From contig CAVPOM010000015.1 of the NCBI GenBank assembly GCA_963707025.1, positions 96,001 through 160,000 on the forward strand: a stretch of 64,000 nucleotides of DNA. The letters are read 5' to 3'. The stretch's first letter is position 1; the number at the start of each line of letters is the position of its first letter. A model generated the notes under the pieces. That model had not been told where the DNA came from, did no database searches, and saw nothing but the letters and a program-made list of their open reading frames with translations. This DNA comes from an uncultured Verrucomicrobiae bacterium (GTDB lineage: Bacteria; Verrucomicrobiota; Verrucomicrobiia; Limisphaerales; Palsa-1400). Position numbers and translations under genes: made by a program. Shown piece by piece: positions 1-64,000 of the stretch.

Positions 1-673
1 CCACTTACAATTGGTTCGACATCTTTCACCACCCGCATGTGCTCGGCTTTTTATGCCTGTTGGAGCGCTTGCCACCGGCAGAACGCCAAACTTTCATCGA
101 GACCCACTGTCGGGCTTACCCGACTTTGGATGACCCACGCCTGGCCCATGCCCCTGGAAAAACAGCCAAATTGCTGGAGTTGCTGGATCAGCATGCGGGT
201 CTGACCATCATCACCGGCGGCACGGATTTCTCACGCACCTTCGTGTTTACCGCCCTGGCCCATGCCGCCAGCCGGGCTTACGGAAAGCTGCCTGCGGCGG
301 CGGGAATCGATCTCCATCGCTCCAACCTTTTCGTTCCGGTGGAATCGCTGATTTACATCAATGAAGATCTGGCCCGGATCATGCCCGCCGACTCACGCAG
401 AGAATATGGCCCAGGGTTCTGACGTCGGGGGCGCCGCGTTTGTTTTTTAACCGCGTGTGGTCCTCCGTGCCAGAGGTTCGCGATGATCTGTTGCGCTGCG
501 CCGGGTTCAAGCACGTCGTCATCGCCGAAGAGGGGACGTTGGACGTGGGTGACCTGAAGACCATGGTCTCCACCCCTATTCATGTAATGACGCTTTCAAC
601 CGCCCAATCCGTTCCGGAGGGGAACCTGGTGGATTGCCGGCGCGTGCAGCGCGCAAAACGCCCGGGAAATTGA
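1..673 (+). pseudogene. C-terminal part of an unknown protein, apparently split across two frames (39-422, 440-673)
   Basis: Two consecutive protein-like ORFs on the same strand; LTIITGGTDFSRT loosely resembles a degenerate P-loop; reading frame probably starts before the window. Confidence 0.35.
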
Positions 674-775
674 GGTTTTGGAAAGAAAGGCCGTCCAATG
701 GATTGGACATTCCTTGCCTTGGCATCAAGAACCAAGCACAGTGACGGCGCTGTGTGCCAGATTTAGAGGCCCAGC

Positions 776-1708
776 TTGATGAATAATTTGGTCCGCACGC
801 AAACCATGCACCACAACCAAATCATAGCCGTCCTTCGGGAACATGGTTTTGCCGAGGGACGCCTGATCGCGAATTCAAAAAGCGGCTATTGCAAGCGGCA
901 CCGCAGCCACTTTGTTGTGTTCAACGCCCAGGTTTGCAACCTCCGCGGTCGGCTGCTCAAACAGGCCGACTTGGACCTGACGTTGGACGGGGAGAAGCTC
1001 ACGCAGGCAGCGCGCGCTACGGGAGAGAACTTTTACGTGCTCTACGAGAGCGATCCGAGCCCTTTTTGGAAACCCGGTTCGATACCGATGCCCCGGGTCC
1101 TGCGGGACGCGGTCTGGAGGACGCGGATCCATCGGGAGGACGAGGACCTCTTTCTCCCCATGAATTCCGGTCCCCTGGAGAGGAAGCGGGTTCGATTGCG
1201 TTGCAGCCTGGGCCGTTGGCAAAACCAGCCAGCCTACTCTGTGGACTTGTGGGACAAGCTGGCCTGGGGGAGCGGTCGCAACCTGTCCGGAGCGGTCGTT
1301 CAGGTGCTGGGACACCCGCCCAGGGGTCTCAGGCCGACGGAGAAAGCTGAGGTTTTCGCGGCTGAAGTCTCCAAAACCCGGGGGTGCCCTGTGCGTCCTG
1401 TGTTTTACCACCGCGTCGGATTGCTGAACTATGTTTGGTTCAGTCACGGCGCCGCCGTTCCGGCGATCTTGTATGACCACATCGTCCGACGATTGGATTC
1501 GGTCAGGTTCACATGGCACAGGGACAGTTCGGCCATCCATTTGCGCCAGGCGGGCGAAGTGGTGGGACTGTTTTGGCCATGTTGCATTTCTGCGCCGGAA
1601 GTTCTTGCCAATGCGCGTCGGCGGTTGTTCGGACTTTTGCAAAAAGCACAGAGGCCGAGGAGAATCCTCGCTGAGTTGTGGACGAGATGCCAACAGGAGA
1701 AGCTATGA
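776..1708 (+). CDS. Hypothetical protein, possibly phage/island-type (about 300 aa)
   Basis: Long ORF with protein-like composition (GRLIANSKSGY...VVFNAQV...DLDLTLD...YVLYESD); start uncertain. Confidence 0.6.
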   Translation: MMNNLVRTQTMHHNQIIAVLREHGFAEGRLIANSKSGYCKRHRSHFVVFNAQVCNLRGRLLKQADLDLTLDGEKLTQAARATGENFYVLYESDPSPFWKPGSIPMPRVLRDAVWRTRIHREDEDLFLPMNSGPLERKRVRLRCSLGRWQNQPAYSVDLWDKLAWGSGRNLSGAVVQVLGHPPRGLRPTEKAEVFAAEVSKTRGCPVRPVFYHRVGLLNYVWFSHGAAVPAILYDHIVRRLDSVRFTWHRDSSAIHLRQAGEVVGLFWPCCISAPEVLANARRRLFGLLQKAQRPRRILAELWTRCQQEKL

Positions 1709-1738
1709 TGCGATTCCACAAACCAAAAATCGGGCAGG

Positions 1739-1999
1739 GTGAAAAGCCCGCCAGGCAAGGTCGTCTCGCGACGAACCGGCCAGAGGGCCTGGGTCTTCAA
1801 GGGTTCAACAGTGCCGCTGCGCGCTCTGTTCGAAGCTCTGGCCGATGGGGGGAGCGTTGGAGGGTTCGTCAAACGGTTCCTCGATCTAAAGGCGGAGGAA
1901 ATCAAAAATGTGCTTCGCGGTGTGGGTCTTCTGGTTGATTACCATGGCGCCGAATGGGATGACTTTTGCACTGACCAAGAGACGCGACAAAATCCATGA
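1739..1999 (+). CDS. DUF433-family small protein (antitoxin-like)
   Basis: AWVFKGSTVPLRALFEALADGGSVGGFVKRF fits the DUF433 pattern (FxGTRVPv..l...l..G.s..ef). Confidence 0.65.
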   Translation: MKSPPGKVVSRRTGQRAWVFKGSTVPLRALFEALADGGSVGGFVKRFLDLKAEEIKNVLRGVGLLVDYHGAEWDDFCTDQETRQNP

Positions 2000-2440
2000 C
2001 TGAAAACTCAAACCGACTGAACGATCAAAGCTTCCCGCCGGCGCCCGCCGACCAAGGGGCTGTCGCTAGAGGAAATTCTAAGACAGCGATGGCGGGCGAT
2101 GGGGAATCGGCATCGCGCTTGTCGTGGCGCGATCCGGAGCAGCCGACGGTCGCCAATTCGCCTGGCCGTGGTGCGAACCCTGGTGGGCGCGCCCGCAGGA
2201 AGGCATGGCGGCGGCGCTTGGTTCAGGAACTTAAAGCCAAAGGCCAAAGCCAGCGGGGAATCAGGCGCAGAGGCTGGTGGAGCTTGCCCAACAGTTGCGA
2301 CTGGGGGCGCGCTGGTATTATTGACTCCATCATACCACCATCATACCAGCACTTTCCCGACGCAGCGGGCCGCACGGAGCCGCAGGGATTGACGCTACGA
2401 GGGAGACGGGGTATCCTCCGAGGGAAATGTTGCGTCAGGT

Positions 2441-2490
2441 ACTGCCTTCTAAGCAGTCGGTCGCGCGTTCGAATCGCGCCGGGAGCGCCA
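2441..2490 (+). mobile_element. 3' half of tRNA-Arg(TCT); putative att site bounding an integrative element
   Basis: ACTGC-CTTCTAA-GCAGT anticodon arm, GCGCG-TTCGAAT-CGCGC T-arm, CGGGAGCG-CCA end; no matching 5' acceptor strand (GCTCCCG) or D-arm upstream. Confidence 0.85.
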
Positions 2491-2533
2491 TTGCACTTGA
2501 CCGTGACCTCAAAGCAGGCTAACTACATGGGCC

Positions 2534-3067
2534 ATGAAAACGACATTCCGCCAGCTCGCCCTCGGCCTTTTCATCCTGCTTCCGTTGGTCGCGCGGGCCG
2601 AAGACCCCCCCAACCCGGCCATCGCGCCCCATGCGCCGGATCTGGTCGCATTGCAGGGCGATCAATTCGCGCCCTTCAAAGCGGATGAGTTTCTCAAGGC
2701 CCGTTACACCATCCTCTATTTCAGCGCCGGCTGGTGCCCCGACTGCCGGCTCTTTTCCCCGGCTCTCGTCCGGGCCTACGACGCCCAGCCGAAAGGCGCC
2801 GGCCGTTTCGAGGTCTTGTTGTTGACACGGGATAAAACCGAAAAGGACCTGCTGCAATACATGCGCAGTGAAAAGATGAAGTGGCCGGCCCTGGCCTTCG
2901 ACAAAGTGGCGGCGGCCGATGATTTGAAGAAGTTTTATTCGGGCGCCGGCATCCCCTGCCTGACGATTCTGGATCAAAAGGGCGCCGTGGTTTTGCAAAG
3001 CAAGAGCGACAAGGATGCGGTCCGGGTCTTAAAGCAATTGCAGGACTTGCTCGCCGCCAAGGGCTGA
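2534..3067 (+). CDS. Exported thioredoxin-like protein (nucleoredoxin/tryparedoxin type)
   Basis: Signal peptide, LYFSAGWCPDC active site, GIPCL cis-Pro loop. Confidence 0.85.
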   Translation: MKTTFRQLALGLFILLPLVARAEDPPNPAIAPHAPDLVALQGDQFAPFKADEFLKARYTILYFSAGWCPDCRLFSPALVRAYDAQPKGAGRFEVLLLTRDKTEKDLLQYMRSEKMKWPALAFDKVAAADDLKKFYSGAGIPCLTILDQKGAVVLQSKSDKDAVRVLKQLQDLLAAKG

Positions 3068-3113
3068 CGCGCCCGGCCCGTTCCAACCCGCCTTGGCCTG
3101 CCCCGGCGATGTT

Positions 3114-4340
3114 CTAGCGTCCGGCCGCAGAGGTCTTTCCGCAATTCTCCAAAACCACGGCGATGCCTTGCCCGACCCCGATGCACATGGTGCAGAGGGC
3201 GTAGCGTCCGCCGGTTCCGGACAGTTGATGGGCTGCGGTGGTGAGCAGGCGCGCCCCGCTCATCCCCAGGGGATGGCCCAGGGCAATGGCGCCGCCTTGC
3301 GGATTGATGCGCGCATCGTTGTCGGCCAGGCCCAATTGGCGGGAGCAGGCCAGCGCTTGTGCGGCGAAGGCCTCGTTCAACTCAAGGATGGCCATGTCGC
3401 CCAGCGCAAGTCCGAGTCGCTCCAGCAGTTTGCGGGTGGCCGGCACCGGGCCGATCCCCATGATGGTCGGCGCTACTCCGGCGACGGCCGCCCCTAAAAT
3501 GCGCGCGCGCGGAGTCAGTCCATGCCGGGTTACCGCGCTTTCGGAGGCGATCAGCAACGCGGCGGCCCCGTCGTTGATGCCGGAGGCATTGCCGGCGGTG
3601 ACCGTTCCTTGCGGGCGGACGATGGGCTTCAATTGCGAGAGTTTTTCCAGGCTGGTGGCGCGGGGATGTTCGTCCTTCGCCACGAGGATGGGATCCCCTT
3701 TGCGCCGGGGGACCGCGACCGGGATGATTTCCGCGGAGAGACGGCCATCGGCCTGGGCGGCGGCGGTTTTTTCCTGGCTCCACAGGGCGAAGCGATCCTG
3801 GTCTTGCCGGCTGATGGAAAACTGGCCGGCCAGATTTTCCGCCGTTTCCGGCATGGTTTCGATGCCGTAGCGTTCCCGCATCCGTTGATTGACAAACCGC
3901 CAGCCGATGGTGGTATCGTAAATCTCCGGCTGTCGCGCAAACGCGGCCGTGGCCTTGGCCATCACGAAGGGCGCGCGGGACATGCTTTCCACACCGCCGG
4001 CGATGAGAAGCTCGGCCTCTCCCGCGACAATGGCGCGGGCGGCGCCGGCCACGGCTTCCATCCCCGATCCGCACAACCGGTTGACGGTGCAGCCGGAAAC
4101 CGTTTCCGGCAACCCGCAAAGGAGCGCGGCCATGCGCGCGACATTGCGGTTGTCTTCACCCGCCTGGTTGGCGCATCCCAGAATGACGTCATCCACCGCG
4201 GCCCAGTCCACGGCCGGGTTGCGCTCCATGAGCGCTTTGATCGGGAGGGTGGCCAAATCATCCGCCCGGATGGCGGCCAGGGCTTCCCCGTAGCGGCCGA
4301 CCGGGGTGCGGATGGCGTCGCAGATAAAGGCGTGTTTCAT
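3114..4340 (-). CDS. pcaF: 3-oxoadipyl-CoA thiolase-like acetyl-CoA C-acyltransferase (PcaF/PaaJ group)
   Basis: GCANQAGEDNRNVARMA, NRLCGSG, NEAFA, GHPLG, MCIGVGQG motifs; DTTIGWRFVN is typical of PcaF/PaaJ. Confidence 0.9.
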   Translation of the reverse strand: MKHAFICDAIRTPVGRYGEALAAIRADDLATLPIKALMERNPAVDWAAVDDVILGCANQAGEDNRNVARMAALLCGLPETVSGCTVNRLCGSGMEAVAGAARAIVAGEAELLIAGGVESMSRAPFVMAKATAAFARQPEIYDTTIGWRFVNQRMRERYGIETMPETAENLAGQFSISRQDQDRFALWSQEKTAAAQADGRLSAEIIPVAVPRRKGDPILVAKDEHPRATSLEKLSQLKPIVRPQGTVTAGNASGINDGAAALLIASESAVTRHGLTPRARILGAAVAGVAPTIMGIGPVPATRKLLERLGLALGDMAILELNEAFAAQALACSRQLGLADNDARINPQGGAIALGHPLGMSGARLLTTAAHQLSGTGGRYALCTMCIGVGQGIAVVLENCGKTSAAGR

Positions 4341-5695
4341 GCTTTTTTGCCGGTGAGTTGCTCCGCGGCGGCCAGCTCGGCTGGCATCGCTTTGATCTTG
4401 CGGAAACCAGAGAGCAAGACCTCGGTCAGGCGGTCAATTTCCGGCTGGTTCATTGGGGTGGAAAGTGTCCCGGAACAGGTGCTGATCAAAATGATCCCTT
4501 CCTCCAGCGCGTGTTCGATCAGCGCCCGGACCAGCCGGGCCTCCCCGGCGGTGACATAGCTTTCCCGATAGTTTCTCGGAGGCCTGGTCTTCATGTGAAT
4601 GCGGAAAATGGAGCCGCCTCCCGTAACGCACGCCGGAATCCCGGCGCTGCGGATGGCCTCGCCGATTTGACGGCGCGCCACTGCCCCAAGGCGATTGAGG
4701 TTGGCAACTCGTTCGCGGTCGAAGTATTCCATGGCGGCCAGTCCCGCCGTCATCGTGATGGGGTTGGCGGAGAATGTCCCAGAGTGGGGAAAGAGAACCT
4801 TTTCCGCAAGCGGATTAAAAACCTCCATCACCTCCTTGCGGCCGGTGACCGCCCCGACCGGGAAGCCGCCTCCGATCATTTTGCCCAACGCGGTCAGGTC
4901 GGGCCCCTCCGGGAACCACTCCTGTGCCCCCCCATAGGCCGAGCGGTAGGTGATCACTTCGTCGAAAACCAGGAGCGCGCCGTGCTGTTGCGTCCAATTC
5001 CGCAGCGCCTCGATAAACGGCGCCCCCGCCGGGATGAATCCAACCCGATGGGGCATGGGATCCACCAGCACGCAGGCCAGCTCCCCGGCGTGGCGGTCCA
5101 GAATGGCCAGCGCGACTTCCGGATTGTTGAATGGGATGACGATGACCTCATCCAAGGCGGAACGCGGCGTGCCTTGCGCCACCGCAATGCTGCGCGGTTG
5201 TTTGGCCTCGCCCCAATTGGCCGGCTGCGCGGTCTGGCTTACCTCCGCATAATCATACAGACCGTGATAGGCGCCCTCCACCTTGGCGATCTTGGGCCGC
5301 CCCGTGTAGGCGCGCGCCGCCTTGAGGCAGCACATGACAGCCTCCGTGCCTGAATTGACGAAACGGATCTTCTCGAAACCCTTCGTGCGCCGGGTCATGT
5401 GCTCGGCCAGTTCAACTTCAACTTCCGTGGCGAAGGTGTAGCCGGTACCTTTCTGCAATTGCCGGGTCACTGCCTCCACAATCACCGGGTGAGCATGGCC
5501 GTGGATGAGCGAAGCCATGTTGTTGGCGAAGTCAATCCGGCGATGGCCTTCCACGTCGGTCAGATAGCATCCCTCGCCCTTGGACGCGTAGAGCGGATAA
5601 GGACGCCGCAACACCGTGTTGCGGCTCACGCCGCCGGGCAGAACGCCCAGGGCCCGTTCATAAATCTGCCGGCTGCGTGAATAATCGTGCGTCAT
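4337..5695 (-). CDS. Class III PLP aminotransferase (GSA-aminomutase / beta-amino-acid transaminase-like)
   Basis: FVNSGTEA, GAYHG, FDEVIT, LGKMIGGG (PLP Lys), HSGTFSANP; start MTHDYS overlaps the upstream stop (ATGA). Confidence 0.9.
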   Translation of the reverse strand: MTHDYSRSRQIYERALGVLPGGVSRNTVLRRPYPLYASKGEGCYLTDVEGHRRIDFANNMASLIHGHAHPVIVEAVTRQLQKGTGYTFATEVEVELAEHMTRRTKGFEKIRFVNSGTEAVMCCLKAARAYTGRPKIAKVEGAYHGLYDYAEVSQTAQPANWGEAKQPRSIAVAQGTPRSALDEVIVIPFNNPEVALAILDRHAGELACVLVDPMPHRVGFIPAGAPFIEALRNWTQQHGALLVFDEVITYRSAYGGAQEWFPEGPDLTALGKMIGGGFPVGAVTGRKEVMEVFNPLAEKVLFPHSGTFSANPITMTAGLAAMEYFDRERVANLNRLGAVARRQIGEAIRSAGIPACVTGGGSIFRIHMKTRPPRNYRESYVTAGEARLVRALIEHALEEGIILISTCSGTLSTPMNQPEIDRLTEVLLSGFRKIKAMPAELAAAEQLTGKKA

Positions 5696-6411
5696 AGACT
5701 GGGAACGGTTCCCGCCGCCGATCGTTCCGCGAGTGCCGCGGTCCGCCCATCCATCAAGGGTGCGGCGGTCTTTTCCTGCACGGCGCCAAACTCCAGGCCC
5801 GGCGCAATCCTGCGCGCCACCAGCCCGGCGGGGGTCACGTCTATGATGGCCAGGTTGGTGTAGATTCGGTCCACCACGCCTTTGCCGGTCAAGGGATAGG
5901 TGCAGGCGGCCACGATCTTTGGTTCGCCATTTCGGGTGGTGTGTTCGGTCAGGACGAAAATCTTTTTCACCCCCGCCACCAAGTCCATGGCCCCGCCCAC
6001 TGCCGGAATGGCATCGGCGGCGCCGGTGGACCAGTTGGCCAGATCGCCTTGGGCGGAGACTTGCATGGCGCCCAGCACGCAAAGATCAATGTGCCCGCCG
6101 CGAATCATGGCAAAGCTGTCGGCGTGATGAAAATAGGCGGCCCCGGCAATGGCCGTCACCATCTTTTTGCCGGCATTGATCAACTCAGGGTCTTCCTGGC
6201 CGGGCGCCGGCGCCGGTCCCATGCCGAGCAGTCCGTTCTCCGTTTGGAATATCACCTCGCGTCCGGCCGGCACGAATTGGGCCACCAATTCCGGCAGGCC
6301 GATGCCCAGATTCACGCACGCCCCATCCGGAATGTCCTCCGCCACCAGGCGGGCCATTTCCTCCCGGCCCCACTCGGGGCGACATTTGCCGGGTGCCGTT
6401 ACGGGTAGCAT
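5692..6411 (-). CDS. pcaJ: 3-oxoacid CoA-transferase subunit B (PcaJ/ScoB-like)
   Basis: VNLGIGLP, QTENG catalytic Glu, SFAMIRGGHID, PAVGGAMDL. Confidence 0.88.
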   Translation of the reverse strand: MLPVTAPGKCRPEWGREEMARLVAEDIPDGACVNLGIGLPELVAQFVPAGREVIFQTENGLLGMGPAPAPGQEDPELINAGKKMVTAIAGAAYFHHADSFAMIRGGHIDLCVLGAMQVSAQGDLANWSTGAADAIPAVGGAMDLVAGVKKIFVLTEHTTRNGEPKIVAACTYPLTGKGVVDRIYTNLAIIDVTPAGLVARRIAPGLEFGAVQEKTAAPLMDGRTAALAERSAAGTVPSL

Positions 6412-7109
6412 GGGCCCTCCTTGACCAGTTGGGATTCCTGGACCGGGCTGGCTACGACGACCAGACGGCTGACAAAAATTCCGGGTGTGACCACCGTTTC
6501 GGGATCTATTTCACCCGCCTCGACCAACTCCTTGACCTGCGCGATCGCCGTTTTTGCGGCCATGCACATAATGGGGGCAAAATTGCGCGCCGTTTTGTTG
6601 TAAACCAGATTGCCATAGCGATCCGCCCGGGCGGCCTTGACCAGTGCGAAGTCCGCGCACAGGCCATGCTCCATCACATATTCCTGGCCTTGGAATCGGC
6701 GCGATTCCTTGCCGGCCGCCAGCAGTGTGCCGACGGAGGAAGGGGTGTAAAAGGCCGGGATGCCCGCCCCGCCGGCCCGGATGCGTTCGGCCAGGGTTCC
6801 TTGCGGCACCAGCTCCAGCTCGATTTCTCCACGCCGGTAAAGTTCGGGAAAGACCGTCGAATTAGCGCTGCGCGGATAGGAGCAGATCATCTTGCGAACC
6901 TGCCCGTGGGCGATCAACGCCGCCAAGCCCACCCGCCCGCTGCCGGTATTGTTGCTGATCACCGTCAGATGGCGCGCCCCGTGGTCGTACAAGGCGTGAA
7001 TCAGCTCAATCGGGCTGCCAGCTTCGCCAAAGCCGCCAATCATCACCGTCGCCCCATCCGGAATGTCGGCGACGGCGGCGGCCAGCGATTCAACCCGCTT
7101 GTTGATCAT
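6399..7109 (-). CDS. pcaI: 3-oxoacid CoA-transferase subunit A (PcaI/ScoA-like)
   Basis: DGATVMIGGFG, ISNNTG, PQGTLAERIRAGGAGIPAFYT, ARNFAP, TPGIFV. Confidence 0.88.
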   Translation of the reverse strand: MINKRVESLAAAVADIPDGATVMIGGFGEAGSPIELIHALYDHGARHLTVISNNTGSGRVGLAALIAHGQVRKMICSYPRSANSTVFPELYRRGEIELELVPQGTLAERIRAGGAGIPAFYTPSSVGTLLAAGKESRRFQGQEYVMEHGLCADFALVKAARADRYGNLVYNKTARNFAPIMCMAAKTAIAQVKELVEAGEIDPETVVTPGIFVSRLVVVASPVQESQLVKEGPCYP

Positions 7110-8767
7110 CGTCCTGCCTTTGCGGCGTGGGCGGTTGCCCTGGCCCGCCCGGCCCGGGGAAAGTGTTTGCGATGAATGCCGCTCAATTCACTCTCAATCC
7201 CTTTCAACTCGTTTTCGAAAAAGAATTTCGGCGTGTCCAGCGGAACCAGTTTGTCCACCCGCGTTTCCTTCGCGTCGTACTTCGCCAGAAAAACCCGGTC
7301 CATCCAGGCCATGTTGCGGCTTTCGTTGAATTTCAAGGCAAAGACTTTCTCCCCGCCGACTTCGGCGGTGCCCAGAAGGGAGACCTTGCCCGCCGAGCTG
7401 GTCATCGTGATATAGCGCGACGGGCGGTGCAGCGAGGCCAGCGAACGGTAGATGAGGTTGAACACCTTTTCAATATCCGCCAGCGGCGCGGCGAAGTAAT
7501 GTTGCTCGCCGGTGGGGCGCGCGCAGTACATGGCATGAAAACGAACCGAGAGCGCGGCCAGAATGTGGGCCAAATCAATCCAATTCCGCGCCGACCGTTC
7601 CACGTTCACCCGGCCGTTCTTGTCCATGAACAAGCTGACATGGTTCATGATGGGACTTTGGCTGCGCACCACCACGCCGTGGTTTTGCAGCCGGCGCAGG
7701 GCGGCCAGGGTGCTCGGATTGAGCACTTCGCGCGGAGTCGAAAAGTGAGCCATCCAGCAAAGCTGCACCCCGTTGTCGCGGAGCGTATCGAACAAGGCCA
7801 GCATCGGGTCATACTCGTGGCTGAGGATCAGCCCGGGCTGGTAAGTCAGCAGGCGTGAGCCGAGCCGGACGGCCCGGATGTGGAGCAATTCGGGATCTTC
7901 GAGGATGGGCCTCACATATTGGCGCAGGCGTTCCACCGGCAGATAACCCGCGTCCCCCCCGGTGATCAGGATGTCGGTCACCTCCGGATGCGCCCTCAGA
8001 TATTTATGGACCTGGGCGATGTCCTCCTGGATGAACATGTCGTGATCGCCCCGCACCTGCGCATGGCGGAAACAATAGGTGCAATAGGCGAAACAATTCT
8101 GCGTGGTCTGATCGAAAATGAGTTGGCACTGGGGGTATTTGTGCTGGCTGCCATCAAGAATTTCTATGCCCCCTTCTGCCGCCTCCAGCCACGGCTTGTT
8201 CAGCAACTGTTTGCCATCGTGCGGATTAGTCTCCTCCATGTAATCCTCCACCACCTGCTGTCGTTGCTCCTCCGTCCTGGCCGCCACGTAGGCCTCCGTC
8301 ACTTTCTTCCCCATCATGCCCGGCTGGGGGAAGACGAGCTGATACATGGAATCCTGTTCATACTGGTCCCAGTTGATGCTGTTCAAAATGTGCCGGGAGG
8401 CCTTGAACCGATAGACTTCCACGAAAAGCTCCCGTTCCGGGATGTGGCCGGGCTGGATGCCGTTTTTTGCCAGAAGCCTGACCACTTCCCTGAACCCCTC
8501 CAAGCCGGAGTATTGTTCCCGGTCGTGGAAGAGAAAGGGCCGTGATTCGAGAAGCCCGGAGTGCTCCGGGTAGGTGGCCTGCAAACGGCTCAAGACCCCG
8601 GCAGGCAGGAGCCTTTCGGATTGGATGATCTGACGGGTTTCCTCCGGGTAGCCGTAGCGATCCAGCATCTTGGCGACATCGGCTGCCGTCACCGTGTCCG
8701 TGACTTTGGCCGGGATCGTCCCGGCCTTGCGGGAGTCGGATCTGTTTCCGTTCAACGCCATCTTCAT
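7106..8767 (-). CDS. KamA-family radical SAM / PLP 2,3-aminomutase-like protein (553 aa)
   Basis: QHKYP, CFAYCTYCFR (CxxxCxxC plus Arg), DILITGGD, MAHFSTPRE, QSPIM, SSAGKV (candidate PLP Lys). Confidence 0.88.
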   Translation of the reverse strand: MKMALNGNRSDSRKAGTIPAKVTDTVTAADVAKMLDRYGYPEETRQIIQSERLLPAGVLSRLQATYPEHSGLLESRPFLFHDREQYSGLEGFREVVRLLAKNGIQPGHIPERELFVEVYRFKASRHILNSINWDQYEQDSMYQLVFPQPGMMGKKVTEAYVAARTEEQRQQVVEDYMEETNPHDGKQLLNKPWLEAAEGGIEILDGSQHKYPQCQLIFDQTTQNCFAYCTYCFRHAQVRGDHDMFIQEDIAQVHKYLRAHPEVTDILITGGDAGYLPVERLRQYVRPILEDPELLHIRAVRLGSRLLTYQPGLILSHEYDPMLALFDTLRDNGVQLCWMAHFSTPREVLNPSTLAALRRLQNHGVVVRSQSPIMNHVSLFMDKNGRVNVERSARNWIDLAHILAALSVRFHAMYCARPTGEQHYFAAPLADIEKVFNLIYRSLASLHRPSRYITMTSSAGKVSLLGTAEVGGEKVFALKFNESRNMAWMDRVFLAKYDAKETRVDKLVPLDTPKFFFENELKGIESELSGIHRKHFPRAGRARATAHAAKAGR

Positions 8768-9190
8768 AGCTTGTGTTTTGTGTCTGGCAACTGCCCGATT
8801 TTGCTCACGCGGGGCCAGCCGATTTGCCCCGCGGCACTCACCTTGCACGGGGCGGGCGCAGTATCAGGTTGGATCAAATATACGCAGCCTGAGCCGAATC
8901 ACTTGCCCTCGGTTGGCAAAAGCCTACCATTTTTTGGCAGGCCGGAAAATCCTGATTTCAATCCCATTCCCAAGCTCAATCCCAATGCCAATCCCGTTAA
9001 ACTATTCCCCCGGAACGCCGATGATTATCCATGGCGACGACCATCATGGCTCAATGGACCATGTCGTTGCTAAAACAGCGGGCGATATGAACGTTAAAAC
9101 GAGCGAAGAGGGCTTGGGTTCATTGGAACGAAGTGTTTGGACGGTCGAGGCGGTTGCCTCCCGGTGCCGAGAGACTTGCCCATCATTCCC

Positions 9191-10108
9191 ATGAACTCGC
9201 CCAGCCCAACGAGAGACTATCTGGATGACGTGGTGCGAAAGATTCACAATTCGCGTCAAGTCATTCTCAATCCAGCCGAACGCTACTTGAATGGCGTTGC
9301 CAGTCTGCCTCCGGCCCCGATGCTCATGACCGAATTGCTGGCTCTGTTCCAGGACCCTGACCGCGATGTGGACCACGCTGTGGAACTGATCAGTTACGAG
9401 CCTGTCTTAACGGCCCAGATTCTTCGCACCTGCAACAGCGCCTGTTTCGCCGGCGAGCAGCGCCCCGGGGACATCTTTGAGGCCGTTTCCAGAATTGGGT
9501 TTTACCAGGTTTACTCCCTGGTGGTTTCCATTTTTGGCGCCAGGGCAAAATCCATGGAGGGAGCCGACCAGGGGGTGAAGGTGGACGAGTTATGGCGTCA
9601 TTCCGTGGCGGTCGCCGTGTCGGCTGCCGCGGTGGCGGAGGAAACCGGGCAGGCCAAGACGGTCGCTTTCACGGCGGGGTTGTTGCACGACATTGGCAAG
9701 CTGGTGCTGGCTTCGGCTGAGCGCGAGCGTTACGCCCGATTAATTCAAAGCGCGAAAGACCAGGGCCTGGCCTTGAGCGCGTTGGAACGCTCCGCCTTGG
9801 GAACGGACCATGCCGAACTGGGCGGTGAATTGATGAGCCGCTGGAAATTGCCGCCGGATGTCGTCGCCGCCGTCCGCCATCACCACGACCTTGAGGCCCC
9901 GCCGCCCTACGGCGAGTTGACCGCGGCCGTGCAGGTCGGGGACATGATCGGGCATCAACTTTTCGCCGATGATCTGGCCAACACCGCCTTTTTGCCAACC
10001 TCGCCAGCCTCCCTGGAGGCGCTCCAACTCAGTCCCGGCGCAGTTCCCCGCCTCCTGGCCAAAACGCAAGCCGAGATGGAAAAAGTCAAGGGCATGCTGG
10101 AGATATAA
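9191..10108 (+). CDS. HDOD domain signalling protein
   Basis: LPPAP, EPVLTAQILRTCNS, LWRHSVAVA, AGLLHDIGK, DHAELGG..WKLP, HH. Confidence 0.9.
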   Translation: MNSPSPTRDYLDDVVRKIHNSRQVILNPAERYLNGVASLPPAPMLMTELLALFQDPDRDVDHAVELISYEPVLTAQILRTCNSACFAGEQRPGDIFEAVSRIGFYQVYSLVVSIFGARAKSMEGADQGVKVDELWRHSVAVAVSAAAVAEETGQAKTVAFTAGLLHDIGKLVLASAERERYARLIQSAKDQGLALSALERSALGTDHAELGGELMSRWKLPPDVVAAVRHHHDLEAPPPYGELTAAVQVGDMIGHQLFADDLANTAFLPTSPASLEALQLSPGAVPRLLAKTQAEMEKVKGMLEI

Positions 10109-10202
10109 CCGGGCTTAGGCTCCGTGCAAAAACAACTTCGGATATTCAAGCGCAATTCGAACATGATCGAAGTGGCGCCTCGGAGCGCCCCCCTTGAAAG
10201 CA

Positions 10203-10301
10203 ATTGAGAATTGAAAATTGACAATTTGTCATCGGTCATTGCGCGGTCCGGGAGGTGGTTTTCAATTGCCAATGACCAATTTTCAATGATCAATTCTCAA
10301 T
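10203..10301. repeat. AT-rich imperfect inverted repeat built of about 7-bp units
   Basis: ATTGAGAATTGAAAATTGACAATT... pairs imperfectly with ...CAATTTTCAATGATCAATTCTCAAT; lies between convergent genes. Confidence 0.75.
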
Positions 10302-10354
10302 CCGAATCGGCCTTGCTCCAAAAGCAAAATCGGAGGTTATTCTTGCACGCATCC

Positions 10355-11408
10355 TTACCTGGCCCAGCCGCAGGTTTGGGCCAGACAGATCAGGCCGTAG
10401 GCCAGCAGAGCGGTGGCCGGAATGGTCATCACCCAGGCCCATAAGATGCGTTCGACTAATTCCCAGTTCAGGGCATTGAATCGGCGGGCGCAGCCCACAC
10501 CCATGATGGCCGTGGTGATGGAATGGGTGGTGGAGATGGGCAGGCCCAGCTCGCCGGTCACCAGCAGCAGGGTCGCGGCGGTGGTCTCGGCGGCGAAGCC
10601 ATGCACGGGACGCAAACGGACCATTTTGCGGCCCAGCGTTTGAATGATGCGCCAGCCCCCGATGTAGGTGCCCAGGGCCATGGCCAAACCGCAGGACCAT
10701 TTCATCCAGGTTTTGATTTCGAAATCCGGGCAGGAGAGAAAATTCAGCCAATGGGGCAGTTGCCGCAGGCCGCCGTTTCTGCTGGCGACAAAGCAGGCCA
10801 GGGCCACGATGCCCATGGTCTTCTGGCCGTCGGCGAAGCCGTGCGACCAGCCCATGTAGGAAGCGCTGACCAGTTGCAGCTTGCCAAAAAGCGCATCCAC
10901 CAGACGCGGACGCATGGAGCGAATGATGACAAACAGCAGAGTCATGACCAGCATGCCGCCGGCGAACCCGATGAGCGGGGACGCCAGCATGGGCACGACG
11001 ACCTTGTGATAGAAAAGCCGGCCATTTAATCACTTGCCAGTGGTTGTGGGCGGAGGCCAGGGCGGCGCCGATCAGTCCGCCGAAGACCGCATGGCTGGAA
11101 CTGGAAGGCAGTCCAAAATACCAAGTCAGAACGTTCCAGGCGATGCCGGCCAGCATGGCGCAAAAGATGGTGTCGGTGGTGATGAACTGGGAATCCATCA
11201 AATCGGCTCCGATCGTGGTGGCCACGGCCACGCCGCACAGGGCGCCGAGAAAATTGGTGATCGCGCCCAGGGTCACGGCCTGGCGCGGGGTCAGGACCCG
11301 GGTGCCCACCACGGTGGCGATGGCGTTGGCGGCATCGTGAAAGCCGTTGGTGAAGGTGAACCCCAGCACGGTCAGGTTGACCAGCAGGAGGAGAATAACC
11401 GGTTCCAT
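10355..11408 (-). CDS. pit: Inorganic phosphate transporter (PiT family), frameshift near 11015
   Basis: NGFHDAANAIAT, GLPSSSSHA in one frame; HGFADGQKTMG, PISTTH in the next; removing one T from GCTTTTCTAT joins them. Confidence 0.88.
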
Positions 11409-11414
11409 GAGGGC

Positions 11415-12041
11415 CTAGGAATGCTTGAGGACCACATTGTCAACCACGTTTCCGGCGTCGCGGCAGCGGTCCACCACCTTCTCCAGCAACTCGTAAAGAT
11501 CCTTGGCCATGATGACGGTCAAGGTCGGATGGGCCGCGCTGTAGAGTTCGGTCAACAACTGGAGCACCAGCTTGTCGGCTTCGCCTTCGATGGTCTGGAG
11601 CTTTTCATTGGCTTGATTGACCGCTTCAAAATGGGACTCTTCCAGCTCTTTGATCATGAAGGCGACGGTATCGGTGGCTTGCTCGACCAGGGCGATCTGA
11701 CGGGAAAAATCAATGGAACCCAAATGCGGCGCGCAGATCAGATAGCGGCCGGCAAATTTTTCGACCGTCTTGGGCACGCGGTAAAGCGAGCGGGAAATGG
11801 CCTCGATGTCCTCCCGGTCCAGTCCGGTGATGGAGGCGCGGGCCAGCAGTTCGGTGATTTGCACGGTGATCTGTTTGTCCTTGCGGCGGGCGGCGGCGAA
11901 TTGCGCCAGGCTGGCGTCCGGCGCGGCCTTTTGCATGATTTGCTGGAGCGCCTGCACGCTGGCCCGCCCCTCCTCGGCGCTGGCCTGGAGCAGCCGAAAA
12001 AACTGGTCATCCCTGGCAAACCACTTTTGAATGGAAAACAT
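11415..12041 (-). CDS. DUF47 / PhoU-like Pit accessory protein
   Basis: ITGLDREDI, IEGEADKL, KDLYELLEKVVDRCRD; directly upstream of pit. Confidence 0.9.
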   Translation of the reverse strand: MFSIQKWFARDDQFFRLLQASAEEGRASVQALQQIMQKAAPDASLAQFAAARRKDKQITVQITELLARASITGLDREDIEAISRSLYRVPKTVEKFAGRYLICAPHLGSIDFSRQIALVEQATDTVAFMIKELEESHFEAVNQANEKLQTIEGEADKLVLQLLTELYSAAHPTLTVIMAKDLYELLEKVVDRCRDAGNVVDNVVLKHS

Positions 12042-12092
12042 CGCGCCGCCTTGTATAACTAATCGTCACCTGATTGTCACATTGTATTAATT

Positions 12093-12992
12093 ATGCTCAC
12101 GCTCGAATTCCTGGCCCAATTGGCCCAAACCCACCGCCCGGCCCTCGCCGCCCGCGTGCGCGAGTTTTCCCTTGACGGCCAGGCCTTCCGCTTCAACTCC
12201 GCACCGGCCATCATGGGCGTGATCAATCTTTCGCCCGACTCCTGGTACCGCGAGAGTGTTTGCCTGACGGCGGAAAAGGCCGTCGCGCGCGGCCAGGTTC
12301 TCCGCGCCCAGGGGGCGCGCCTCATTGATGTGGGGGCGGAATCCACCCTGGGCCAGGCGGCCCGCCTCGGCCCCGCTGAACAGAAAAGGAAGCTGCTGCC
12401 GGTCATCCGCGGGCTGGCGGCGGAGAAGATTCTCGTCTCGGTGGAAACTTACCAGCCCGGCGTGGCCCGCGCCTGCCTGGAGGCCGGCGCCCGCGTGCTC
12501 AATTTCACCGGAACAGAAAAGGCGGCGGAAGTTTTCCGCATGGCCGCCCACCATGGCGCCGCCGTGATTATCTGTTACGTGCAGGGACGCCATGTGCGCG
12601 CGGTGGGTGATTTTGCCTTCGGCGCGGACCCCGCCGCCGCCCTGCACAACTATTTTTCGCGCCTGACCGAACTGGCTGTCAAAAACGGGGTGGATAAAAT
12701 TGTGATTGACCCCGGCCTCGGCTTTTATTATCGGAACTTGCAGGACAGCGCGCTTCGTGTCCGGCATCAGATGCGGGTTTTTTTGAACACGTTCCGTCTG
12801 CGGACGCTGGGATTTCCGGTTTGTCACGCCCTGCCCCACGCCTTTGCCTGCTTTGGGGAGGAGGTGCGCGCCGCCGAACCGTTTTTTGCCGTGCTGGCGG
12901 CGCTGGGCAAGACCGATCTCTTCCGAACCCACGAAGTCCCGCGCGTCAAGGCGGTGCTTGATACCTTGAGCATTTTTCCCACAAAACCATGA
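12093..12992 (+). CDS. folP: Dihydropteroate synthase-like pterin-binding enzyme
   Basis: MGVINLSPDSW, IDVGAEST, IDPGLGF, FRTHEV. Confidence 0.8.
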   Translation: MLTLEFLAQLAQTHRPALAARVREFSLDGQAFRFNSAPAIMGVINLSPDSWYRESVCLTAEKAVARGQVLRAQGARLIDVGAESTLGQAARLGPAEQKRKLLPVIRGLAAEKILVSVETYQPGVARACLEAGARVLNFTGTEKAAEVFRMAAHHGAAVIICYVQGRHVRAVGDFAFGADPAAALHNYFSRLTELAVKNGVDKIVIDPGLGFYYRNLQDSALRVRHQMRVFLNTFRLRTLGFPVCHALPHAFACFGEEVRAAEPFFAVLAALGKTDLFRTHEVPRVKAVLDTLSIFPTKP

Positions 12993-13115
12993 GCTGCGCC
13001 GTGATGCAAACCGATTTGGAAGACCCCGTTTTACCGGGAAATTACCTGGCTGCTGTGGATGATTTCCTCCGGCCGCGTGCCGCGCCAAAGAGGGGTCAAT
13101 CATAATAATACTTGA

Positions 13116-14117
13116 TTAGTCCTGAGCCGCCCGCCCCGGCCCGCTTTTCCGGCAAAGGAACACGCCCTCCTCCCCGGACGGGGCCACCCATTGTTCCCGC
13201 GCCTCCAGCCGGTGCAGCCGGAGCAGGTCGCAAATCCGCTCCGGCGTGTAGCGATAGGAAAAGAAGAGGCGGATTTCATCCCCGGCGCCAAATGCAAAAG
13301 GTTCGCCCTGGACGGTGAGCGAGCGGCGTCGTGTCAAGTGGAAATACGCCGCCACCCTTTTGCAGCCGGCCGCGGAATCCTCAATGGCAAAACGCACCGC
13401 GCCGTCTCCGCGCTCGAACCCCAGGTCGAACAGAAAGGTCGTCAGCCAGTCGCGGGTGGGCGGATTGTCGTAACCGGGGAGGATGCGCTCCATGCCGGCG
13501 GCGTAATCGGGGCCGGGGGCCAGATTCGCGCTGAAAAGCAGCCAATCCTCGCCCCCCACCAGGCCGGCCAGGCGCTGCAAAATCAGTTCCGGCTCAAAAT
13601 TGGGAATCATGCCGAAAAAGGTCAGCAAGCGCGCGGCGCCGGCGGCGCCGGGCGGGCCGAAAATTTCAGCCAGATCATCGGCCGCGGCCAGATCGCAAAC
13701 CAGGGGAGCGCACGGCACATCTGCCACCGCCTCCCGGGCGGCCTGGCGGGCGGTCAACGCCAGCGCCAGGCTGACATCGCAGGGCCGGTAGGACACTTTC
13801 CTCCCCTGGCCGGCCAGCAGGCGCAGCAAGCGGGCGTCTTTCTGGCCGCCGCCGCAGCCCAATCCGATGACTTGAACCTCCGGCGCCGGCACCCGCTCCG
13901 CCGCGGCGGCGCAGGCGCTGTCGTACATCGCCCGGCAAGCGGGATCGGTGCGCGAGGGCGAACAGGCTTCGTGCAGGGCCAGCCACTTTTGCGCCTGTTT
14001 CCAGGATTCGTAGTGGAACTTGGGATTGACAGAGCGCGCCCGCAGGGAATCGAGCAGGTCGCGCCGGACATTTTCCGGGAACTGGCTGGAATGAATGGTG
14101 ACGCTGGCCAAGGCCAT
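13116..14117 (-). CDS. SAM-dependent methyltransferase, EgtD / histidine N-alpha-methyltransferase-like
   Basis: NPKFHY, IGLGCGGGQKD, PCDVS, FFGMIPNFEP, FFSYRY. Confidence 0.75.
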   Translation of the reverse strand: MALASVTIHSSQFPENVRRDLLDSLRARSVNPKFHYESWKQAQKWLALHEACSPSRTDPACRAMYDSACAAAAERVPAPEVQVIGLGCGGGQKDARLLRLLAGQGRKVSYRPCDVSLALALTARQAAREAVADVPCAPLVCDLAAADDLAEIFGPPGAAGAARLLTFFGMIPNFEPELILQRLAGLVGGEDWLLFSANLAPGPDYAAGMERILPGYDNPPTRDWLTTFLFDLGFERGDGAVRFAIEDSAAGCKRVAAYFHLTRRRSLTVQGEPFAFGAGDEIRLFFSYRYTPERICDLLRLHRLEAREQWVAPSGEEGVFLCRKSGPGRAAQD

Positions 14118-14152
14118 AAGTTTTAAGCAATGAACACAAAAAACGGTTTGAA

Positions 14153-14210
14153 GGGAAGATTAGGATTAAGATTAGGATTCGGAAAGGGATTCTGGATTGA
14201 GATCAGAGTT
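14153..14210. repeat. Degenerate hexamer tandem repeat (GATTAR-like)
   Basis: GATTAG GATTAA GATTAG GATTCG GAAAGG GATTCT GGATTG; similar tracts near 8958-8998 (reverse) and 51779-51807. Confidence 0.7.
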
Positions 14211-14240
14211 GCGGTTGGCTCCCCCCCGTGGGGGCGGGAA

Positions 14241-14300
14241 CTGAAACCAGGTGAAACCAGGTGAAACTAGGTGAAATTAACTGAAATTGATGTGAAAATA
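14241..14300. repeat. 10-bp tandem repeat, (G/C)TGAAA-N4 units
   Basis: CTGAAACCAG GTGAAACCAG GTGAAACTAG GTGAAATTAA CTGAAATTGA. Confidence 0.85.
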
Positions 14301-14489
14301 ACCGGGCCGGTTTTGCGCCACGAAACCCGAAAAACGGGGGACATCCCCTCCCGGGCCTTTCGCCGTCCGATTCCGCAGTTGCCGTTCCCATGCTCACTAT
14401 GGCAGTCTATCATTTACTGAGTAATTGTCAACGGGAAAAATGAAAAAAAGCGATGGAACAGCAGCCAAGAATTTTTACCGCGGATTACG

Positions 14490-15796
14490 GTAGAGTAGGC
14501 GGGGTGCGCATGGCAGCCCCGCCCCTCGTCGAACCGGACGTGCGGCTTTTCCGCATCCGGCTCTCATGCAGTCTGTCGCCTCTGGCATTCACAGGCTGAT
14601 TAACCCCATTCGATTGAGATGTTCATAGAAGCTCATCCCCGCCGGGGGACGATAGCCGCGCTGGCTCCTGCGTTGGAGATGATACGTCAGCCGTTGCCGA
14701 ACGTACGAGTTGATCTGCCGATACGCCTTGCGCGGATACCCCAGACTGAAATACTTCCCCCATCCGCGCAGATGCCGGTTGATCGTCCTGGTCAGTTCGG
14801 GCAGGGGCGTGTGGCACTGTTCCGGCCCGGTCATCCGCCGCAACGCTTCCCGCTCGCGGGCCAATGCTTTGGCCGATGGTTCCAGGTTCAGATACCGGTA
14901 GTTGCCGCCGTGGAGGTCTCGATCAAACCGAAAGGTGTAGCCCAGAAAGTCCAGGCTCGCCTTGGGTTCTTTGAGTTCCACCACCCGCGTCTTTTCCCGG
15001 TTCACCGTCAGGCCCAACCACCCTTCCAGCTTGGCCTCAAGGAAGCCCCGCAGCCGCTGGCTTTGATACCGCGCCAGCACCACAAAATCGTCCGCATACC
15101 GCACCAGCTTGGCTTTGGCCCATTGGGCCGGCCCGTCGGCGCGTTGAAACGCTTTGTCGAACCAGTGCAGGTAGATGTTCGCCAGCAGCGGCGAGATCAC
15201 CCCGCCCTGCGGGGTGCCCCGCTCGTTGCGCTGGACTGTGGGCGACCCTCCCTCCTTCTTCTCCACTACCGGAGCTTGCAGCCACATCCGTATCAGGCGC
15301 AGCACCGCCCGGTCCACCACTCGCATCCGCACACAGGCCATGAGCTTGTCATGCGGAATGGAATCGAAGTAGCCCTTGAGGTCGGCATCATACACCGCGC
15401 AGTATCCGGCCTTCAGATGTTCTTGGATTTCCCGCAACGCCAGATGCGCCGAGCGCCCCGGCCGAAATCCGTAGGAACATTCTTCAAAGTCCGCTTCAAA
15501 GATCGGCTCCAGAATCAGCCATGTGGCCGTCTGGACGACCCGGTCGCGTACCGTCGGAATGCCCAGCGGCCTCAGTTTCCCGTTGGCTTTGGGGATATAC
15601 ATCCGATAAGTTGGCCACCTTCGTTTACGTGTAACGAGGCTCATTTCGGTTCGCTTTCGCTACAGCTCGGCGCGCGCTTCCCGCAGCTTCCGCGCCGGTG
15701 TTGCCACCGCCGCGGTGCGGGTCGCTTCATGTTTCATGGACTCTTACATGGCTCACCTCTCAGTTCGCACGATCAACCAGACTTCGCCTGGCGCAC
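14490..15796 (-). mobile_element. Group II intron, internally deleted
   Basis: 5' GTGCG at 15796; domain V GAGCCGGATGCGGAAAAGCCGCACGTCCGGTTC; domain VI ending CTACTCTAC at 14490; contains an RT ORF. Confidence 0.9.
14589..15644 (-). pseudogene. ltrA: Group II intron reverse transcriptase/maturase, N-terminally truncated, no endonuclease domain
   Basis: [67 protein letters not shown]0 region absent. Confidence 0.88.
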
Positions 15797-16154
15797 CGGA
15801 TGGCACGGATACAAACACGGGAGGGCGAGAATCCCTGCCCGCCATAGGCTTGGCGGCGGCGGGCGTCGAGCCGCGACTCGATTCCAAAAGGGCCTGCCTC
15901 GAGACAAAACCTCGAGCTAGAACGGACTTGGGGCGCGGTTTCCCCGCCCGCTTTCATCCCACGGGCGACATGGTGTGAGGCTGGCTCGGAGCCGTTTAGA
16001 TTCATCTATAACACAATGATTTAGAGGATCTTAGGACTTTTCTAGGACAAACCCACTTTGGACGGTGACCCTCTTTGAGGCGTCCTGGTTGGTTCTGGAT
16101 GACGCAAAGTTGACACTGTTTGTCGTCCGCGTGTCATATTGTTGCTTTTATTGA

Positions 16155-16190
16155 TTGACATTTTGTCATCTTCCGACTAAATGTCTGAAC
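16155..16190 (+). promoter_or_regulatory. Putative sigma70 promoter with overlapping palindromic operator
   Basis: TTGACA(16155)-N17-TAAATG; TGACA-TTT-TGTCA palindrome at 16156-16168. Confidence 0.5.
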
Positions 16191-16787
16191 ATGTCAGTGG
16201 CTCTCGAACCGCTTGCAAAAATTCGGGGCAAGTTGGGAATAACCCAACATGACCTCGCAGAGAAACTCGGAATCTCGCGCCAGCATCTGTCGAAGCTGGA
16301 GAATTCCCCAGGTCCGTTGACTCCAAAACTGGCGCGCCGCGTGGCGGAGGTGTTTCGGAATTTGGGCATGCCACAGGCGGGACCGCGCAGTGGAATTCGA
16401 GCGATTCCAGTTCGATCTTGGGCACAGGCCGGTATTGGAGTTGATTTTGAGGAACTTCCGCTCGATTGGCAAAAGCAAATAGCAACGGATTGTCCCGACG
16501 AACAGGCCTTTGCGGTTGAAATCCAAGGGGATTCAATGGAGCCCAAATACTTGCAGGGAGATATCGCCGTGTTAATGCCGGCTCACCAACCGCGAAATGG
16601 CAGCTTGGTGGTCGCCCGATTAGAGGAGGGAGTTGTGTTCAAAGTGTTCACCGTGCGCGACCAATCGCCGATAAGAATTTGCTCCTTTACGAGTTACAAT
16701 CCAGTATTTCAACCAATTGAGGTGTCGGAGAGCAAGGTCATTTGGAATTATCCGGTGTATCAAATCGTGCGTCAGGTCTGGCGCTGA
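16191..16787 (+). CDS. XRE HTH + S24 peptidase (CI/LexA-like) repressor
   Basis: LGITQHDLAEKLGISRQHLSKLE HTH; AQAG cleavage-like site; GDSMEP Ser and FK Lys. Confidence 0.9.
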   Translation: MSVALEPLAKIRGKLGITQHDLAEKLGISRQHLSKLENSPGPLTPKLARRVAEVFRNLGMPQAGPRSGIRAIPVRSWAQAGIGVDFEELPLDWQKQIATDCPDEQAFAVEIQGDSMEPKYLQGDIAVLMPAHQPRNGSLVVARLEEGVVFKVFTVRDQSPIRICSFTSYNPVFQPIEVSESKVIWNYPVYQIVRQVWR

Positions 16788-16792
16788 ATTGT

Positions 16793-18363
16793 ATGCATCT
16801 CTCAACCCTCCTCGACACACTCGGCTACACCGGTTCTAGAAATTTTCTCCAGCGAGGAACGGCTGCCTTTGATCGTGCGCCGGATATTGGGCATATCCTT
16901 CGGACGGCTGCGCGGCGCCGGGCATGCCGGCTTGAAGGTGTTTATTCGCTGCGTCCATTCAACGACGAAGGATCGCCAGTTCCGGTTGTTTATGTCTGCG
17001 AAGCTGATGACAGCGCAGCAGCGGACAAAATTCATGCCCTTGTCTGGAACCAAGATATCGTTCCCTTCGTCCTTGTTCGTACGCCTGCTGGCTTGCGGCT
17101 TTATTCCGGGTTCGAGTGCAAGCACGCAGGGACTCACGAACGCCAGGGCATCCTCGAACCTTTGATTCAGTTCAATGAAGTTGCCGACCGGCTTGCCGAA
17201 TTCCATGCGAGCGCAATTGATTCCGGAGAACTCTGGCGCAGGCGTGGAGACGACGTTCAGCCCGACAAACGTGTTTATTGGAGCCTGCTGGACAACCTTA
17301 AACAGCTCGCCAAGAAATTCGCTGCCGAGTTCGGAGCAGCAAAGGCGAAAGCGGTTATCCATCCCCTCATCGGGAAATACGTCTATCTCTATTATCTGAA
17401 GGACCGCGGATTTCTCTCTCGGCGGCGGCTGGTGGAATGGGAAATCGAACATGACTCCGTTTACGGTCGCAACGCTACTTTGGCCGGACTTCGTGCCGTC
17501 TGCGGTAAACTGGACGGCTTCCTCAACGGTCGCGTCTTCCCGCTAAAGCTCCATGGCGAAAGCGCGCCTACGGAAGAGCAAATCCAGCGTATTGCTGGGG
17601 CTTTTGCTGGCGATACGTTCGCTGGCAGTTGGCAATTTCATCTTCCATTCACTGCATTCAAGTTCGATTTCATCCCCATCGAGACACTTTCGATGATTTA
17701 CGAGCAGTTCCTCCATCTCCCGGACAAACCTGACGCGGACGACGAGGACGAGCACAGCGAGGGGCGCAAGGCCGGCGCATATTATACGCCCATCCCGGTA
17801 GTCAACTACATGCTCGCCGAAATGGACCGGCGACGGCGCCTTCTGCGTGGTGTCCGAGTGTTCGATCCCAGTTGTGGATCGGGCGCGTTTCTCGTGCAGT
17901 GCTACCGGCGACTTATTGAGCGCGAGTTTATTGCGCACAAAAAGAAGCCTGCTCCGCATGAACTCGCCACGTTGCTGAAGCGCCACATCTTTGGCGTCGA
18001 TATGGATGAGGATGCCTGTAGCGTCGCCGAATTCAGCCTTTATCTGACGCTGCTCGACTACGTGGAACCCAAGGACCTCATTGACCATCCGCGTTTCCGC
18101 CTTCCAACTCTGCGGAAAAACAACATCTTCTGCTCCGACTTCTTCAAGGTGCTGCCTTTCAAGACGAAGTTCCACTGGATTGTAGGAAATCCACCCTGGA
18201 AAAAGCTCATTCCGCATAAATTGGAAAAGCGCGATAAAGGTGCATTGCAATGGATGAAGAAAAACGCCGCCCTTATGCCGGTGGGTGACAATTCTCTTCT
18301 ACAGGCCTTCGCATGGCGCTGCCGCGAGTTTGTGACCGCAGATGGTGGCTGCGCATTGCTTGT
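16793..18363 (+). pseudogene. N6-adenine DNA methyltransferase (gamma class; type IIG/HsdM-like), C-terminally truncated
   Basis: IYEQFL, GAYYTP, DPSCGSGAFL, IFGVD, IVGNPPW; runs into IS3 sequence at about 18364. Confidence 0.88.
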
Positions 18364-18835
18364 CCATCCCAGCACGTAACGACTCCACCAATCCATCACC
18401 GCCACCAAATACATAAACCCAGTTGCCATAGGCACATACGTAATGTCCGAACACCAAACCTGATCCGGTCCCGTCACTGCCAAATTGCGTAACAGATACG
18501 GATAAATCTGGTGCCCCATCTCCCGCAGACTCGTCTTGGGCTTGGCGTAAATCGCCTCGATCCCCATCAACCGCAGCAGCCGCACCACCCGTTTGCGATT
18601 GATGGTCAAACCCTCCCGGCGCAACAGCACGGTCAGTTTGCGGCTGCCATAAACCGGGTGGTCCAAATGCATCTGGTCCAACCGCCGCATCAGCGCCAGG
18701 TTCTCCTCTGTCTCCGGACAGCACTGGTAATAATAACTGCCACGGCACACCGCCAGCAGCTCGCACTGGCGCCGCACGCTGAGCTGCGGATCGGGAGCGA
18801 TTAAACATGTTAAAGCCCCAGTTGCCTGGACTTTT
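18364..18835 (-). pseudogene. IS3 transposase OrfB, truncated within the DDE domain
   Basis: SVRRQCELL, YGSRKL, NRKRVVRLLRLMG, WCSDITY, YLVAVMD; in the -1 frame from AAAAAAAAG (18839-18831). Confidence 0.88.
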
Positions 18836-19100
18836 TTTTAAGCCAGTCCAAGTCCACCGTCAGTTGGCCAATCTTCTCATGCAGTTGGGCAATCAACTGT
18901 TCCTGATCCTCCGTGCGGGGTTGCCCGGGCTCAAACAATTCGGGCATGTGATCCCGAATCGTCGCCCGCCACTGCGTGACCTGCGCCGGATGCACCGCAT
19001 ACTCTCGCGCCAATTGCGCGACCGTCTTCAGCCCCACCAGGGCTTCGAATCCCACTTTGGCCTTGAAGGCCGCACTGTGTCTTTTCCGTTTTGCTTTCAT
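18810..19100 (-). CDS. IS3 transposase OrfA
   Basis: RKRHSAAFKAKV, TVAQLAREYAVHPAQVTQW, IGQLTVDLDWLKKK. Confidence 0.9.
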   Translation of the reverse strand: MKAKRKRHSAAFKAKVGFEALVGLKTVAQLAREYAVHPAQVTQWRATIRDHMPELFEPGQPRTEDQEQLIAQLHEKIGQLTVDLDWLKKKSRQLGL

Positions 19101-19178
19101 AAGTCTGCTCTTTCTTATCTACAGCAAACCGGCAAAAATCGAAACTTACCTGTGGTCTAAAAATAGGGGTCCAGCTCA

Positions 19179-19615
19179 AACTGCCTCTGTCAGAGCAGCC
19201 TCCTGCAAAGCGACGAAAACTGCCCGACTTGAAATTTCGCTACGGAGGGCAGAGAGAGGCTCTCTACTTCCGCTTCGAGGCAAAGAAACTCGCGGGGACT
19301 GGCGACTTTGCCGACCTGATCAGCCACGAGGATGGATTGGGCCGTTTTTTGCGTAGGGTGTATGGCCGCGAGGATGAAGCGGGCGGTTTGCTCGGATACG
19401 TTCAGACCGAATCACCGGAAGAGCACGCAGAGCGCGTGAGGACGGCTTTGGTAACGGACCCGAAGAAATATCGAGTAAGTGCAAACGGGGAGTGGACCGC
19501 CGCGAGTTGGAAGAACGGTCCTAAATGCAGTTTCCGAGCTGTCCATTCACGGGAGTGCGCATCTGTGATTGTGATTTTCTATTCTTTTCTGTCTTTCCGC
19601 CCACTGCTTTATTGA
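19179..19615 (+). pseudogene. C-terminal remnant of a possible PD-(D/E)XK nuclease-like protein
   Basis: PDLKFRY...FRFEAKKL...GLGRF...GGLLGYVQ; no start remains after the IS3 end. Confidence 0.5.
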
Positions 19616-19677
19616 TCGAGGGCCGTAGTAGGTAGCGGAAGGTGCGCGGCCAGGGAACGATGGTTTATGAAGATAAT

Positions 19678-19702
19678 GCGGCGGTCGCAGACCGCCGCTA
19701 CA
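19678..19702 (-). repeat. GTAG-type REP palindrome
   Basis: Minus strand reads TGTAGCGGCGGTCTGCGACCGCCGC, directly after a stop codon. Confidence 0.7.
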
Positions 19703-22564
19703 TTATTGGCCGGGGGCCAGGGCGGAGGCCAGGAGTTCGGCCATGTGCCGGGGATGCGCGGAGGTGAGATGGGCGATTTGATGGCGACAACTGGTGCCGG
19801 AGGCTACCAGGATGGCATCGGCGGGCTGGGTTTGGATTTTCTCAATGAGCGGTTGGGCGATTTTCAGGGAGAGTTCGTACTTGGAGGCAAGCGCGCCAAA
19901 GGCGCCAGCCATGCCGCAGCAGCCGGTGTCCAGCAGGGTGACGCGGCGCCCGGGCAAACGCCGCGCCAGCCGGGCCATGAAGACCGGATCGGCCAGGGAC
20001 TTGGCGTGGCAATGGGCGTGGATGGCAACGGCGCCAGGCTGTTCGTTGAAGCGCAGGGCCTGCGCCTCGCGCGCCAGGAGGTCTTCAATGAATTGCTCGA
20101 AAAGAAAGCAGCGGGCGGCGATTTTCTCCGCGCCGGCCAGGTTCAATTCGCGATAGTCTTCGGCGAACATGGAATAGCAGGAGGGTTCGAGAAAAAGCAC
20201 GGGCGGATTGGCGGGGTCGGCGAGGATTTGCAGGTTGTGGCGGCCCAGGCTGGCGGCTTCGTCGAGATTGCCCTGGCTGAAGGCGGGCCGGCCGCAGCAA
20301 TGGCGGTCGCGCGGCAGGACCACTTCAAACCCGGCCGCTTGGAGCACCGCCACCGCCGCGATGCCAATGTGCGGCTCGTGGTAGCGCACGAAGGTGTCGT
20401 CCCACAGGATGACACGGCCGCGGGCGGGCTGGGCTGGATCGCGCCCCGGGCGCGGCGCTGCATCGCCACGGGCGTGTTGGGCGAACCAATGGTCGAAGCG
20501 TTGCGCGGCGTAAGGCGGGAAGGGGCGCCGGGCGGCCAGGCCGAGGGTTTTTTCGAGCGCGGCGCGCAACCAGCGCCAGCGGAGAGCCGGGTTGGCCAAG
20601 CCGGGCATAAGACAGCCCAAGCGGCCCAGGAGATCCACGGAACTGATGAGGCGTTCGCGCCAGGGCAAGCCGTCGCGCTGATGGCGGGCATGGAGCAGTT
20701 CGGCTCTGAGCAGGGCGAGATTGACGTTGGAGGGGCATTCGCCGGAACAGGCTTTGCAGGAGAGGCAGTTGCCCAGGGCGGCTTCCAATTCGGCCGAGCG
20801 CAGAGGGTCGCCGCTGACGCCGCGCAATTCCAGGGCGGCGCGAATGGCGTTGGCGCGGCCGCGGGTGGACATGATTTCCTCGCCGGTGACGACAAAGGTG
20901 GGGCACATGGTGGGCGCGTCCTTGCGACAACCGCCGCAGCCGTTGCATTGTTCCAGGTTGGCGACGAAAGAGCCGTCCTTGGCGGCGAAAACCAGGACGG
21001 GCTGGAAGGGGAGTTGGAGGGGAGGGCCGGTTTGGCGCAGGCAGGTGTCAATGCGGTAACGGCCGTCGGGAATGATTTTGCCGGGGTTGAAAGCGTTTTT
21101 GGGATCGAAGGCGGCTTTGATTTGGCGGGTCAGTTGCATCAACTCCGGCCCGAGATGATCGGGCACGTACTCGGTGTGGGCCATGCCGACGCCATGTTCG
21201 CCGGCGATGGAGCCTTTGAACTGGCGGACGAGGGCGGAAACCTGATCGCTGATCTGGCGCAGTTTAAGGCGGTCGGGAGCGCAATGGAGATCGAGCACGG
21301 GGCGGACATGGAGGAGACCGGAAGCAGCGTGGCCGTAAAAGGAGCCGCGCAAGCCCAGAGGTTGGAGCAGGGATTGCAGGCCGGCCACGTAGGCGGGCAG
21401 ATCGGCCGGACGCACCGCGGTGTCCTCGATGCAGGTCACCGGCTTGGCGTCGCCCTTGCAGCCGGTCAGGAGGGACAAACCGGCTTTGCGCATGGCCCAA
21501 ACGAGGTTCATCCGGGCGGGATTGTCAAGAATGGCGGTGCGGAGGCCGAGGCGTTTCTGCGCGAGCAACGCGAGGCGTTCGGCAACATTCTCATCGAAGA
21601 ATTCCACCAGGAGGATGGCTTCGCAGGGTTGGAGGTCCAGTTGGAGCAGATCGCGCGCGGCCTGGAATTGAAGCTGGCCCCGGGTTTGATCGAGGAGCAG
21701 GCGGTCCATGTGTTCGATGGCGGCGGGTTTCAAGTCGAGCAGTTCGACGGTGGCCTGCATGGCGTCGGCCACGGAGGCGAAAAAAATCAGGCCCACGCCC
21801 CTAGACTTGGGGAGGGGCACGATTTTCAGTTCGGCGGAGGTGATGGCGGCCAGAGTCCCTTCGCTGCCGGCCAGGAGATGGCTGAGATTATCCGGATCGC
21901 GCCGGAAGCGGTCCAAGTCGTAGCCTGGTCGGCGTTTCAACAAGCCGGGGGCAAAATGTTCCTGAATGGCCGGGGCGTGGTCGCGCATCAATTGGGCGAG
22001 CAACCGGCGCTGGGCCGCCAGGGAATCGTGCGGGGCGGCGGTTTGGGCGATGCGGCCGTCGGCCAGGACGATTTCGAGGGAGAGGACGTGATCGGCCGTC
22101 AGGCCGTAGAAGGGCACATGGGAGCCGGAGGAGTTGTTGGCGATCATGCCGCCCAAAGTGGCGCGGGAGCTGGTGGCCACGTCCGGCCCGAAACAAAAAC
22201 CGTGCGGTTTAAGGAAAGCGTTGAGTTGGTCCAGGATCACGCCGGCGCCGACGCGAACGGCGCGGCGTTCCAGGTCCAGTGCGGTGATCTGACGGTTATG
22301 GCGCGAGAAATCAACGACCAGGCCCGCGCCAATCGCGCCGCCGGCCAGGCCGGTGCCGGCGCCGCGCGGGATGATGTCCAGGCCCGCCTCCGCCGCGGCG
22401 CGGATCAGGGCCGCGGCCTGAAGGGCGTTGCGGGGGAAGGCGACGGCCAGCGGCTCGATCTGATAAAGGGAGGCGTCGGTGGCGTAAAGCTGGCGCGTCA
22501 GGTTGTCGAACGCGACATCACCATTGGCGGCGGCGAGCAGCGAATTTTGTTGGGCCGAAGTCAT
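19703..22564 (-). CDS. FAD-linked oxidase / Fe-S oxidoreductase fusion (GlcD-GlcF, YdiJ-like)
   Basis: YATDAS, RGAGTGLAG, GGMIANNSSG, GEHGVG, CNGCGGC, CLSCKACSGECP, CCG domains. Confidence 0.92.
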   Translation of the reverse strand: MTSAQQNSLLAAANGDVAFDNLTRQLYATDASLYQIEPLAVAFPRNALQAAALIRAAAEAGLDIIPRGAGTGLAGGAIGAGLVVDFSRHNRQITALDLERRAVRVGAGVILDQLNAFLKPHGFCFGPDVATSSRATLGGMIANNSSGSHVPFYGLTADHVLSLEIVLADGRIAQTAAPHDSLAAQRRLLAQLMRDHAPAIQEHFAPGLLKRRPGYDLDRFRRDPDNLSHLLAGSEGTLAAITSAELKIVPLPKSRGVGLIFFASVADAMQATVELLDLKPAAIEHMDRLLLDQTRGQLQFQAARDLLQLDLQPCEAILLVEFFDENVAERLALLAQKRLGLRTAILDNPARMNLVWAMRKAGLSLLTGCKGDAKPVTCIEDTAVRPADLPAYVAGLQSLLQPLGLRGSFYGHAASGLLHVRPVLDLHCAPDRLKLRQISDQVSALVRQFKGSIAGEHGVGMAHTEYVPDHLGPELMQLTRQIKAAFDPKNAFNPGKIIPDGRYRIDTCLRQTGPPLQLPFQPVLVFAAKDGSFVANLEQCNGCGGCRKDAPTMCPTFVVTGEEIMSTRGRANAIRAALELRGVSGDPLRSAELEAALGNCLSCKACSGECPSNVNLALLRAELLHARHQRDGLPWRERLISSVDLLGRLGCLMPGLANPALRWRWLRAALEKTLGLAARRPFPPYAAQRFDHWFAQHARGDAAPRPGRDPAQPARGRVILWDDTFVRYHEPHIGIAAVAVLQAAGFEVVLPRDRHCCGRPAFSQGNLDEAASLGRHNLQILADPANPPVLFLEPSCYSMFAEDYRELNLAGAEKIAARCFLFEQFIEDLLAREAQALRFNEQPGAVAIHAHCHAKSLADPVFMARLARRLPGRRVTLLDTGCCGMAGAFGALASKYELSLKIAQPLIEKIQTQPADAILVASGTSCRHQIAHLTSAHPRHMAELLASALAPGQ

Positions 22565-22727
22565 GCCGATGGGTTCGATGTGGAGAAGCTAGCGGCGGAG
22601 TGTGAGGATGACAAGCCGACAAGCGTTTGCCCGCGAGCCACGCGCCAGCTTTCAGGATTCGCACGGAGTGGGCCGGTCGCGTCGCGAATTCTTGCGCCGG
22701 GCGGCGCGTGGATGCATATTGATCTGC

Positions 22728-23837
22728 ATGAGAACGCACCGCCAGACCCGTCGTGAATTCATCCGCACAACCTCGCTGGCCGTCGCCGCCGCGCCGTGGC
22801 TGGCCGCCGGGCCGTCCCAAGCCGGCGCGCTTGACCCCGACCGCAAGATCGGGTTCGCCCTGTGCGGCCTGGGCGGATTGAGCACCGGCCAGCTCGCTCC
22901 CGCCTTGCAAGCGACCAAACATTGCCGCCTGGCTGGCATCATCACCGGCACACCGGCCAAGGCGGTCGCCTGGAAGGCAAAATACAACATCCCGGATCGG
23001 AACATCTACAACTACGAGACGATGAGCAACCTGGCGGACAACCCGGACATTGACGTCGTCTATGTGGTCACGCCCAATGCCTTGCACGGCGACCTGGCCA
23101 TCAAGGCGGCCCAGGCGGGCAAACATGTGCTGAGCGAAAAGCCGATGGAAGTGTCGGTGGAAAAATGCCAAAAAATGATTGACGCATGCAAGGCGGCCCA
23201 CCGGATGCTGGCCATCGGCTATCGCAACCGCTTCGAGCCGCACACCCTGGAATGCATCCGGCTGGCGCGGGAAAAGGTCTTCGGCCCGGTCAAAACGATC
23301 GAGGCCTCTTTCGGTTTCGCCATCGGCGATCCCAACCAATGGCGTCTCAAGCACGCGCTCTCCGGCGGCGGGGCGCTGATGGATGTGGGCATCTACGCGT
23401 TGCAAACCGCCCGCTACATCAGCGGCCAGGAGCCCGTCGAGGTTTCGGCCAGAGAAGTCAAAACCGACCCGGTGAAATTCAAGGAAGTGGACGAAACGAT
23501 GGCCTTTCAACTCAAATTCCCCGACGGCGTAACCGCTTCCTGCCAGACGACATTCAAATCTTTCGGCATGAACAGCTACATTGTCCACGCGGAGAAGGGG
23601 TGGTTTGGGCTGGGTCCGGCCTATGGCTACAACGGGGTGCAGGGGCGGCGGAGCGACGGCCAGGCGATTGACTTACCGGAGGTGGATCAATTTGCCGCCG
23701 AGATGGACGATTTCTCGCAATGCATCCTGAACAACAAACCGACCATCGTGCCGGGCGAAGAGGGATTGCGCGACGTGAAAATCATGATGGCGATCTACGA
23801 GTCGGCCAAAACGGGCCAGCCGGTGAAGCTGGGTTAG
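22728..23837 (+). CDS. Tat-exported Gfo/Idh/MocA oxidoreductase (glucose-fructose oxidoreductase-like)
   Basis: TRREFI Tat motif, CGLGGL, HVLSEKPM, GGGALMDVGIY. Confidence 0.9.
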   Translation: MRTHRQTRREFIRTTSLAVAAAPWLAAGPSQAGALDPDRKIGFALCGLGGLSTGQLAPALQATKHCRLAGIITGTPAKAVAWKAKYNIPDRNIYNYETMSNLADNPDIDVVYVVTPNALHGDLAIKAAQAGKHVLSEKPMEVSVEKCQKMIDACKAAHRMLAIGYRNRFEPHTLECIRLAREKVFGPVKTIEASFGFAIGDPNQWRLKHALSGGGALMDVGIYALQTARYISGQEPVEVSAREVKTDPVKFKEVDETMAFQLKFPDGVTASCQTTFKSFGMNSYIVHAEKGWFGLGPAYGYNGVQGRRSDGQAIDLPEVDQFAAEMDDFSQCILNNKPTIVPGEEGLRDVKIMMAIYESAKTGQPVKLG

Positions 23838-24132
23838 GAGGCCGTTTCAAATTGCGGAATGCGGATGGTTCACCCTCCGGGGCGGTCCGGCCGGGAAGGA
23901 GGGCGGCTTTCCCTTTACCCGCTCCATTGAATATCAAGGACTTATGAATGGGTGCAGCAACGGTGCGGTAAAAGTAACCCCTCAAAAAATTGGCTGGTCG
24001 TGACGTCGCTGGATTCCGGCTTGCGCCCGGTAGTCGCCCGCCGCGCCAAGATTAAGGACTTGCTGGCGGTCGGATGCCTCGAAATCTGGCAACGGCAAAA
24101 GCGAACGCCCGTGAGGGTGGGGAAAATCCCGG

Positions 24133-25317
24133 TTATTCGACCCAGGAATAATCCTGGATGGCGTGCCACGGAAGGTAGGTCACACCGTTACGCTCCTGCT
24201 TTTCGGTTCCGCCATAGACCACCAGGGAAGACACCGCCTGCTTCGTTTTGGCGAACAGTTCGGTTATCTTCCGCGAACTGGCAGCCCAGTCGGAGGAAAT
24301 TGTCTGCCCGGCCTTGACCTCGACAATTTTCAAGCTCTTGCGCCCCTGCACCAGCGCATCCCCTTCCAAGCCGGCCTTGTCGCGGAAGAAATAAACGCCG
24401 TCGCTTTCGCCACGGTTAAACCGTTGCTTGATGATTTCTGAAACCACCCAGCATTCAAAAATCGCCCCCCGCAGCGGATGCAGGTCCAATTGCGCCGCCT
24501 CGCGAATGCCCAACAGCCAGCAGGCCAGCCCGGTGTCGTAGAAATGCAGCTTTGGCATTTTAATCAGCCGCTTGGAAATATTTCCGTGATAGCTGGGCAG
24601 CCGAAAGGCAATGAAGCTCGCCTCCAATACTGAGGACCAGGCTTTGGCCGTCGGTTGCGACACCCCGCAGTCGGCCGCCAAGGAGGAAAAATTGAGCAGT
24701 TGCGCCAGGCGGCCGGCGCTGAGTTGCACCAATCGCTGGAAGGCCGCCAAATCACCCACATTGGAGATTGAGCGAACATCCCGCTCCAAATACGTCGCCA
24801 CATACGAGGCCAGCCAGTCCGCAGGTCTCAACCTGCGGTCTAATATGCGGGGGTAGCCCCCGGTTAAAAGCGTTTCATTCAGGGTCTTTGGATGATGGGA
24901 AAACCCAACCACTTCATGCCGTGACAAGGGCAGCAGATACACCACCGCCGAACGTCCCGCCAGCGACTGGCTGGTTGATTCCATCACGGAAAGATTATGT
25001 GAGCCAGTCAAAATCCACCGCCCCGGAGCTGGCTCCCGATCAATTACTTCCTGTAAATAGGAGACAAGCTGCGGTGTCTTTTGAATCTCATCCAAAACCG
25101 CCCCCTTCGGAAATTGCTTGAGGAAGCCTCTCGGATCTTCGGAGGCAAACGCCCGCACGTCCGGAGACTCCAGGGTTGCATAGGGCAAATTGGCAAAAAC
25201 CTTTTGACAAACGGTTGATTTGCCGCTTTGGCGTGGGCCGGTTAAAACGATGGCCGGGAATAGCCTGGCCAGCGTTTTTAGCCGGGGTTCGACATCACGA
25301 TCTATCATCACAGCCAC
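24133..25317 (-). CDS. AAA+ ATPase with DUF4143 domain
   Basis: GPRQSGKST Walker A, LDEIQ Walker B, SLAGR, TYLERD, PKLHFYDTGL, EVK. Confidence 0.9.
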   Translation of the reverse strand: MAVMIDRDVEPRLKTLARLFPAIVLTGPRQSGKSTVCQKVFANLPYATLESPDVRAFASEDPRGFLKQFPKGAVLDEIQKTPQLVSYLQEVIDREPAPGRWILTGSHNLSVMESTSQSLAGRSAVVYLLPLSRHEVVGFSHHPKTLNETLLTGGYPRILDRRLRPADWLASYVATYLERDVRSISNVGDLAAFQRLVQLSAGRLAQLLNFSSLAADCGVSQPTAKAWSSVLEASFIAFRLPSYHGNISKRLIKMPKLHFYDTGLACWLLGIREAAQLDLHPLRGAIFECWVVSEIIKQRFNRGESDGVYFFRDKAGLEGDALVQGRKSLKIVEVKAGQTISSDWAASSRKITELFAKTKQAVSSLVVYGGTEKQERNGVTYLPWHAIQDYSWVE

Positions 25318-25414
25318 AAATATAGGCTGTTGTCTGCTTCAAAGTCAAACTTTGAAATGGACAGGGCGGCCAGCAGGCATCCCATCGCCATTCCTGCCGT
25401 TTTTCTCAGATCTC

Positions 25415-25473
25415 ACCCAGGGCAGCTCGTTCCTCGCAACCCTGGGCTGCAAGATTCAATCCCGTTGGGATTG
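25415..25473. repeat. REP-like double hairpin
   Basis: CCCAGGG...CCCTGGG stem followed by CAATCCC-GTT-GGGATTG. Confidence 0.65.
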
Positions 25474-25544
25474 ATCAAACCAATGATGACGCTCCAAACG
25501 CCGCTTATCATTCCGCTGAGAACGTCGAGGAACGAGAATACTTT

Positions 25545-28500
25545 TTACTGTCTGCTGAACCAGACGCTGGAACTGCCGCCGCGATTGAGCCGGGCGTAGT
25601 TGGGAATGGCCAGGAGCGGGCTGCCGTTGGTGTAAGCGCCGGTGATTTCCCAGAAACCGCCCAGCAGGCTGGTGTGCTGGAGGGACAAAGGGGCGTTGGA
25701 GCCAAGCACCAGGCCGGTATTTTGATCCACGCTCTCGATATTGTAGATCAGCGGCCCATACTGCAAAGCGACCAACCCCACATTGGCGGCCACCTTGGTG
25801 GAACATCTGATTTGTTGAATGGCCATCGGCAACGCCAGGTCCACCCGGTCCCCCGCCGTCCACGTCCGGGTGATGACGGCATATCCATTGGTGACCCCCG
25901 GCGAAATGGGCGACCCATTCAACCGGAGGGAGGCCAGGCCGCTGATCGGCGGCGTGGGAGTATAAAGGGCGCTCAGGGTCCGGTTCGGCGCGCGGATGAA
26001 CAGGGTGAAAAGCGCCGGGGTGGAAGGGTTGACGGTGATGGCCACCGTGTTGGTCCAAGGATAATCGGTGGCTTGAACCATCGTCACCGTGGCGCCGGAG
26101 ATGTTGGAAATGGTGACGCTGCCGCCGATGAACAGATTGAGGTAAATGGCATTGGAGGAGCGGGCATACATCCAAGTGGGCAGTTGGAAAAGCGTTCTGG
26201 CGGCGTTGCCATAACAGCAGGGAACACCCGTCCAGGAAACGCGCGCCGCGCTGGAATTGAGCGGGTTGGGATAGAAGATATTGCTGGCCTGGTCGTCGAG
26301 GGAGCCGAGGACTTCATTATAGAGGACGTTCTCCATCAGGTCGGCATATTTGGCATCCTGACAGGCGAGGTTCATCTTGTGGAAGAAAAACAGAGAGCCG
26401 CAACCGGCGCAGGTTTCGCAATAGGATGCATTGGGCAGCGAATAGTTGTTGCCAAAGCCCTCGGAGGTCTCGCCGCTGCCCGCCCCGCCCGTCAGGTAGT
26501 ATTTTTTATTGACGAAATTATCGAAGAACGACAGCGCCGCGCTTTGATAGTCCGGAGTCTGGGTTTCGATGGCCACATCGGCCACGCCGGAACAGAGGTA
26601 TTGGCTGCGCACGGCGTGGCCCACGACCTCATATTGCTGTTTGACCGGCAACTGGCTCTGGTCGTAGTCGGCGCCGTCGTTTTCCGCCGCGTTGGCGGCG
26701 GGAGTGCCCCGGCAATCCATCAGGAACTTGGCCAAGTTGATATACTTCTGGCCGTTGGTCGGTCCCTCGAATTCATTGACGAAGCGTCCCAGATGCACCA
26801 GGGCCTGTTCCATGTTCTCATGTCCGTCGAACCAGCTCTTGACGCCCGGCCCCAGATGGGCGCACCAGCAATCGGCCAGCTTTTTGGCGGCGTTGTAGAA
26901 GGTGGGATCGGTCCGGCCCGTGCTCAGAAAATGCGCCAGACCGGCTTCGATAAAATAACCGCCCACGTAGCCTTCGTGATCGGTGTTAATGGTCCAGCGG
27001 CCCAGACCCCGCAGGGTCGTATAGGTGTGCAGATAGCCGTCGGACTCCTGGGCGCTGAGAATGAGCGGAATCCAATAAGCCAGATTGGTCTGGAAGGCGG
27101 CCTGGGCGGCGAGGATGGCAGGATCACCCTGCGCATTATAGGTCAGCGCATAGCTCATGGCTTCGACGGTGTTCAAGGTGTAGGCGTCCGCCCACGGGTC
27201 CACATTGGGCACCGCATAGGCCCGTCCCGCCAGTTTGTTGCCGGCCTGAATGAAACTGTAGATGTTGCCCTGCGCCAGATTGGTGTTGTTCAGTTGTGCG
27301 TAAAGGTGGGGAATCCAATGGACGAGGGTGTTTTTCAACCGGTAATTCCAGAGCGAACTGTTGATGAGGTAGGAATTCTTTTCCACATACACCGGCAGGG
27401 CATGGGCCGCCGGAAACGGAGGCGCCACGGTCAGGTTCAGCGTGTTGCTGCTGTAGTATTGACCATCAAAGGCCGTCAATTGAATCACCGCCGGGCCGGA
27501 AGGCCCGCCCACGGCGGCGCTGGTGACCAAGGCGCTGGCATTGCTGAAAGCGACGGTGTTCGCGCCGGAGGCCAGACTCCACGCCACAACCGGGTGGAGG
27601 TAAAGCTTGCCGTCGTCCTGCACGGTTCCTGTCAAATAAGTGTTTCCGCCCACCACCACCTCGCGATCCACGCCGCCGCCCACGCTGGGGGGAAAGTTGG
27701 CCGAAGCGCCCGTGTCATAAACCTTCCATTGCAAGATGCCGGTGGACTGGGTCCCGGCGGAAGTGAACAAGAGCCGGAGCGCCGTGGTGGTAACGGGTGT
27801 AAAAGTGGTGGTGTTAAACTGGTTGGAGGACACTCCCAGCCCGACCGGGTTGCCCACCAAATCCCAGTTGGTCCCGTCCCAGTATTCGAGGCTGCAGGAG
27901 CTTGGGGCGGAGATGCCGGCGCCATCCTCCCACCAATAAACGTCCATCCTGGCGGTGTTGATGGGCTGGCTCCAATCGTATTCCACCCATTGCGTCCCGG
28001 TTTGCGGCCAATTGCCGTAGGCTCCCTGGCTGTCGTCGGCGGAGCTGGATGGATTGTCACCATTCTGGATGACGCCGAGGGTTTGCCACGCGGATACATA
28101 GGAGGTGGCCGGCGTGGCCAACGGGCCGAGATTGATGCCGGGCGGCAACGAATCAAACTGCGCAATGCGATAAAATCCCGCCGGCGCCATCGCCCCGCCC
28201 CGCTGGAGATACGACATCAGGGAGTTGGTGGCCTGAACGGGGATCGGGAAAAGATTCTCCCAGTTCGCCGGCGCCAAGGAAGCGGCGTATTGCACCAGGT
28301 AATACTGGGTTGGATTGCCGTTGAAAGTAATATTCACATTGGTCCCTTGCACGGCCGCCTGCGCCAAAAGCGGAGGGGGCGGCGGGCCGAGTTGGACCAG
28401 AAAAACGCGGTCGCCCACCAGGATGTTGCACGCATTGTCCGGCCCGCCACTTTCGCCCAACGTGCTGCCATTGTAGGCCGCGCCGCCGGCATAGACATCG

Positions 28501-29114
28501 TTGGAAGTGCCGAGGCACTCGAAGTAAGCCGTGACGGTGGGACTGCTGACATCAAATCCGTAAGTCTTGCCAGGGGCCAGTGTGAAGGGATTGGCGAAGG
28601 CGAATCGCAACCACATCCCGTCGCCGTTGGTCGAACTGTGCGCGCCTGACCAGCCCTCTGTCCCCGTCGTGGTGTAAGTTTCGCTATAGAGGACAAAGCC
28701 CGCCGTGCCGGCCTGGGCCGGATCGGTCACGCGGATGGAGAGGGTGATGCCGCTGTTCATTTCCCAGTAAGTGAGCGCGGTATTGGCCGTATAGCCGGCG
28801 TGTTGCAGCCAGACCGACGCCATCGCGTAGCCGCCGGGATTATTGCCGGTGGTGAAGGTCTGGCCCTGGTCGGGACGGTCGCCGGCCACATAGGTGAAGG
28901 CATCGTTGGCCTGGCCGTCGGCGAAAGCGGAGCCGTTGCCCACGTTGGCGCCGTCGTGACTGGCGCCAACAAAGTTGCAGATATCATTGGGTCCCGGTGT
29001 TGGGGCGGTGGTGGAAAAGGTGAGTGTGGCCGCCCAACCGGACCACGCCAGGCCCAGCAGCGCCCAGGCCAGCCATGCCCCGGTGGAAATCGGATGTGGC
29101 GTGCGCAATTTCAT
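25545..29114 (-). CDS. Secreted multidomain GH127-like glycoside hydrolase (beta-L-arabinofuranosidase family)
   Basis: Signal peptide; HEGY, GHAVR, SEGFG, YCETCA, PCC motifs; discoidin-like and Ig-like N-terminal modules. Confidence 0.85.
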   Translation of the reverse strand: MKLRTPHPISTGAWLAWALLGLAWSGWAATLTFSTTAPTPGPNDICNFVGASHDGANVGNGSAFADGQANDAFTYVAGDRPDQGQTFTTGNNPGGYAMASVWLQHAGYTANTALTYWEMNSGITLSIRVTDPAQAGTAGFVLYSETYTTTGTEGWSGAHSSTNGDGMWLRFAFANPFTLAPGKTYGFDVSSPTVTAYFECLGTSNDVYAGGAAYNGSTLGESGGPDNACNILVGDRVFLVQLGPPPPPLLAQAAVQGTNVNITFNGNPTQYYLVQYAASLAPANWENLFPIPVQATNSLMSYLQRGGAMAPAGFYRIAQFDSLPPGINLGPLATPATSYVSAWQTLGVIQNGDNPSSSADDSQGAYGNWPQTGTQWVEYDWSQPINTARMDVYWWEDGAGISAPSSCSLEYWDGTNWDLVGNPVGLGVSSNQFNTTTFTPVTTTALRLLFTSAGTQSTGILQWKVYDTGASANFPPSVGGGVDREVVVGGNTYLTGTVQDDGKLYLHPVVAWSLASGANTVAFSNASALVTSAAVGGPSGPAVIQLTAFDGQYYSSNTLNLTVAPPFPAAHALPVYVEKNSYLINSSLWNYRLKNTLVHWIPHLYAQLNNTNLAQGNIYSFIQAGNKLAGRAYAVPNVDPWADAYTLNTVEAMSYALTYNAQGDPAILAAQAAFQTNLAYWIPLILSAQESDGYLHTYTTLRGLGRWTINTDHEGYVGGYFIEAGLAHFLSTGRTDPTFYNAAKKLADCWCAHLGPGVKSWFDGHENMEQALVHLGRFVNEFEGPTNGQKYINLAKFLMDCRGTPAANAAENDGADYDQSQLPVKQQYEVVGHAVRSQYLCSGVADVAIETQTPDYQSAALSFFDNFVNKKYYLTGGAGSGETSEGFGNNYSLPNASYCETCAGCGSLFFFHKMNLACQDAKYADLMENVLYNEVLGSLDDQASNIFYPNPLNSSAARVSWTGVPCCYGNAARTLFQLPTWMYARSSNAIYLNLFIGGSVTISNISGATVTMVQATDYPWTNTVAITVNPSTPALFTLFIRAPNRTLSALYTPTPPISGLASLRLNGSPISPGVTNGYAVITRTWTAGDRVDLALPMAIQQIRCSTKVAANVGLVALQYGPLIYNIESVDQNTGLVLGSNAPLSLQHTSLLGGFWEITGAYTNGSPLLAIPNYARLNRGGSSSVWFSRQ

Positions 29115-29222
29115 GGGCTCCTTGGTTGTCGCTTAATGGTCCCAGAGAATACCCCTGGCGCTCACAAAAGGCAAATGAAGCTGAGATTTCCAGTATTGCG
29201 CCGGGGCGCGGCGATGTCAAAT

Positions 29223-30814
29223 ATGCGGGCTGGTGATCCTTTTTGAAGACGAACACTTGCTGGTGGCCAACAGGCCGGCCTGAACACGCATGCGCCCTCG
29301 CCTTATGCCGGCGAGGGTTTGTATGAGTGGCTGAAAAACAGCGGCCCGCGCCGGGCCGCCCTGGCCATTATCCACCGGCTGGACAAGGAAACCTCCGGCC
29401 TGATCGTTTTCGGCAAAACCACCCCGGCCAACCGCACTCTCACCCGGCAGTTCGAGGAGCGGGCCGTGCAAAAAAAATATGTTTTACTCACCGACCGGAA
29501 GACGGCTTTTGCCCGGCTGACCGCGCAGTCGTGGCTGAGGCGGGTGGGGGAAAGATACGCGGGCCTGCCCACCGGGGCGAAAGGCGGGGCCGCCAGGACC
29601 GCCTTCCGCCTGGTCCAGCCGCCGCCGCCGCGGCCCGGCGGCCTGGAGGGCTGCTTTGTCTGGGAGGCCGAACCCGCCACCGGCCGCACGCACCAGATCC
29701 GCGTCCACGCCGCCGCGCATGGGTTCCCGATTTTGGGCGACACGCTTTACGGCGGGACGCCGGCGGCGCGGGTTTATCTGCACGCGGCGCAACTGGGCTT
29801 TCGCCATCCCGCCAGCGGGGAAAACGTTTTGTTTGACGCGCCGCCGGATTTTTCCGCCGATCCGCGCGCGGCGCTGCGCGCGGCCCTCATTGATCCGGGC
29901 GCCACCGACGCCTTCCGCCTCCTGCACGGCGCGGCGGACGGCTGGCCCGGTTTGTACGCGGACCGGCTGGGCGGATACCTGCTGGCGCAATCGGCGGGAG
30001 TGATGACCGGGGAGGAGCGCGCCTGGGTGGAGGAATTGGGGCGGCGGTTTGCCGCGCGCGGCCTTTATCACAAAATCCTCCGGCGCCAGCCGGTCGGCGG
30101 CCAGGGGCGGGAAACCGCGCCGCAATGGCTGGCGGGGGAAAAGGCGCCGGAGGAAATTCTGGCGCGGGAAAACGGCCTGCGCTTCGCCCTGCGCCTGGCC
30201 GAAGGTTATTCGGCCGGGCTGTTCCTCGATCAGCGGGAAAACCGGCGGCGGTTGTTGACAGGTTGGATCGCGCCGGATTTCAGCCTCGCCCGGCCGGCCC
30301 GGGTCCTCAACGCCTTTGCCTACACCTGCGCCTTTTCGGTTTGCGCGGCGGCGGGCGGCGCGCAGGTGGCCAGCCTGGATCTTTCCAAAAAATACCTGGA
30401 ATGGGGAAAACGCAATTTTGCCCTCAATGGCCTGGAACCCTCCGCCCACGAATTCATTTTTGGCGAGGCCTTTGGCTGGTTGCGGCGCCTGGCCAAAAAG
30501 GGACGTCTGTTCGACGCCATCATTTTGGACCCGCCCACCTTTTCGCGCTCCAAGGAACACGGCGTTTTCCAGGCGGAAAAAGATTACGGAACGCTCGTCG
30601 CCGCCGCGCTGCCCTTGCTGGCGCGCGACGGCATTCTCCTGGCTTCGACCAACGCCGCGACTTTGCAACCGGAGCGATTCCTGGAAATGGTGGCGGCGGC
30701 CATCACCGGCAGGCCGCCGCGTTACGCAGCAGCATTACGTTCCGCAGCCCCCGGATTTTCCGGTGCATCGCCAGAGCCGCCTACTTGAAGACGGTCTGGC
30801 TGCGCGTCGCCTGA
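29223..30814 (+). CDS. RluA-type pseudouridine synthase fused to an RlmI/RlmK-type SAM methyltransferase (frameshifted)
   Basis: FEDEHLLVAN, HRLDKETSG, TGRTHQIR, GLFLDQRENR, ILDPPTF; frame breaks near 29272, 30710 and 30775; start uncertain. Confidence 0.85.
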
Positions 30815-31323
30815 GTGATTTCCATCTCGTAGCGGGAAACAAAGTAAGGCCCGACCTCCCGGTCACTATGATGCCTGAAGCCAAATTCCTCGTAGAAGGC
30901 GCGCAACCTCGGACGCGAAGCTTCGCAGTCCAGCCGGAGCCAGCGCCTGCCTAGAAAGCGCGCCCGCGCCACCGCCCAGTCCAGCAAGGCGCGCGACACG
31001 CCCGTTCCGGCAAAGCGCAGGCGCACGGCCAGGCGATGCACGAAGGCCGATTCCCCGGCCGGCACATCCGGCCAGAAGAGCGCATCGTCAAGTTGAAATT
31101 TCACGGTGCCGGCGGCTTCCCCGCCGCATTCAGCCAGGTAAATCAGGCCGGCTTCCACATCGGCGGCCAGGCGGGCGGGAACCAACTCGCTGTCGCGCCA
31201 CATCACCCGTCCGCTCTCTTCGACCCAGCGCGCCGCCTCCCGCAATATGGCCACCACCGAGTCGGTGTCTCGCGCGGTCGCCTGGCGGATGAAAGGCCGC
31301 ATGGGAACTGGTGCAAGGCTCAT
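30781..31323 (-). CDS. GNAT acetyltransferase
   Basis: FVHRLAVRLRFAGTGVS, LRLDC, LRAFYEEFGF. Confidence 0.85.
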   Translation of the reverse strand: MSLAPVPMRPFIRQATARDTDSVVAILREAARWVEESGRVMWRDSELVPARLAADVEAGLIYLAECGGEAAGTVKFQLDDALFWPDVPAGESAFVHRLAVRLRFAGTGVSRALLDWAVARARFLGRRWLRLDCEASRPRLRAFYEEFGFRHHSDREVGPYFVSRYEMEITQATRSQTVFK

Positions 31324-31561
31324 AGCAGATCTGGCGTAAAGGAGCGGCGGGCTGTTACTGCAGGATTGAAGTCCCGGAGCAAAGCTAGGCGCGCAGGTTT
31401 CATTAGCAGGCAGGCGGAAAAGTTGCCCTGGAGCGGGCGGTTGTCAACTTATTGTGAAAGGCCGCTGCCATGAGTGGCCTGTCGTAAGATTGATAATTGA
31501 TAAAAAGGCCAAAATCTTTCCTTGACAGCGCGCCCGTTGCTATACAAGACTGGCCGCTTAT

Positions 31562-31920
31562 ATGACTAACCTTCACAACCTGACCGTTGCCCAACTGCGC
31601 AAAGTGGTGGCAATCAAAGAAAGAATAGAAGCCTGGCAAAGCAAGCTGGACTCCATTGCCGGCGGTGCGGCGGCCCCTGAGCCATCGGGCCCGGCAGGCG
31701 CAAGAAGCGCCGCATGTCGGCCGCGGCGCGCGCCCGCATCGGCGCGGCCCAGAGGGCGCGCTGGGCCAAAGCCAGGAGAGGCAGGAAAGCTTCCGCCCGG
31801 GCCGCCGCTCCTGTAAAGAAGAAGAAACGGAAAGTCAGCGCGGCCGCCCGGGCCAAGCTTTCCGCCATAGCCAAAGCCCGTTGGGCGAAAGTCAAGGCTT
31901 CAGGCAAATCAACGCTTTGA
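31562..31920 (+). CDS. Small basic histone-like / nucleoid-type protein (frameshift near 31697)
   Basis: N-terminal coiled coil (LTVAQLRKVVAIKERIE) then two K/R-rich SAAARAxxxxxxxARWAK repeats in the next frame. Confidence 0.7.
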
Positions 31921-32090
31921 TTCCCCGCCGGGACGCCTGGCGCCGGAGTGAAAAGAGCTGAAGGTTTCCTTTGAAACTCCGGGGATGCATTGTCTTGCCC
32001 AACGGCGCGCCCAAGGCGCCAGACCGGACTTTTCATCCGGTCCGTCCCATCTGTCTGACTCGGCCGCCGCCGCATTCCCGTGGCGGCGGT

Positions 32091-32690
32091 TTAGCTCAGG
32101 GCCGCCAAAAGGCAGACGGCGCACAAGGCGATGGTGGCGCCGATAAAACGGACCGCCCGCTGCTGGTTCCGCAAATAAAATCCCGCGGCCACGCCCATGC
32201 CGTGCAACAACAGAGTCGCGGCCATGAACCCAAGGCTGAAGGAAAGGGCGCCGACCGACAGCGGCATTTCGTGGCCGTGGGCGTAGCCGTGAAACAAGGC
32301 GAAAAGCCCGGCCAGGAACATGCCCCAGCTTGGTTGCAAGCGCGTGGCGGTGGCGAGCAGCGCGCCCAAGACCAGCACGGACAGGGCGATGCCCAGTTCC
32401 ACGCCCAACTGCCCGCCGGGCAGCGTGGCGCCGGTCAATCCCAGGAGGCCGCCCAAGCCCATCACGCCAACGAACGTCAGCGGGATCATCCAGACGGCGC
32501 GTCCGCGATGTTGCGCGGCCCAAAGCCCGACGGCGAACATGGCCAGCAGATGATCCAGCCCGCTGAACGGATGGGCGAAGCCCTCCCGCCAGCCGTGGGC
32601 AGTTCCCGGGACAATGTGGGCCGAAGCCAGGCCGGGCATGAGGAGAACGCCAGCCAGAGCCAGCACCGGTATTGAGAAAAATCTTTTCAT
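32091..32690 (-). CDS. HupE/UreJ family Ni/Co transporter
   Basis: GFAHPFSGLDHLLAM, FHGYAHGHE. Confidence 0.92.
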   Translation of the reverse strand: MKRFFSIPVLALAGVLLMPGLASAHIVPGTAHGWREGFAHPFSGLDHLLAMFAVGLWAAQHRGRAVWMIPLTFVGVMGLGGLLGLTGATLPGGQLGVELGIALSVLVLGALLATATRLQPSWGMFLAGLFALFHGYAHGHEMPLSVGALSFSLGFMAATLLLHGMGVAAGFYLRNQQRAVRFIGATIALCAVCLLAALS

Positions 32691-32784
32691 AAGTCAGTGG
32701 AATAAAAAGTTGCCGTCAATTTCACGTTATCAGATTAACAAAACCATTCCCGCAAGTCAACGATTTGCCTTGGCCATTTATTGG

Positions 32785-33246
32785 TTATTTCACCCGCTTT
32801 CTTGCGACCGGGCGCGCGCGCTTCTTCTGATAAATGCCGGGATAATGGAGGGTCATGAATTTATCAGGGTCGGGCAGCGGCTGGAACCCAAATTGGGCAT
32901 ACAGCCCGTGCGCGTCGCGGGTGGCCAGCATGAGGCGTCTCACCCCCTGCAAATCGGGGTGGGCGAGAATGGCCCGCACCATCCTCTTGCCCAGGCCGCG
33001 CCCGCGGTGCCTTGGCGCCACAAAAACATCCGCCAGGTAAGCAAAGGTCGCCCGGTCGGTGATGACCCTCGCGAAGGCCACCTGCCGCCCGCGGCAAAAC
33101 GCCCCGAAGCACCGGGAATGCCTCATGGAACGCTCCACCACCTTTCGCGGAATGTTCGCGGCCCAGTAAGAGCGGCGCAAAAAACCGTGGATGAAGCTGA
33201 GGTCGAACCGCCGCGGGTTGGTGGATATCTCATACGACGAATTCAT
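32785..33246 (-). CDS. GNAT acetyltransferase
   Basis: SYWA, FARVITD, YLADVFV, RGRGLG, ATRDAHGLY. Confidence 0.9.
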   Translation of the reverse strand: MNSSYEISTNPRRFDLSFIHGFLRRSYWAANIPRKVVERSMRHSRCFGAFCRGRQVAFARVITDRATFAYLADVFVAPRHRGRGLGKRMVRAILAHPDLQGVRRLMLATRDAHGLYAQFGFQPLPDPDKFMTLHYPGIYQKKRARPVARKRVK

Positions 33247-33257
33247 AGCGCCAGACC

Positions 33258-34432
33258 TCAGAGCAATTCGAGGGTTCTGCGCAATTCCGCATCGGTGTTG
33301 TAAAAATGCGCCGAAATGCGCAAATACTGCCGCCCGGCGCGATCGCCCCGCAAGGACATCTCAATGCCCGCCTCACGCAGTTTCTGGAACAAGCCGGCCA
33401 AGTCCGCCGGCTCGGGCCGGCCCGGTAAAAGGAGATGATCCCGCTGGCGTTGAGCGGCGGAGCGTCGCCTTGCAGCACGGTCCAGCCCTTTTGCTGGAGG
33501 GCGGGAACGAGCCAGGCGCGCTTGCGCAACAACTCGGCGGCGATGTTTTCCACCCCCACCTCCAGCAACAATTCCAAGGCCGCCTGCAGGCCCACCAGCC
33601 CCAGCCAGTTGGCGGTGCCAGCCTCGTAACGCCGGGCGTCGGGCGGAAAAACCATTTTCTCCTGGGCCACAAACCCGGCCGAGCGGACATTATGCCAGCC
33701 GTAAATCGTGGGAAGCAGGGTTTGCTGCAATGATTTGCGCACATAAAAAAGCCCCGCGCCGCAGGGACTGAGCAGCCATTTTTGCGCCCCCGCCGCCAGG
33801 AAATCGAAATGCCTGGCCGCAATGGGGAAAGCGCCCAGGGTCTGGATTGCGTCCACCCCGAAAAGGATATTGCGCGCGCGCAGGCCCCGGCTGATGGTTT
33901 CCAGGTCGGGGCGGAATCCGGCCAGGAAATGGTTGCTGGCCAGGGCCACCAGGCGGGTTTGTTCGTCCACCTGGCCCATGACATCCACCGGCCGGATTTT
34001 CCCCAATTCGCGGACATTGAGCAGGCGCACCTGCACGCCCTTGGCCGCCAGCGCCATCCAGGGATAGACATTGGAGGGATAGTCGTCGAAATAGATCAGG
34101 ATATTGTCGCCCTTGCGCAGAGGCAGCCCGGCGGCGGCCACGCTCAAGGCTAGGGAAGTCGGCCCCACGAACGCGATCTCCTCCTCTTGCGCCCCGATCA
34201 GGCGCGCGGCCAGTTGACGGGTCAGCCGGAGGCGCGATTCCGGCACCGGCGCATCCTGGGAGCCCTGGGAGCATTGCAGGGCGTACTCGCGCACCGCCTC
34301 GGCGACCCGGCGCGGGAGGGGGCTGGCCGCGGAATGGGCCAGGAAAATCTTCGCGCGCGCCACTGGAAACTCGTGCCGGCGCAATTCTTCGTTGGAGTGC
34401 AGTTCGTCAATGGTCATGCGATGGCGGGTCAT
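33258..34432 (-). CDS. Class V PLP aminotransferase / cysteine desulfurase-like (frameshift near 33415)
   Basis: VDAIQ, GAQKWLLSP, RYEAGT; C-terminus LRISAHFYNT continues in another frame to TGA at 33258. Confidence 0.85.
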
Positions 34433-34437
34433 CTGTG

Positions 34438-35457
34438 CTATTTAAAACCTTTCAAAGCCGCATCCAAGTCGCTCCCTGGACCGTAGATTTTGTACCAAGA
34501 AGAAATAATCTGCCAGGCGATGAGCAACAGCACGATGTAATACACCAACTTGGGCGACCATTCGGCAACGGCGCGCATTTTGCGGCTGCCCTCCTCCTGG
34601 TAATGCCGGTGCAGCCGTCCCAGCGTCTCGTCGAGCGACCCGCTGATTTCGCCCGTGGCGTAAAGGCTGGCGAACATCTCGGGAAACTCCGGCGATGCCT
34701 TGATCAATTCGGCTGGCGTGGCCCCGGATTCGACGGCCTCCTTCCAGCCGCGCACGGCCCGGCCCAACGCGGGGGAACCGCTGGCCGCCACCGCCAGGTC
34801 CCAGGCACTGGTGATGAGGACTCCCGCATTGAGCAGCGCCTCCAACGCCGCCGCCAGCCGCGCCAGCGCCAGGCAGCGCCGCGCCGTGCCCAGCACGGGA
34901 ATGGGGCGGAGAGTGTTTTCCACCACCGTGCGCCATTTTTCCCCGTGCCGTCCCTGGCCGGCAAAAATGAGGAAGGCGGCGGCGGCATAAATGGGAACCA
35001 GGATCCCCAGGACCAGAAACGAAAACCGCATCAAACCATGTCCGTGCTGGATAAAATCAATAAAAGCAAAAACGAGAACCGCGAAATGAAACAGAAAAGC
35101 CGGATACATCAAATCCGAAATCACCTTGCGCGCCATTTGCGACCGTTCCTCGTAATAAATGGCGAGCAATTTGAAGCAGGCGTCCAAACGGCCGCTCCGC
35201 TCCCCCGCATTGACCAAGGCGGCATCGAAGGCCGGCATCCAGCCGCCCATGCGCGCCACCGCGTCGCCCACGGTTGCCCCCTGGCGCAAATGCTCCTGCA
35301 ATTGGGCAATGGGCGCGCGCAGGGCGCGAGAGGGGGGATTGCTCTGAAGCTGTTCGAGCGCCTTGGGGGCGGTCAAGCCGGCCGAGAGCAGGACGCCGAG
35401 AGTATGATACAATTCGGCGCGGTGCTTCAGTTGCCCAGGCGTAATAATCAATGGCAT
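34438..35457 (-). CDS. Type II secretion F / PilC family membrane platform protein
   Basis: Two GspF repeats: AGERSGRLD and TGEISGSLD; LMYP. Confidence 0.88.
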   Translation of the reverse strand: MPLIITPGQLKHRAELYHTLGVLLSAGLTAPKALEQLQSNPPSRALRAPIAQLQEHLRQGATVGDAVARMGGWMPAFDAALVNAGERSGRLDACFKLLAIYYEERSQMARKVISDLMYPAFLFHFAVLVFAFIDFIQHGHGLMRFSFLVLGILVPIYAAAAFLIFAGQGRHGEKWRTVVENTLRPIPVLGTARRCLALARLAAALEALLNAGVLITSAWDLAVAASGSPALGRAVRGWKEAVESGATPAELIKASPEFPEMFASLYATGEISGSLDETLGRLHRHYQEEGSRKMRAVAEWSPKLVYYIVLLLIAWQIISSWYKIYGPGSDLDAALKGFK

Positions 35458-35573
35458 GAAGAGCGGTTTCCGATCTGCGACCGATGGCGGCGGCCAACTG
35501 ACTGAGCCTCTGACATGCCGCCAGCGAGCGGGACTGGCGATTGGCGCCCGGCCACCGGCCCATTGCCTCTCCC

Positions 35574-35906
35574 TCACCCGATCAGCTTGTCAAACTGCGC
35601 CTTCATATCGCGCTTGGAAACCATGCCGACAATCTGTCCGGCCACCTCGCCGTTTTTGAACAGAAGAAAAGTGGGGATGGCACGCACGCCGAAATCAGCG
35701 GCCAGTTGTTGATCTTCATCAATGTTGACCTTGCCAATGCGAACGCGGTTGTCGTACTCGCCGGCCAGTTCGTCGAGGACGGGGGCGACCTGCTTGCATG
35801 GCCCGCACCATTCGGCCCAGAAATCCACCACCACCGGCACCGGCGACTTGAGCACTTCCTGCTCAAAATTTGCCTTGTTGAGTTTGACGATATTAAGGGC
35901 AGTCAT
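35574..35906 (-). CDS. trxA: Thioredoxin
   Basis: [15 protein letters not shown]. Confidence 0.95.
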
Positions 35907-35916
35907 AATTCAAAGG

Positions 35917-36369
35917 TCAATTGCGGGTAAGCCCATCAATGCCGCCCAGAACCAGAAACAAGCAGGAGCCAACGGCGGCCAGCGCCGCCACCATCGCGAC
36001 AATGGCCAGAACCTTGTCCAGCGTGCCAATGCCGGCGACCGGCGCCACATAAGCAGCCGGACGCGGAGCGGGCACCGGCGGAGCCGGTTGCCGGGCCGTC
36101 CCCGCCGCGCCCGCGCGGGAAGCCGGCGGGGCCGAAGGCGCTGCCGCCCGTGGAGCGGCCGGTGCGGCCGGCGCGGCGACGGGCGCGGCCGTCCCGGGCG
36201 AACTGGGCGGCCCGCCTTGAGCCAGCGACGGCAACTTGATCGTCGGGGCCGAAGTCGGCTTGGGAGGCAAATTGATGCGGACGGTTTCCTTCTTGGGCTG
36301 AACCTTGGAGGCTTCAGCCGGTTTGGGCGGCATCGCGCCACCAGGCAGATTTGGAATATTCTCTGACAT
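35917..36369 (-). CDS. Pro/Ala-rich protein with C-terminal membrane anchor
   Basis: KKETVRINLP motif, low-complexity linker, hydrophobic C-terminal helix; AGGAAA RBS before ATG. Confidence 0.7.
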   Translation of the reverse strand: MSENIPNLPGGAMPPKPAEASKVQPKKETVRINLPPKPTSAPTIKLPSLAQGGPPSSPGTAAPVAAPAAPAAPRAAAPSAPPASRAGAAGTARQPAPPVPAPRPAAYVAPVAGIGTLDKVLAIVAMVAALAAVGSCLFLVLGGIDGLTRN

Positions 36370-36486
36370 AGTTTCCTTTTGTGCCAATAAGCTAGAGTTG
36401 CCGCCGCCCGGTGTCAAATCCGAATTCCCCGCCATCCCCGGCCTGACCCGGCCGGCGTCCGCTTTTTCGGCCGGAAGACTGAGGAG

Positions 36487-36837
36487 TCAAGACCGTGGGC
36501 CAAACCCGCCGGACTCCCTGCCCTCACCGCGGGACTCCCGGGAAGGGCCGCGCGATTCTCTCCCGCCAGAGCCTGGGGGACGTTCCTCGCGCGGGCGGGC
36601 GATGTTGACCGTCAGCGCCCGCTCTTGCAGGGGTTTGCCGTGGAACAATTCGATGGCCTTGGCCGCCTCGGCCGCGGAAGCCATTTCCACGAAGGCAAAT
36701 CCGCGGGATTTGCCCGTGAATTTGTCCATCATCAGGTTGACGGAACTGACGGTGCCCGCCCCGGCGAAGCAATTCCGCAGATCCTCTTCGGTGGTGTTGT
36801 AAGAGAGGTTGCCGATGAATAATCTTGTGTCGCTCAT
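36487..36837 (-). CDS. RRM RNA-binding protein
   Basis: LFIGNL (RNP2), RGFAFVEM (RNP1), VNIARPREER. Confidence 0.95.
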   Translation of the reverse strand: MSDTRLFIGNLSYNTTEEDLRNCFAGAGTVSSVNLMMDKFTGKSRGFAFVEMASAAEAAKAIELFHGKPLQERALTVNIARPREERPPGSGGRESRGPSRESRGEGRESGGFGPRS

Positions 36838-37032
36838 GTGTGTATTAGCCGCTGAGAAGCCCGCAGACTACCGCGTTTGGCCCGAGGCGAAACATCCAAC
36901 GCGCCTTGATTTTTGGATTTAGGTCGTCAATTTACTTTTCAGTCTCTGTTTGTCTTTTCTGGCGCGATCTTGCGTTTTTAGCGGGCCTTCCGCCGGGAGT
37001 CAACACAATCCGGCGTTTTCCGCGCATTTTTT

Positions 37033-38013
37033 TTACTCCCCCGGGTAGTGCAACCCCCAGGGCGCCCGCACGGCGTCCAGCGTTTTCATTATGGCCAGGG
37101 TCTCATCCAGCGGCATGAGGGTGCTCTCCAGCCGCCCCTGCCTCAGGCAGTGGATGAATTCCGCCGCCTCGAATTGAAAGCCGTTCCCCGCGTAAGGCAT
37201 GTCGAAATGCTCCCTTTTGCCCCAGGCCCGCCTCAGCGTCATCCGGCTTGGTTTCCACCAGGGGCTCTGGAGCTGGATGGACCCGCTTTGGCCAATAATC
37301 TCCGCCTCGCCAGGGGTGTCGGCCCGCAAACCGGCAAAAAGGGTGGCGACGGCGCCGCTTTGGTAATGGAAAATCATGGCCGCCTGATAATCCACACCCG
37401 AAGGCCCCATCTCCGCCGCGCTACAGATTTGGGCCGGCGACCCCAGGATCATGGAGGCGAGGGAAACCGGATAAATCCCCACATCCAGCAACGCGCCGCC
37501 GCCCAGGGCGCGGTTGAAAAGCCGCCCTTCCGGGGAAAACTGGCTCCGAAAGCTAAAATGAGCCGCGACCAGCCGCACCCCGCCCACGGCCCCATCAGCC
37601 AGCAATTGGCGCAACCGCGCCATCACGGGGAAGGCCCGGGTCCACATCCCCTCCATCACCAGTAATTTCCTGGCGCGCGCGCAGCGGATGACCTGCTCCG
37701 CCTGGCTGGCATTGATGGCAAAGGGCTTCTCGCACAGCACCGCCTTTCCCGCCTCCAGGCAGAGGAGCGAAATCTCCGCGTGAAAAGGATGAGGCACGGC
37801 CACATACACCGCCTCCACCGCCCGGTCCTCCGCCAGCGCGGCGTAACTGCCGTGGCGGTGCGGCGCCCCCCAGCGCGCGCCGAAACTTTCCGCCGCCGCC
37901 TTGGAGCGCGAGCCGACCGCCACCAGCCGGGCCTCCGGCATCGCCGTCAAGTCCTGCGCAAATTTATTGGCGATATGGCCGGTGCCGATAATCCCCCAGC
38001 TCACAGGTTGCAT
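37033..38013 (-). CDS. Gfo/Idh/MocA oxidoreductase
   Basis: WGIIGTGHIA, VLCEKP, GGGALLDVGIY. Confidence 0.92.
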   Translation of the reverse strand: MQPVSWGIIGTGHIANKFAQDLTAMPEARLVAVGSRSKAAAESFGARWGAPHRHGSYAALAEDRAVEAVYVAVPHPFHAEISLLCLEAGKAVLCEKPFAINASQAEQVIRCARARKLLVMEGMWTRAFPVMARLRQLLADGAVGGVRLVAAHFSFRSQFSPEGRLFNRALGGGALLDVGIYPVSLASMILGSPAQICSAAEMGPSGVDYQAAMIFHYQSGAVATLFAGLRADTPGEAEIIGQSGSIQLQSPWWKPSRMTLRRAWGKREHFDMPYAGNGFQFEAAEFIHCLRQGRLESTLMPLDETLAIMKTLDAVRAPWGLHYPGE

Positions 38014-38076
38014 TTGGATTAGTGATGTATGATGTTGCGCGTTCTGGCGTTTCGGCAGGCCTTGGGAATGTCCAGC

Positions 38077-39528
38077 TTAACTTCGGCTTCGTTTTTGCGC
38101 TTTGCTCTTGTGAACCTTATAGTGAGGCCCTGTTTCGTGTAATTGGAGGGGTTTAGTTGCCCCAAGCCATTGCGCCCATTGCTCAATAAGGCTGTCCAAT
38201 TCAGCATGACAAGGCTCCTGGGCAAAAAACGTGAAGTCGTTGATGATGTGGTGTCGGCTGACCTTCTTCGGAGGTTGTTTTTCGATTTGGTCTGGCCCAA
38301 AAAGCGTCAGATTGGCCTCCGCCTCCACTTCTGGCTCAGAAGATTCCTGCCTCGTCACAAAGTCACCCATCGGCTCAAGACCTTGGCCGAAGCGACGAAG
38401 GGTTGCGCTGATCGCCTCACGGCTGTTGTCCACCCCGATCCAGGAACGTCCCAGATGGGAAGCCGCGCCTAAGGTCGTGCCGGAACCGGAGAAGCAATCC
38501 AGGACCAGATCGCCAGCATTGCTGGAGGCCTCGATGATTCGCGCCAGCAAGTCCGGATTCTTCTCGGTGGGGTAGCCGGACACGGCGATGTTCTGATTGT
38601 GGGCGTCGCGAAAATCCAACCAGATGTCTTGCACAGGGATGCCGTCGCTTTGATCGAAGAAAATCTTTCGGCGGGGGTTGCCGCTGGGAGACCAATAGAT
38701 TTCGCCCCGCGCATCCATCTGGTCGAGCACCCGGGGCGGATATTGCCAGTGTTTGCCGGGAGGGGGCAGTTTGCCGCGCCACAACTGACCCGTTTCTCCA
38801 TTGCGCACACCCGGCGCATGCACGGGCACCTTCTTGTAGAGCCGGCCCGTCCCGTTCTCCAAATACTGGTATTCTTTGGCGGCTTTTTCTTCTGTCCATG
38901 GATCCACCGGGCGATGCCAGACGTAGTTTTGACCCCTGGTGTAGAACAAGATGAAGTCAGCGATGTTCCCATAAACTTTTCGCGTGTAGTTCTTTGGATT
39001 GCACTTCTTGCGCGTTATCCAATTGCGAAAATTGGTCCGTCCAAACACTTCGTCCATCAGCGCTTTGACCAGGAACGCCATATTGTCGTCCAAGTGAACA
39101 TAGATGGAACCGTCATCGGCCAGGATCTCCCGCAACAAGATCAGACGTTCGCGAAGAAATTCCAAATAGTGGGCGCCTTCCCTCAGGTCCGTGTAGGCAT
39201 CATTTTGGCTGCGCGATTGGAAAATGCTCTTGGTCGCATACGGTGGGTCAATATAAATGAGACGAACTTTTCCGCACACCGTGGGATTGCGCGCCAGCGC
39301 AGCCAAAATGCCGAGGTTGTCGCCGTAATATAGTCGGTTACATGCCGGCTGATCGTTGTCCTTTGGCCACAATCGGCGGCAAACCGCAGGGGGCGTTCTC
39401 AGAATCTCCTCACGGTTCTTCTTCCCTTCGTAAGCAAGATGGACATCCGTGTTGCTGGCATCGCTTCCGTTCCCAAGAGTAGTGTCTTGCGGGCTTTGCC
39501 ATTTTGTTCTGGGAATTCCAGTTGCCAT
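38077..39528 (-). CDS. Site-specific DNA methyltransferase, beta class (N4-C/N6-A)
   Basis: YIDPPY before VLDCFSGSGTT; YPTEK. Confidence 0.92.
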   Translation of the reverse strand: MATGIPRTKWQSPQDTTLGNGSDASNTDVHLAYEGKKNREEILRTPPAVCRRLWPKDNDQPACNRLYYGDNLGILAALARNPTVCGKVRLIYIDPPYATKSIFQSRSQNDAYTDLREGAHYLEFLRERLILLREILADDGSIYVHLDDNMAFLVKALMDEVFGRTNFRNWITRKKCNPKNYTRKVYGNIADFILFYTRGQNYVWHRPVDPWTEEKAAKEYQYLENGTGRLYKKVPVHAPGVRNGETGQLWRGKLPPPGKHWQYPPRVLDQMDARGEIYWSPSGNPRRKIFFDQSDGIPVQDIWLDFRDAHNQNIAVSGYPTEKNPDLLARIIEASSNAGDLVLDCFSGSGTTLGAASHLGRSWIGVDNSREAISATLRRFGQGLEPMGDFVTRQESSEPEVEAEANLTLFGPDQIEKQPPKKVSRHHIINDFTFFAQEPCHAELDSLIEQWAQWLGATKPLQLHETGPHYKVHKSKAQKRSRS

Positions 39529-39538
39529 ATCGGTTTCC

Positions 39539-40429
39539 TTACGAAAGCAGCCACTCAAGCGTTATCCGTTCCGGCACCATCCGGAGGGTGGCGACCAGAA
39601 TCTTGCCGGGTCGGCTTCGCTCCAAACGGGCATAGTCATCCCACATGGAGCCGAGCAACAGACCGGGGCCGTCGTTAATGAAGATGACTTTTGGGCCAAG
39701 CCTGTGTTTTCGGGCATAGCTCAGAATCTCATCGGCACAGTTTTGGTAACCTCCGGTGCGGTCGTCTTCTTGAGACCCGCCCCGGTCGGAGTCATATCGG
39801 GCCAAGCCTATCGCGAGAAGCTCCCTTCCAGTGATGTCGTAAACCACAAAGTCAACCGGGCGGTCCGGTTTGGGATATTTCTCGAAAATATTTCCGAGCA
39901 GAATATCCTTGCCCGCTCGTTCCGGTCCCTGGATCACCAAATCAGGCAAAGTGGAGCGGAACAACGCAAAGAACCGTTCTGTAAGATCGTAGCCTTTCTT
40001 GCCACGGTCTTTATATTCCCACAAAACCGCGCACAATGCCTCGTCCGGCATCGGGCGCGACATGAACGCTGCATGGACCTTCTGAATTGGGCGGAAACCT
40101 TTCCCAAATTCCTCGCAGATGGTCGCCGCTTTGGATTTGTGTTTGAGCATTTCCACGGGCGTTTCGGGACTGACATATTTCCGAAAAACGCGCGCGAGTT
40201 GGACTCTCATAGCGCCGTCGGGCTCCCCGGCGATTTGCAGGAACAATCGGACCGACGACTCCGAGGACCGCAGAAGCTGGCCAAAGCGAACTAGTACCGG
40301 TTTGTAAAGCTCGCAAGCATCTTTGAGAATGTCAGGGTAATACTCGCCCGTGGCGAGAGTAAGCCAGTTCCTTGCATCCGCTTTGTAATCGGCGAAAGCC
40401 TTTGGTTTGTCTTTACGAGCTTGTTTCAA
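39539..40429 (-). CDS. Type II restriction endonuclease, BstEII-like
   Basis: FRKYVSPETPVEML, EYKDRGKKGY, ARYDSDRGGSQEDDRTGG, NDGPGLLLGSMW match BstEII as I recall it; adjacent methyltransferase; start uncertain. Confidence 0.8.
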   Translation of the reverse strand: MKQARKDKPKAFADYKADARNWLTLATGEYYPDILKDACELYKPVLVRFGQLLRSSESSVRLFLQIAGEPDGAMRVQLARVFRKYVSPETPVEMLKHKSKAATICEEFGKGFRPIQKVHAAFMSRPMPDEALCAVLWEYKDRGKKGYDLTERFFALFRSTLPDLVIQGPERAGKDILLGNIFEKYPKPDRPVDFVVYDITGRELLAIGLARYDSDRGGSQEDDRTGGYQNCADEILSYARKHRLGPKVIFINDGPGLLLGSMWDDYARLERSRPGKILVATLRMVPERITLEWLLS

Positions 40430-40493
40430 GTTTTGTTTCCCATTATTCCAACATTGACGGCCCGAATCAACGCAATCCTCATGCCCCATTTGC

Positions 40494-40964
40494 TCACTGC
40501 CCCTGCTTCCCCGCCGCCCGCACCACGATTTCCTCCCCCGCCTTCCACGGGTGCTCGGTTTTGTCCACGATCAGCGTGCGCGGCAGCACCTCGATCTGGT
40601 GCCCGCAAAGCCGCAGCGTAATCGTCCCCGGCAAATAAAGCGCGTCCTGCAACAGCATTTCGCCAAAAGGCAGATTGGTCGTCGCTTCGCGGAATTTTAC
40701 CCGCTCGGCCAGATTCGCCCGCGCCACTTTGTCTTCCGGGAAACTCAATTTCTCCAAAATTTGCAGCGTCCGCTGGGAAATCTCCAACGACGGATGCCCG
40801 GCCGCGTCGGAAAAAAACGCAATCTCCCACGGCCCCTTGACCGCGCGCCGGTGCTCAATCAAGGAGAAAGCCGCGACGTAAAAAACCAGGGCCAGCCCGG
40901 CCGCCAGCGCCAGATGCCGGAACAGGCCGTCGTGGCGCGCGGGAATGGTGGGAGGCCCAGTCAA
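40494..40964 (-). CDS. Hypothetical membrane-anchored protein
   Basis: N-terminal TM (LALAAGLALVFYVAAFSLI); TTG start overlaps the upstream stop. Confidence 0.6.
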   Translation of the reverse strand: MTGPPTIPARHDGLFRHLALAAGLALVFYVAAFSLIEHRRAVKGPWEIAFFSDAAGHPSLEISQRTLQILEKLSFPEDKVARANLAERVKFREATTNLPFGEMLLQDALYLPGTITLRLCGHQIEVLPRTLIVDKTEHPWKAGEEIVVRAAGKQGQ

Positions 40965-42031
40965 ATTTTCACCTTGAACTGCTCCCCGGCCTTGAGGGAC
41001 AGGGCGAAGCCGCAGAGCAGCCGGGGAATCTGTTCCAGGTCGCGCAGACTGATCAGCTCGACCGGCGAATGCATGTAGCGGTCGGGCAGGCTGATCAGCC
41101 CGCTGGGAATGCCGCCCCGTGTCCAGAAAATCACGTCCGTGTCCGTCCCGCTGGTCGCCGAAGTGGCCTCGTGCTGCAGCTTGATTTTTTGGGCGCGCGC
41201 CACCGCTTCCAGGCGCGCCATCACTGCGGGGTGGTTGCAAACCCCGTGGGTCAGGGTCGGCCCGCCGCCCACTTTGACATCCCCGTGCTGCTGTTGGCTG
41301 ACGGTGGGATAATCGGTCGCGTGAGTCACATCCACCACCAGCGCCACATCCGGCTTGAGGGAGTAGGCAATCTGCCGCGCCCCCAGCAAACCGACTTCCT
41401 CCATGATATTGGAGACGGCCAGGATTTCGGCCTTCAGCTTCCGCCTGCCTTCCTGCGCCAGGCGCAAGGTCTCGGCCACGGCAAAGGTGCCGATGCGGTT
41501 GTCAAAGGCCCGGGCCACGGCCAGATCCCGGCGCAACAATTCAAAGGAGCCGGCCAGGGTGATGGGATCGCCCACCCGCACCAGCTTTTCCGCCTCCCCC
41601 CGGCTCCCCGCGCCGATGTCAATAAATAATTCATGGATTTTGGGCGGCTTCCCCTCCGGCTCCCCTTTGAGCAAATGCGGGGCGACATTGCCCACCACCC
41701 CCCGCACCGGCCCGCCCCGGGTGTGAATGACGACGCGCTGGGCCTTGGTGATGGCGGGATCCACCCCGCCGAGCTTGCGGACATAAACAAACCCCTCCGC
41801 ATTAATATAATTGACGGCCAGGGAAATCTCATCGGCGTGCGCCGCCAGCATGAGGCGGGGCGACCCGCCCTTGTTCAGCACCGCCACCGCGTTGCCATAA
41901 GCGTCGCTAAAAGTTTCATCGGCAAAAGGCTGCACATAATCGAGCCAGACCCGCTGGCCGCGCGCCTCATGGCCGGAGGGGCTGGGCGTGTTGACCAGTT
42001 TTTCCAGAAACTGAAGTGATTCAGATCGCAT
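40961..42031 (-). CDS. M42 family aminopeptidase
   Basis: PSPSGHE, AHADEI, AFDNR, MEEVG, VDVT, GTDT, YMHSP. Confidence 0.93.
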   Translation of the reverse strand: MRSESLQFLEKLVNTPSPSGHEARGQRVWLDYVQPFADETFSDAYGNAVAVLNKGGSPRLMLAAHADEISLAVNYINAEGFVYVRKLGGVDPAITKAQRVVIHTRGGPVRGVVGNVAPHLLKGEPEGKPPKIHELFIDIGAGSRGEAEKLVRVGDPITLAGSFELLRRDLAVARAFDNRIGTFAVAETLRLAQEGRRKLKAEILAVSNIMEEVGLLGARQIAYSLKPDVALVVDVTHATDYPTVSQQQHGDVKVGGGPTLTHGVCNHPAVMARLEAVARAQKIKLQHEATSATSGTDTDVIFWTRGGIPSGLISLPDRYMHSPVELISLRDLEQIPRLLCGFALSLKAGEQFKVKI

Positions 42032-42132
42032 GATTCCATTCTAAGCCGCGCCCCGGCACAAGCAATGCGGAAGGCGCGCCACGCCTTGATCTCTCCATGC
42101 GGTTGGGGGCATGGCCCCCCTGGGTCCGGGAA

Positions 42133-42180
42133 GTGAAATTAGCTGAAAACAGGTGAAAACAGGTGAAAATAACTGAAAAA
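42133..42180. repeat. 10-bp tandem repeat, same family as 14241-14300
   Basis: GTGAAATTAG CTGAAAACAG GTGAAAACAG GTGAAAATAA CTGAAAAA. Confidence 0.85.
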
Positions 42181-42221
42181 TGCCTCGGTGCAGGATTGCG
42201 CCCGTCCCCGGGGAATGGCGC

Positions 42222-43709
42222 TTAAATAAGGGAAGCCTTTCTTTTGGCCCGGGCCAGACGGCGGCGTTTATTGCGGCTCCAGGGCTGGCGGTATTGATGC
42301 CGCGATTTGTTCAAATGGGGGTATTTGGATCGTTTCTTGACAGCGCGCGGCTCCGCTCTTCCCGGACGCCTGGGCACCAGATCGGTCGCCAGCCTTCGGA
42401 GCAGCCGCTGCCATAATTGGCGGCGCCGTCCCCCTTTGTTCCGGGCGTGTCCGAGTTGTGCCAGTGCCTGCGTCCATTGCCGGAAGGCGTCCAGGCTGCC
42501 TTTGAAACTGATCCGATCCAAGTCCACGTTCTGGCTTTGCGCGGCTTCGGCCATGATCCAGCGCAGGAAATTATGGGCGGTGAGGAAGAGCAGGAGTTCT
42601 TTCTCCACCATGCGGGGACAGAGGCAATGCAGGCTCTGCATGCCCAGGGTGGTTTTGAGATCGTCCAGGCACAGTTCCATGCGCCAGCGCCGGGCATAAG
42701 CGGCCGCCAGTTCCTCCGCTGGAAAAAGCGCCGCATCCAACAGGGTCGTGACCAGGGTCAGGTGGCGGGTGCGGAAGCCGGCCCGGCTCAGGCGCGCGCG
42801 CAGCACCCGCACCGTGATCTGCGGCGGCAGTCCGAGCCATTCCAGGAACGAAAGCAGGGGCGAAGGCCGGCCGGGTTTGGACCAGGTAAAGAGCGCGTCC
42901 CAGTGACCCAGGCGTTGGCGGGCCTGGCGGAAATCCACCTTGCGGTTGCGCACGGAGACCCGCGCGAGCAAATCCACGCCCAGGAGTTGGAGGACGGCGG
43001 CGATAATATAAACCCCATAGGCGCGGTCGCCCAAGAGGATGTCGCCGGGGTGCAAAGCCGAGCGCAAGCCGTGGAGAAACAGAGCCAGTTCGGAGGAGCG
43101 CAGGCTGCCGGTGGCTTTGGCCAAAAGGGCGCCGCTGGCGGCGGAGAACAGAGCCACCACGCGCAGGTGGGGAAAGCCGCCGCCGGGCTGCAGGCTTTGG
43201 CTGGGGGGAAAGGCCGCCCGATTGGCCGGGGTGTCGGGCAGGTGGGTGCCGCTGCCATCGACCGCTTTCAACGGGCGGCCCTGTAGCAGCGTACTGGCCG
43301 GGGCGCGCTTTTCGGCGCTGTCGGCGCTGGCCGCGAAGGCTTGCTCCAGCAAGGCCAGGGGGAGTTTGGCGCGGGCCTGGCAATAGGCGCTGCTGTCCGG
43401 CTCCGGTTCCGGGCCTTGGACCAAGGCCAGCAGGGCCTGCACCTGAAGGACGACGTGGCGGCAGGAAGTGTTGGCTTGGAAGACTGGCCAGACCCAGCAC
43501 CACCAGGTGCGAACCAGAGTGTAAACCTGCTCGCGGGAGTAGTCGCCGGCGGCCGGTTTTCGCAGGAGGTCGGTGGGCAAGGCGGGAGCCAGGCGGTCCT
43601 CGATCTGACTCAAGGTGGCGTGACGGAGGCGCGCCAGGCTGTGGGCACAGCGGCGGCCCGCCGCCGCCAGACGGGGCCGCCAGGCCGGGAAGAAGGGGGT
43701 GTCGGGCAT
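42222..43709 (-). CDS. IS4-family DDE transposase
   Basis: SAYCQARAKL, AVDGS, LGDRAY, YARRWRMELCLDDLK (YREK), RPGRAEPRAVK. Confidence 0.93.
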   Translation of the reverse strand: MPDTPFFPAWRPRLAAAGRRCAHSLARLRHATLSQIEDRLAPALPTDLLRKPAAGDYSREQVYTLVRTWWCWVWPVFQANTSCRHVVLQVQALLALVQGPEPEPDSSAYCQARAKLPLALLEQAFAASADSAEKRAPASTLLQGRPLKAVDGSGTHLPDTPANRAAFPPSQSLQPGGGFPHLRVVALFSAASGALLAKATGSLRSSELALFLHGLRSALHPGDILLGDRAYGVYIIAAVLQLLGVDLLARVSVRNRKVDFRQARQRLGHWDALFTWSKPGRPSPLLSFLEWLGLPPQITVRVLRARLSRAGFRTRHLTLVTTLLDAALFPAEELAAAYARRWRMELCLDDLKTTLGMQSLHCLCPRMVEKELLLFLTAHNFLRWIMAEAAQSQNVDLDRISFKGSLDAFRQWTQALAQLGHARNKGGRRRQLWQRLLRRLATDLVPRRPGRAEPRAVKKRSKYPHLNKSRHQYRQPWSRNKRRRLARAKRKASLI

Positions 43710-43733
43710 AAGGCGGTATATATACCGCCTTAT
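43708..43733. promoter_or_regulatory. Perfect 26-bp palindrome between the divergent IS genes
   Basis: ATAAGGCGGTATA|TATACCGCCTTAT. Confidence 0.6.
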
Positions 43734-43758
43734 TGACACGTCTGCTACTCTTTTCTTT

Positions 43759-44106
43759 ATGCCGACTCACAAAACAACCCGGCCAGCCCAATGGCAGGCC
43801 CAATACGCCCAATTACGCGACCGGCTGGCCAGAACCGGCTGGATCAGCGAGGGCTACGTGCAAGACCGCGGCCCCGGAGCAGGCGGCCCTTGTTATCAGT
43901 GGACCCGCAAGGTCAAAGGCAAAACGGTCAGTGTCGCTCTCTCCAAAGAACAATATGAGTGGCTCCATGACGCCATTGCCGAGTGGCGGGAGGTGCAAGC
44001 CACCATCAAAGCCATGCAACGCTTGAGCCGTCAGGTCTTGTTTGAAACCATCCCGCATCCCCCGCGTCGTAAGAGGCTGGGTAAGAAAGTTTTAGGTCTT
44101 ATTTAA
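43759..44106 (+). CDS. IS-associated small protein (DUF6788-like)
   Basis: GPCYQWTRKVKGKTVSVAL motif; inside the IS inverted repeats. Confidence 0.75.
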   Translation: MPTHKTTRPAQWQAQYAQLRDRLARTGWISEGYVQDRGPGAGGPCYQWTRKVKGKTVSVALSKEQYEWLHDAIAEWREVQATIKAMQRLSRQVLFETIPHPPRRKRLGKKVLGLI

Positions 44107-44423
44107 GCGCCATTCCCCGAGGACGGGCGCAGCAGCCTGCAAAGAGCCGGCGGCGGCGCACAAACCACGCGGCAAGAAATCCTCGGCGGCACGCCCGCGC
44201 AAAACAGGGCGCAAGGCGTGACGGATGTGGGAGCGGCGAAGTATGCGCGGCGGGCAGCGAAGTGGAGAATGAAGGGTTCACGGACTGAATCGCGTCGCGG
44301 CTCGACGGAGTCTTCCACCTTCGCCGAGCCTACGGCGGACAGGCGCCCTGCCGTGAGCGGTCAGATTTTTTGTTTTTCATTTTGCATTCGGCGTTTTGGC
44401 TTCGGCATTCTTCCCGCGGCATC

Positions 44424-45497
44424 ATGCACCGCGATACGCTTGTCAAGGCCAGCCGCATCGTCGTCAAATTGGGCACCGGCGTCCTGACCGACAGCCGCAA
44501 GCAACCCGATTTGGCGCAGATGACGCAGTTGGCTGCCCAGATCGCCGCCCTCCGCGCCCAAGGCAGGGAGGTGGTCATCGTCAGCTCCGGCGCGGTGGGG
44601 GCGGGCATGGGGATTTTGGGCCATGAAAAACGGCCGGTGGAAACGGCGGAATTGCAGGCTTGCGCGGCGGTGGGCCAGCCGCGGCTGATGGCCCTTTACG
44701 AAAAGCTTTTCGGCGAGGCCGGACAGGGCGTGGCCCAGGTGCTGCTGACCCACGAGGACCTGGCACATCACGAGCGGCATCTCAACGCTCGCAGCACGCT
44801 GGTCGCGCTCCTGCGCCACGGCATCATCCCGGTCATCAATGAAAACGACGCGATTTCCTTCACGGAAATAAAGTTTGGGGACAACGACCAGCTTTCCGCG
44901 CTGGTGGCCTGCCTGCTGCCGGCCGACGCGCTGGTGATTTTGACGACGGTGGACGGCTTCATCGAAAACTTCGGCCAAGCCAATCCCAAAACCATCAGCG
45001 CGGTGGAACATCTGGACGCGGCCATGGAAAAGCAGGCGCGGGGCACGGAGAGCGCCACCGCCGTGGGGGGCATGGCCTCCAAACTGCAGGCCGCCAAGAT
45101 GGTGATTCGTTCGGGCATTCCGCTGATCATCGCCTCCGGGAAAAAGAAAAACGCGCTGGCCCGCATCTTCGACGGGCGGGAAGAGGGGACCCTCTTTGTG
45201 GCGCAGCCGGCGAAATTGAAGGGGCGCAAACGCTGGATCGCGTTTTTCCATCATCCCAAGGGCGCGCTCTTTGTGGATGAAGGGGCCAAGCAGGCCCTGC
45301 GGGAAAGGGGCAAGAGCCTGCTCCCGCCCGGGGTGGCGCGCTGCGAAGGGGATTTCGCCGCCGGGGAAGTGGTGCGGGTGTGCGATTTGAACGGCACCGA
45401 GTTCGCCCGCGGGATCTGTGATGCTGATTCCAGCGCGATCAAAGCCCGCCAGGCCGCCGGGGTGCTGGTGCATCGGGATAACCTGGTGATACTTTGA
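44424..45497 (+). CDS. proB: Glutamate 5-kinase with PUA domain
   Basis: IVVKLGT, VSSGAV, INENDA, FGDNDQLSA, GGMASK, HRDNLV. Confidence 0.96.
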   Translation: MHRDTLVKASRIVVKLGTGVLTDSRKQPDLAQMTQLAAQIAALRAQGREVVIVSSGAVGAGMGILGHEKRPVETAELQACAAVGQPRLMALYEKLFGEAGQGVAQVLLTHEDLAHHERHLNARSTLVALLRHGIIPVINENDAISFTEIKFGDNDQLSALVACLLPADALVILTTVDGFIENFGQANPKTISAVEHLDAAMEKQARGTESATAVGGMASKLQAAKMVIRSGIPLIIASGKKKNALARIFDGREEGTLFVAQPAKLKGRKRWIAFFHHPKGALFVDEGAKQALRERGKSLLPPGVARCEGDFAAGEVVRVCDLNGTEFARGICDADSSAIKARQAAGVLVHRDNLVIL

Positions 45498-45516
45498 ATG
45501 CGCCGGGCAGACACCG

Positions 45517-46314
45517 ATGAAGAAGAACCAAAAAAAAACCGCGCCGCGCCGGCCTTGGCTGGGAGAGCGGACACGCCGGGCGGGCCGCGGCGGGCAACCC
45601 CGATTGCATCGGGGCCCTGCCTTTGCCAGTTCGCCCAAAAGGGACCGGTTACAAAAATCCGCCGCCGCCATCGGCGAGTTGCTGGCGGTGATGGCCCGGC
45701 TGCGCGCGCCCGGCGGCTGCCCGTGGGACCGGGAACAGAATCATCAGACCCTGCGCTTCCACGCCGTGGAAGAGGCCTACGAATTGATGGACGCCATCGA
45801 AGCCGGGGACGACCAGGAAATGGCCGAGGAGCTGGGGGATTTGCTCTTGCAGGTGGTCTTTCACTGCCAGTTGGCCGGGGAGCGCGGCGCCTTTGATTTC
45901 GAGCAGGTCGCCCGCCGCCTCACCGAAAAGCTGGTGCGCCGCCACCCACACGTCTTCGGGGAGACGAAAGTCAAGAACGTGGATGAAGTCTGGGCCAACT
46001 GGGAAAAAATCAAGACCGCGGAAAAGCACGGGACGCGGCACGCTCGCCCTTCCGCGCTGGACGGCATCCCCAAACATTTGCCCGCGCTGCTGCGGGCCGA
46101 AAAACTGGCAAAGAAAGGGCGGAAGGCAAAACTCCTTTCTGCCGGCGAGAGTGGAAGCAAAGCATTGACGAAGGGGTCGCTGGCCAGGAAATTATTTGAC
46201 CTGGCCGATGCGGCGCAGGCTCAAGGCTGGTGCGCCGAGGATCTGCTGCGCGGTGAAACCCAACGCCAGGAAAGGCGGCTCCGCAAAAAGGAACGCTTGC
46301 GGCACAAACATTGA
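45517..46314 (+). CDS. mazG: MazG family nucleoside triphosphate pyrophosphohydrolase
   Basis: GGCPWDREQ, EEAYE, EELGDLLLQVVFH, RRHPHVF. Confidence 0.9.
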   Translation: MKKNQKKTAPRRPWLGERTRRAGRGGQPRLHRGPAFASSPKRDRLQKSAAAIGELLAVMARLRAPGGCPWDREQNHQTLRFHAVEEAYELMDAIEAGDDQEMAEELGDLLLQVVFHCQLAGERGAFDFEQVARRLTEKLVRRHPHVFGETKVKNVDEVWANWEKIKTAEKHGTRHARPSALDGIPKHLPALLRAEKLAKKGRKAKLLSAGESGSKALTKGSLARKLFDLADAAQAQGWCAEDLLRGETQRQERRLRKKERLRHKH

Positions 46315-46347
46315 AACGGCGGGAGGCACGAAGCAAAAGCTGGCGTG

Positions 46348-46767
46348 TCATTTTTCTGGAAGCAGCGAGACTTTCTCTGATTTGGCGGCGGCCCGAAGCG
46401 CCTGGTCCAATGTGGCCAGCGGGAGATCCCGCCGAATGGCCAGTTCCAGGTAAGCGGCATCGTAGCTGGTCAGCGTGTGCTTCTGCGCCAACAGGTGAGT
46501 CGCGCCCCATGCCTGGTTGACCGCCCCTTCGTCCACCTCAATGGGCAGCGACCGAAACAGCAGCAAGTGGCCGTTGATTTCCGTCCTGGTGGCTCGTTTT
46601 CGTCTCTCCGCACCCAGCAATGCGTTGGCGATTTCCCAATGCCAGAGCGGTGGCACAAAAGCTTTGGCACCTTGTCCGAGGGAATCGAGCGCTTTATCGG
46701 TTGGCGGCCCCGCCTCATCCTTCATGACCCAGGCCAGGGCAAACGAAGAATCCACGACGAAATTCAT
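46348..46767 (-). CDS. vapC: VapC PIN-domain toxin
   Basis: VVDSS, WHWEIAN, YDAAYLELA, LATLD. Confidence 0.92.
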   Translation of the reverse strand: MNFVVDSSFALAWVMKDEAGPPTDKALDSLGQGAKAFVPPLWHWEIANALLGAERRKRATRTEINGHLLLFRSLPIEVDEGAVNQAWGATHLLAQKHTLTSYDAAYLELAIRRDLPLATLDQALRAAAKSEKVSLLPEK

Positions 46768-47021
46768 GGGCGGCCCTCGTTGATTAAGTCCTTCAGGCGC
46801 AGTCTGGGTTTAGCGGGAGGGTTCAGGGAGATGCGCCTGGATTTCATGGCGGCGATGGCGTTTTGGATTTCGCTCAAGCTTTGCCCTTTGGCGGGGAGGA
46901 GTTTGGCGACCTCCTCGCCGTGCAGGGTAATGGCAAAGCCTTCACCCTGGCGGGTACGCTCCAGAAGTTCCGAAAACTTCGCCTTGGCTTCGGATGCGGC
47001 GATGACGGTTGTGGCATTCAT
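46764..47021 (-). CDS. Phd/YefM antitoxin
   Basis: EAKAKFSELLER...ITLHGEEVAKLLP; ATGA overlap with vapC. Confidence 0.9.
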   Translation of the reverse strand: MNATTVIAASEAKAKFSELLERTRQGEGFAITLHGEEVAKLLPAKGQSLSEIQNAIAAMKSRRISLNPPAKPRLRLKDLINEGRP

Positions 47022-47159
47022 AAATCAATCTCAATACAATTTGACCGATCAATGACCAGTCTAGCACTAGAACGAGCTTTTGCCAAGAGAACGTTGCGAA
47101 GCCCCGTTCCTTTTTATTGCGCCGGCGGCGGCGGGGGTGTTTAGTGGTGGGTCAAATTT

Positions 47160-48269
47160 ATGACTGATCCACGTTACAAGAAGCTGGCCGATCTGCTGGC
47201 CACCTATTCCACCGCGCTGAAGAAGGGCGACCGCATCCTGCTGGAGTTGATTGATGTGCCCGATGAGTTCGGGATCGAATTGATGAGGGCGGCGCGGCGC
47301 CGGGGCGCCCTGCCCCTGATCGAGGCGCGCCATACCCGGCTCAACCGGGAGCTGATGCGGCAAACCAGCGCGCCCCACGCCCGGCTGGTGCGCGACGTGG
47401 AGTTGTCCCGCATGAAACGGATGCAAGCCTACATCGCCGTGCGCGGGTCGGACAATTCCAGCGAAAGCGCCGATGTCCCCGGCCGGTTGATGAGCCTCTA
47501 CAGCAAGACGACGCGCCCGGTGCAAAATTGGCGGGTGAACAAGACGCGCTGGTGCGTGCTGCGCTGGCCCTCGCCGAGCATGGCCCAGGCCGCCAACATG
47601 AGCACGGAGTCGTTTGAGAATTTTTATTTCCAGGTCTGCACCATGGATTATCCGAAAATGGCCCGGGCCATGGTGCCGCTGCAAAAGCTGATGAACCGAA
47701 CCGACCGGGTGCGTCTGAAATCCCCGGGCACGGATTTGCAGTTTCGCATCAAAGGGATCGGGGCGATCCTGGCGGAGGGCAAGCGCAACATCCCCGACGG
47801 GGAAGTGTTCAGTTGTCCAATCAAAGACTCGGTGCAGGGCTGCATCCAATACAACACCCCCACGATTTATTCCGGCACTAAATTTGAGAATGTCCGGCTG
47901 GAGTTTCAGGACGGCAAAATCAGCAAAGCGACCTCCAACAACAACCGGCGCCTGAACGAAATCCTGGACACCGACCCGGGGGCGCGCTACATCGGCGAGT
48001 TTTCCCTCGGCTTCAACCCCCACATCCTCAACCCGATGTGCGACATTTTGTTTGACGAAAAGATCGCCGGCTCGCTGCATTTCACCCCCGGCCAGGCCTA
48101 CGAGGACGCGGACAACGGCAACCGTTCGGCGGTGCATTGGGACCTGGTGCTGATCCAGCGGCCGGAATGGGGCGGGGGCGAGGTCTGGTTCGACGGCAAG
48201 CTCATCCGCAAGGACGGGCTGTTCCTGCCGCGCGAGTTGCAAGGGCTCAATCCCCGGAATTTGCGGTGA
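47160..48269 (+). CDS. M29 family aminopeptidase
   Basis: NIPDGEVF, IGEFSLG, LFDEKIAGSLHFTPG, NRSAVHWD. Confidence 0.93.
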   Translation: MTDPRYKKLADLLATYSTALKKGDRILLELIDVPDEFGIELMRAARRRGALPLIEARHTRLNRELMRQTSAPHARLVRDVELSRMKRMQAYIAVRGSDNSSESADVPGRLMSLYSKTTRPVQNWRVNKTRWCVLRWPSPSMAQAANMSTESFENFYFQVCTMDYPKMARAMVPLQKLMNRTDRVRLKSPGTDLQFRIKGIGAILAEGKRNIPDGEVFSCPIKDSVQGCIQYNTPTIYSGTKFENVRLEFQDGKISKATSNNNRRLNEILDTDPGARYIGEFSLGFNPHILNPMCDILFDEKIAGSLHFTPGQAYEDADNGNRSAVHWDLVLIQRPEWGGGEVWFDGKLIRKDGLFLPRELQGLNPRNLR

Positions 48270-48285
48270 GGCTGGTCGCCGGCCT

Positions 48286-49161
48286 TCATCCCTTCAGGAT
48301 GTGGAGGAACTGCTTCATGGCGGGGGAGAGGACCTTGTTCTTTTTGTAAAGGGCGGCCAGGGGACGGAACAGTTCGACCCCTTCGATCCTGACTTCGGCC
48401 AGGGTTTGCTTGGCCACTTCCTGCAGGACGGTGGCCTGGGGCACGATGGAGATGCCGGCCTCGATTTCCACGGCGCGCTTGACCGTTTCGATGTTGTCGA
48501 ACTCCATGACCGTCTGCACCGTCACGCCGTGTTCCTTCAAGATTTTATCAATGGCTTTGCGCGTGGGAATATCGGGTTCGAAGCTGATGAATTTCTCGCC
48601 GTTGAGCTGGGATAATTTGATGGTTTTGTTTTTGGCCAGCGGATGCTGGGGATGGCAGATGAGCACCAGCACGTCCTTGCGCAGCGGGACCAACTCCAGC
48701 TTGGGGTCCTTGGTCGGATAAGCGACCAGGCCCAAATCCACCACGTTGCTCAAGACGTCCTCATAAACCTGGTTGGCCCGGCGGTATTCGACATGGACGT
48801 TGACGGTGGGAAAGAGCTTGAGGAATTTTTTCAGGTAGGGGGGCAGATCGTGCAGGCCGATGCTGTAAATGGTGGCCAGGCGGATGGTGCCGGAAATGAT
48901 GTCCTTGATTTCCTGGAGGCGGTTGTGCAGGGAGTCATAGCTTTGGATGATCTGCTTGCTGTATTCGTAGAGGACCTGGCCCTCGCGGGTCAGGCGGAAC
49001 TTCTTCTTGCTCCGCTCGATGAGGAGGGATTTGAATTGTCGCTCCAGCGAACTGATCTGCTGGCTGACGGCGGATTGCGTCACGTTGTTGATTTGGGCCG
49101 CTTTGGTGAAACTTTCCGTTTCAGTCAAATCACAAAAAACTTTCAAGCTTTCGACTTGCAT
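48286..49161 (-). CDS. LysR family transcriptional regulator
   Basis: SFTKAAQINNVTQSAVSQQISSLE HTH; IKRAVE-like VKRAVEIEAGIS. Confidence 0.95.
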   Translation of the reverse strand: MQVESLKVFCDLTETESFTKAAQINNVTQSAVSQQISSLERQFKSLLIERSKKKFRLTREGQVLYEYSKQIIQSYDSLHNRLQEIKDIISGTIRLATIYSIGLHDLPPYLKKFLKLFPTVNVHVEYRRANQVYEDVLSNVVDLGLVAYPTKDPKLELVPLRKDVLVLICHPQHPLAKNKTIKLSQLNGEKFISFEPDIPTRKAIDKILKEHGVTVQTVMEFDNIETVKRAVEIEAGISIVPQATVLQEVAKQTLAEVRIEGVELFRPLAALYKKNKVLSPAMKQFLHILKG

Positions 49162-49397
49162 TAGGCAATTGAAACGAAAAAAGACGATAAAGTCAACTAA
49201 TGATTCGCAAGACTTATTGGCCGGGCGCGGGACAGGATTCTTCGGGGCTCGCCCTCCTCCTGACCTTCTCCCCCAGTGCTCGCTCGTGCCGGACGGAGAG
49301 AGAGAGGGACAAGGCTGCTGTCCGGGCGGCGCCACTGTGCGAAATTCCGCAATTTTCCCTGCGCGGCGGCTTTCCAGGAAGAATTATGTCTGGCGCC

Positions 49398-51713
49398 TTA
49401 TTGGGCCTTTTTGCCGCCGGCCGGTTCGGCCTGGGCCGGGCCGGCGGGGCCTTCGGCCAGGGCGTGTTTGACGGCGCGGAGCAGGTCCTGGCTGGTGAAG
49501 GGCTTCTGCAGGTAGGGATCCTCCTCCTCCACCTTGTTGGACCGGACATAGCCGCTGCACCACAAGATGCGGGTGCGGGGCGCGATCTGGCGGATGTGCT
49601 CGGTCAATTCCCGCCCGCTCATGTTGGGCATGACCAGGTCAACCAGGACCAGATCAATCGAGTCCTTCCAGTGGGCAAAGAGCTCCAGGGCCTTGGCCCC
49701 GCTGTTGGCCGTCAGCACGGTGTAGCCGAAAGAGGAAAGCACCATCTGCCCCATGGTCAACAACAGATCCTCGTCGTCCACCATCAGGATGGTCTGCGCG
49801 CCGCGCAATTCGGCCAGGGTGAGCGGGGCTTCCCGCACGATTTTGTCGTTGGCCGGCAGATAAACGCGCACGGCGGCGCCCGCGCCGGGCCGGTTGGAAA
49901 CGGCCACCCCGCCGCCGTGATTGGTCACGATGCCGTAAACCCAGGCCAGTCCCAGCCCGCGATGCTGGCTGCCCTTGGTGGTGAAAAACGGCTCAAAGAC
50001 ATGCGGCATGACTTCCTCCGAAATCCCCTCCCCGTTGTCGGAAACCTCCAGGCAGACATAATTGCCCGCGTTTAATTTGGCCGTGCCTTCCTCCATCGCC
50101 TGGGTCAATTCCACATTGCGCGTCTCCACCGTGATCTTGCCGTCGCTCTTGATGGCTTCGACGGCGTTTTCCAGGATGCGGACCAGGGCCTGCTGCATTT
50201 TGGCCTCGTCGAAATTGACGGTGAACAGCTTGCGTTCCAATTGCCGGAAAATGGGGACGGGATGGGGCAGGGAATTCTGCAACGCCTCCACCGTCCGCTC
50301 CAGCAAGGTGTTGAGGTTGCCGGCGGTTTGCACCCGCGCGTCCTTGTCCTGCAGACTGAAGGAAGCCAGGTCGCCGGCCACTTCGGCCGCTTTGTCAGCC
50401 GATTTTTCGATTTCGACCAGCGAGCTGCGCCAGGGATGGCCCGGCTCGGCCTTGCTTAAGAGCAGGGAGGTGTGCCCCAGGATGCTGGTCAGGGCGTTGT
50501 TGAAATCCAGCGCCACTGATCGCGCCAGTTGCAGGGCGCAGTCCAGCTTTTGCCGCTGCACCAAATGGGCCTCCAACCCCGCCGGGCTGGCCGCGCTCCC
50601 CGGCGCGGCCGGGGCCGGTTCCTTGAGCAATTGGAGCAGGCAAACATCGTCCGGCGGCAGGCAGGTCAACTGCACCAGAAAGGTCGCCGGCAGGCCGCTC
50701 TTGAGCCGGAACTTGAGGCGGGGCAGCAGGGTGGGCGCGGGCAACGCCAGAAATTGCACCAGCGAATCCTGGTTTTCCTGGGACCAGATGGTTCCGAGCT
50801 TGGCGTCCGGCTTTTCGATGGTGGCGCCGAAGGCCCGCACCGCGGCGCGATTGGCCCGGACCACCTGGCCGTTCTTGCGCAGCAGAAAGGCCGGCCAATC
50901 GGCCTCCTGCAACAGAAAATCGCCCTCCGTTTTGACCGGCGCGGCCGCCCCCGCAACTCCGGCCGGCGCGGCGGCCGCCCCGGCGGCGCTCTCCTTAAAA
51001 AACTGCCACAAGATCCATTTGCTTTGCGCCGCCGCACATATTTGCGCATGAAAGGACATGATCGTGCCGCTTTCCGCCCGCAACTGGACGGGCAGCCCTT
51101 CGCCCTGCGCCGGCTCGGCCAGAAACTTTTCCGGGGCCGCCGCGTTCTCCGCCGCCCAGATACCCCCCAAAGGCGCGCCCTTGCGCGCGGCGGCTCCAAA
51201 AACGCGCGCCGCGGCGGGATTGGCCCGGACGATCGCACCGGCCTTGTCCACCACCAGCGCCGGCCAGTCGGCGTTGGTCAGGGCAAAGGGCACTTCCATC
51301 GCCTCGAGAAACGTCGCGGGCGGCGAGCCGGCCGATTCCCGCGGGCGCAGCGGGGAGGTTTCCGACGCGCCGGGAGCCGGGCCGCCGAACAATTGCAAAA
51401 GATAGTAATTCCGGCCTTCGCGGGAGAGTTTGGTGACGCGGGACTGAAAGCGCCCTTTTTGTCCGCCGAGGCAGGTGAGCTTCATTTCGCCCGGTTTGCC
51501 CGCCGCCTCCTGGTCGGCCAGAAAGCGGTCCAGCTTAATGCCATTGCTCCCGTCGCCGTCATCCAGGAGGGCGGACAGTGAAGCGACCCCTTGGACGGCG
51601 GTTCCAAAAAGCTGGCAGGCGGCACGATTGGCCCGGCAAATGGCGCCGCTTTCCTCCAGGAGCAATGCCGGCCATCCCGCTTTTTCCAGGACAAAGTCGG
51701 TCTGTCGTCTCAT
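49398..51713 (-). CDS. Hybrid histidine kinase-like protein (three PAS-like repeats, HisKA, HATPase, receiver)
   Basis: VALDFNNALT, FEPFFTTK, GLGLA, MVDDE, DLVMP, QKPF. Confidence 0.9.
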   Translation of the reverse strand: MRRQTDFVLEKAGWPALLLEESGAICRANRAACQLFGTAVQGVASLSALLDDGDGSNGIKLDRFLADQEAAGKPGEMKLTCLGGQKGRFQSRVTKLSREGRNYYLLQLFGGPAPGASETSPLRPRESAGSPPATFLEAMEVPFALTNADWPALVVDKAGAIVRANPAAARVFGAAARKGAPLGGIWAAENAAAPEKFLAEPAQGEGLPVQLRAESGTIMSFHAQICAAAQSKWILWQFFKESAAGAAAAPAGVAGAAAPVKTEGDFLLQEADWPAFLLRKNGQVVRANRAAVRAFGATIEKPDAKLGTIWSQENQDSLVQFLALPAPTLLPRLKFRLKSGLPATFLVQLTCLPPDDVCLLQLLKEPAPAAPGSAASPAGLEAHLVQRQKLDCALQLARSVALDFNNALTSILGHTSLLLSKAEPGHPWRSSLVEIEKSADKAAEVAGDLASFSLQDKDARVQTAGNLNTLLERTVEALQNSLPHPVPIFRQLERKLFTVNFDEAKMQQALVRILENAVEAIKSDGKITVETRNVELTQAMEEGTAKLNAGNYVCLEVSDNGEGISEEVMPHVFEPFFTTKGSQHRGLGLAWVYGIVTNHGGGVAVSNRPGAGAAVRVYLPANDKIVREAPLTLAELRGAQTILMVDDEDLLLTMGQMVLSSFGYTVLTANSGAKALELFAHWKDSIDLVLVDLVMPNMSGRELTEHIRQIAPRTRILWCSGYVRSNKVEEEDPYLQKPFTSQDLLRAVKHALAEGPAGPAQAEPAGGKKAQ

Positions 51714-52033
51714 CAGCCAGAATCAATACCCTGTTTTCCTGTTCCTCTCAAACTAAATTGAGCGGCTTGGAAATAAGTCAGGATTGGGGATCAGAATCAG
51801 GATTAACGCGCGGGTGGAGCGGGCGGCCCGCCCTGCCGCCGGGCCGCCGCCCCTGCGGCAGATAACCTGCCACCATTCTGTAAAAAAACGCGTCTGACGG
51901 CAGGATGCCGCCCCCCGTTCCAGCCAAGCGTGGCGCTGTCAGATGGGTCCGGGTTTGCTTTGAGCTGCGCTTTGCGCTTGCGTGGGACGGGCCAGGGCGT
52001 AATTTCACGGGCGTTGAATTCTAATTTGCAGAT

Positions 52034-54267
52034 ATGAGCGCCACGCCATTAACAACGTCAGAAATCACGGAAATCATTGCCGGCTTGAACCGCTTGGCGC
52101 GGAATTTGTGGTGGACCTGGAACCAGGGGCCCCAGGAAGTATTCGCCGAGCTTTCGCCGCGCTGCTGGCAGAATCTCTACCATAACGCGGTGGCCGTGCT
52201 GCGGGAAGTCTCCGATTACGAACTGCGCATGCGGCTGCAGGACGTGGAATTCGCGCGCCGGGTGCGGCTGGTGCTGCGCGATTTCGAGGCCTATCTGCGC
52301 GACCAGCAGACCTGGGGGCGGCAAAACGCGCCGGAACTGATCAAGAATCCGGTGGCGTATTTTTCGGCTGAATTCGGTTTTCACGAGACGCTGCCCATCG
52401 CGGCGGGCGGTCTGGGGATTTTGGCGGGGGACCACGCCAAGTCGGCCAGCGACCTGGACCTTGGTTTTGCCGGAATCAGCCTCTTTTATCGGGAGGGTTA
52501 CTTTCAGCAGGTGATCAACCAGGACAACTGGCAGACCGAACATTACACTCTGCTCCACCCGCGGGACCTGCCGCTGGAACCGGTGCTGGACAGCAAAGGC
52601 GAGCCGCTGGTCTGCGTGGTGGACATTGACTTGACGGAGGTTTTCTTCCACGCCTGGAAGGTCAATGTGGGGCGCACCGTGGTTTATTTGCTGGACTCCA
52701 ACCGCCCGGAAAACCCGGAGCATCACCGGGACCTGACGCGGCGGGTCTATGGCGGGGACAACGCCATGCGGATCATGCAGGAGGTGCTGCTGGGAGTCGG
52801 CGGGGTGCGGCTCTTGCGCGCCTTGGGCGTGCAGCCGCGGGTCTTTCACATGAACGAAGGGCACGCCGCCTTCCTCACGCTGGAGTTGATCCGGGAAAAA
52901 CTGGCCGCGGGCCTGACCTTCGCGCAGGCGGCGGCCAAAACCAGGGAGCAGTGCATTTTCACCACCCATACCCCGGTGGAGGCGGGCCACGACCGCTTCG
53001 GCCGGGACCTCATGGCCTACTCCCTGATGAAAATCATGGGCCAGTTGGGAATTCCGCTCGAAGAAATGATGGCGCTGGGACGGGTGGACCCCAAGAACCA
53101 GAGCGAACCGTTCTGCATGACCGTGCTGGGCTTGAAACACTCCCGCGCCGCCAACGCAGTGAGCCAACTCCACGGCGAAGTCAGCCGGCGCATGTGGCAC
53201 GGCCTCTGGCCCGGCAAGAAAGTGGAGGAAGTGCCCATCGGCCATATCACCAACGGCATCCATTTGATGGGCTGGATGAAAGGGCCGGTGCGCCGCTTCT
53301 GGCAGCGCAAACTTTCCGGCGCCGCCGCCCCTCCCACCTCCGGGCCGAGGCCGGCGACACCACGGCCTTCTGGCGGCGCGTTCACGGCATGGGGATGGAG
53401 CAGGAAGTCAATTCGGCGGAATTCTGGAAAAAAATCGCCGATCCGGCTTTCATTTCCGACGAGGAGCTCTGGGCCTTGCGCTTCAAGCTGCGGCGCGAAC
53501 TGATCGAATTCGCCCGCCGCCGCCTCCTCATCCAGGGCCAGCGCCTGGCGCAAGCGGATTTCATCGCCTTCGATCAATTGCTCAATCCCGACGCCCTTAC
53601 CATCGGTTTTGCCCGGCGTTTTGCCACCTACAAGCGGGCCCCGCTGATTTTCGACCACTTTGAAAGCATCGTCAAACTGGCCCACGACCGGCAGCGCCCC
53701 GTGCAGTTTATTTATTCCGGCAAGGCCCATCCGCGCGACGACGACGGCAAGCGCTTCATCCAGCGCATCATTCATTTGAGCAAGTTCAGCGAGCTGAAAG
53801 GGCACTTGGTCTTTATTGAGAATTATGACGTCCACGTCGCCCGCCAAATGGTTTCCGGCTGCGACGTTTGGCTCAACAATCCCCGCCGCCCCCTGGAGGC
53901 CTCCGGCACCAGCGGCCAAAAGGCCGGCTGCCACGGCTGCCTGAATCTGAGCATCATGGACGGCTGGTGGCGGGAAGCCTTCGACGGCACCAATGGTTTT
54001 GCCATCGGCGACGATTCCCATCCCGACTCCATCGAGGAGCAGGACCGCCGGGACAGCGCCAACCTGTATCAGGCCCTGACGGAGCAAGTGATCCCGGCCT
54101 TCTTCAACCGGGACGAGAGCGGCATTCCGCGCCGCTGGGTGGCGATGATGCGGCGGGCCATGGTCACGCTCGTCCCCACATACAACACCTGGCGCATGGT
54201 CCAGGAATACACCGCCAAGTACTACTTGCCGCTGGCCGCGCGCTCTTCGCGGGCGTCCATCAAGTAA
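52034..54267 (+). CDS. glgP: Alpha-glucan (glycogen/maltodextrin) phosphorylase, frameshift near 53335-53350
   Basis: GGLGILAGD, HMNEGH, FTTHTP, ITNGIH in the first frame; ARRFATYKR, EASGTSGQK in the second. Confidence 0.92.
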
Positions 54268-55175
54268 TCAAGGTAAAAACACAGCCGCGGCTTTAATTCG
54301 GTTCGCGACACAATGGCGTCAATCAAACCATGCTCCAACAGGAATTCGGCGGTTTGAAAACCGGGCGGCAATTCCGCCTGCGTCGTGTCTTTGATCACCC
54401 GCGGCCCGGCAAAACCGATCATGGCCCCTGGCTCCGCCAAAATCAAATCGCCCACCGTGGCAAAACTGGCCATGACCCCGGCCATGGTCGGGTCGGTCAA
54501 CAAACTGATGTAAGGCAGCTTGCTTTTGGCGTAATACGCCAGCGCCCCGCAGGTCTTGGCCATTTGCATGAGGCTGAACATGCCCTCATACATGCGCGCC
54601 CCGCCGCTGGTGGAAATGATGATGAGCGGCAGGCACCGCGCCGTGGCTGATTCGATCAGCCGGGTCAGCCTTTCCCCCACCACCGAACCCATCGAGCCGC
54701 CCAAAAAACCAAAATCCATCACCCCCAATGCCACCCGATGCCGCCCGATCCGCCCGATCCCGGTGCAGACCGCATCCTTCAGGCCGGTGGATTTCTGATA
54801 CTGGTCCAGCTTGGCCGTGTAGGAGGATGGCCCCGTAAAATTCAGCACGTCCACACTTTCCATCGAAGCGTCGTTCTCCTCAAACGAGCAGGTCTCCACC
54901 AGCGTGTGAATCCGTTCGCGCGCGGAAATGGGGAAATGGAAGCCGCATTTCGGGCAAACCTTCAGGTTCGTGTCCAACTCCTTGTCGTAAATCATGCTCG
55001 AGCACTTTTTGCATTTGGTCCAGATGCCTTCCGGAATGTCCCGTTTGCGCGATTTCGCGCTGCTCAGCTTGGGCTTCTTGGCGAAGGTCGTGGGCGCCTC
55101 GCCCGCGGGGTGGGCCACCGCCGGCTCCGGCGTCTCGATGCCGAGGGTCTTGCGGACAAATGACGTCGTGTTCAT
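54222..55175 (-). CDS. accD: Acetyl-CoA carboxylase carboxyltransferase beta subunit
   Basis: WTKCKKC...CPKC zinc finger, GGSMGSVVGE, SGGARMYEG, GFAGPRVI, FQTAEFLLEHG. Confidence 0.95.
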   Translation of the reverse strand: MNTTSFVRKTLGIETPEPAVAHPAGEAPTTFAKKPKLSSAKSRKRDIPEGIWTKCKKCSSMIYDKELDTNLKVCPKCGFHFPISARERIHTLVETCSFEENDASMESVDVLNFTGPSSYTAKLDQYQKSTGLKDAVCTGIGRIGRHRVALGVMDFGFLGGSMGSVVGERLTRLIESATARCLPLIIISTSGGARMYEGMFSLMQMAKTCGALAYYAKSKLPYISLLTDPTMAGVMASFATVGDLILAEPGAMIGFAGPRVIKDTTQAELPPGFQTAEFLLEHGLIDAIVSRTELKPRLCFYLDYLMDAREERAASGK

Positions 55176-55279
55176 CTTCGGAACGTGTTCCATGCAAGGA
55201 ATTCTTTCATTGATCTTGACCGATACCAGGACATAGCCGTCACAACGCGGCCTGAGATTAACGGCGCCGGCCCAAGCCG

Positions 55280-56056
55280 TCAAGTCCCGTGTCCCGCCGC
55301 CGCCCGTGCCACTGTCCAAACACAGACCTCCCCCGCCCCGGCCCTGCGCAAGGCCTGGGCGCAGGCGTTGCTGGTCGCCCCGGTGGTCAGGACATCATCC
55401 AGCAGCACGATTTTTTCGCCAGTCAATTTTTTCCCGCCGCAAAACGCGAAGGCCTGGTGGACATTGGCCGCGCGTTGTTCGCGCGTGAGCTTGGTCTGGG
55501 TCATGGTGGGTCTGACACGCCGGAGCAGCCCGGCGTTCACCGGGATGTTCACGGCGCGCCCCAGCCGGGCGGCCAGGCGCTCCGCCTGGTTGAATTCGCG
55601 CTCGCGTTTTTTCACCGCATACAGCGGCACCGGCACGATGAAATCCCAGGCTTCCGCCGCCAGGGCGGGCGCGGCGCAGGCAATGAGCAGGCCGGCCAAA
55701 AACGGCTCAAACCAGAGCGACCGGCTGTATTTATAGCGATGGATCACGTCGAGCATCATGGCGTTGGCCACCACGGCGGAGCGCGCCCAGCGATAATGCA
55801 AAGTGACCTCCCGGCAGTTGGCGCATTGGAACGGATGACTCATTTCCCCCTCGAAGGGCAGCCCGCACCGCTCGCAAAACGGCGCCGTGACAAACCTCAC
55901 CCCGCCCCGGCAGGCCGGGCCGACGCAACCTTGCGCCGCCTCCGCCCGCTCCTCTCCGCAAATCTGGCAGACGGGCGGATAAAACCAATTCAGCACCGCG
56001 TCCAGGGCGGTTTTCCAGGAGATTGCAATCGCGGTTGTCGCTGGTGCGTCACTCAT
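55280..56056 (-). CDS. comF: ComF family protein (zinc ribbon + phosphoribosyltransferase)
   Basis: CxxC pairs, VPVPL, REFNQA, LLDDVLTTGAT. Confidence 0.9.
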   Translation of the reverse strand: MSDAPATTAIAISWKTALDAVLNWFYPPVCQICGEERAEAAQGCVGPACRGGVRFVTAPFCERCGLPFEGEMSHPFQCANCREVTLHYRWARSAVVANAMMLDVIHRYKYSRSLWFEPFLAGLLIACAAPALAAEAWDFIVPVPLYAVKKREREFNQAERLAARLGRAVNIPVNAGLLRRVRPTMTQTKLTREQRAANVHQAFAFCGGKKLTGEKIVLLDDVLTTGATSNACAQALRRAGAGEVCVWTVARAAAGHGT

Positions 56057-56092
56057 GGATGGACCGGGAAAGCCAGGGCGGGCACTCCGCTG

Positions 56093-56167
56093 CCCGCCGT
56101 CGGGCTTTGCCAGAGCACCAATGCCGCAGTACCGTCAAGCGGCGGGCAGAGGGCTGCCCGCCCTACC
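56093..56167. repeat. Inverted pair of REP-like palindromes (GTAG type)
   Basis: CTGCCCGCCG ... CGGCGGGCAGAGGGCTGCCCGCCCTACC, with the partner AGGGCGGGCACTCCG just upstream. Confidence 0.65.
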
Positions 56168-56192
56168 ATTCGAGACTGACGCATTTTACGTG

Positions 56193-57104
56193 TCATAATC
56201 CTCTCCTGGAATTCGCGCCGGACGCCGGTGGCCCGGCGCGCCACACCCCCGCCAGCACCACCGCCAGGAGGCAGAACGGCAGCCAGCCGTCAATCAACTT
56301 GTCACTGCCCCAGATCGGACGCCAGGCGCCCGGCACCTCCCGCGTCAGCGACCGGTAAGCGGTCAGCCAAAAAATCCAGCCCGCATGAAGCCCGATGGAC
56401 ATGAACAACGTCCCCGTGCGCTGATAAGCCAGCGCCAGAATCGCCCCCGCCAGCAGCAGCGTAAAAAAAGCCGGCGCCAGCCCGGGTTCGCCGAGGGGAA
56501 CGCGGAACAACTCCGGCAACAGCCGGATTCCGGAGAGCCAGTCAATCGGCTGCGGCGTCGGGGCCTTTTGCAAAAAATGGACCGAGGCATAAACCGCGCT
56601 GCTCACCGCCAGGGCCGCCGGCCACGCCAGGGCTTTTCGCAAAATCCCAAACACCGCCCCGCGAAAAATCAATTCCTCCAAAATGGCGACCACGATGGCC
56701 GTCACCGTTGCGCCCGCCAAAATATGAAACATCTCCGCCTGGCTGTGCGACAAATTGGCCGTCCGTCCTCCGCACAGAATCGCCAGCCCTGCCGCGCCGG
56801 CGAGCGACCCGAAGCCGATGCCAAATCCCGCCGCCAAATTCCCCCCTGGCCGTCCGCGCTTCCCCAGCCCCATCTCCCGCGCACTGAGCATCCCGCACCC
56901 CCGCAACAGCGGCCAAAGCCCAATCACCGCCAGCCCCAGGATGGCGCGGAGAACGAAGCGGGAGAAAGGATTCTTAGCCAGCCCGTCCAGAGCCGTCCAA
57001 TGCCGCGCTCCCCATTGAGTGAGCTGATAAAGCCAGGGAGCGAGCAACGCTCCGCCGCCAAACACCGCCGCCAAATAAACCGCCAGCAAACAAATCGGCC
57101 GCAT
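56193..57104 (-). CDS. CPBP (CAAX/Abi) intramembrane metalloprotease
   Basis: EELIFRG, YASVH, SIGLHAGW. Confidence 0.9.
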   Translation of the reverse strand: MRPICLLAVYLAAVFGGGALLAPWLYQLTQWGARHWTALDGLAKNPFSRFVLRAILGLAVIGLWPLLRGCGMLSAREMGLGKRGRPGGNLAAGFGIGFGSLAGAAGLAILCGGRTANLSHSQAEMFHILAGATVTAIVVAILEELIFRGAVFGILRKALAWPAALAVSSAVYASVHFLQKAPTPQPIDWLSGIRLLPELFRVPLGEPGLAPAFFTLLLAGAILALAYQRTGTLFMSIGLHAGWIFWLTAYRSLTREVPGAWRPIWGSDKLIDGWLPFCLLAVVLAGVWRAGPPASGANSRRGL

Positions 57105-57170
57105 CGCCCCCAATTATCAAACCCCTCCCCATTCCTGCCAAGTATATAATCAAGGGTGAGGTTGGAAAAG

Positions 57171-57473
57171 TCAAAGTGCCCCGCCGCCACTCTCCTTCCA
57201 GATCCTGTAGCCCTCCAATTCCTCGGGCGTGACTATGGTCGTGGTGATTAGCACGGGCTTCTCCTCAAGGAAACCGGCTTCCAGCAGCGGTACATGGCCG
57301 ATGCCGAATCCGTCAGGGTCGTCCAGAAACACGTTGAGCGTGTCGCCGCCCTCGATGTAATCCAACAGCGCCCGCACCGGAACCCGTGTGCCGGCAAAGC
57401 ACGGCTCGCCACTCATGATTTCCGGGTCCGCCACCACAATGAGCTTCTTCGTTATGTCTGTAGTTAAACCCAC
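57171..57473 (-). pseudogene. DUF433-like N-terminus joined to an unrelated tail
   Basis: DPEIMSGEPCFAGTRVPVRALLDYIEGGDTL..FLDD then an abrupt change; start unclear. Confidence 0.55.
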
Positions 57474-57555
57474 CCTGGCCCCAATGACAACCCCTCAATT
57501 CCAGCCAGGCTGCTCCCGCCTCGCCAAATCTCTCACGCCTCTCCTGCAAGCCGCC

Positions 57556-58018
57556 ATTTATCATTTATCATTTTGCATCTATAATTCTCCCCAAGGGGGC
57601 TTGACAAAAATTAGAACCTATGGTTGAATCGTCCGCGTGAGGCACGTAGGAACAATCCAGGGCAGCGTCCTGGAGGATGCGCCCGGCGCAGGCGTGGAAG
57701 GCGCGGCGTGGCGGAGCCGCCTCCAAGGCGAAAATGGAGGATGGAGGATCGAGAATGGAAAAGCGGCATTTTTGCCAAACGATCCAAAACATTTAAAATT
57801 CTGCCAAATTAGTGTACTTATATGATCCATGCATTGCAACAGCGTCTTTTTCTGCGCCTTTTGAGCATTTTTGTGGCAAATCAACCCAAGTGCCTTCCCA
57901 TGAAGCATTTACACCCAAAAACCAGCTTTTCCAATCAAGCCCAATCAAGCCTAATCAAGGCATTTTTTTGAACCACCGTGCCCATCACTCCATCACTCCA
58001 ATACTCCACCACTCCATT
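57556..58018. repeat. Mosaic of short tandem repeats (7-, 8-, 9- and 10-bp periods)
   Basis: TTTATCA x2-3; ATGGAGG x2-3; TTTTTCTGCGCCTTTTGAGCATTTTTGTGG; CCAATCAAGC x3; CATCACTC-like x4. Confidence 0.75.
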
Positions 58019-58056
58019 AGACTTTCCCTGTTTGGCGGACCAAAATCAGTCCCAAA

Positions 58057-60243
58057 ATGACAATTCACGCACTTCTTTTCCGATCTCTTCGCAGTCCGTC
58101 CCTGTCGGCCGTTCTTTTTTTCCTGGCCCTGCCGCCGGCCGTGCGGAGCGCGGAAGATCCCGGCCAACTTCGCCCCTGGCGCGATTATCACGTCATCATG
58201 TGGGTGGGCGACTCGGCCTGGCAACAACCGGCCAAAATTCCGCTCTTCTTTCAGCGGTTGCGCGAAATGGGCGTCAATACTGCCATGGTTTACGGCGACG
58301 GCGACCGCCGGCCGGTGCTGGACAACCACTTCCCCTATTACGTGGAGAACATGGTCAACCGCGGCCTCTGCTTGAAATGGAATTCCAACGTGCGCGATTG
58401 GGACAAGTTTGTCACCGATTGGGCCAAAGCGGGCCGGCCGCAATCGGCCTTCGTGCGCGATTACTGCCTGGACGACCCCGCCTGGCGCGACTGGGCGCGC
58501 GGAGAGATGCAACGCCTCGCCCGCAAAAACCAGGCGGAGGCGCCGCTGGCCTATGACATCCGCGACGAACTGTCCACCACCATCTCCGCCAATCCCTTTG
58601 ACTATGATTTCAATCCGCCCGCCCTGGCCGGTTTCCGCGAGTGGCTCCGCGCCGAATATCGCGATCTGTCCGGACTGAACGCCGAATGGGAAACCGGATT
58701 CCATTCCTGGGACGAGGTTAAACCCTTCAGCACCGACCAGATCAAAAACCGCATGGCCAGCGGCGACGCCCTGCCGCGCGGCCAACCGGACTGGCAGGCG
58801 GTGGAGAGGCTGAAGTTCGATCCCCTCGCCGCGCGGCGAGCCCCCACCCGCTGGAACTTCGCGCCGTGGGCGGATTTCCGGACTTACCAGGATGTCGCCC
58901 TGGCGGGCGCGCTGGCCGGGCTGCGCAACGCGGCGCGCGCCGTGGACCCGCGCACCCCCGTGGGCATCGAAGGCACGCAGATGCCGGCCGCTTTCGGCGG
59001 TTACGATCTCTGGCGGCTGGCGCAGGCGCTGGATTGGGTCGAACCCTATGACATCGCCGACGCGCGCGAAATCTTCGGCTCCTTCATGCCGGGCAAACCC
59101 GTGCTCACCACTGTTTCCGAAAAGGACACCGATCACGCGCGCCGCCGTCTCTGGCACCTTCTCCTGGAAGGCGACCGCGGCTGCATCGTGTGGTGGAGCG
59201 AGGACTGCATTGATTGGAAAAGCGCGGATTGCGCGCTGACGGCGAAAGGCCGGGCGCTGGCCCCCGCCTTGCGGGAAATGACCGGGCCGCTGGCCCAACT
59301 CTTCCTGCGCGCCGGGCGCGTCCGCGATCCCATATTCATCCATTACTCGCAGCCCAGCGTGCAGGTGGATTGGCTGCTTGAATCCACCGTGGACGGTTCG
59401 ACGTGGCCGCGGCGGTTTTCGAGTTTTGAAGCGGAACACAACCGTCAGGCCCGCGTGCGCAACGGCTGGCTCAAGGCCTTTCAAGATTTGGGCTTCTCGC
59501 CCCAGTTCATTTCCTCGGCGGAAATCGAGGCCTGCCGGCTTAAAGAACTTTCCAGCGCCGCGCTGGTGCTCCCCGCCTCGCACGCCCTCTCGGACCGCGA
59601 AGTGGCGGAAATCACCGCCTTCCTCGGCCCTGAGCAAAGCAAGCAACTCACCCGCGCCGTCTTCTGTGATGGTGTGCCCGGCGCGTTTGATCAACACGGC
59701 AAACTGCGCCAGCAAGGCGCGCTGGAGAAGTTTTTCCCCGCCGCCGCCGCGCCCTCGTCGTGCTTCGCCGTTGGCGGCCTGGGCGGGCCGTCATCGCCCG
59801 GTCCCGGCGATGTCGCCCGTTACGCCGCCGGCCGCCTCAGCGCCGCCGCCGCGCCGGAATGGCCCGACTGGCTGCGACGCCAGCTCGGTTCCCTCTCTCC
59901 CGAAATCACCCTGCCCGCCGGCGCCCGCGTGCGGCTTCACCGCTTCCGCGCCGGCCGCGCGCGGCTCATCGCCTTCGAGCGCAACGTGGATTATCAGATG
60001 AGCGAGGACTTGAAACAGGCCGGCGGCAACGAAGCCTTGGAAAAGCCGGTTGAACTGGAAGCCACCTTGTCGCGGTCCGCCCATGTCTTCGACCTGCGCG
60101 CGCAAAAATACCTGGGCCAGACCGATCACCTCCGCTTCACGCTCGATCCCTGGCAGCCGTCCCTCTTCGCCATCACGGAGGAGAAGCTGCCGGCGGAATC
60201 CATCGTGGCCACCCTGGCGCGCGAACTCGCCGACGGAAAGTGA
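58057..60243 (+). CDS. Exported GH42-like (beta-galactosidase-like) glycoside hydrolase
   Basis: Signal peptide; YDIRDE, FREWLRAEYRDLSGLNAEW, WADFRTY; C-terminal trimerisation-like domain. Confidence 0.65.
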   Translation: MTIHALLFRSLRSPSLSAVLFFLALPPAVRSAEDPGQLRPWRDYHVIMWVGDSAWQQPAKIPLFFQRLREMGVNTAMVYGDGDRRPVLDNHFPYYVENMVNRGLCLKWNSNVRDWDKFVTDWAKAGRPQSAFVRDYCLDDPAWRDWARGEMQRLARKNQAEAPLAYDIRDELSTTISANPFDYDFNPPALAGFREWLRAEYRDLSGLNAEWETGFHSWDEVKPFSTDQIKNRMASGDALPRGQPDWQAVERLKFDPLAARRAPTRWNFAPWADFRTYQDVALAGALAGLRNAARAVDPRTPVGIEGTQMPAAFGGYDLWRLAQALDWVEPYDIADAREIFGSFMPGKPVLTTVSEKDTDHARRRLWHLLLEGDRGCIVWWSEDCIDWKSADCALTAKGRALAPALREMTGPLAQLFLRAGRVRDPIFIHYSQPSVQVDWLLESTVDGSTWPRRFSSFEAEHNRQARVRNGWLKAFQDLGFSPQFISSAEIEACRLKELSSAALVLPASHALSDREVAEITAFLGPEQSKQLTRAVFCDGVPGAFDQHGKLRQQGALEKFFPAAAAPSSCFAVGGLGGPSSPGPGDVARYAAGRLSAAAAPEWPDWLRRQLGSLSPEITLPAGARVRLHRFRAGRARLIAFERNVDYQMSEDLKQAGGNEALEKPVELEATLSRSAHVFDLRAQKYLGQTDHLRFTLDPWQPSLFAITEEKLPAESIVATLARELADGK

Positions 60244-60956
60244 AACGCAACACGCTTATGAATCGTTGGATAAAGCGGGTCTTGTGGGGTCTGGTGGCAC
60301 TGGTGATGGCGCTGGTGGCATTCGTGGCTTATTGTTGGCACTTCTATCCCGCCCATCAGCACTGTATCAAAGAGAGCGGAGTACTCCTTCATTTTTACGA
60401 GGAAGCTCATAATGGGCAGCTTCCCTTTGACACGAACGGTTTCGGCGACGCCTTGATGTTGTTGCTCAAGGGCACAAACGGTGATGCAGAGAACTGGCCT
60501 TTCTTCACAGGTGTCGGCGACGATGGCAGTGTCTTTCGAGCCGCTCTGGTTTCCAGTGCCCATATCCCGGAGGAGAAGTGCAGCCGTGTTTATGTCCAGG
60601 GCTTGAGCGAAACGAACGACCACAACATTGCGATTTTGTTTGACCGATATTCGTCCCCGGGCGGCGACCATTTCCGCCGCCCGTGGGGTCCGATGGTGCG
60701 CGAGGTTTGCCTGCTGGACGGCTCGATGCAGATCGTTGCGGAAGCAGATTGGTCCCGGTTTTCCAGCAACCAGATCGAACTCCTGGTCCAAAACGGCGTC
60801 CCGCGACCCACCGCCCAACACTGCTACGCTTTGACAAAACATGGAACGCGTTATCGTCAATACTATTATTGTCTGCCCCGCCATCTTCTGAACTCTGCCG
60901 CCAGACCGTCTTCTACGGATTTCTTATTTGGAAGAAGCGGCAGGCGGGGCCAATGA
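60240..60956 (+). CDS. Hypothetical membrane-anchored protein, pilin-like C-terminal motif
   Basis: N-terminal TM; DH...EVCLLDGS resembles the H-Xn-DG motif of PVC prepilin-type proteins; GTGA overlap with the upstream gene. Confidence 0.55.
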   Translation: MKRNTLMNRWIKRVLWGLVALVMALVAFVAYCWHFYPAHQHCIKESGVLLHFYEEAHNGQLPFDTNGFGDALMLLLKGTNGDAENWPFFTGVGDDGSVFRAALVSSAHIPEEKCSRVYVQGLSETNDHNIAILFDRYSSPGGDHFRRPWGPMVREVCLLDGSMQIVAEADWSRFSSNQIELLVQNGVPRPTAQHCYALTKHGTRYRQYYYCLPRHLLNSAARPSSTDFLFGRSGRRGQ

Positions 60957-63900
60957 GAACGATGACGCAACAGTTGCCGCCGTTGGTGGTGACGGAGTTG
61001 GTGGCCGGCGACCAGGAAATCGGCGGCGCGAGATTTGTTGTCGTGTATAAATGGCAGTTTTGCGCCCACGCCGGCCAGGTCAGCGCCATGGCGCCCGGCG
61101 CCGACGGCGCCGCCGCGAGCCACAGGGGCCAGGCGCTTACGGTCATCGTGTTTGTCACCGAGGCGGCGCCATCCGAGGCCACCAAAGTGGCGGTGTAGGC
61201 GCCGTTGGCCGCGTAGGTATGCGGCGGATTCTGCAAGGTGGAGGTTGCGCCATCGCCGAATGTCCACAAGTAGGTGTAAGTGGGAACCCCGATGAACTCG
61301 AGCTCATCTAATTGCATGCAGGAGGCGGAGGGCGCATTGGAGACGCTGTTATCTGGAACCGGTAGATGTTGTAGGCCGCCGGGTTGGTGGTCGTGTAAGT
61401 CAGCTTTTGCTCGGAGGCGGTGAAGCTCTGGTTGGTCTGAATATCCAAGGTGGTCCAATTGGTGCCGCCGTTGTTCGAGCCGAGCAGGCGCCAGTTCATC
61501 GGGTTGCGCGCGGGGTAGCTGGCGGCGTCGTTGCCGGAGGTAATGGTGTATTGTGACACCAAGCACTGCGCGTTGTTGGCGTACTGATATTGGATCCAAC
61601 TGGAGCGTGTGGCCGGATCAGCATTGGCGAAATCCAGCCATTTGGTCGTGAGGTTGTCGTCCAACGCATTGGCTATGACCTCGTTGGGCGGGTTATCCCC
61701 TTGCGCGGTGACGGCGCCATAGTGGTCGTCGGTCGTGTCGTAAGGCGTTCTGGCTCCGTTGCCGCCGGCCGCCTGGCCGGTGAACTGAACCAGGAGCGGG
61801 AAGGCGCCGTTGGTGGGTGTCGCCGCCGCCGTGGCGGCCAGGGGCGCGCCGACCGTGATCAGGGTCGTATTGGTCCCGGTGTAGATGCCGCAGGCAACTC
61901 CCAGAGTCACCAGATAAGTTCCATTGTTGCTGTAAGTGTGCTGCGGGTTTTGCGCGGTGGAAGTCGTGCCATCGCCAAAGGACCAGAAGTAGGAATAGGA
62001 TTGCGCGCCGAGCAACTGAATTTCATCCAACTGCACCGAGTTCGCCGCGGGCGCGTTGGAGACACTGTCAATTTGCAACCGGTATATGTTATAGGCGCCG
62101 GGGGTGGCGATATTCCACGCCAGCGTTTGCTCCGAAGCGGTGAAGCTCTGGTTGGTCTGGATATCCAGGGTGGTCCAATTGGTGCCTCCATTGTTCGAGC
62201 CGAGCAGGCGCCAGTTCATCGGGTTGCGCGCCGGGTTGCTGGCCGCATCGTTGCCCGAGGTGAGGGTGTAATTGGTGACCACCTGCTGCAAGTTGTTGGC
62301 GTATTGGTATTGAATCCAACTGGAGCGTGTGGCCGGATGAGCATTGGCGAAATCCAGCCATTTGGTGGTGAGGTCGTCGTCGAACGCATTGGCCATGACT
62401 TCGTTGGGCGGGTTATCCCCTTGCGCCGTGATGGTTCCCTGGTGGTTATCGGTCGTATCCCAAGCTCCGACCGCCGGCGCGCCGCTTCCCTGGCCGCTGA
62501 ACTGAACGGTGAGCGGCGCGTTGGGGCCGCTGCCCGGCATGGCGGTCACGGCCACAGTCAACCCGGGCAGGACTGTCAAGGCCAGCATGGCCTGGCCCGT
62601 CCCGCCATGATTGTCTGTCACCGTCAACAGAAGGCTGTTGGTGCCGATGGGCAGAGTCACGACGGGGTTGGGTCCGGTCGCCAGCACCGTCCCGTTTTCG
62701 GACCAGACATAGGAGACAATCGTTCCGTCAGGATCGGCCGAGCCGCTGCCGTTCAAGGTGACCGTCGCCGTCGTGCCTCCCGGACCCGCGTTGATGGTTT
62801 GGTTCGGGCCGGCCACGGCCCAGGGGAGCTGAGGCTGCGCCAGCGGACCGGCGGCGGCGGCGGTGTCCGGCGTGGTGTTGGTCGTCAGCGTCATGGCGAA
62901 GATGCGGAGGTTGGGTGCGTTGGGCAGCAGCAGCGAATTGGCGTTGGCCGGCAGGTCAAGACGATATTTGAACAGGTAACAGAAATTGTAGGCATCATTG
63001 GCGCCGCTGCCGTCATGCCGGTGCGTGCAGACCCACGCGACCTCGTCACTGGTCACGGAGGGCGGGCACCACTGTCCAATGAAGCCTGTAAAATAGCCGA
63101 CGGTCAGGTTGGTGGTCTGGCCATTGACGGTGAAGGCGCCGGTGGCGGCATTGGAGGCGGCGGCGGCGAGGAGATAAAGATGATCGCAGCCGGCGCCGTT
63201 GAAGGAAATGGTTTGGCCGGTGCAGGACAGAGCGTTGAAGGCGCCGTCGTTGGTCGGACCGATTTGGAACGTCACCCCATCCCGCAGGATGGTTGCCGGC
63301 ATCAACTCGGCTGGATAGGTGTAGCCGCTGTCGAAATTGCCGTCGGTCCGGTTTCCGTCCGTCGAGATGGCGTCCAGGTTGTAGGGCAGGGTCACGGGCG
63401 CGCTGACGGGCTTGGCCAGCAGCGCGCCAGGCGGCGCCACCGTCAGCGCCAAGGTCAGGGGCGAGTACGCTCCCAGCGCGACGGTGAGGGTTCCACCGGC
63501 AGGTGTCAGCGCGGCCAGCGGGCTTTCCGTTCCCGTGACCTGGCGCGCGGCGGTGATGGCGCCGGCGCAAGTCAAGGTGGCGTTCTGGGCCTGCCCCGCC
63601 AATTCTTGCAGGCGCACGATGATTTCGCTGCTGTTCTCGGCTTTCTTGATCGCCTTGACCATGACGTTGGTGTTGTTGCAGAAAAGGAACCCGAAGGTTC
63701 TGCCCAAAGTTCCCGCATGCGGGAGCGTCTGAAAGGCCTGGAGGGGCTGGTTCAAGCGCGCCGCCACCCACGGCGACGGGCCGCTGCGCCAGTCGTTGGT
63801 GTGGCCCAGGACGGCGAAGGTGAAGCGGTGGGTGCCGATGCTGTTGGTGGCCTGGTAGGGGCCATAGCCGCTGGCGCCGGGATCGGGTGTATGAAAAATA

Positions 63901-64000
63901 CTCAGGCGCAGCGTGCTGTTGTCCGGTTTGTCCCAGCCATACTTGCAGTCGTTGAGGATGCTGACGCCGTAGGCGCCATTGGAGCCGGTCAGGTCCGCCC
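60913..64000 (-). CDS. GH38 alpha-mannosidase-like protein, C-terminal part with PKD and discoidin-like modules (5' end outside window; frameshift near 61350)
   Basis: Minus strand near 63900-63970 reads ILNDCKYGWDKPDNSTLRL; KAIKKAENSSEIIVRLQE; WSFGDG/WTFGDG PKD motifs. Confidence 0.8.

Follow-up and report, generated by a model that had tools for sequence, protein, structure and literature searches.

A conserved five-gene block in a Verrucomicrobiae genome with a predicted role in the breakdown of L-2-aminoadipate

The window analysed here is a stretch of 64,000 nucleotides from the genome of an uncultured Verrucomicrobiae bacterium, and it carries on its minus strand, over positions 3114–8767 of the ORF map, a block of five overlapping genes. 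In order of reading these encode a KamA-like protein, here called KamL (7106–8767; 553 aa from an ATG at 8767), the two subunits of a CoA-transferase (subunit A, of the PcaI/ScoA subfamily, at 6399–7109, 236 aa; subunit B, of the PcaJ/ScoB subfamily, at 5692–6411, 239 aa), a class III (GSAM-like) aminotransferase (4337–5695; 452 aa from an ATG at 5695) and a PcaF-type thiolase (3114–4340; 408 aa). The longest reading frame for KamL begins with a GTG at 8848, and the start at 8767 is supported by relatives of 553 aa whose alignments span 100% of the KamL sequence. On the minus strand the junctions read as ATGA stop/start overlaps at 7106–7109, 5692–5695 and 4337–4340, together with a 13-base ATG...TAA overlap (6399–6411) between the two transferase subunits; to judge from the sequence, the five genes are one operon with all four junctions translationally coupled. 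Its promoter is presumed to lie in the intergenic region (8768–9136) that separates KamL from a divergent HDOD-domain gene (9137–10108, plus strand), though a search of both strands of this region found no sigma-70-like site, and between the genes no terminator-like sites beyond chance were found on the gene strand. Elsewhere in the window, Pfam scans of 51 larger ORFs turned up neither ring-cleavage genes nor a partner of lysine fermentation, nor anything resembling epmA. The first-pass annotation, made from the sequence alone, had already reported these absences and placed the same five ORFs, with their strand and overlaps, where the ORF map now puts them, and its labels for all five genes hold at family level in the profile and solved-chain comparisons described below. 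Two GNAT acetyltransferases also occur in the window, more than 22 kb from the block.

That annotation had made its reading depend on the gene set being conserved in other genomes, and a survey of gene neighbourhoods shows that it is. In a comparison set of 80 related loci, carrying nine phylum labels, all five genes are colinear in the order KamL–PcaI–PcaJ–aminotransferase–thiolase in 59; a further 12 loci are cut by contig ends, and in these every gene able to fit is present. The thiolase is relocated in one of the 80, two contain N, and in all three loci where KamL stands alone the block of the other four genes is found elsewhere in the genome. A PcaI-type gene adjoins KamL in related loci. 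Since the order is identical in 59 loci and 12 more are merely truncated, the arrangement is more than chance, and since the nine flanking proteins looked for from the window are missing from all 80 loci, what is conserved is the block as such. Its neighbours elsewhere include LysR regulators, amino-acid importers, chemoreceptors and catabolic dehydrogenases; in one locus an HMG-CoA lyase and a biotin carboxylase lie upstream.

KamL is, by its sequence, a very divergent radical-SAM/PLP protein of the KamA family. It scores only 63–65 bits on KamA-family models (cut-offs 199–650), with 59.6 bits on the equivalog model for lysine 2,3-aminomutase (cut-off 525.4) and 53.8 on that for glutamate 2,3-aminomutase (cut-off 650), but lysine 2,3-aminomutase (LAM, 2A5H) is its only sequence match in the PDB, and is also the sole significant Foldseek match of its structure model, itself of moderate quality (mean pLDDT 68). 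The CxxxCxxC motif is formed by C225, C229 and C232, and alignment pairs R234 with LAM R134, K461 with K337 (the PLP lysine), R417 with D293 and T454 with D330. The Fe-S cysteines, R234, R417 and K461 are invariant in all 80 KamL sequences, while position 454 is always Ser or Thr. As D293 and D330 are the aspartates that hold the ε-amine of lysine in LAM, R417 would represent a charge reversal at the site of the side-chain amine. The C-terminal half aligns weakly to LAM, so that HMMER and local hhalign alignments end near residue 378, a search with the C-terminal fragment alone gave no match, and the column of D293 moves by up to two residues in KamL between alignment methods. In public annotations the family goes under the name of lysine 2,3-aminomutase; we predict instead a 2-aminoadipate 2,3-aminomutase.

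The remaining enzymes are less divergent. Subunit A of the CoA-transferase scores 352 bits on TIGR02429 (cut-off 128.5), its nearest solved chain being ScoA 3CDK (229 bits), and subunit B scores 294 bits on TIGR02428 (cut-off 243.55); neither the subfamily models nor the solved chains distinguish the pair from ScoAB. The aminotransferase matches PF00202 (208 bits) and falls below the cut-offs of the HemL models (324 bits against 398 and 527). Its nearest solved chain (411 bits) is 6K8H, an omega-transaminase of Sphaerobacter thermophilus reported as used on β- and γ-amino acids (PMC10589169), and this relative speaks for a step on a β-amino group; the β-transaminases 2YKU, 4AO9 and 6IZ9 score 213–217 bits, and the enzyme is a predicted 3-aminoadipate transaminase. 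The thiolase passes the TIGR02430 pcaF equivalog (682.5 bits, cut-off 597), its nearest solved chains being 8GQH (568 bits) and the β-ketoadipyl-CoA thiolases 6PCA–6PCD (554–564 bits). Among 60 module thiolases 59 pass this equivalog, and all 60 pass the cut-off of the 3-oxoadipyl-CoA thiolase subfamily. Neither a pcaD match nor another PcaF-level thiolase occurs in the window's genome, which is 88% complete, and an aromatic feed into the block therefore appears to be absent from it.

The data show the gene structure, the families, the conservation and neighbours of the block and, as far as the alignments can be read, the active-site substitutions; what the block acts on, what each enzyme catalyses, which way the flux runs and in which order the middle steps come is inferred. 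KamL would shift the amino group of L-2-aminoadipate from C2 to C3, giving 3-aminoadipate; the aminotransferase would remove the β-amino group to leave 3-oxoadipate; the CoA-transferase would convert this to 3-oxoadipyl-CoA, with succinyl-CoA as the presumed CoA donor; and the thiolase would cleave the product to succinyl-CoA and acetyl-CoA. The second and third steps may be exchanged, the transaminase then acting on a CoA ester. We put the probability that the block breaks down L-2-aminoadipate in this manner at roughly 0.6. The general course, from α- to β-amino acid, 3-oxo acid, 3-oxoacyl-CoA and thiolysis, and the preference for this substrate had both been put forward in the first-pass annotation, and both gain support as predictions: 2-aminoadipate is favoured because of the thiolase equivalog result, because in several lineages, the closest relative among them, genes for making it adjoin the module, and because an invariant Arg aligns with LAM D293. 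If correct, this would be a route for 2-aminoadipate, not described in the literature searched, in which an amino shift is followed by known enzymes in bacteria of many phyla.

It is distinctly unlikely that KamL is no aminomutase, or that the module is biosynthetic, proceeding from succinyl-CoA and acetyl-CoA through 3-oxoadipate and 3-aminoadipate to 2-aminoadipate or a β-amino-acid product. In principle each of the four steps could run backwards, KamL lies far below every KamA-family cut-off and has extra N- and C-terminal parts, and its closest relatives are likewise uncharacterised; against this, KamL keeps the Fe-S motif, the motifs of the SAM/PLP region and the PLP lysine, the neighbours are the catabolic dehydrogenases, regulators, importers and chemoreceptors listed above, and the thiolase equilibrium favours cleavage.

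For degradation of 2-aminoadipate, a source is needed. Piperideine-6-carboxylate is made from lysine by a lysine 6-transaminase or dehydrogenase, and L-piperideine-6-carboxylate dehydrogenase then yields 2-aminoadipate. Seven of the 80 loci, which belong to four differently labelled lineages and differ in arrangement, have a gene for the latter no more than 10 kb from KamL, at equivalog level (792–818 bits against 730). It counts against this substrate that of 50 module genomes tested only 17 have the enzyme above cut-off (seven of them near KamL); one more has a match of 723 bits, and in six others the match is a distant ALDH of 346–390 bits. None was found at E ≤ 1e-100 in module genomes of Shewanella, Photobacterium, Pseudoalteromonas, Bacteroidota or Colwelliaceae, nor any lysine 6-transaminase in five tested module genomes lacking a dehydrogenase match. 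About half of the genomes tested thus lack a recognisable source, and may obtain 2-aminoadipate in some other way or use a different substrate. Three loci have a saccharopine-dehydrogenase-fold gene (on the module's strand in two), one a pipecolate-oxidase-like gene, and five an HGLS-family gene nearby, for which the window's genome has no match. In the closest relative, 85% identical, the dehydrogenase lies divergently about 450 bp from KamL together with a lysine 6-transaminase, which scores 564 bits against a cut-off of 520.8 and 401 bits to 2CIN. The window's genome has the same pair on another contig, each gene split over two frames; an RND permease beside them shows the same fault, which makes assembly errors the likely cause, although the two may be pseudogenes. 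The host most likely makes 2-aminoadipate from lysine.

The same neighbours could in principle take β-lysine, which would allow a further reading, in keeping with the public annotations, whereby KamL is a lysine 2,3-aminomutase whose product is deaminated at C6 (by the transaminase, or by a dehydrogenase such as the lysine-dehydrogenase-like gene) and oxidised by the ALDH to 3-aminoadipate, before the same last three steps. This is very unlikely, as both LAM aspartates are replaced in KamL, one by an invariant Arg, its equivalog score is a small fraction of the cut-off, the ALDH and transaminase pass equivalog cut-offs for their canonical reactions, and a canonical KamA with both aspartates kept (453 bits to 2A5H) is encoded separately in the window's genome.

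The alternatives named in the first-pass annotation, glutamate and leucine, fit less well than 2-aminoadipate. A different acidic substrate handled by the same logic is unlikely, whether glutamate (through β-glutamate and 3-oxoglutarate to malonyl-CoA and acetyl-CoA) or 2-aminopimelate (through 3-oxopimelate to glutaryl-CoA and acetyl-CoA). The Arg would suit any distal carboxylate, the CoA-transferase subfamily model is blind to substrate, a DapF-like gene adjoins the module in one locus, and about half of the genomes tested lack a recognisable source; but the glutamate equivalog score, the 3-oxoadipyl-CoA thiolase assignments and adjoining genes that yield 2-aminoadipate rather than glutamate or aminopimelate all count against it. 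Leucine, going by β-leucine and 3-oxo-4-methylpentanoate to isobutyryl-CoA and acetyl-CoA, would need the same four activities, and the solved chains closest to the transferase are ScoA enzymes, which act on short 3-oxoacids; with PcaF-type thiolases, an invariant Arg at the distal binding position and no branched-chain catabolic genes recurring among the neighbours, even though one locus has the upstream lyase and carboxylase noted above, it is extremely improbable.

The 2-aminoadipate route has partial counterparts in several known systems. KamL shares with LAM of Clostridium subterminale the CxxxCxxC motif, the counterparts of R134 and K337 and an S/TGGD motif, but is longer (553 against 416 aa), has Arg and Ser/Thr in the two aspartate columns, and has PcaIJF-type genes as its partners instead of lysine-fermentation or ablB genes. 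Glutamate 2,3-aminomutase (TIGR04368) belongs to the KamA family and, as predicted for KamL, acts on an acidic amino acid; it too has non-acidic residues for the two aspartates; the module differs in having downstream enzymes that are C6-specific by family. With the last two steps of the β-ketoadipate pathway the module shares enzymes that pass the PcaI/ScoA, PcaJ/ScoB and pcaF models, but the ring-cleavage and lactone steps were not found (among the 51 window ORFs, and for pcaD genome-wide), and 3-oxoadipate would here come from an amino acid. Clostridial lysine fermentation (PMC3149608) likewise has a radical-SAM 2,3-aminomutase as its first enzyme, with a β-transaminase (Kat, on an acyl-CoA), a CoA-transferase and a thiolase-like cleavage further on; it acts on lysine rather than on the 2-aminoadipate predicted here, and it depends on KamDE, which shifts a second amino group, and on Kdd and Kce, all of them absent from the window. 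The upstream enzymes of the path from lysine through piperideine-6-carboxylate to 2-aminoadipate are in the window's genome and adjoin the module in relatives; whereas the known onward route proceeds by transamination to 2-oxoadipate (HglS, PF07063), the one proposed here would instead shift the amino group to C3.

The ORF map places all five genes of the module on the minus strand, where the gene for KamL (7106-8767), a divergent radical-SAM protein of the KamA family, 553 aa long, is followed by those for the PcaI-type (6399-7109) and PcaJ-type (5692-6411) subunits of a CoA-transferase, a class III aminotransferase (4337-5695) and a PcaF-type thiolase (3114-4340). Read on the gene strand, the junctions overlap just as the first-pass annotation had claimed, three of them through an ATGA stop/start and the fourth through a 13-base ATG...TAA stretch. 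The longest KamL ORF opens with a GTG codon at 8848; the ATG at 8767 is the start supported by relatives of 553 aa with full query coverage. At 0.626 the GC content of the operon lies above the mean for the window (0.611, sd 0.016), and since 24 of 117 equal-sized windows are equally GC-high the composition is not unusual. Simple scans for promoter and terminator signals gave results at or below chance level. The sequencing runs listed as matching the stretch comprised 20 DNA runs with small shares (0.07-0.12) and no RNA run. A 121-aa ORF (2721-3086, minus strand) begins 27 bases past the stop codon of the thiolase; Pfam gives no match for it, none of the 80 related loci described below has a counterpart, and it may not be a real gene.

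Further along the window, an HTH/S24 peptidase repressor-like gene overlaps a gene for an MmeI/Eco57I-type DNA methyltransferase (16155-18379), and a second N6/N4 DNA methylase (38077-39558) and a DDE transposase (42222-43739) are found further on; the region carrying these methyltransferases and the transposase looks variable or mobile. Between them, at 25545-29114 (minus strand), is a protein of 1189 aa whose C-terminal half holds the catalytic domain of a GH127 beta-L-arabinofuranosidase and whose N-terminal 630 residues match nothing in Pfam.

Relatives of KamL are encoded in 352 stretches identified by a pattern scan that took a single genome for each species; 80 loci were kept, bearing the labels of nine phyla (Pseudomonadota, Planctomycetota, Bacteroidota, Thermodesulfobacteriota, Verrucomicrobiota, Sumerlaeota, Myxococcota, Eiseniibacteriota and Actinomycetota). 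The gene set proves to be conserved, all five genes being colinear and in the window's order in 59 of the 80 loci. In 12 others a contig end cuts the block, with every gene able to fit still present; three have every gene but the thiolase within 10 kb, two contain N in the sequence, one has the thiolase relocated, and in three, all from Colwelliaceae, KamL stands alone, the block of PcaI, PcaJ, aminotransferase and thiolase being located elsewhere in each of these three genomes. None of the nine proteins that flank the block in the window occurs at any of the 80 loci, including that of the 85%-identical relative (L001), and KamL was found in none of 200 other genomes sampled from the window's class. 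In a quick tree of KamL most phyla form single clades, with a few mixed placements, and identity between phyla is 60-70%, which taken together suggest that the cassette may have moved between lineages.

As to what the downstream enzymes act upon, the two CoA-transferase subunits both pass their models (PcaI/ScoA, TIGR02429, 352.4 against 128.5 bits; PcaJ/ScoB, TIGR02428, 294.3 against 243.55), and because these models lump 3-oxoadipate and acetoacetate enzymes together, and the closest chains of known structure are ScoA enzymes, family membership does not tell which 3-oxoacid is used. The thiolase passes the pcaF equivalog TIGR02430 (682.5 against 597 bits) and is similar to solved beta-ketoadipyl-CoA thiolases; the same cut-off is exceeded by 59 of 60 module thiolases (the exception, L070, scores 588.9), and that of the 3-oxoadipyl-CoA thiolase subfamily by all 60. 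The aminotransferase resembles glutamate-1-semialdehyde aminomutase and misses the HemL cut-offs, at 324 bits against 527.3 (TIGR00713) and 398 (NF000818). Among solved chains the closest to it is 6K8H (411 bits), which PMC10589169 gives as a Sphaerobacter thermophilus omega-transaminase applied to beta- and gamma-amino acids; known beta-transaminases score 213-217 bits against the module's aminotransferase. A conventional source of 3-oxoadipate would be the cleavage of aromatic rings, and Pfam scans of 51 ORFs of the window turned up no ring-cleavage or enol-lactonase genes. For this genome (88% complete) that source was rejected, as it contains neither a pcaD match nor a second PcaF-level thiolase, so that the end enzymes are evidently not fed by aromatic cleavage here.

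KamL itself scores 24.7 bits against Pfam Radical_SAM, under the threshold of 29.5, and only 47-65 bits against six NCBIfam KamA-family models with cut-offs of 199-650, the matches covering only residues 203-378. It thus misses the family model TIGR00238 (63.4 against 199.2 bits, again limited to residues 203-378) and the equivalogs for both lysine 2,3-aminomutase (TIGR03820; 59.6 against 525.4 bits) and glutamate 2,3-aminomutase (TIGR04368; 53.8 against 650 bits), and because all of these are missed it has been filed, on its sequence, as a new, divergent KamA-like branch outside every named subfamily. At 50% clustering KamL forms a single full-length cluster, and a search of the ESM Atlas with KamL yielded nothing beyond KamA-like clusters with no name or a generic one. 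The next relatives (P0124-P0235; 25-39% identity, about 400-610 aa) also fall under every cut-off; this wider set of KamA-like proteins, many with Arg at the column of Asp293 of lysine 2,3-aminomutase, may be further aminomutases.

The sole PDB sequence match of KamL is to 2A5H, the lysine 2,3-aminomutase of Clostridium subterminale (hereafter LAM), at E 3e-12. The AlphaFold model of KamL has a mean pLDDT of 68, and its top Foldseek match is likewise 2A5H (E 7.9e-8, probability 1.0, TM 0.40/0.53), the only entry at E<=0.001, where the two matches are its chains A and B; the fold, as modelled, is LAM-like. Residue numbers were transferred through an alignment to 2A5H of the canonical KamA of the window's own genome. 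This protein (contig C3, L089 1405-2643, plus strand) is a KamA-type lysine 2,3-aminomutase of 412 aa, with 453 bits to 2A5H, that keeps both substrate Asp residues and the GGGGK lysine; its gene lies apart from the operon and outside any lysine-fermentation cluster.

The CxxxCxxC motif of KamL (C225/C229/C232) aligns with C125/C129/C132 of LAM, and R234 with R134; all are invariant in 80 of 80 sequences. For the C-terminal half, alignments to LAM by HMMER (single sequence and family profile) and by local hhalign stop near residue 378, and the C-terminal fragment alone gives no PDB match at E<=10, so that the mapping of D293, D330 and K337 rests on global hhalign and on a MAFFT alignment in which 26 intermediate relatives serve as a bridge. 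By both of these K461, also invariant in 80 of 80, aligns, with low regional confidence, with the GGGGK lysine (LAM K337), which in LAM forms the internal aldimine with PLP. In the bridged alignment the D293 column is occupied by R417 and the D330 column by T454, with global hhalign shifting the former two residues earlier, to C415; R417 is invariant in all 80 KamL sequences, while at position 454 there are 49 sequences with Ser and 31 with Thr. In LAM, D293 and D330 bind the epsilon-ammonium group of lysine, and an Arg at the D293 column would fit a distal carboxylate instead. KamL is predicted to be a SAM- and PLP-dependent 2,3-aminomutase.

A substrate carrying such a carboxylate is 2-aminoadipate, which is made by L-piperideine-6-carboxylate dehydrogenase. 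An equivalog-level gene for this enzyme lies within 10 kb of KamL in seven of the 80 loci (L001, L015, L045, L050, L051, L054 and L055), from Verrucomicrobiota, SAR324, deltaproteobacterial and Motiliproteus lineages, its position and strand varying. It is joined by a saccharopine-dehydrogenase-fold gene in L045, L050 and L054 (two of these three genes share the strand of the module), by a pipecolate-oxidase-like gene in L051 and by a D-amino-acid-dehydrogenase-like gene in L015. In L001 the dehydrogenase and a lysine 6-transaminase (564 bits against a cut-off of 520.8; 401 bits to 2CIN) are divergent from KamL and some 450 bp away, and a lysine 6-transaminase above cut-off is present in all four Verrucomicrobiota relatives tested. 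The window's own genome carries the same pair on contig C7, at about 263.9-266.8 kb (L088 8899-11324 and upstream). Both of these genes are split over two frames, with one TAG in the transaminase, and as a nearby RND permease (L088 5606-8714) is split as well, assembly indels are the likely cause, though it is conceivable that the pair are pseudogenes.

Weighing against 2-aminoadipate as the substrate, such a supply is far from universal among carriers of the module: the dehydrogenase exceeds its cut-off in only 17 of 50 module genomes tested, with one more at 723 bits and six having a distant ALDH. Genomes of Shewanella, Photobacterium, Pseudoalteromonas, Bacteroidota and Colwelliaceae gave no dehydrogenase match at E<=1e-100, and of five such genomes none has a lysine 6-transaminase; here, therefore, the substrate would be imported or made in another way. 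The usual neighbours of the module are LysR regulators, amino-acid ABC importers and chemoreceptors. Genes of the HGLS/DUF1338 family (in Pfam, 2-oxoadipate dioxygenase/decarboxylase) occur near it in five loci (L057, L060, L063, L068 and L077), as a short gene (about 270 aa) some 2.3 kb downstream in four Bacteroidota loci and upstream in one Motiliproteus locus. In L055 a DapF-type epimerase gene (7960-8916, minus strand) lies between a LysR regulator and an amino-acid ABC transporter, adjoining the module, and might handle D/L conversion of the substrate.

Motiliproteus-type loci also have a PreA-like DHO_dh/4Fe-4S gene near the module, and in L024, L025, L036, L042 and L053 (more weakly L044) a BCCT-family transporter lies ahead of KamL. 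The gene immediately before KamL encodes a hotdog thioesterase in nine loci (L024, L025, L036, L042, L052, L053, L054, L059 and L060). Transporter and thioesterase hinted at a betaine-like substrate, an idea that was dropped because a PLP aminomutase requires a primary amine.

Three independent kinds of evidence, namely the end enzymes, the neighbouring genes and the active site, thus agree in favouring 2-aminoadipate, which is probably the substrate of the module. The first-pass annotation had read the operon as a route from an alpha- to a beta-amino acid, and thence through a 3-oxo acid and its CoA ester to thiolysis, and this interpretation gains support from the PcaF-level thiolases, the 2-aminoadipate-making neighbours and the Arg at the D293 column. 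On the proposed scheme, lysine would first be converted to 2-aminoadipate by lysine 6-transaminase and piperideine-6-carboxylate dehydrogenase (the contig C7 pair in this genome). KamL would then bind 2-aminoadipate as its PLP aldimine and, by the SAM-derived 5'-deoxyadenosyl radical chemistry established for LAM, yield 3-aminoadipate, which the module aminotransferase would convert to 3-oxoadipate, leaving PcaIJ and PcaF to form succinyl-CoA and acetyl-CoA. In a variant the transaminase would act on the CoA ester instead, for which the acyl-CoA beta-transaminase of lysine fermentation provides a precedent (PMC3149608).

Taken as a whole, the reading to which we would assign a probability of roughly 0.55 is that KamL is the first 2-aminoadipate 2,3-aminomutase, opening an O2-independent, redox-neutral route that takes 2-aminoadipate derived from lysine to succinyl-CoA and acetyl-CoA by way of 3-aminoadipate and 3-oxoadipate, that the route is encoded by a five-gene cassette present in at least nine phyla, and that a wider, unnamed KamA-like clade with Arg at LAM Asp293 would have in KamL its first characterised member. 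No description of an aminoadipate aminomutase or a 3-aminoadipate pathway was found in the literature searched, most subscription journals being outside its coverage, and in the text available there "3-aminoadipic" appeared only in metabolomics, meteorite and review texts.

Known onward routes from 2-aminoadipate pass through 2-oxoadipate. To our knowledge its fate in bacteria beyond the lysine 6-transaminase or saccharopine steps is not well established, and we know of almost no biology for 3-aminoadipate. If the proposal is true, a 2,3-shift feeding the end enzymes of the beta-ketoadipate pathway would be a new catabolic solution, needing no oxidative decarboxylation and ending in one molecule each of succinyl-CoA and acetyl-CoA; radical-SAM aminomutases would gain a fourth natural class of substrate, and 3-aminoadipate a role in biology. 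Practical uses of the enzymes might lie in producing beta-amino dicarboxylates or, run in reverse, in adipate-type chemistry. Since cultured carriers exist, among them several Shewanella species, Photobacterium, Pseudoalteromonas denitrificans DSM 6059 and Litorilituus lipolyticus, the prediction is directly testable.

Set beside known systems, the module is a new combination built from known kinds of enzyme. It lacks the company of clostridial lysine fermentation, as KamDE, Kdd and Kce turned up neither in the 51 ORFs of the window covered by the Pfam scans nor among the genes that recur beside the module in the 80 loci; the claimed absence of these partners, and of ring-cleavage genes, is thus borne out in the ORFs scanned. 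With the aromatic beta-ketoadipate pathway it shares the PcaIJF-type enzymes, but the feed through ring cleavage and enol-lactonase is missing from those same ORFs. With the KamA family KamL has in common the CxxxCxxC motif, the PLP lysine and a LAM-like fold, yet it falls short of the family score cut-off, and whereas the canonical KamA of the same genome retains both D293 and D330, as in lysine 2,3-aminomutase proper, in KamL both are, as aligned, replaced.

Follow-up and report, generated by a model that had tools for sequence, protein, structure and literature searches.

Lysine 2,3-aminomutase (LAM) carries out a radical 1,2-amino shift on a pyridoxal phosphate (PLP) aldimine, and we follow here the numbering of the Clostridium subterminale structure, PDB entry 2A5H. 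In this enzyme Asp293 (in YYIYQCD) and Asp330 bind the lysine side-chain amine, while Arg134, which follows the CxxxCxxC cluster motif, binds the carboxylate and Lys337 holds PLP. In the glutamate 2,3-aminomutase (EAM) of C. difficile the two aspartate positions are occupied by Lys and Asn. A further enzyme, IdnL4 of the incednine cluster, is described as probably being a glutamate 2,3-aminomutase, a function not proven in vitro (PMC11284099).

The lower beta-ketoadipate pathway is represented by PcaIJ and PcaF. Its substrate, 3-oxoadipate, is the deaminated form of 3-aminoadipate, and 2-aminoadipate is itself made by piperideine-6-carboxylate (P6C) dehydrogenase, from lysine via lysine 6-transaminase. 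Two described transaminases are also relevant: StoTA (6K8H) is a beta/gamma-amino-acid transaminase with R36 as the proposed binder of the substrate carboxylate (PMC10589169), and Kat of Cloacimonas is a HemL-like enzyme that works on thioesters only (PMC3149608).

Here, we describe a KamA-like gene and its neighbours in a 64,000-nucleotide stretch of DNA from an uncultured Verrucomicrobiae bacterium (the window). On the basis of its fold, its motifs, the exchanged residues, the family scores and the order and nature of the neighbouring genes, we propose, with a probability of roughly 0.7, that the enzyme turns L-2-aminoadipate into 3-aminoadipate and thereby catalyses the opening step of a predicted five-gene catabolic operon. 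Searches of the open-access literature, which covered listings and the openings of abstracts, found neither a 2-aminoadipate aminomutase nor 3-aminoadipate described, and the pathway has probably not been described so far.

The aminomutase and its substrate pocket

The aminomutase was read from the ATG at 8764, giving a protein of 552 aa (Table 1); a GTG at 8848 was rejected as the start, since homologues are about 553 aa long and residues before 25 are poorly conserved. Scans for promoters and terminators gave counts at or below those of shuffled sequence. Homologues are named 'lysine 2,3-aminomutase' in public databases. Species listed with the aminomutase include Shewanella atlantica and Photobacterium atrarenae. 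Against six KamA-family models the protein scored 47-65 bits and failed every cut-off (199-650), including those of TIGR00238 (63.3 bits, cut-off 199.2), TIGR03820 (59.5 bits, cut-off 525.4) and the glutamate 2,3-aminomutase model TIGR04368 (53.7 bits, cut-off 650). The only PDB match by sequence at E < 0.001 was 2A5H, at 18% identity. The same entry was the top structural match of an AlphaFold2 model built from 56 sequences (pLDDT 82, pTM 0.85), with a Foldseek E of 4e-14 and a VIA Z of 26.8 over 332 residues (rmsd 3.8; next entry Z 11.4). As modelled, the protein has the LAM fold, and the radical 1,2-amino shift of LAM is predicted for it as well.

Table 1. Positions in the window of the aminomutase, its key residues and the four genes that follow it
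Feature	Position	Strand	Family or structural evidence
KamA-like radical-SAM/PLP 2,3-aminomutase, long form, 552 aa, predicted substrate L-2-aminoadipate	7106..8764	-	
N-terminal extension over LAM, about residues 1-72	8549..8764	-	model alignment, conservation
CxxxCxxC cluster motif (C224, C228, C231) and R233 (LAM Arg134)	8066..8095	-	
R416 (LAM Asp293 position)	7517..7519	-	
R450 (invariant; LAM Phe327) to T453 (LAM Asp330 position, Thr/Ser always)	7406..7417	-	
K460 (LAM Lys337, PLP, position)	7385..7387	-	
3-oxoacid CoA-transferase subunit A	6399..7109	-	TIGR02429 352 > 128.5
3-oxoacid CoA-transferase subunit B	5692..6411	-	TIGR02428 294 > 243.55
Class III aminotransferase, predicted beta-amino-acid transaminase	4337..5692	-	closest PDB entry 6K8H
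3-oxoadipyl-CoA thiolase (PcaF)	3114..4340	-	TIGR02430 682.5 > 597

The register of the pocket rests on three sequence alignments and the fold match. The two C-terminal segments quoted in the original prediction stand where it had placed them in the 552-aa ORF, FHAMYCARPTGEQHYF as residues 409-424 (F409 at 7540-7538) and RYITMTSSAGKV as residues 450-461 (T453 at 7408-7406). A gap-free MAFFT alignment sets R416 on D293, T453 on D330 and K460 on K337; when a profile built from long- and short-form relatives is aligned with 2A5H, the family Arg falls on D293, and hhalign against the host genome's own, separate LAM-type protein, which carries both aspartates, likewise puts the Arg at the Asp293 position. 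R233 is spaced after CxxxCxxC exactly as R134 is in LAM. Over 112 full-length sequences, query included, R416, R450, E420 and K460 are invariant (112/112), as are C224, C228 and C231 (112/112), R233 is kept in 111/112, and position 453 is Ser in 57 and Thr in 55. These results bear out the by-eye reading that an Arg had taken the first Asp position and that no Asp stood at the second, with the carboxylate-binding Arg and the PLP Lys retained. Judged from the alignments, the change of Asp293 to Arg and of Asp330 to Thr/Ser is conserved and not due to chance.

A comparable pattern is seen in an EAM-like protein (L164; TIGR04368 592 bits, cut-off 650), which has Lys and Thr at the 293 and 330 positions, i.e., a basic residue followed by a neutral one, as in the Arg and Thr of the aminomutase and as in clostridial EAM. 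This likeness, along with a sister protein that has the same Arg and lies in a cassette resembling the beta-glutamate cassette of incednine, supports the proposal made at the outset that the substrate side chain is non-basic and probably acidic. In a quick version of the tree, in which long branches meet at the root, the 29 long-form rows make up one side of a branch (SH-aLRT 100), and L164 groups with LAM on a long branch, apart from the long-form family; the Arg/Lys solution may therefore have arisen twice. As the defining aspartates are absent and all cut-offs were failed, that of TIGR04368 by far, we file the aminomutase under neither LAM nor EAM, although it would work in the manner of both.

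The nearest relatives of the long form belong to a short sister family of about 450 aa, at about 30-35% identity, with the motifs PYYMFxxRDTG and RTxRGPSMS; PYYMFxxRDTG and RTxRGPxMS are absent from the longer aminomutase, which has other motifs. At all short-form loci examined (32/32) an Arg stands at the R416 position, and equivalents of R450 and K460 are also kept. Because this Arg is common to the short sister family, the residue swap cannot separate glutamate from aminoadipate, and an Arg at the 293 position is probably a general sign of an acidic side chain. Near the pocket, the long form has H234, H410, S411 and A415 where the short form has W, Y, Y and E, and these smaller residues may enlarge the long-form pocket. 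The surroundings of the two forms also differ: CoA-transferase, thiolase and P6C dehydrogenase genes were absent within 1.5 kb at 32/32 short-form loci.

One short-form member, on a Streptomyces plasmid, lies in a macrolactam starter cassette (PKS, proline iminopeptidase, aminomutase, PLP enzyme and AMP-binding protein) that resembles the incednine beta-glutamate starter genes. By gene context, IdnL4-type macrolactam enzymes probably belong to the short sister family, which is probably glutamate-type and is possibly a widespread beta-glutamate osmolyte enzyme; it was found in 45/400 Gammaproteobacteria and in 15/201 genomes of the host order. No curated cut-off was passed by its members (L135-L163, L048-L050) where tested, and MarR-like and sugar-phosphate-synthase/kinase-like genes recur by eye among their neighbours. 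A short-form aminomutase on a plasmid of Amycolatopsis sp. AA4 (L167:3984-16188) has catabolic-looking surroundings, including an amino-acid dehydrogenase, CoA ester lyases, MaoC dehydratases and a CoA transferase. Finally, a protein of 608 aa (P0125) branches between the long and short families with pocket motifs of its own, and possibly represents a further substrate class.

The N-terminal extension had been estimated at roughly 100 aa, a figure that has to be lowered where LAM is the comparison: model residues 73-487 align with 2A5H 3-391, an extension of about 70 aa. About 100 is nearer to the comparison with the short sister family, whose BLAST matches to the long form have a median start near residue 110 (range 70-120). 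The model has three confident helices in the extension (residues 27-64), and majority-residue conservation is 0.16 for residues 1-25, 0.57 for 26-50 and 0.75 for 51-75. Modelled alone without an alignment, the N-terminal piece gave a pLDDT of 55, a value too low for searching, and an Atlas search with the extension returned no match at 0.9 or above.

The operon and its distribution

The aminomutase adjoins 3-oxoadipate genes and not those of lysine fermentation, a further difference from LAM. It is followed by CoA-transferase A, CoA-transferase B, the transaminase and the thiolase, with stops overlapping the next starts (ATGA at the junction of aminomutase and CoA-transferase A). The thiolase is far below the acetoacetyl-CoA thiolase cut-offs, and the PcaF equivalog model was passed by 6/6 complete thiolases tested from other loci (641-700 bits). 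Both CoA-transferase subunits pass their models, TIGR02429 and TIGR02428, yet both models cover PcaIJ and acetoacetate transferases. Subunit A has 64% identity with the copy in a complete pca cluster; the operon CoA-transferases have a median of 70% to a Tistrella copy beside pcd as against 62% to the pca-type copy, and among solved structures a ScoA comes closest. The operon shares a PcaF equivalog and a CoA-transferase A likeness with the lower beta-ketoadipate pathway, from which it would differ in being fed by an aminomutase and a transaminase in place of ring-cleavage enzymes.

The transaminase shares the HemL-like class III fold of StoTA and Kat, and identity as HemL was rejected (TIGR00713 324 bits, cut-off 527.3). 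It matches 6K8H with an E of 3e-122, its R24 corresponds to StoTA R36 and is kept in 70/70 sequences, and the equivalent of StoTA N70 is present. It differs from StoTA and Kat in its predicted dicarboxylic substrate and in an extra, invariant H215-R216 pair.

Related genes were seen at two plasmid loci. On Tistrella mobilis pTM2 (L180:599-8391), CoA-transferase A/B genes that most resemble the operon type (71% to that of the window) neighbour a P6C dehydrogenase, a DUF1338 gene and GcvA, and tblastn found no aminomutase in 14.7 kb. On a plasmid of Mesorhizobium sp. 113-3-3 (L182:6157-12080), a third and very distant KamA-like protein, annotated as hypothetical (476 aa, 20% identity), has an Arg at the Asp293 position, and its gene is followed by a ferredoxin, a transaminase (59% to that of the window) and a CoA-transferase subunit; this is a parallel aminomutase/beta-transaminase module.

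The distribution of the operon was assessed in 119 sequences, some of them redundant, comprising 38 from GTDB, the best 80 of 355 metagenome loci and the window. Counting only loci with enough DNA after the long-form aminomutase gene, CoA-transferase A was present in 84/96, CoA-transferase B in 74/86, the transaminase in 67/75 and the thiolase in 43/56. The carriers fall in eight named phyla, i.e., Verrucomicrobiota, Bacteroidota, Fidelibacterota (Marinimicrobia), Sumerlaeota, Eisenbacteria, Planctomycetota, Fibrobacterota and Pseudomonadota, and those in the GTDB sample include MAGs of Maribacter, Flavobacterium, Motiliproteus and Halopseudomonas, genera known to be aerobic, so that the route seems not to be restricted to anaerobes. 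The long form was found in 2/201 genomes of the host order, too few to give a presence/absence comparison within the order adequate power, and, among 400 Gammaproteobacteria, in the seed only. Ten metagenome loci with DNA after the aminomutase have a divergent LysR gene and no operon genes. A divergent GcvA-like LysR is the sole companion of the long-form gene at L090, L093, L095-L097, L099, L100, L111-L113 and L128, and four loci (L015, L016, L017 and L038) are without an adjacent thiolase.

Other genes of the window lie beyond the aminomutase. A divergent HDOD-domain gene (9137-10108, + strand) was found by the operon also in the close relatives L019 and L052 only. By eye, a PiT-like phosphate transporter with an apparent frameshift split follows a DUF47-like gene (10290-12041, - strand), a group II intron-type reverse transcriptase ORF lies at 14589-15644 (- strand), and an N-6 DNA methylase-like gene is interrupted by an IS3-like element (16742-19615).

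Possible supply of 2-aminoadipate from lysine

A P6C dehydrogenase gene lies within about 3 kb of the aminomutase in 6/118 loci (L001, L080, L086, L094, L098, where the gene is cut off, and L102), and the complete genes pass the cut-off. Roughly calculated, about 0.2 of 118 loci would be expected to have a single-copy gene of a 4-Mb genome at such a distance. Two of the six loci, L080 and L086, are almost the same; in the tree, which does not include L094 and L098, L001, L080/L086 and L102 sit on separate branches. L001 additionally carries a lysine 6-transaminase. In the Marinimicrobia loci, homoaconitase and a homoisocitrate-dehydrogenase-like gene lie upstream.

Genome-wide, P6C dehydrogenase exceeded its cut-off in 15/37 carriers and reached 613 bits or more in 22/37, and lysine 6-transaminase exceeded its cut-off in 11/37; one or the other was found in 27/37, with one split transaminase counted. 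The other 10/37, all MAGs, had no P6C dehydrogenase at 600 bits or more and no lysine 6-transaminase match; these include four marine gammaproteobacteria, and in two of these MAGs there are partial matches cut off by the contig. Among the other Verrucomicrobiota carriers, lysine 6-transaminase was over the cut-off in 7/7 and P6C dehydrogenase was present in 7/7 (six over the cut-off, one partial), against a background for P6C dehydrogenase of 31/201 genomes in the host order and 13/301 in the phylum; in short-form carriers of the host order it was found in 0/15. As these genomes are related and kin are not independent, we treat the co-occurrence as a trend and not as a statistical result.

The host genome has adjacent lat and pcd genes (G000:C7:263900-266800) with several frameshifts in each, which reflect either local sequence error or decay; frameshifts in lat/pcd were seen in 2/28 other loci tested. 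A full-length HglS, which marks an alternative route via 2-oxoadipate, was present in 1/37 carriers, and eight more had partial HglS-family matches. A search for saccharopine-dehydrogenase domains gave matches in 5/5 carriers lacking pcd, although this is a broad family that matched 3/14 controls too.

Proposed route and competing explanations

A beta-transaminase follows a 2,3-aminomutase and 3-oxoadipate enzymes come last, an arrangement that points to 3-aminoadipate as the intermediate and hence to 2-aminoadipate as the substrate. In the proposed route, lysine would be turned into 2-aminoadipate through lysine 6-transaminase and P6C dehydrogenase, and 2-aminoadipate would form an aldimine with PLP displaced from K460. 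R233 would hold the alpha-carboxylate and R416, perhaps with R450, the side-chain carboxylate, while the 5'-deoxyadenosyl radical would take the C3 hydrogen and the nitrogen would migrate as in LAM. The transaminase would then convert 3-aminoadipate to 3-oxoadipate, the CoA-transferase 3-oxoadipate to 3-oxoadipyl-CoA, and PcaF 3-oxoadipyl-CoA into succinyl-CoA plus acetyl-CoA. Overall, aminoadipate, a 2-oxo acid and CoA would yield succinate, acetyl-CoA and an amino acid, without loss of CO2, formation of NADH or a need for O2.

Several observations count against this route: the short family has the Arg too, which is hence not specific, P6C dehydrogenase adjoins only six of the loci, ten carriers gave no supply-gene match at the thresholds used, the host lat-pcd pair is frameshifted, and there are LysR-only loci and four without an adjacent thiolase. 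Furthermore, the CoA-transferase models are not specific for PcaIJ, the closest structure is a ScoA, and partial HglS-family matches occur.

A different order of steps, in which activation of 3-aminoadipate by the CoA-transferase precedes transamination and the CoA ester is the transaminase substrate, as for Kat of Cloacimonas, would agree with the order of the genes (mutase, CoA-transferase, transaminase, thiolase) and with the HemL-like, thioester-only nature of Kat. However, the transaminase is nearest to enzymes of free beta-amino acids and keeps throughout their proposed Arg for the free carboxylate, and we think this order rather unlikely. It overlaps with the route proposed above, because it alters the middle of the pathway and leaves the assignment of the aminomutase unchanged.

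The aminomutase could instead act on glutamate, with beta-glutamate converted to 3-oxoglutarate and then, by cleavage of the CoA ester or by decarboxylation to acetoacetate, to two acetyl-CoA. The basic/neutral pattern shared with the EAM-like protein, the presence in the nearest sister family of a member in an incednine-like starter cassette, and CoA-transferase models that extend to acetoacetate enzymes would all fit. It is the operon and not the residues that favours aminoadipate over glutamate: the thiolase is PcaF-type and far from the acetoacetyl-CoA thiolases, and the recurring neighbours make aminoadipate. The long form is also set apart by a strongly supported branch and has the smaller near-pocket residues, and glutamate has a shorter route via 2-oxoglutarate. 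We therefore regard glutamate as an unlikely substrate.

Another dicarboxylic alpha-amino acid, e.g., 2-aminopimelate or a substituted aminoadipate, could be degraded to the homologous 3-oxo-diacid, given that the residues indicate an acidic or neutral pocket only, and that several carriers without known aminoadipate-forming genes have BCCT or ABC transporters adjoining the operon. The linkage to P6C dehydrogenase and lysine 6-transaminase and the PcaF equivalog scores speak against this, and its chances appear slim.

The four steps are all reversible in principle, so that succinyl-CoA and acetyl-CoA might be built into 3-aminoadipate as a solute, or further into 2-aminoadipate for lysine synthesis, and the homoaconitase and homoisocitrate-dehydrogenase-like gene beside the Marinimicrobia loci would suit such a direction. 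However, catabolic genes are the more frequent neighbours (lat, pcd, transporters and divergent LysR regulators) and thiolysis is the favoured direction, which makes the reverse reading very improbable. That the enzyme is still a lysine 2,3-aminomutase, with other acids such as the invariant E420 binding the amine, is what the automatic annotations say, but it is hardly credible with both aspartates gone and an Arg at the first, scores that do not exceed 65 bits where the cut-offs are 199-650, a separate LAM-type gene in the host genome, and beta-lysine pathway genes that do not recur among the identified neighbours.

The conversion of 2-aminoadipate to 3-aminoadipate remains our preferred reading. 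We hold with somewhat less assurance, though still as the better-than-even choice, the wider proposal that this is the first 2-aminoadipate 2,3-aminomutase and that it opens an undescribed carbon-conserving lysine route, passed among at least eight phyla, aerobes included, as a compact operon, which would join the aminoadipate branch to the beta-ketoadipate end pathway via 3-aminoadipate. If right, a new substrate would be added to those of the few characterised radical-SAM aminomutases, and all six carbons of aminoadipate would end up in succinyl-CoA and acetyl-CoA with no part played by 2-oxoadipate dehydrogenase, glutaryl-CoA dehydrogenase or oxygen. The proposal would also account for the PcaIJ/PcaF genes found here without aromatic ring-cleavage neighbours, and many 'lysine 2,3-aminomutase' labels would be corrected. 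Furthermore, the family would provide an enzyme source for 3-aminoadipate and a link from lysine to 3-oxoadipate, an adipate precursor.
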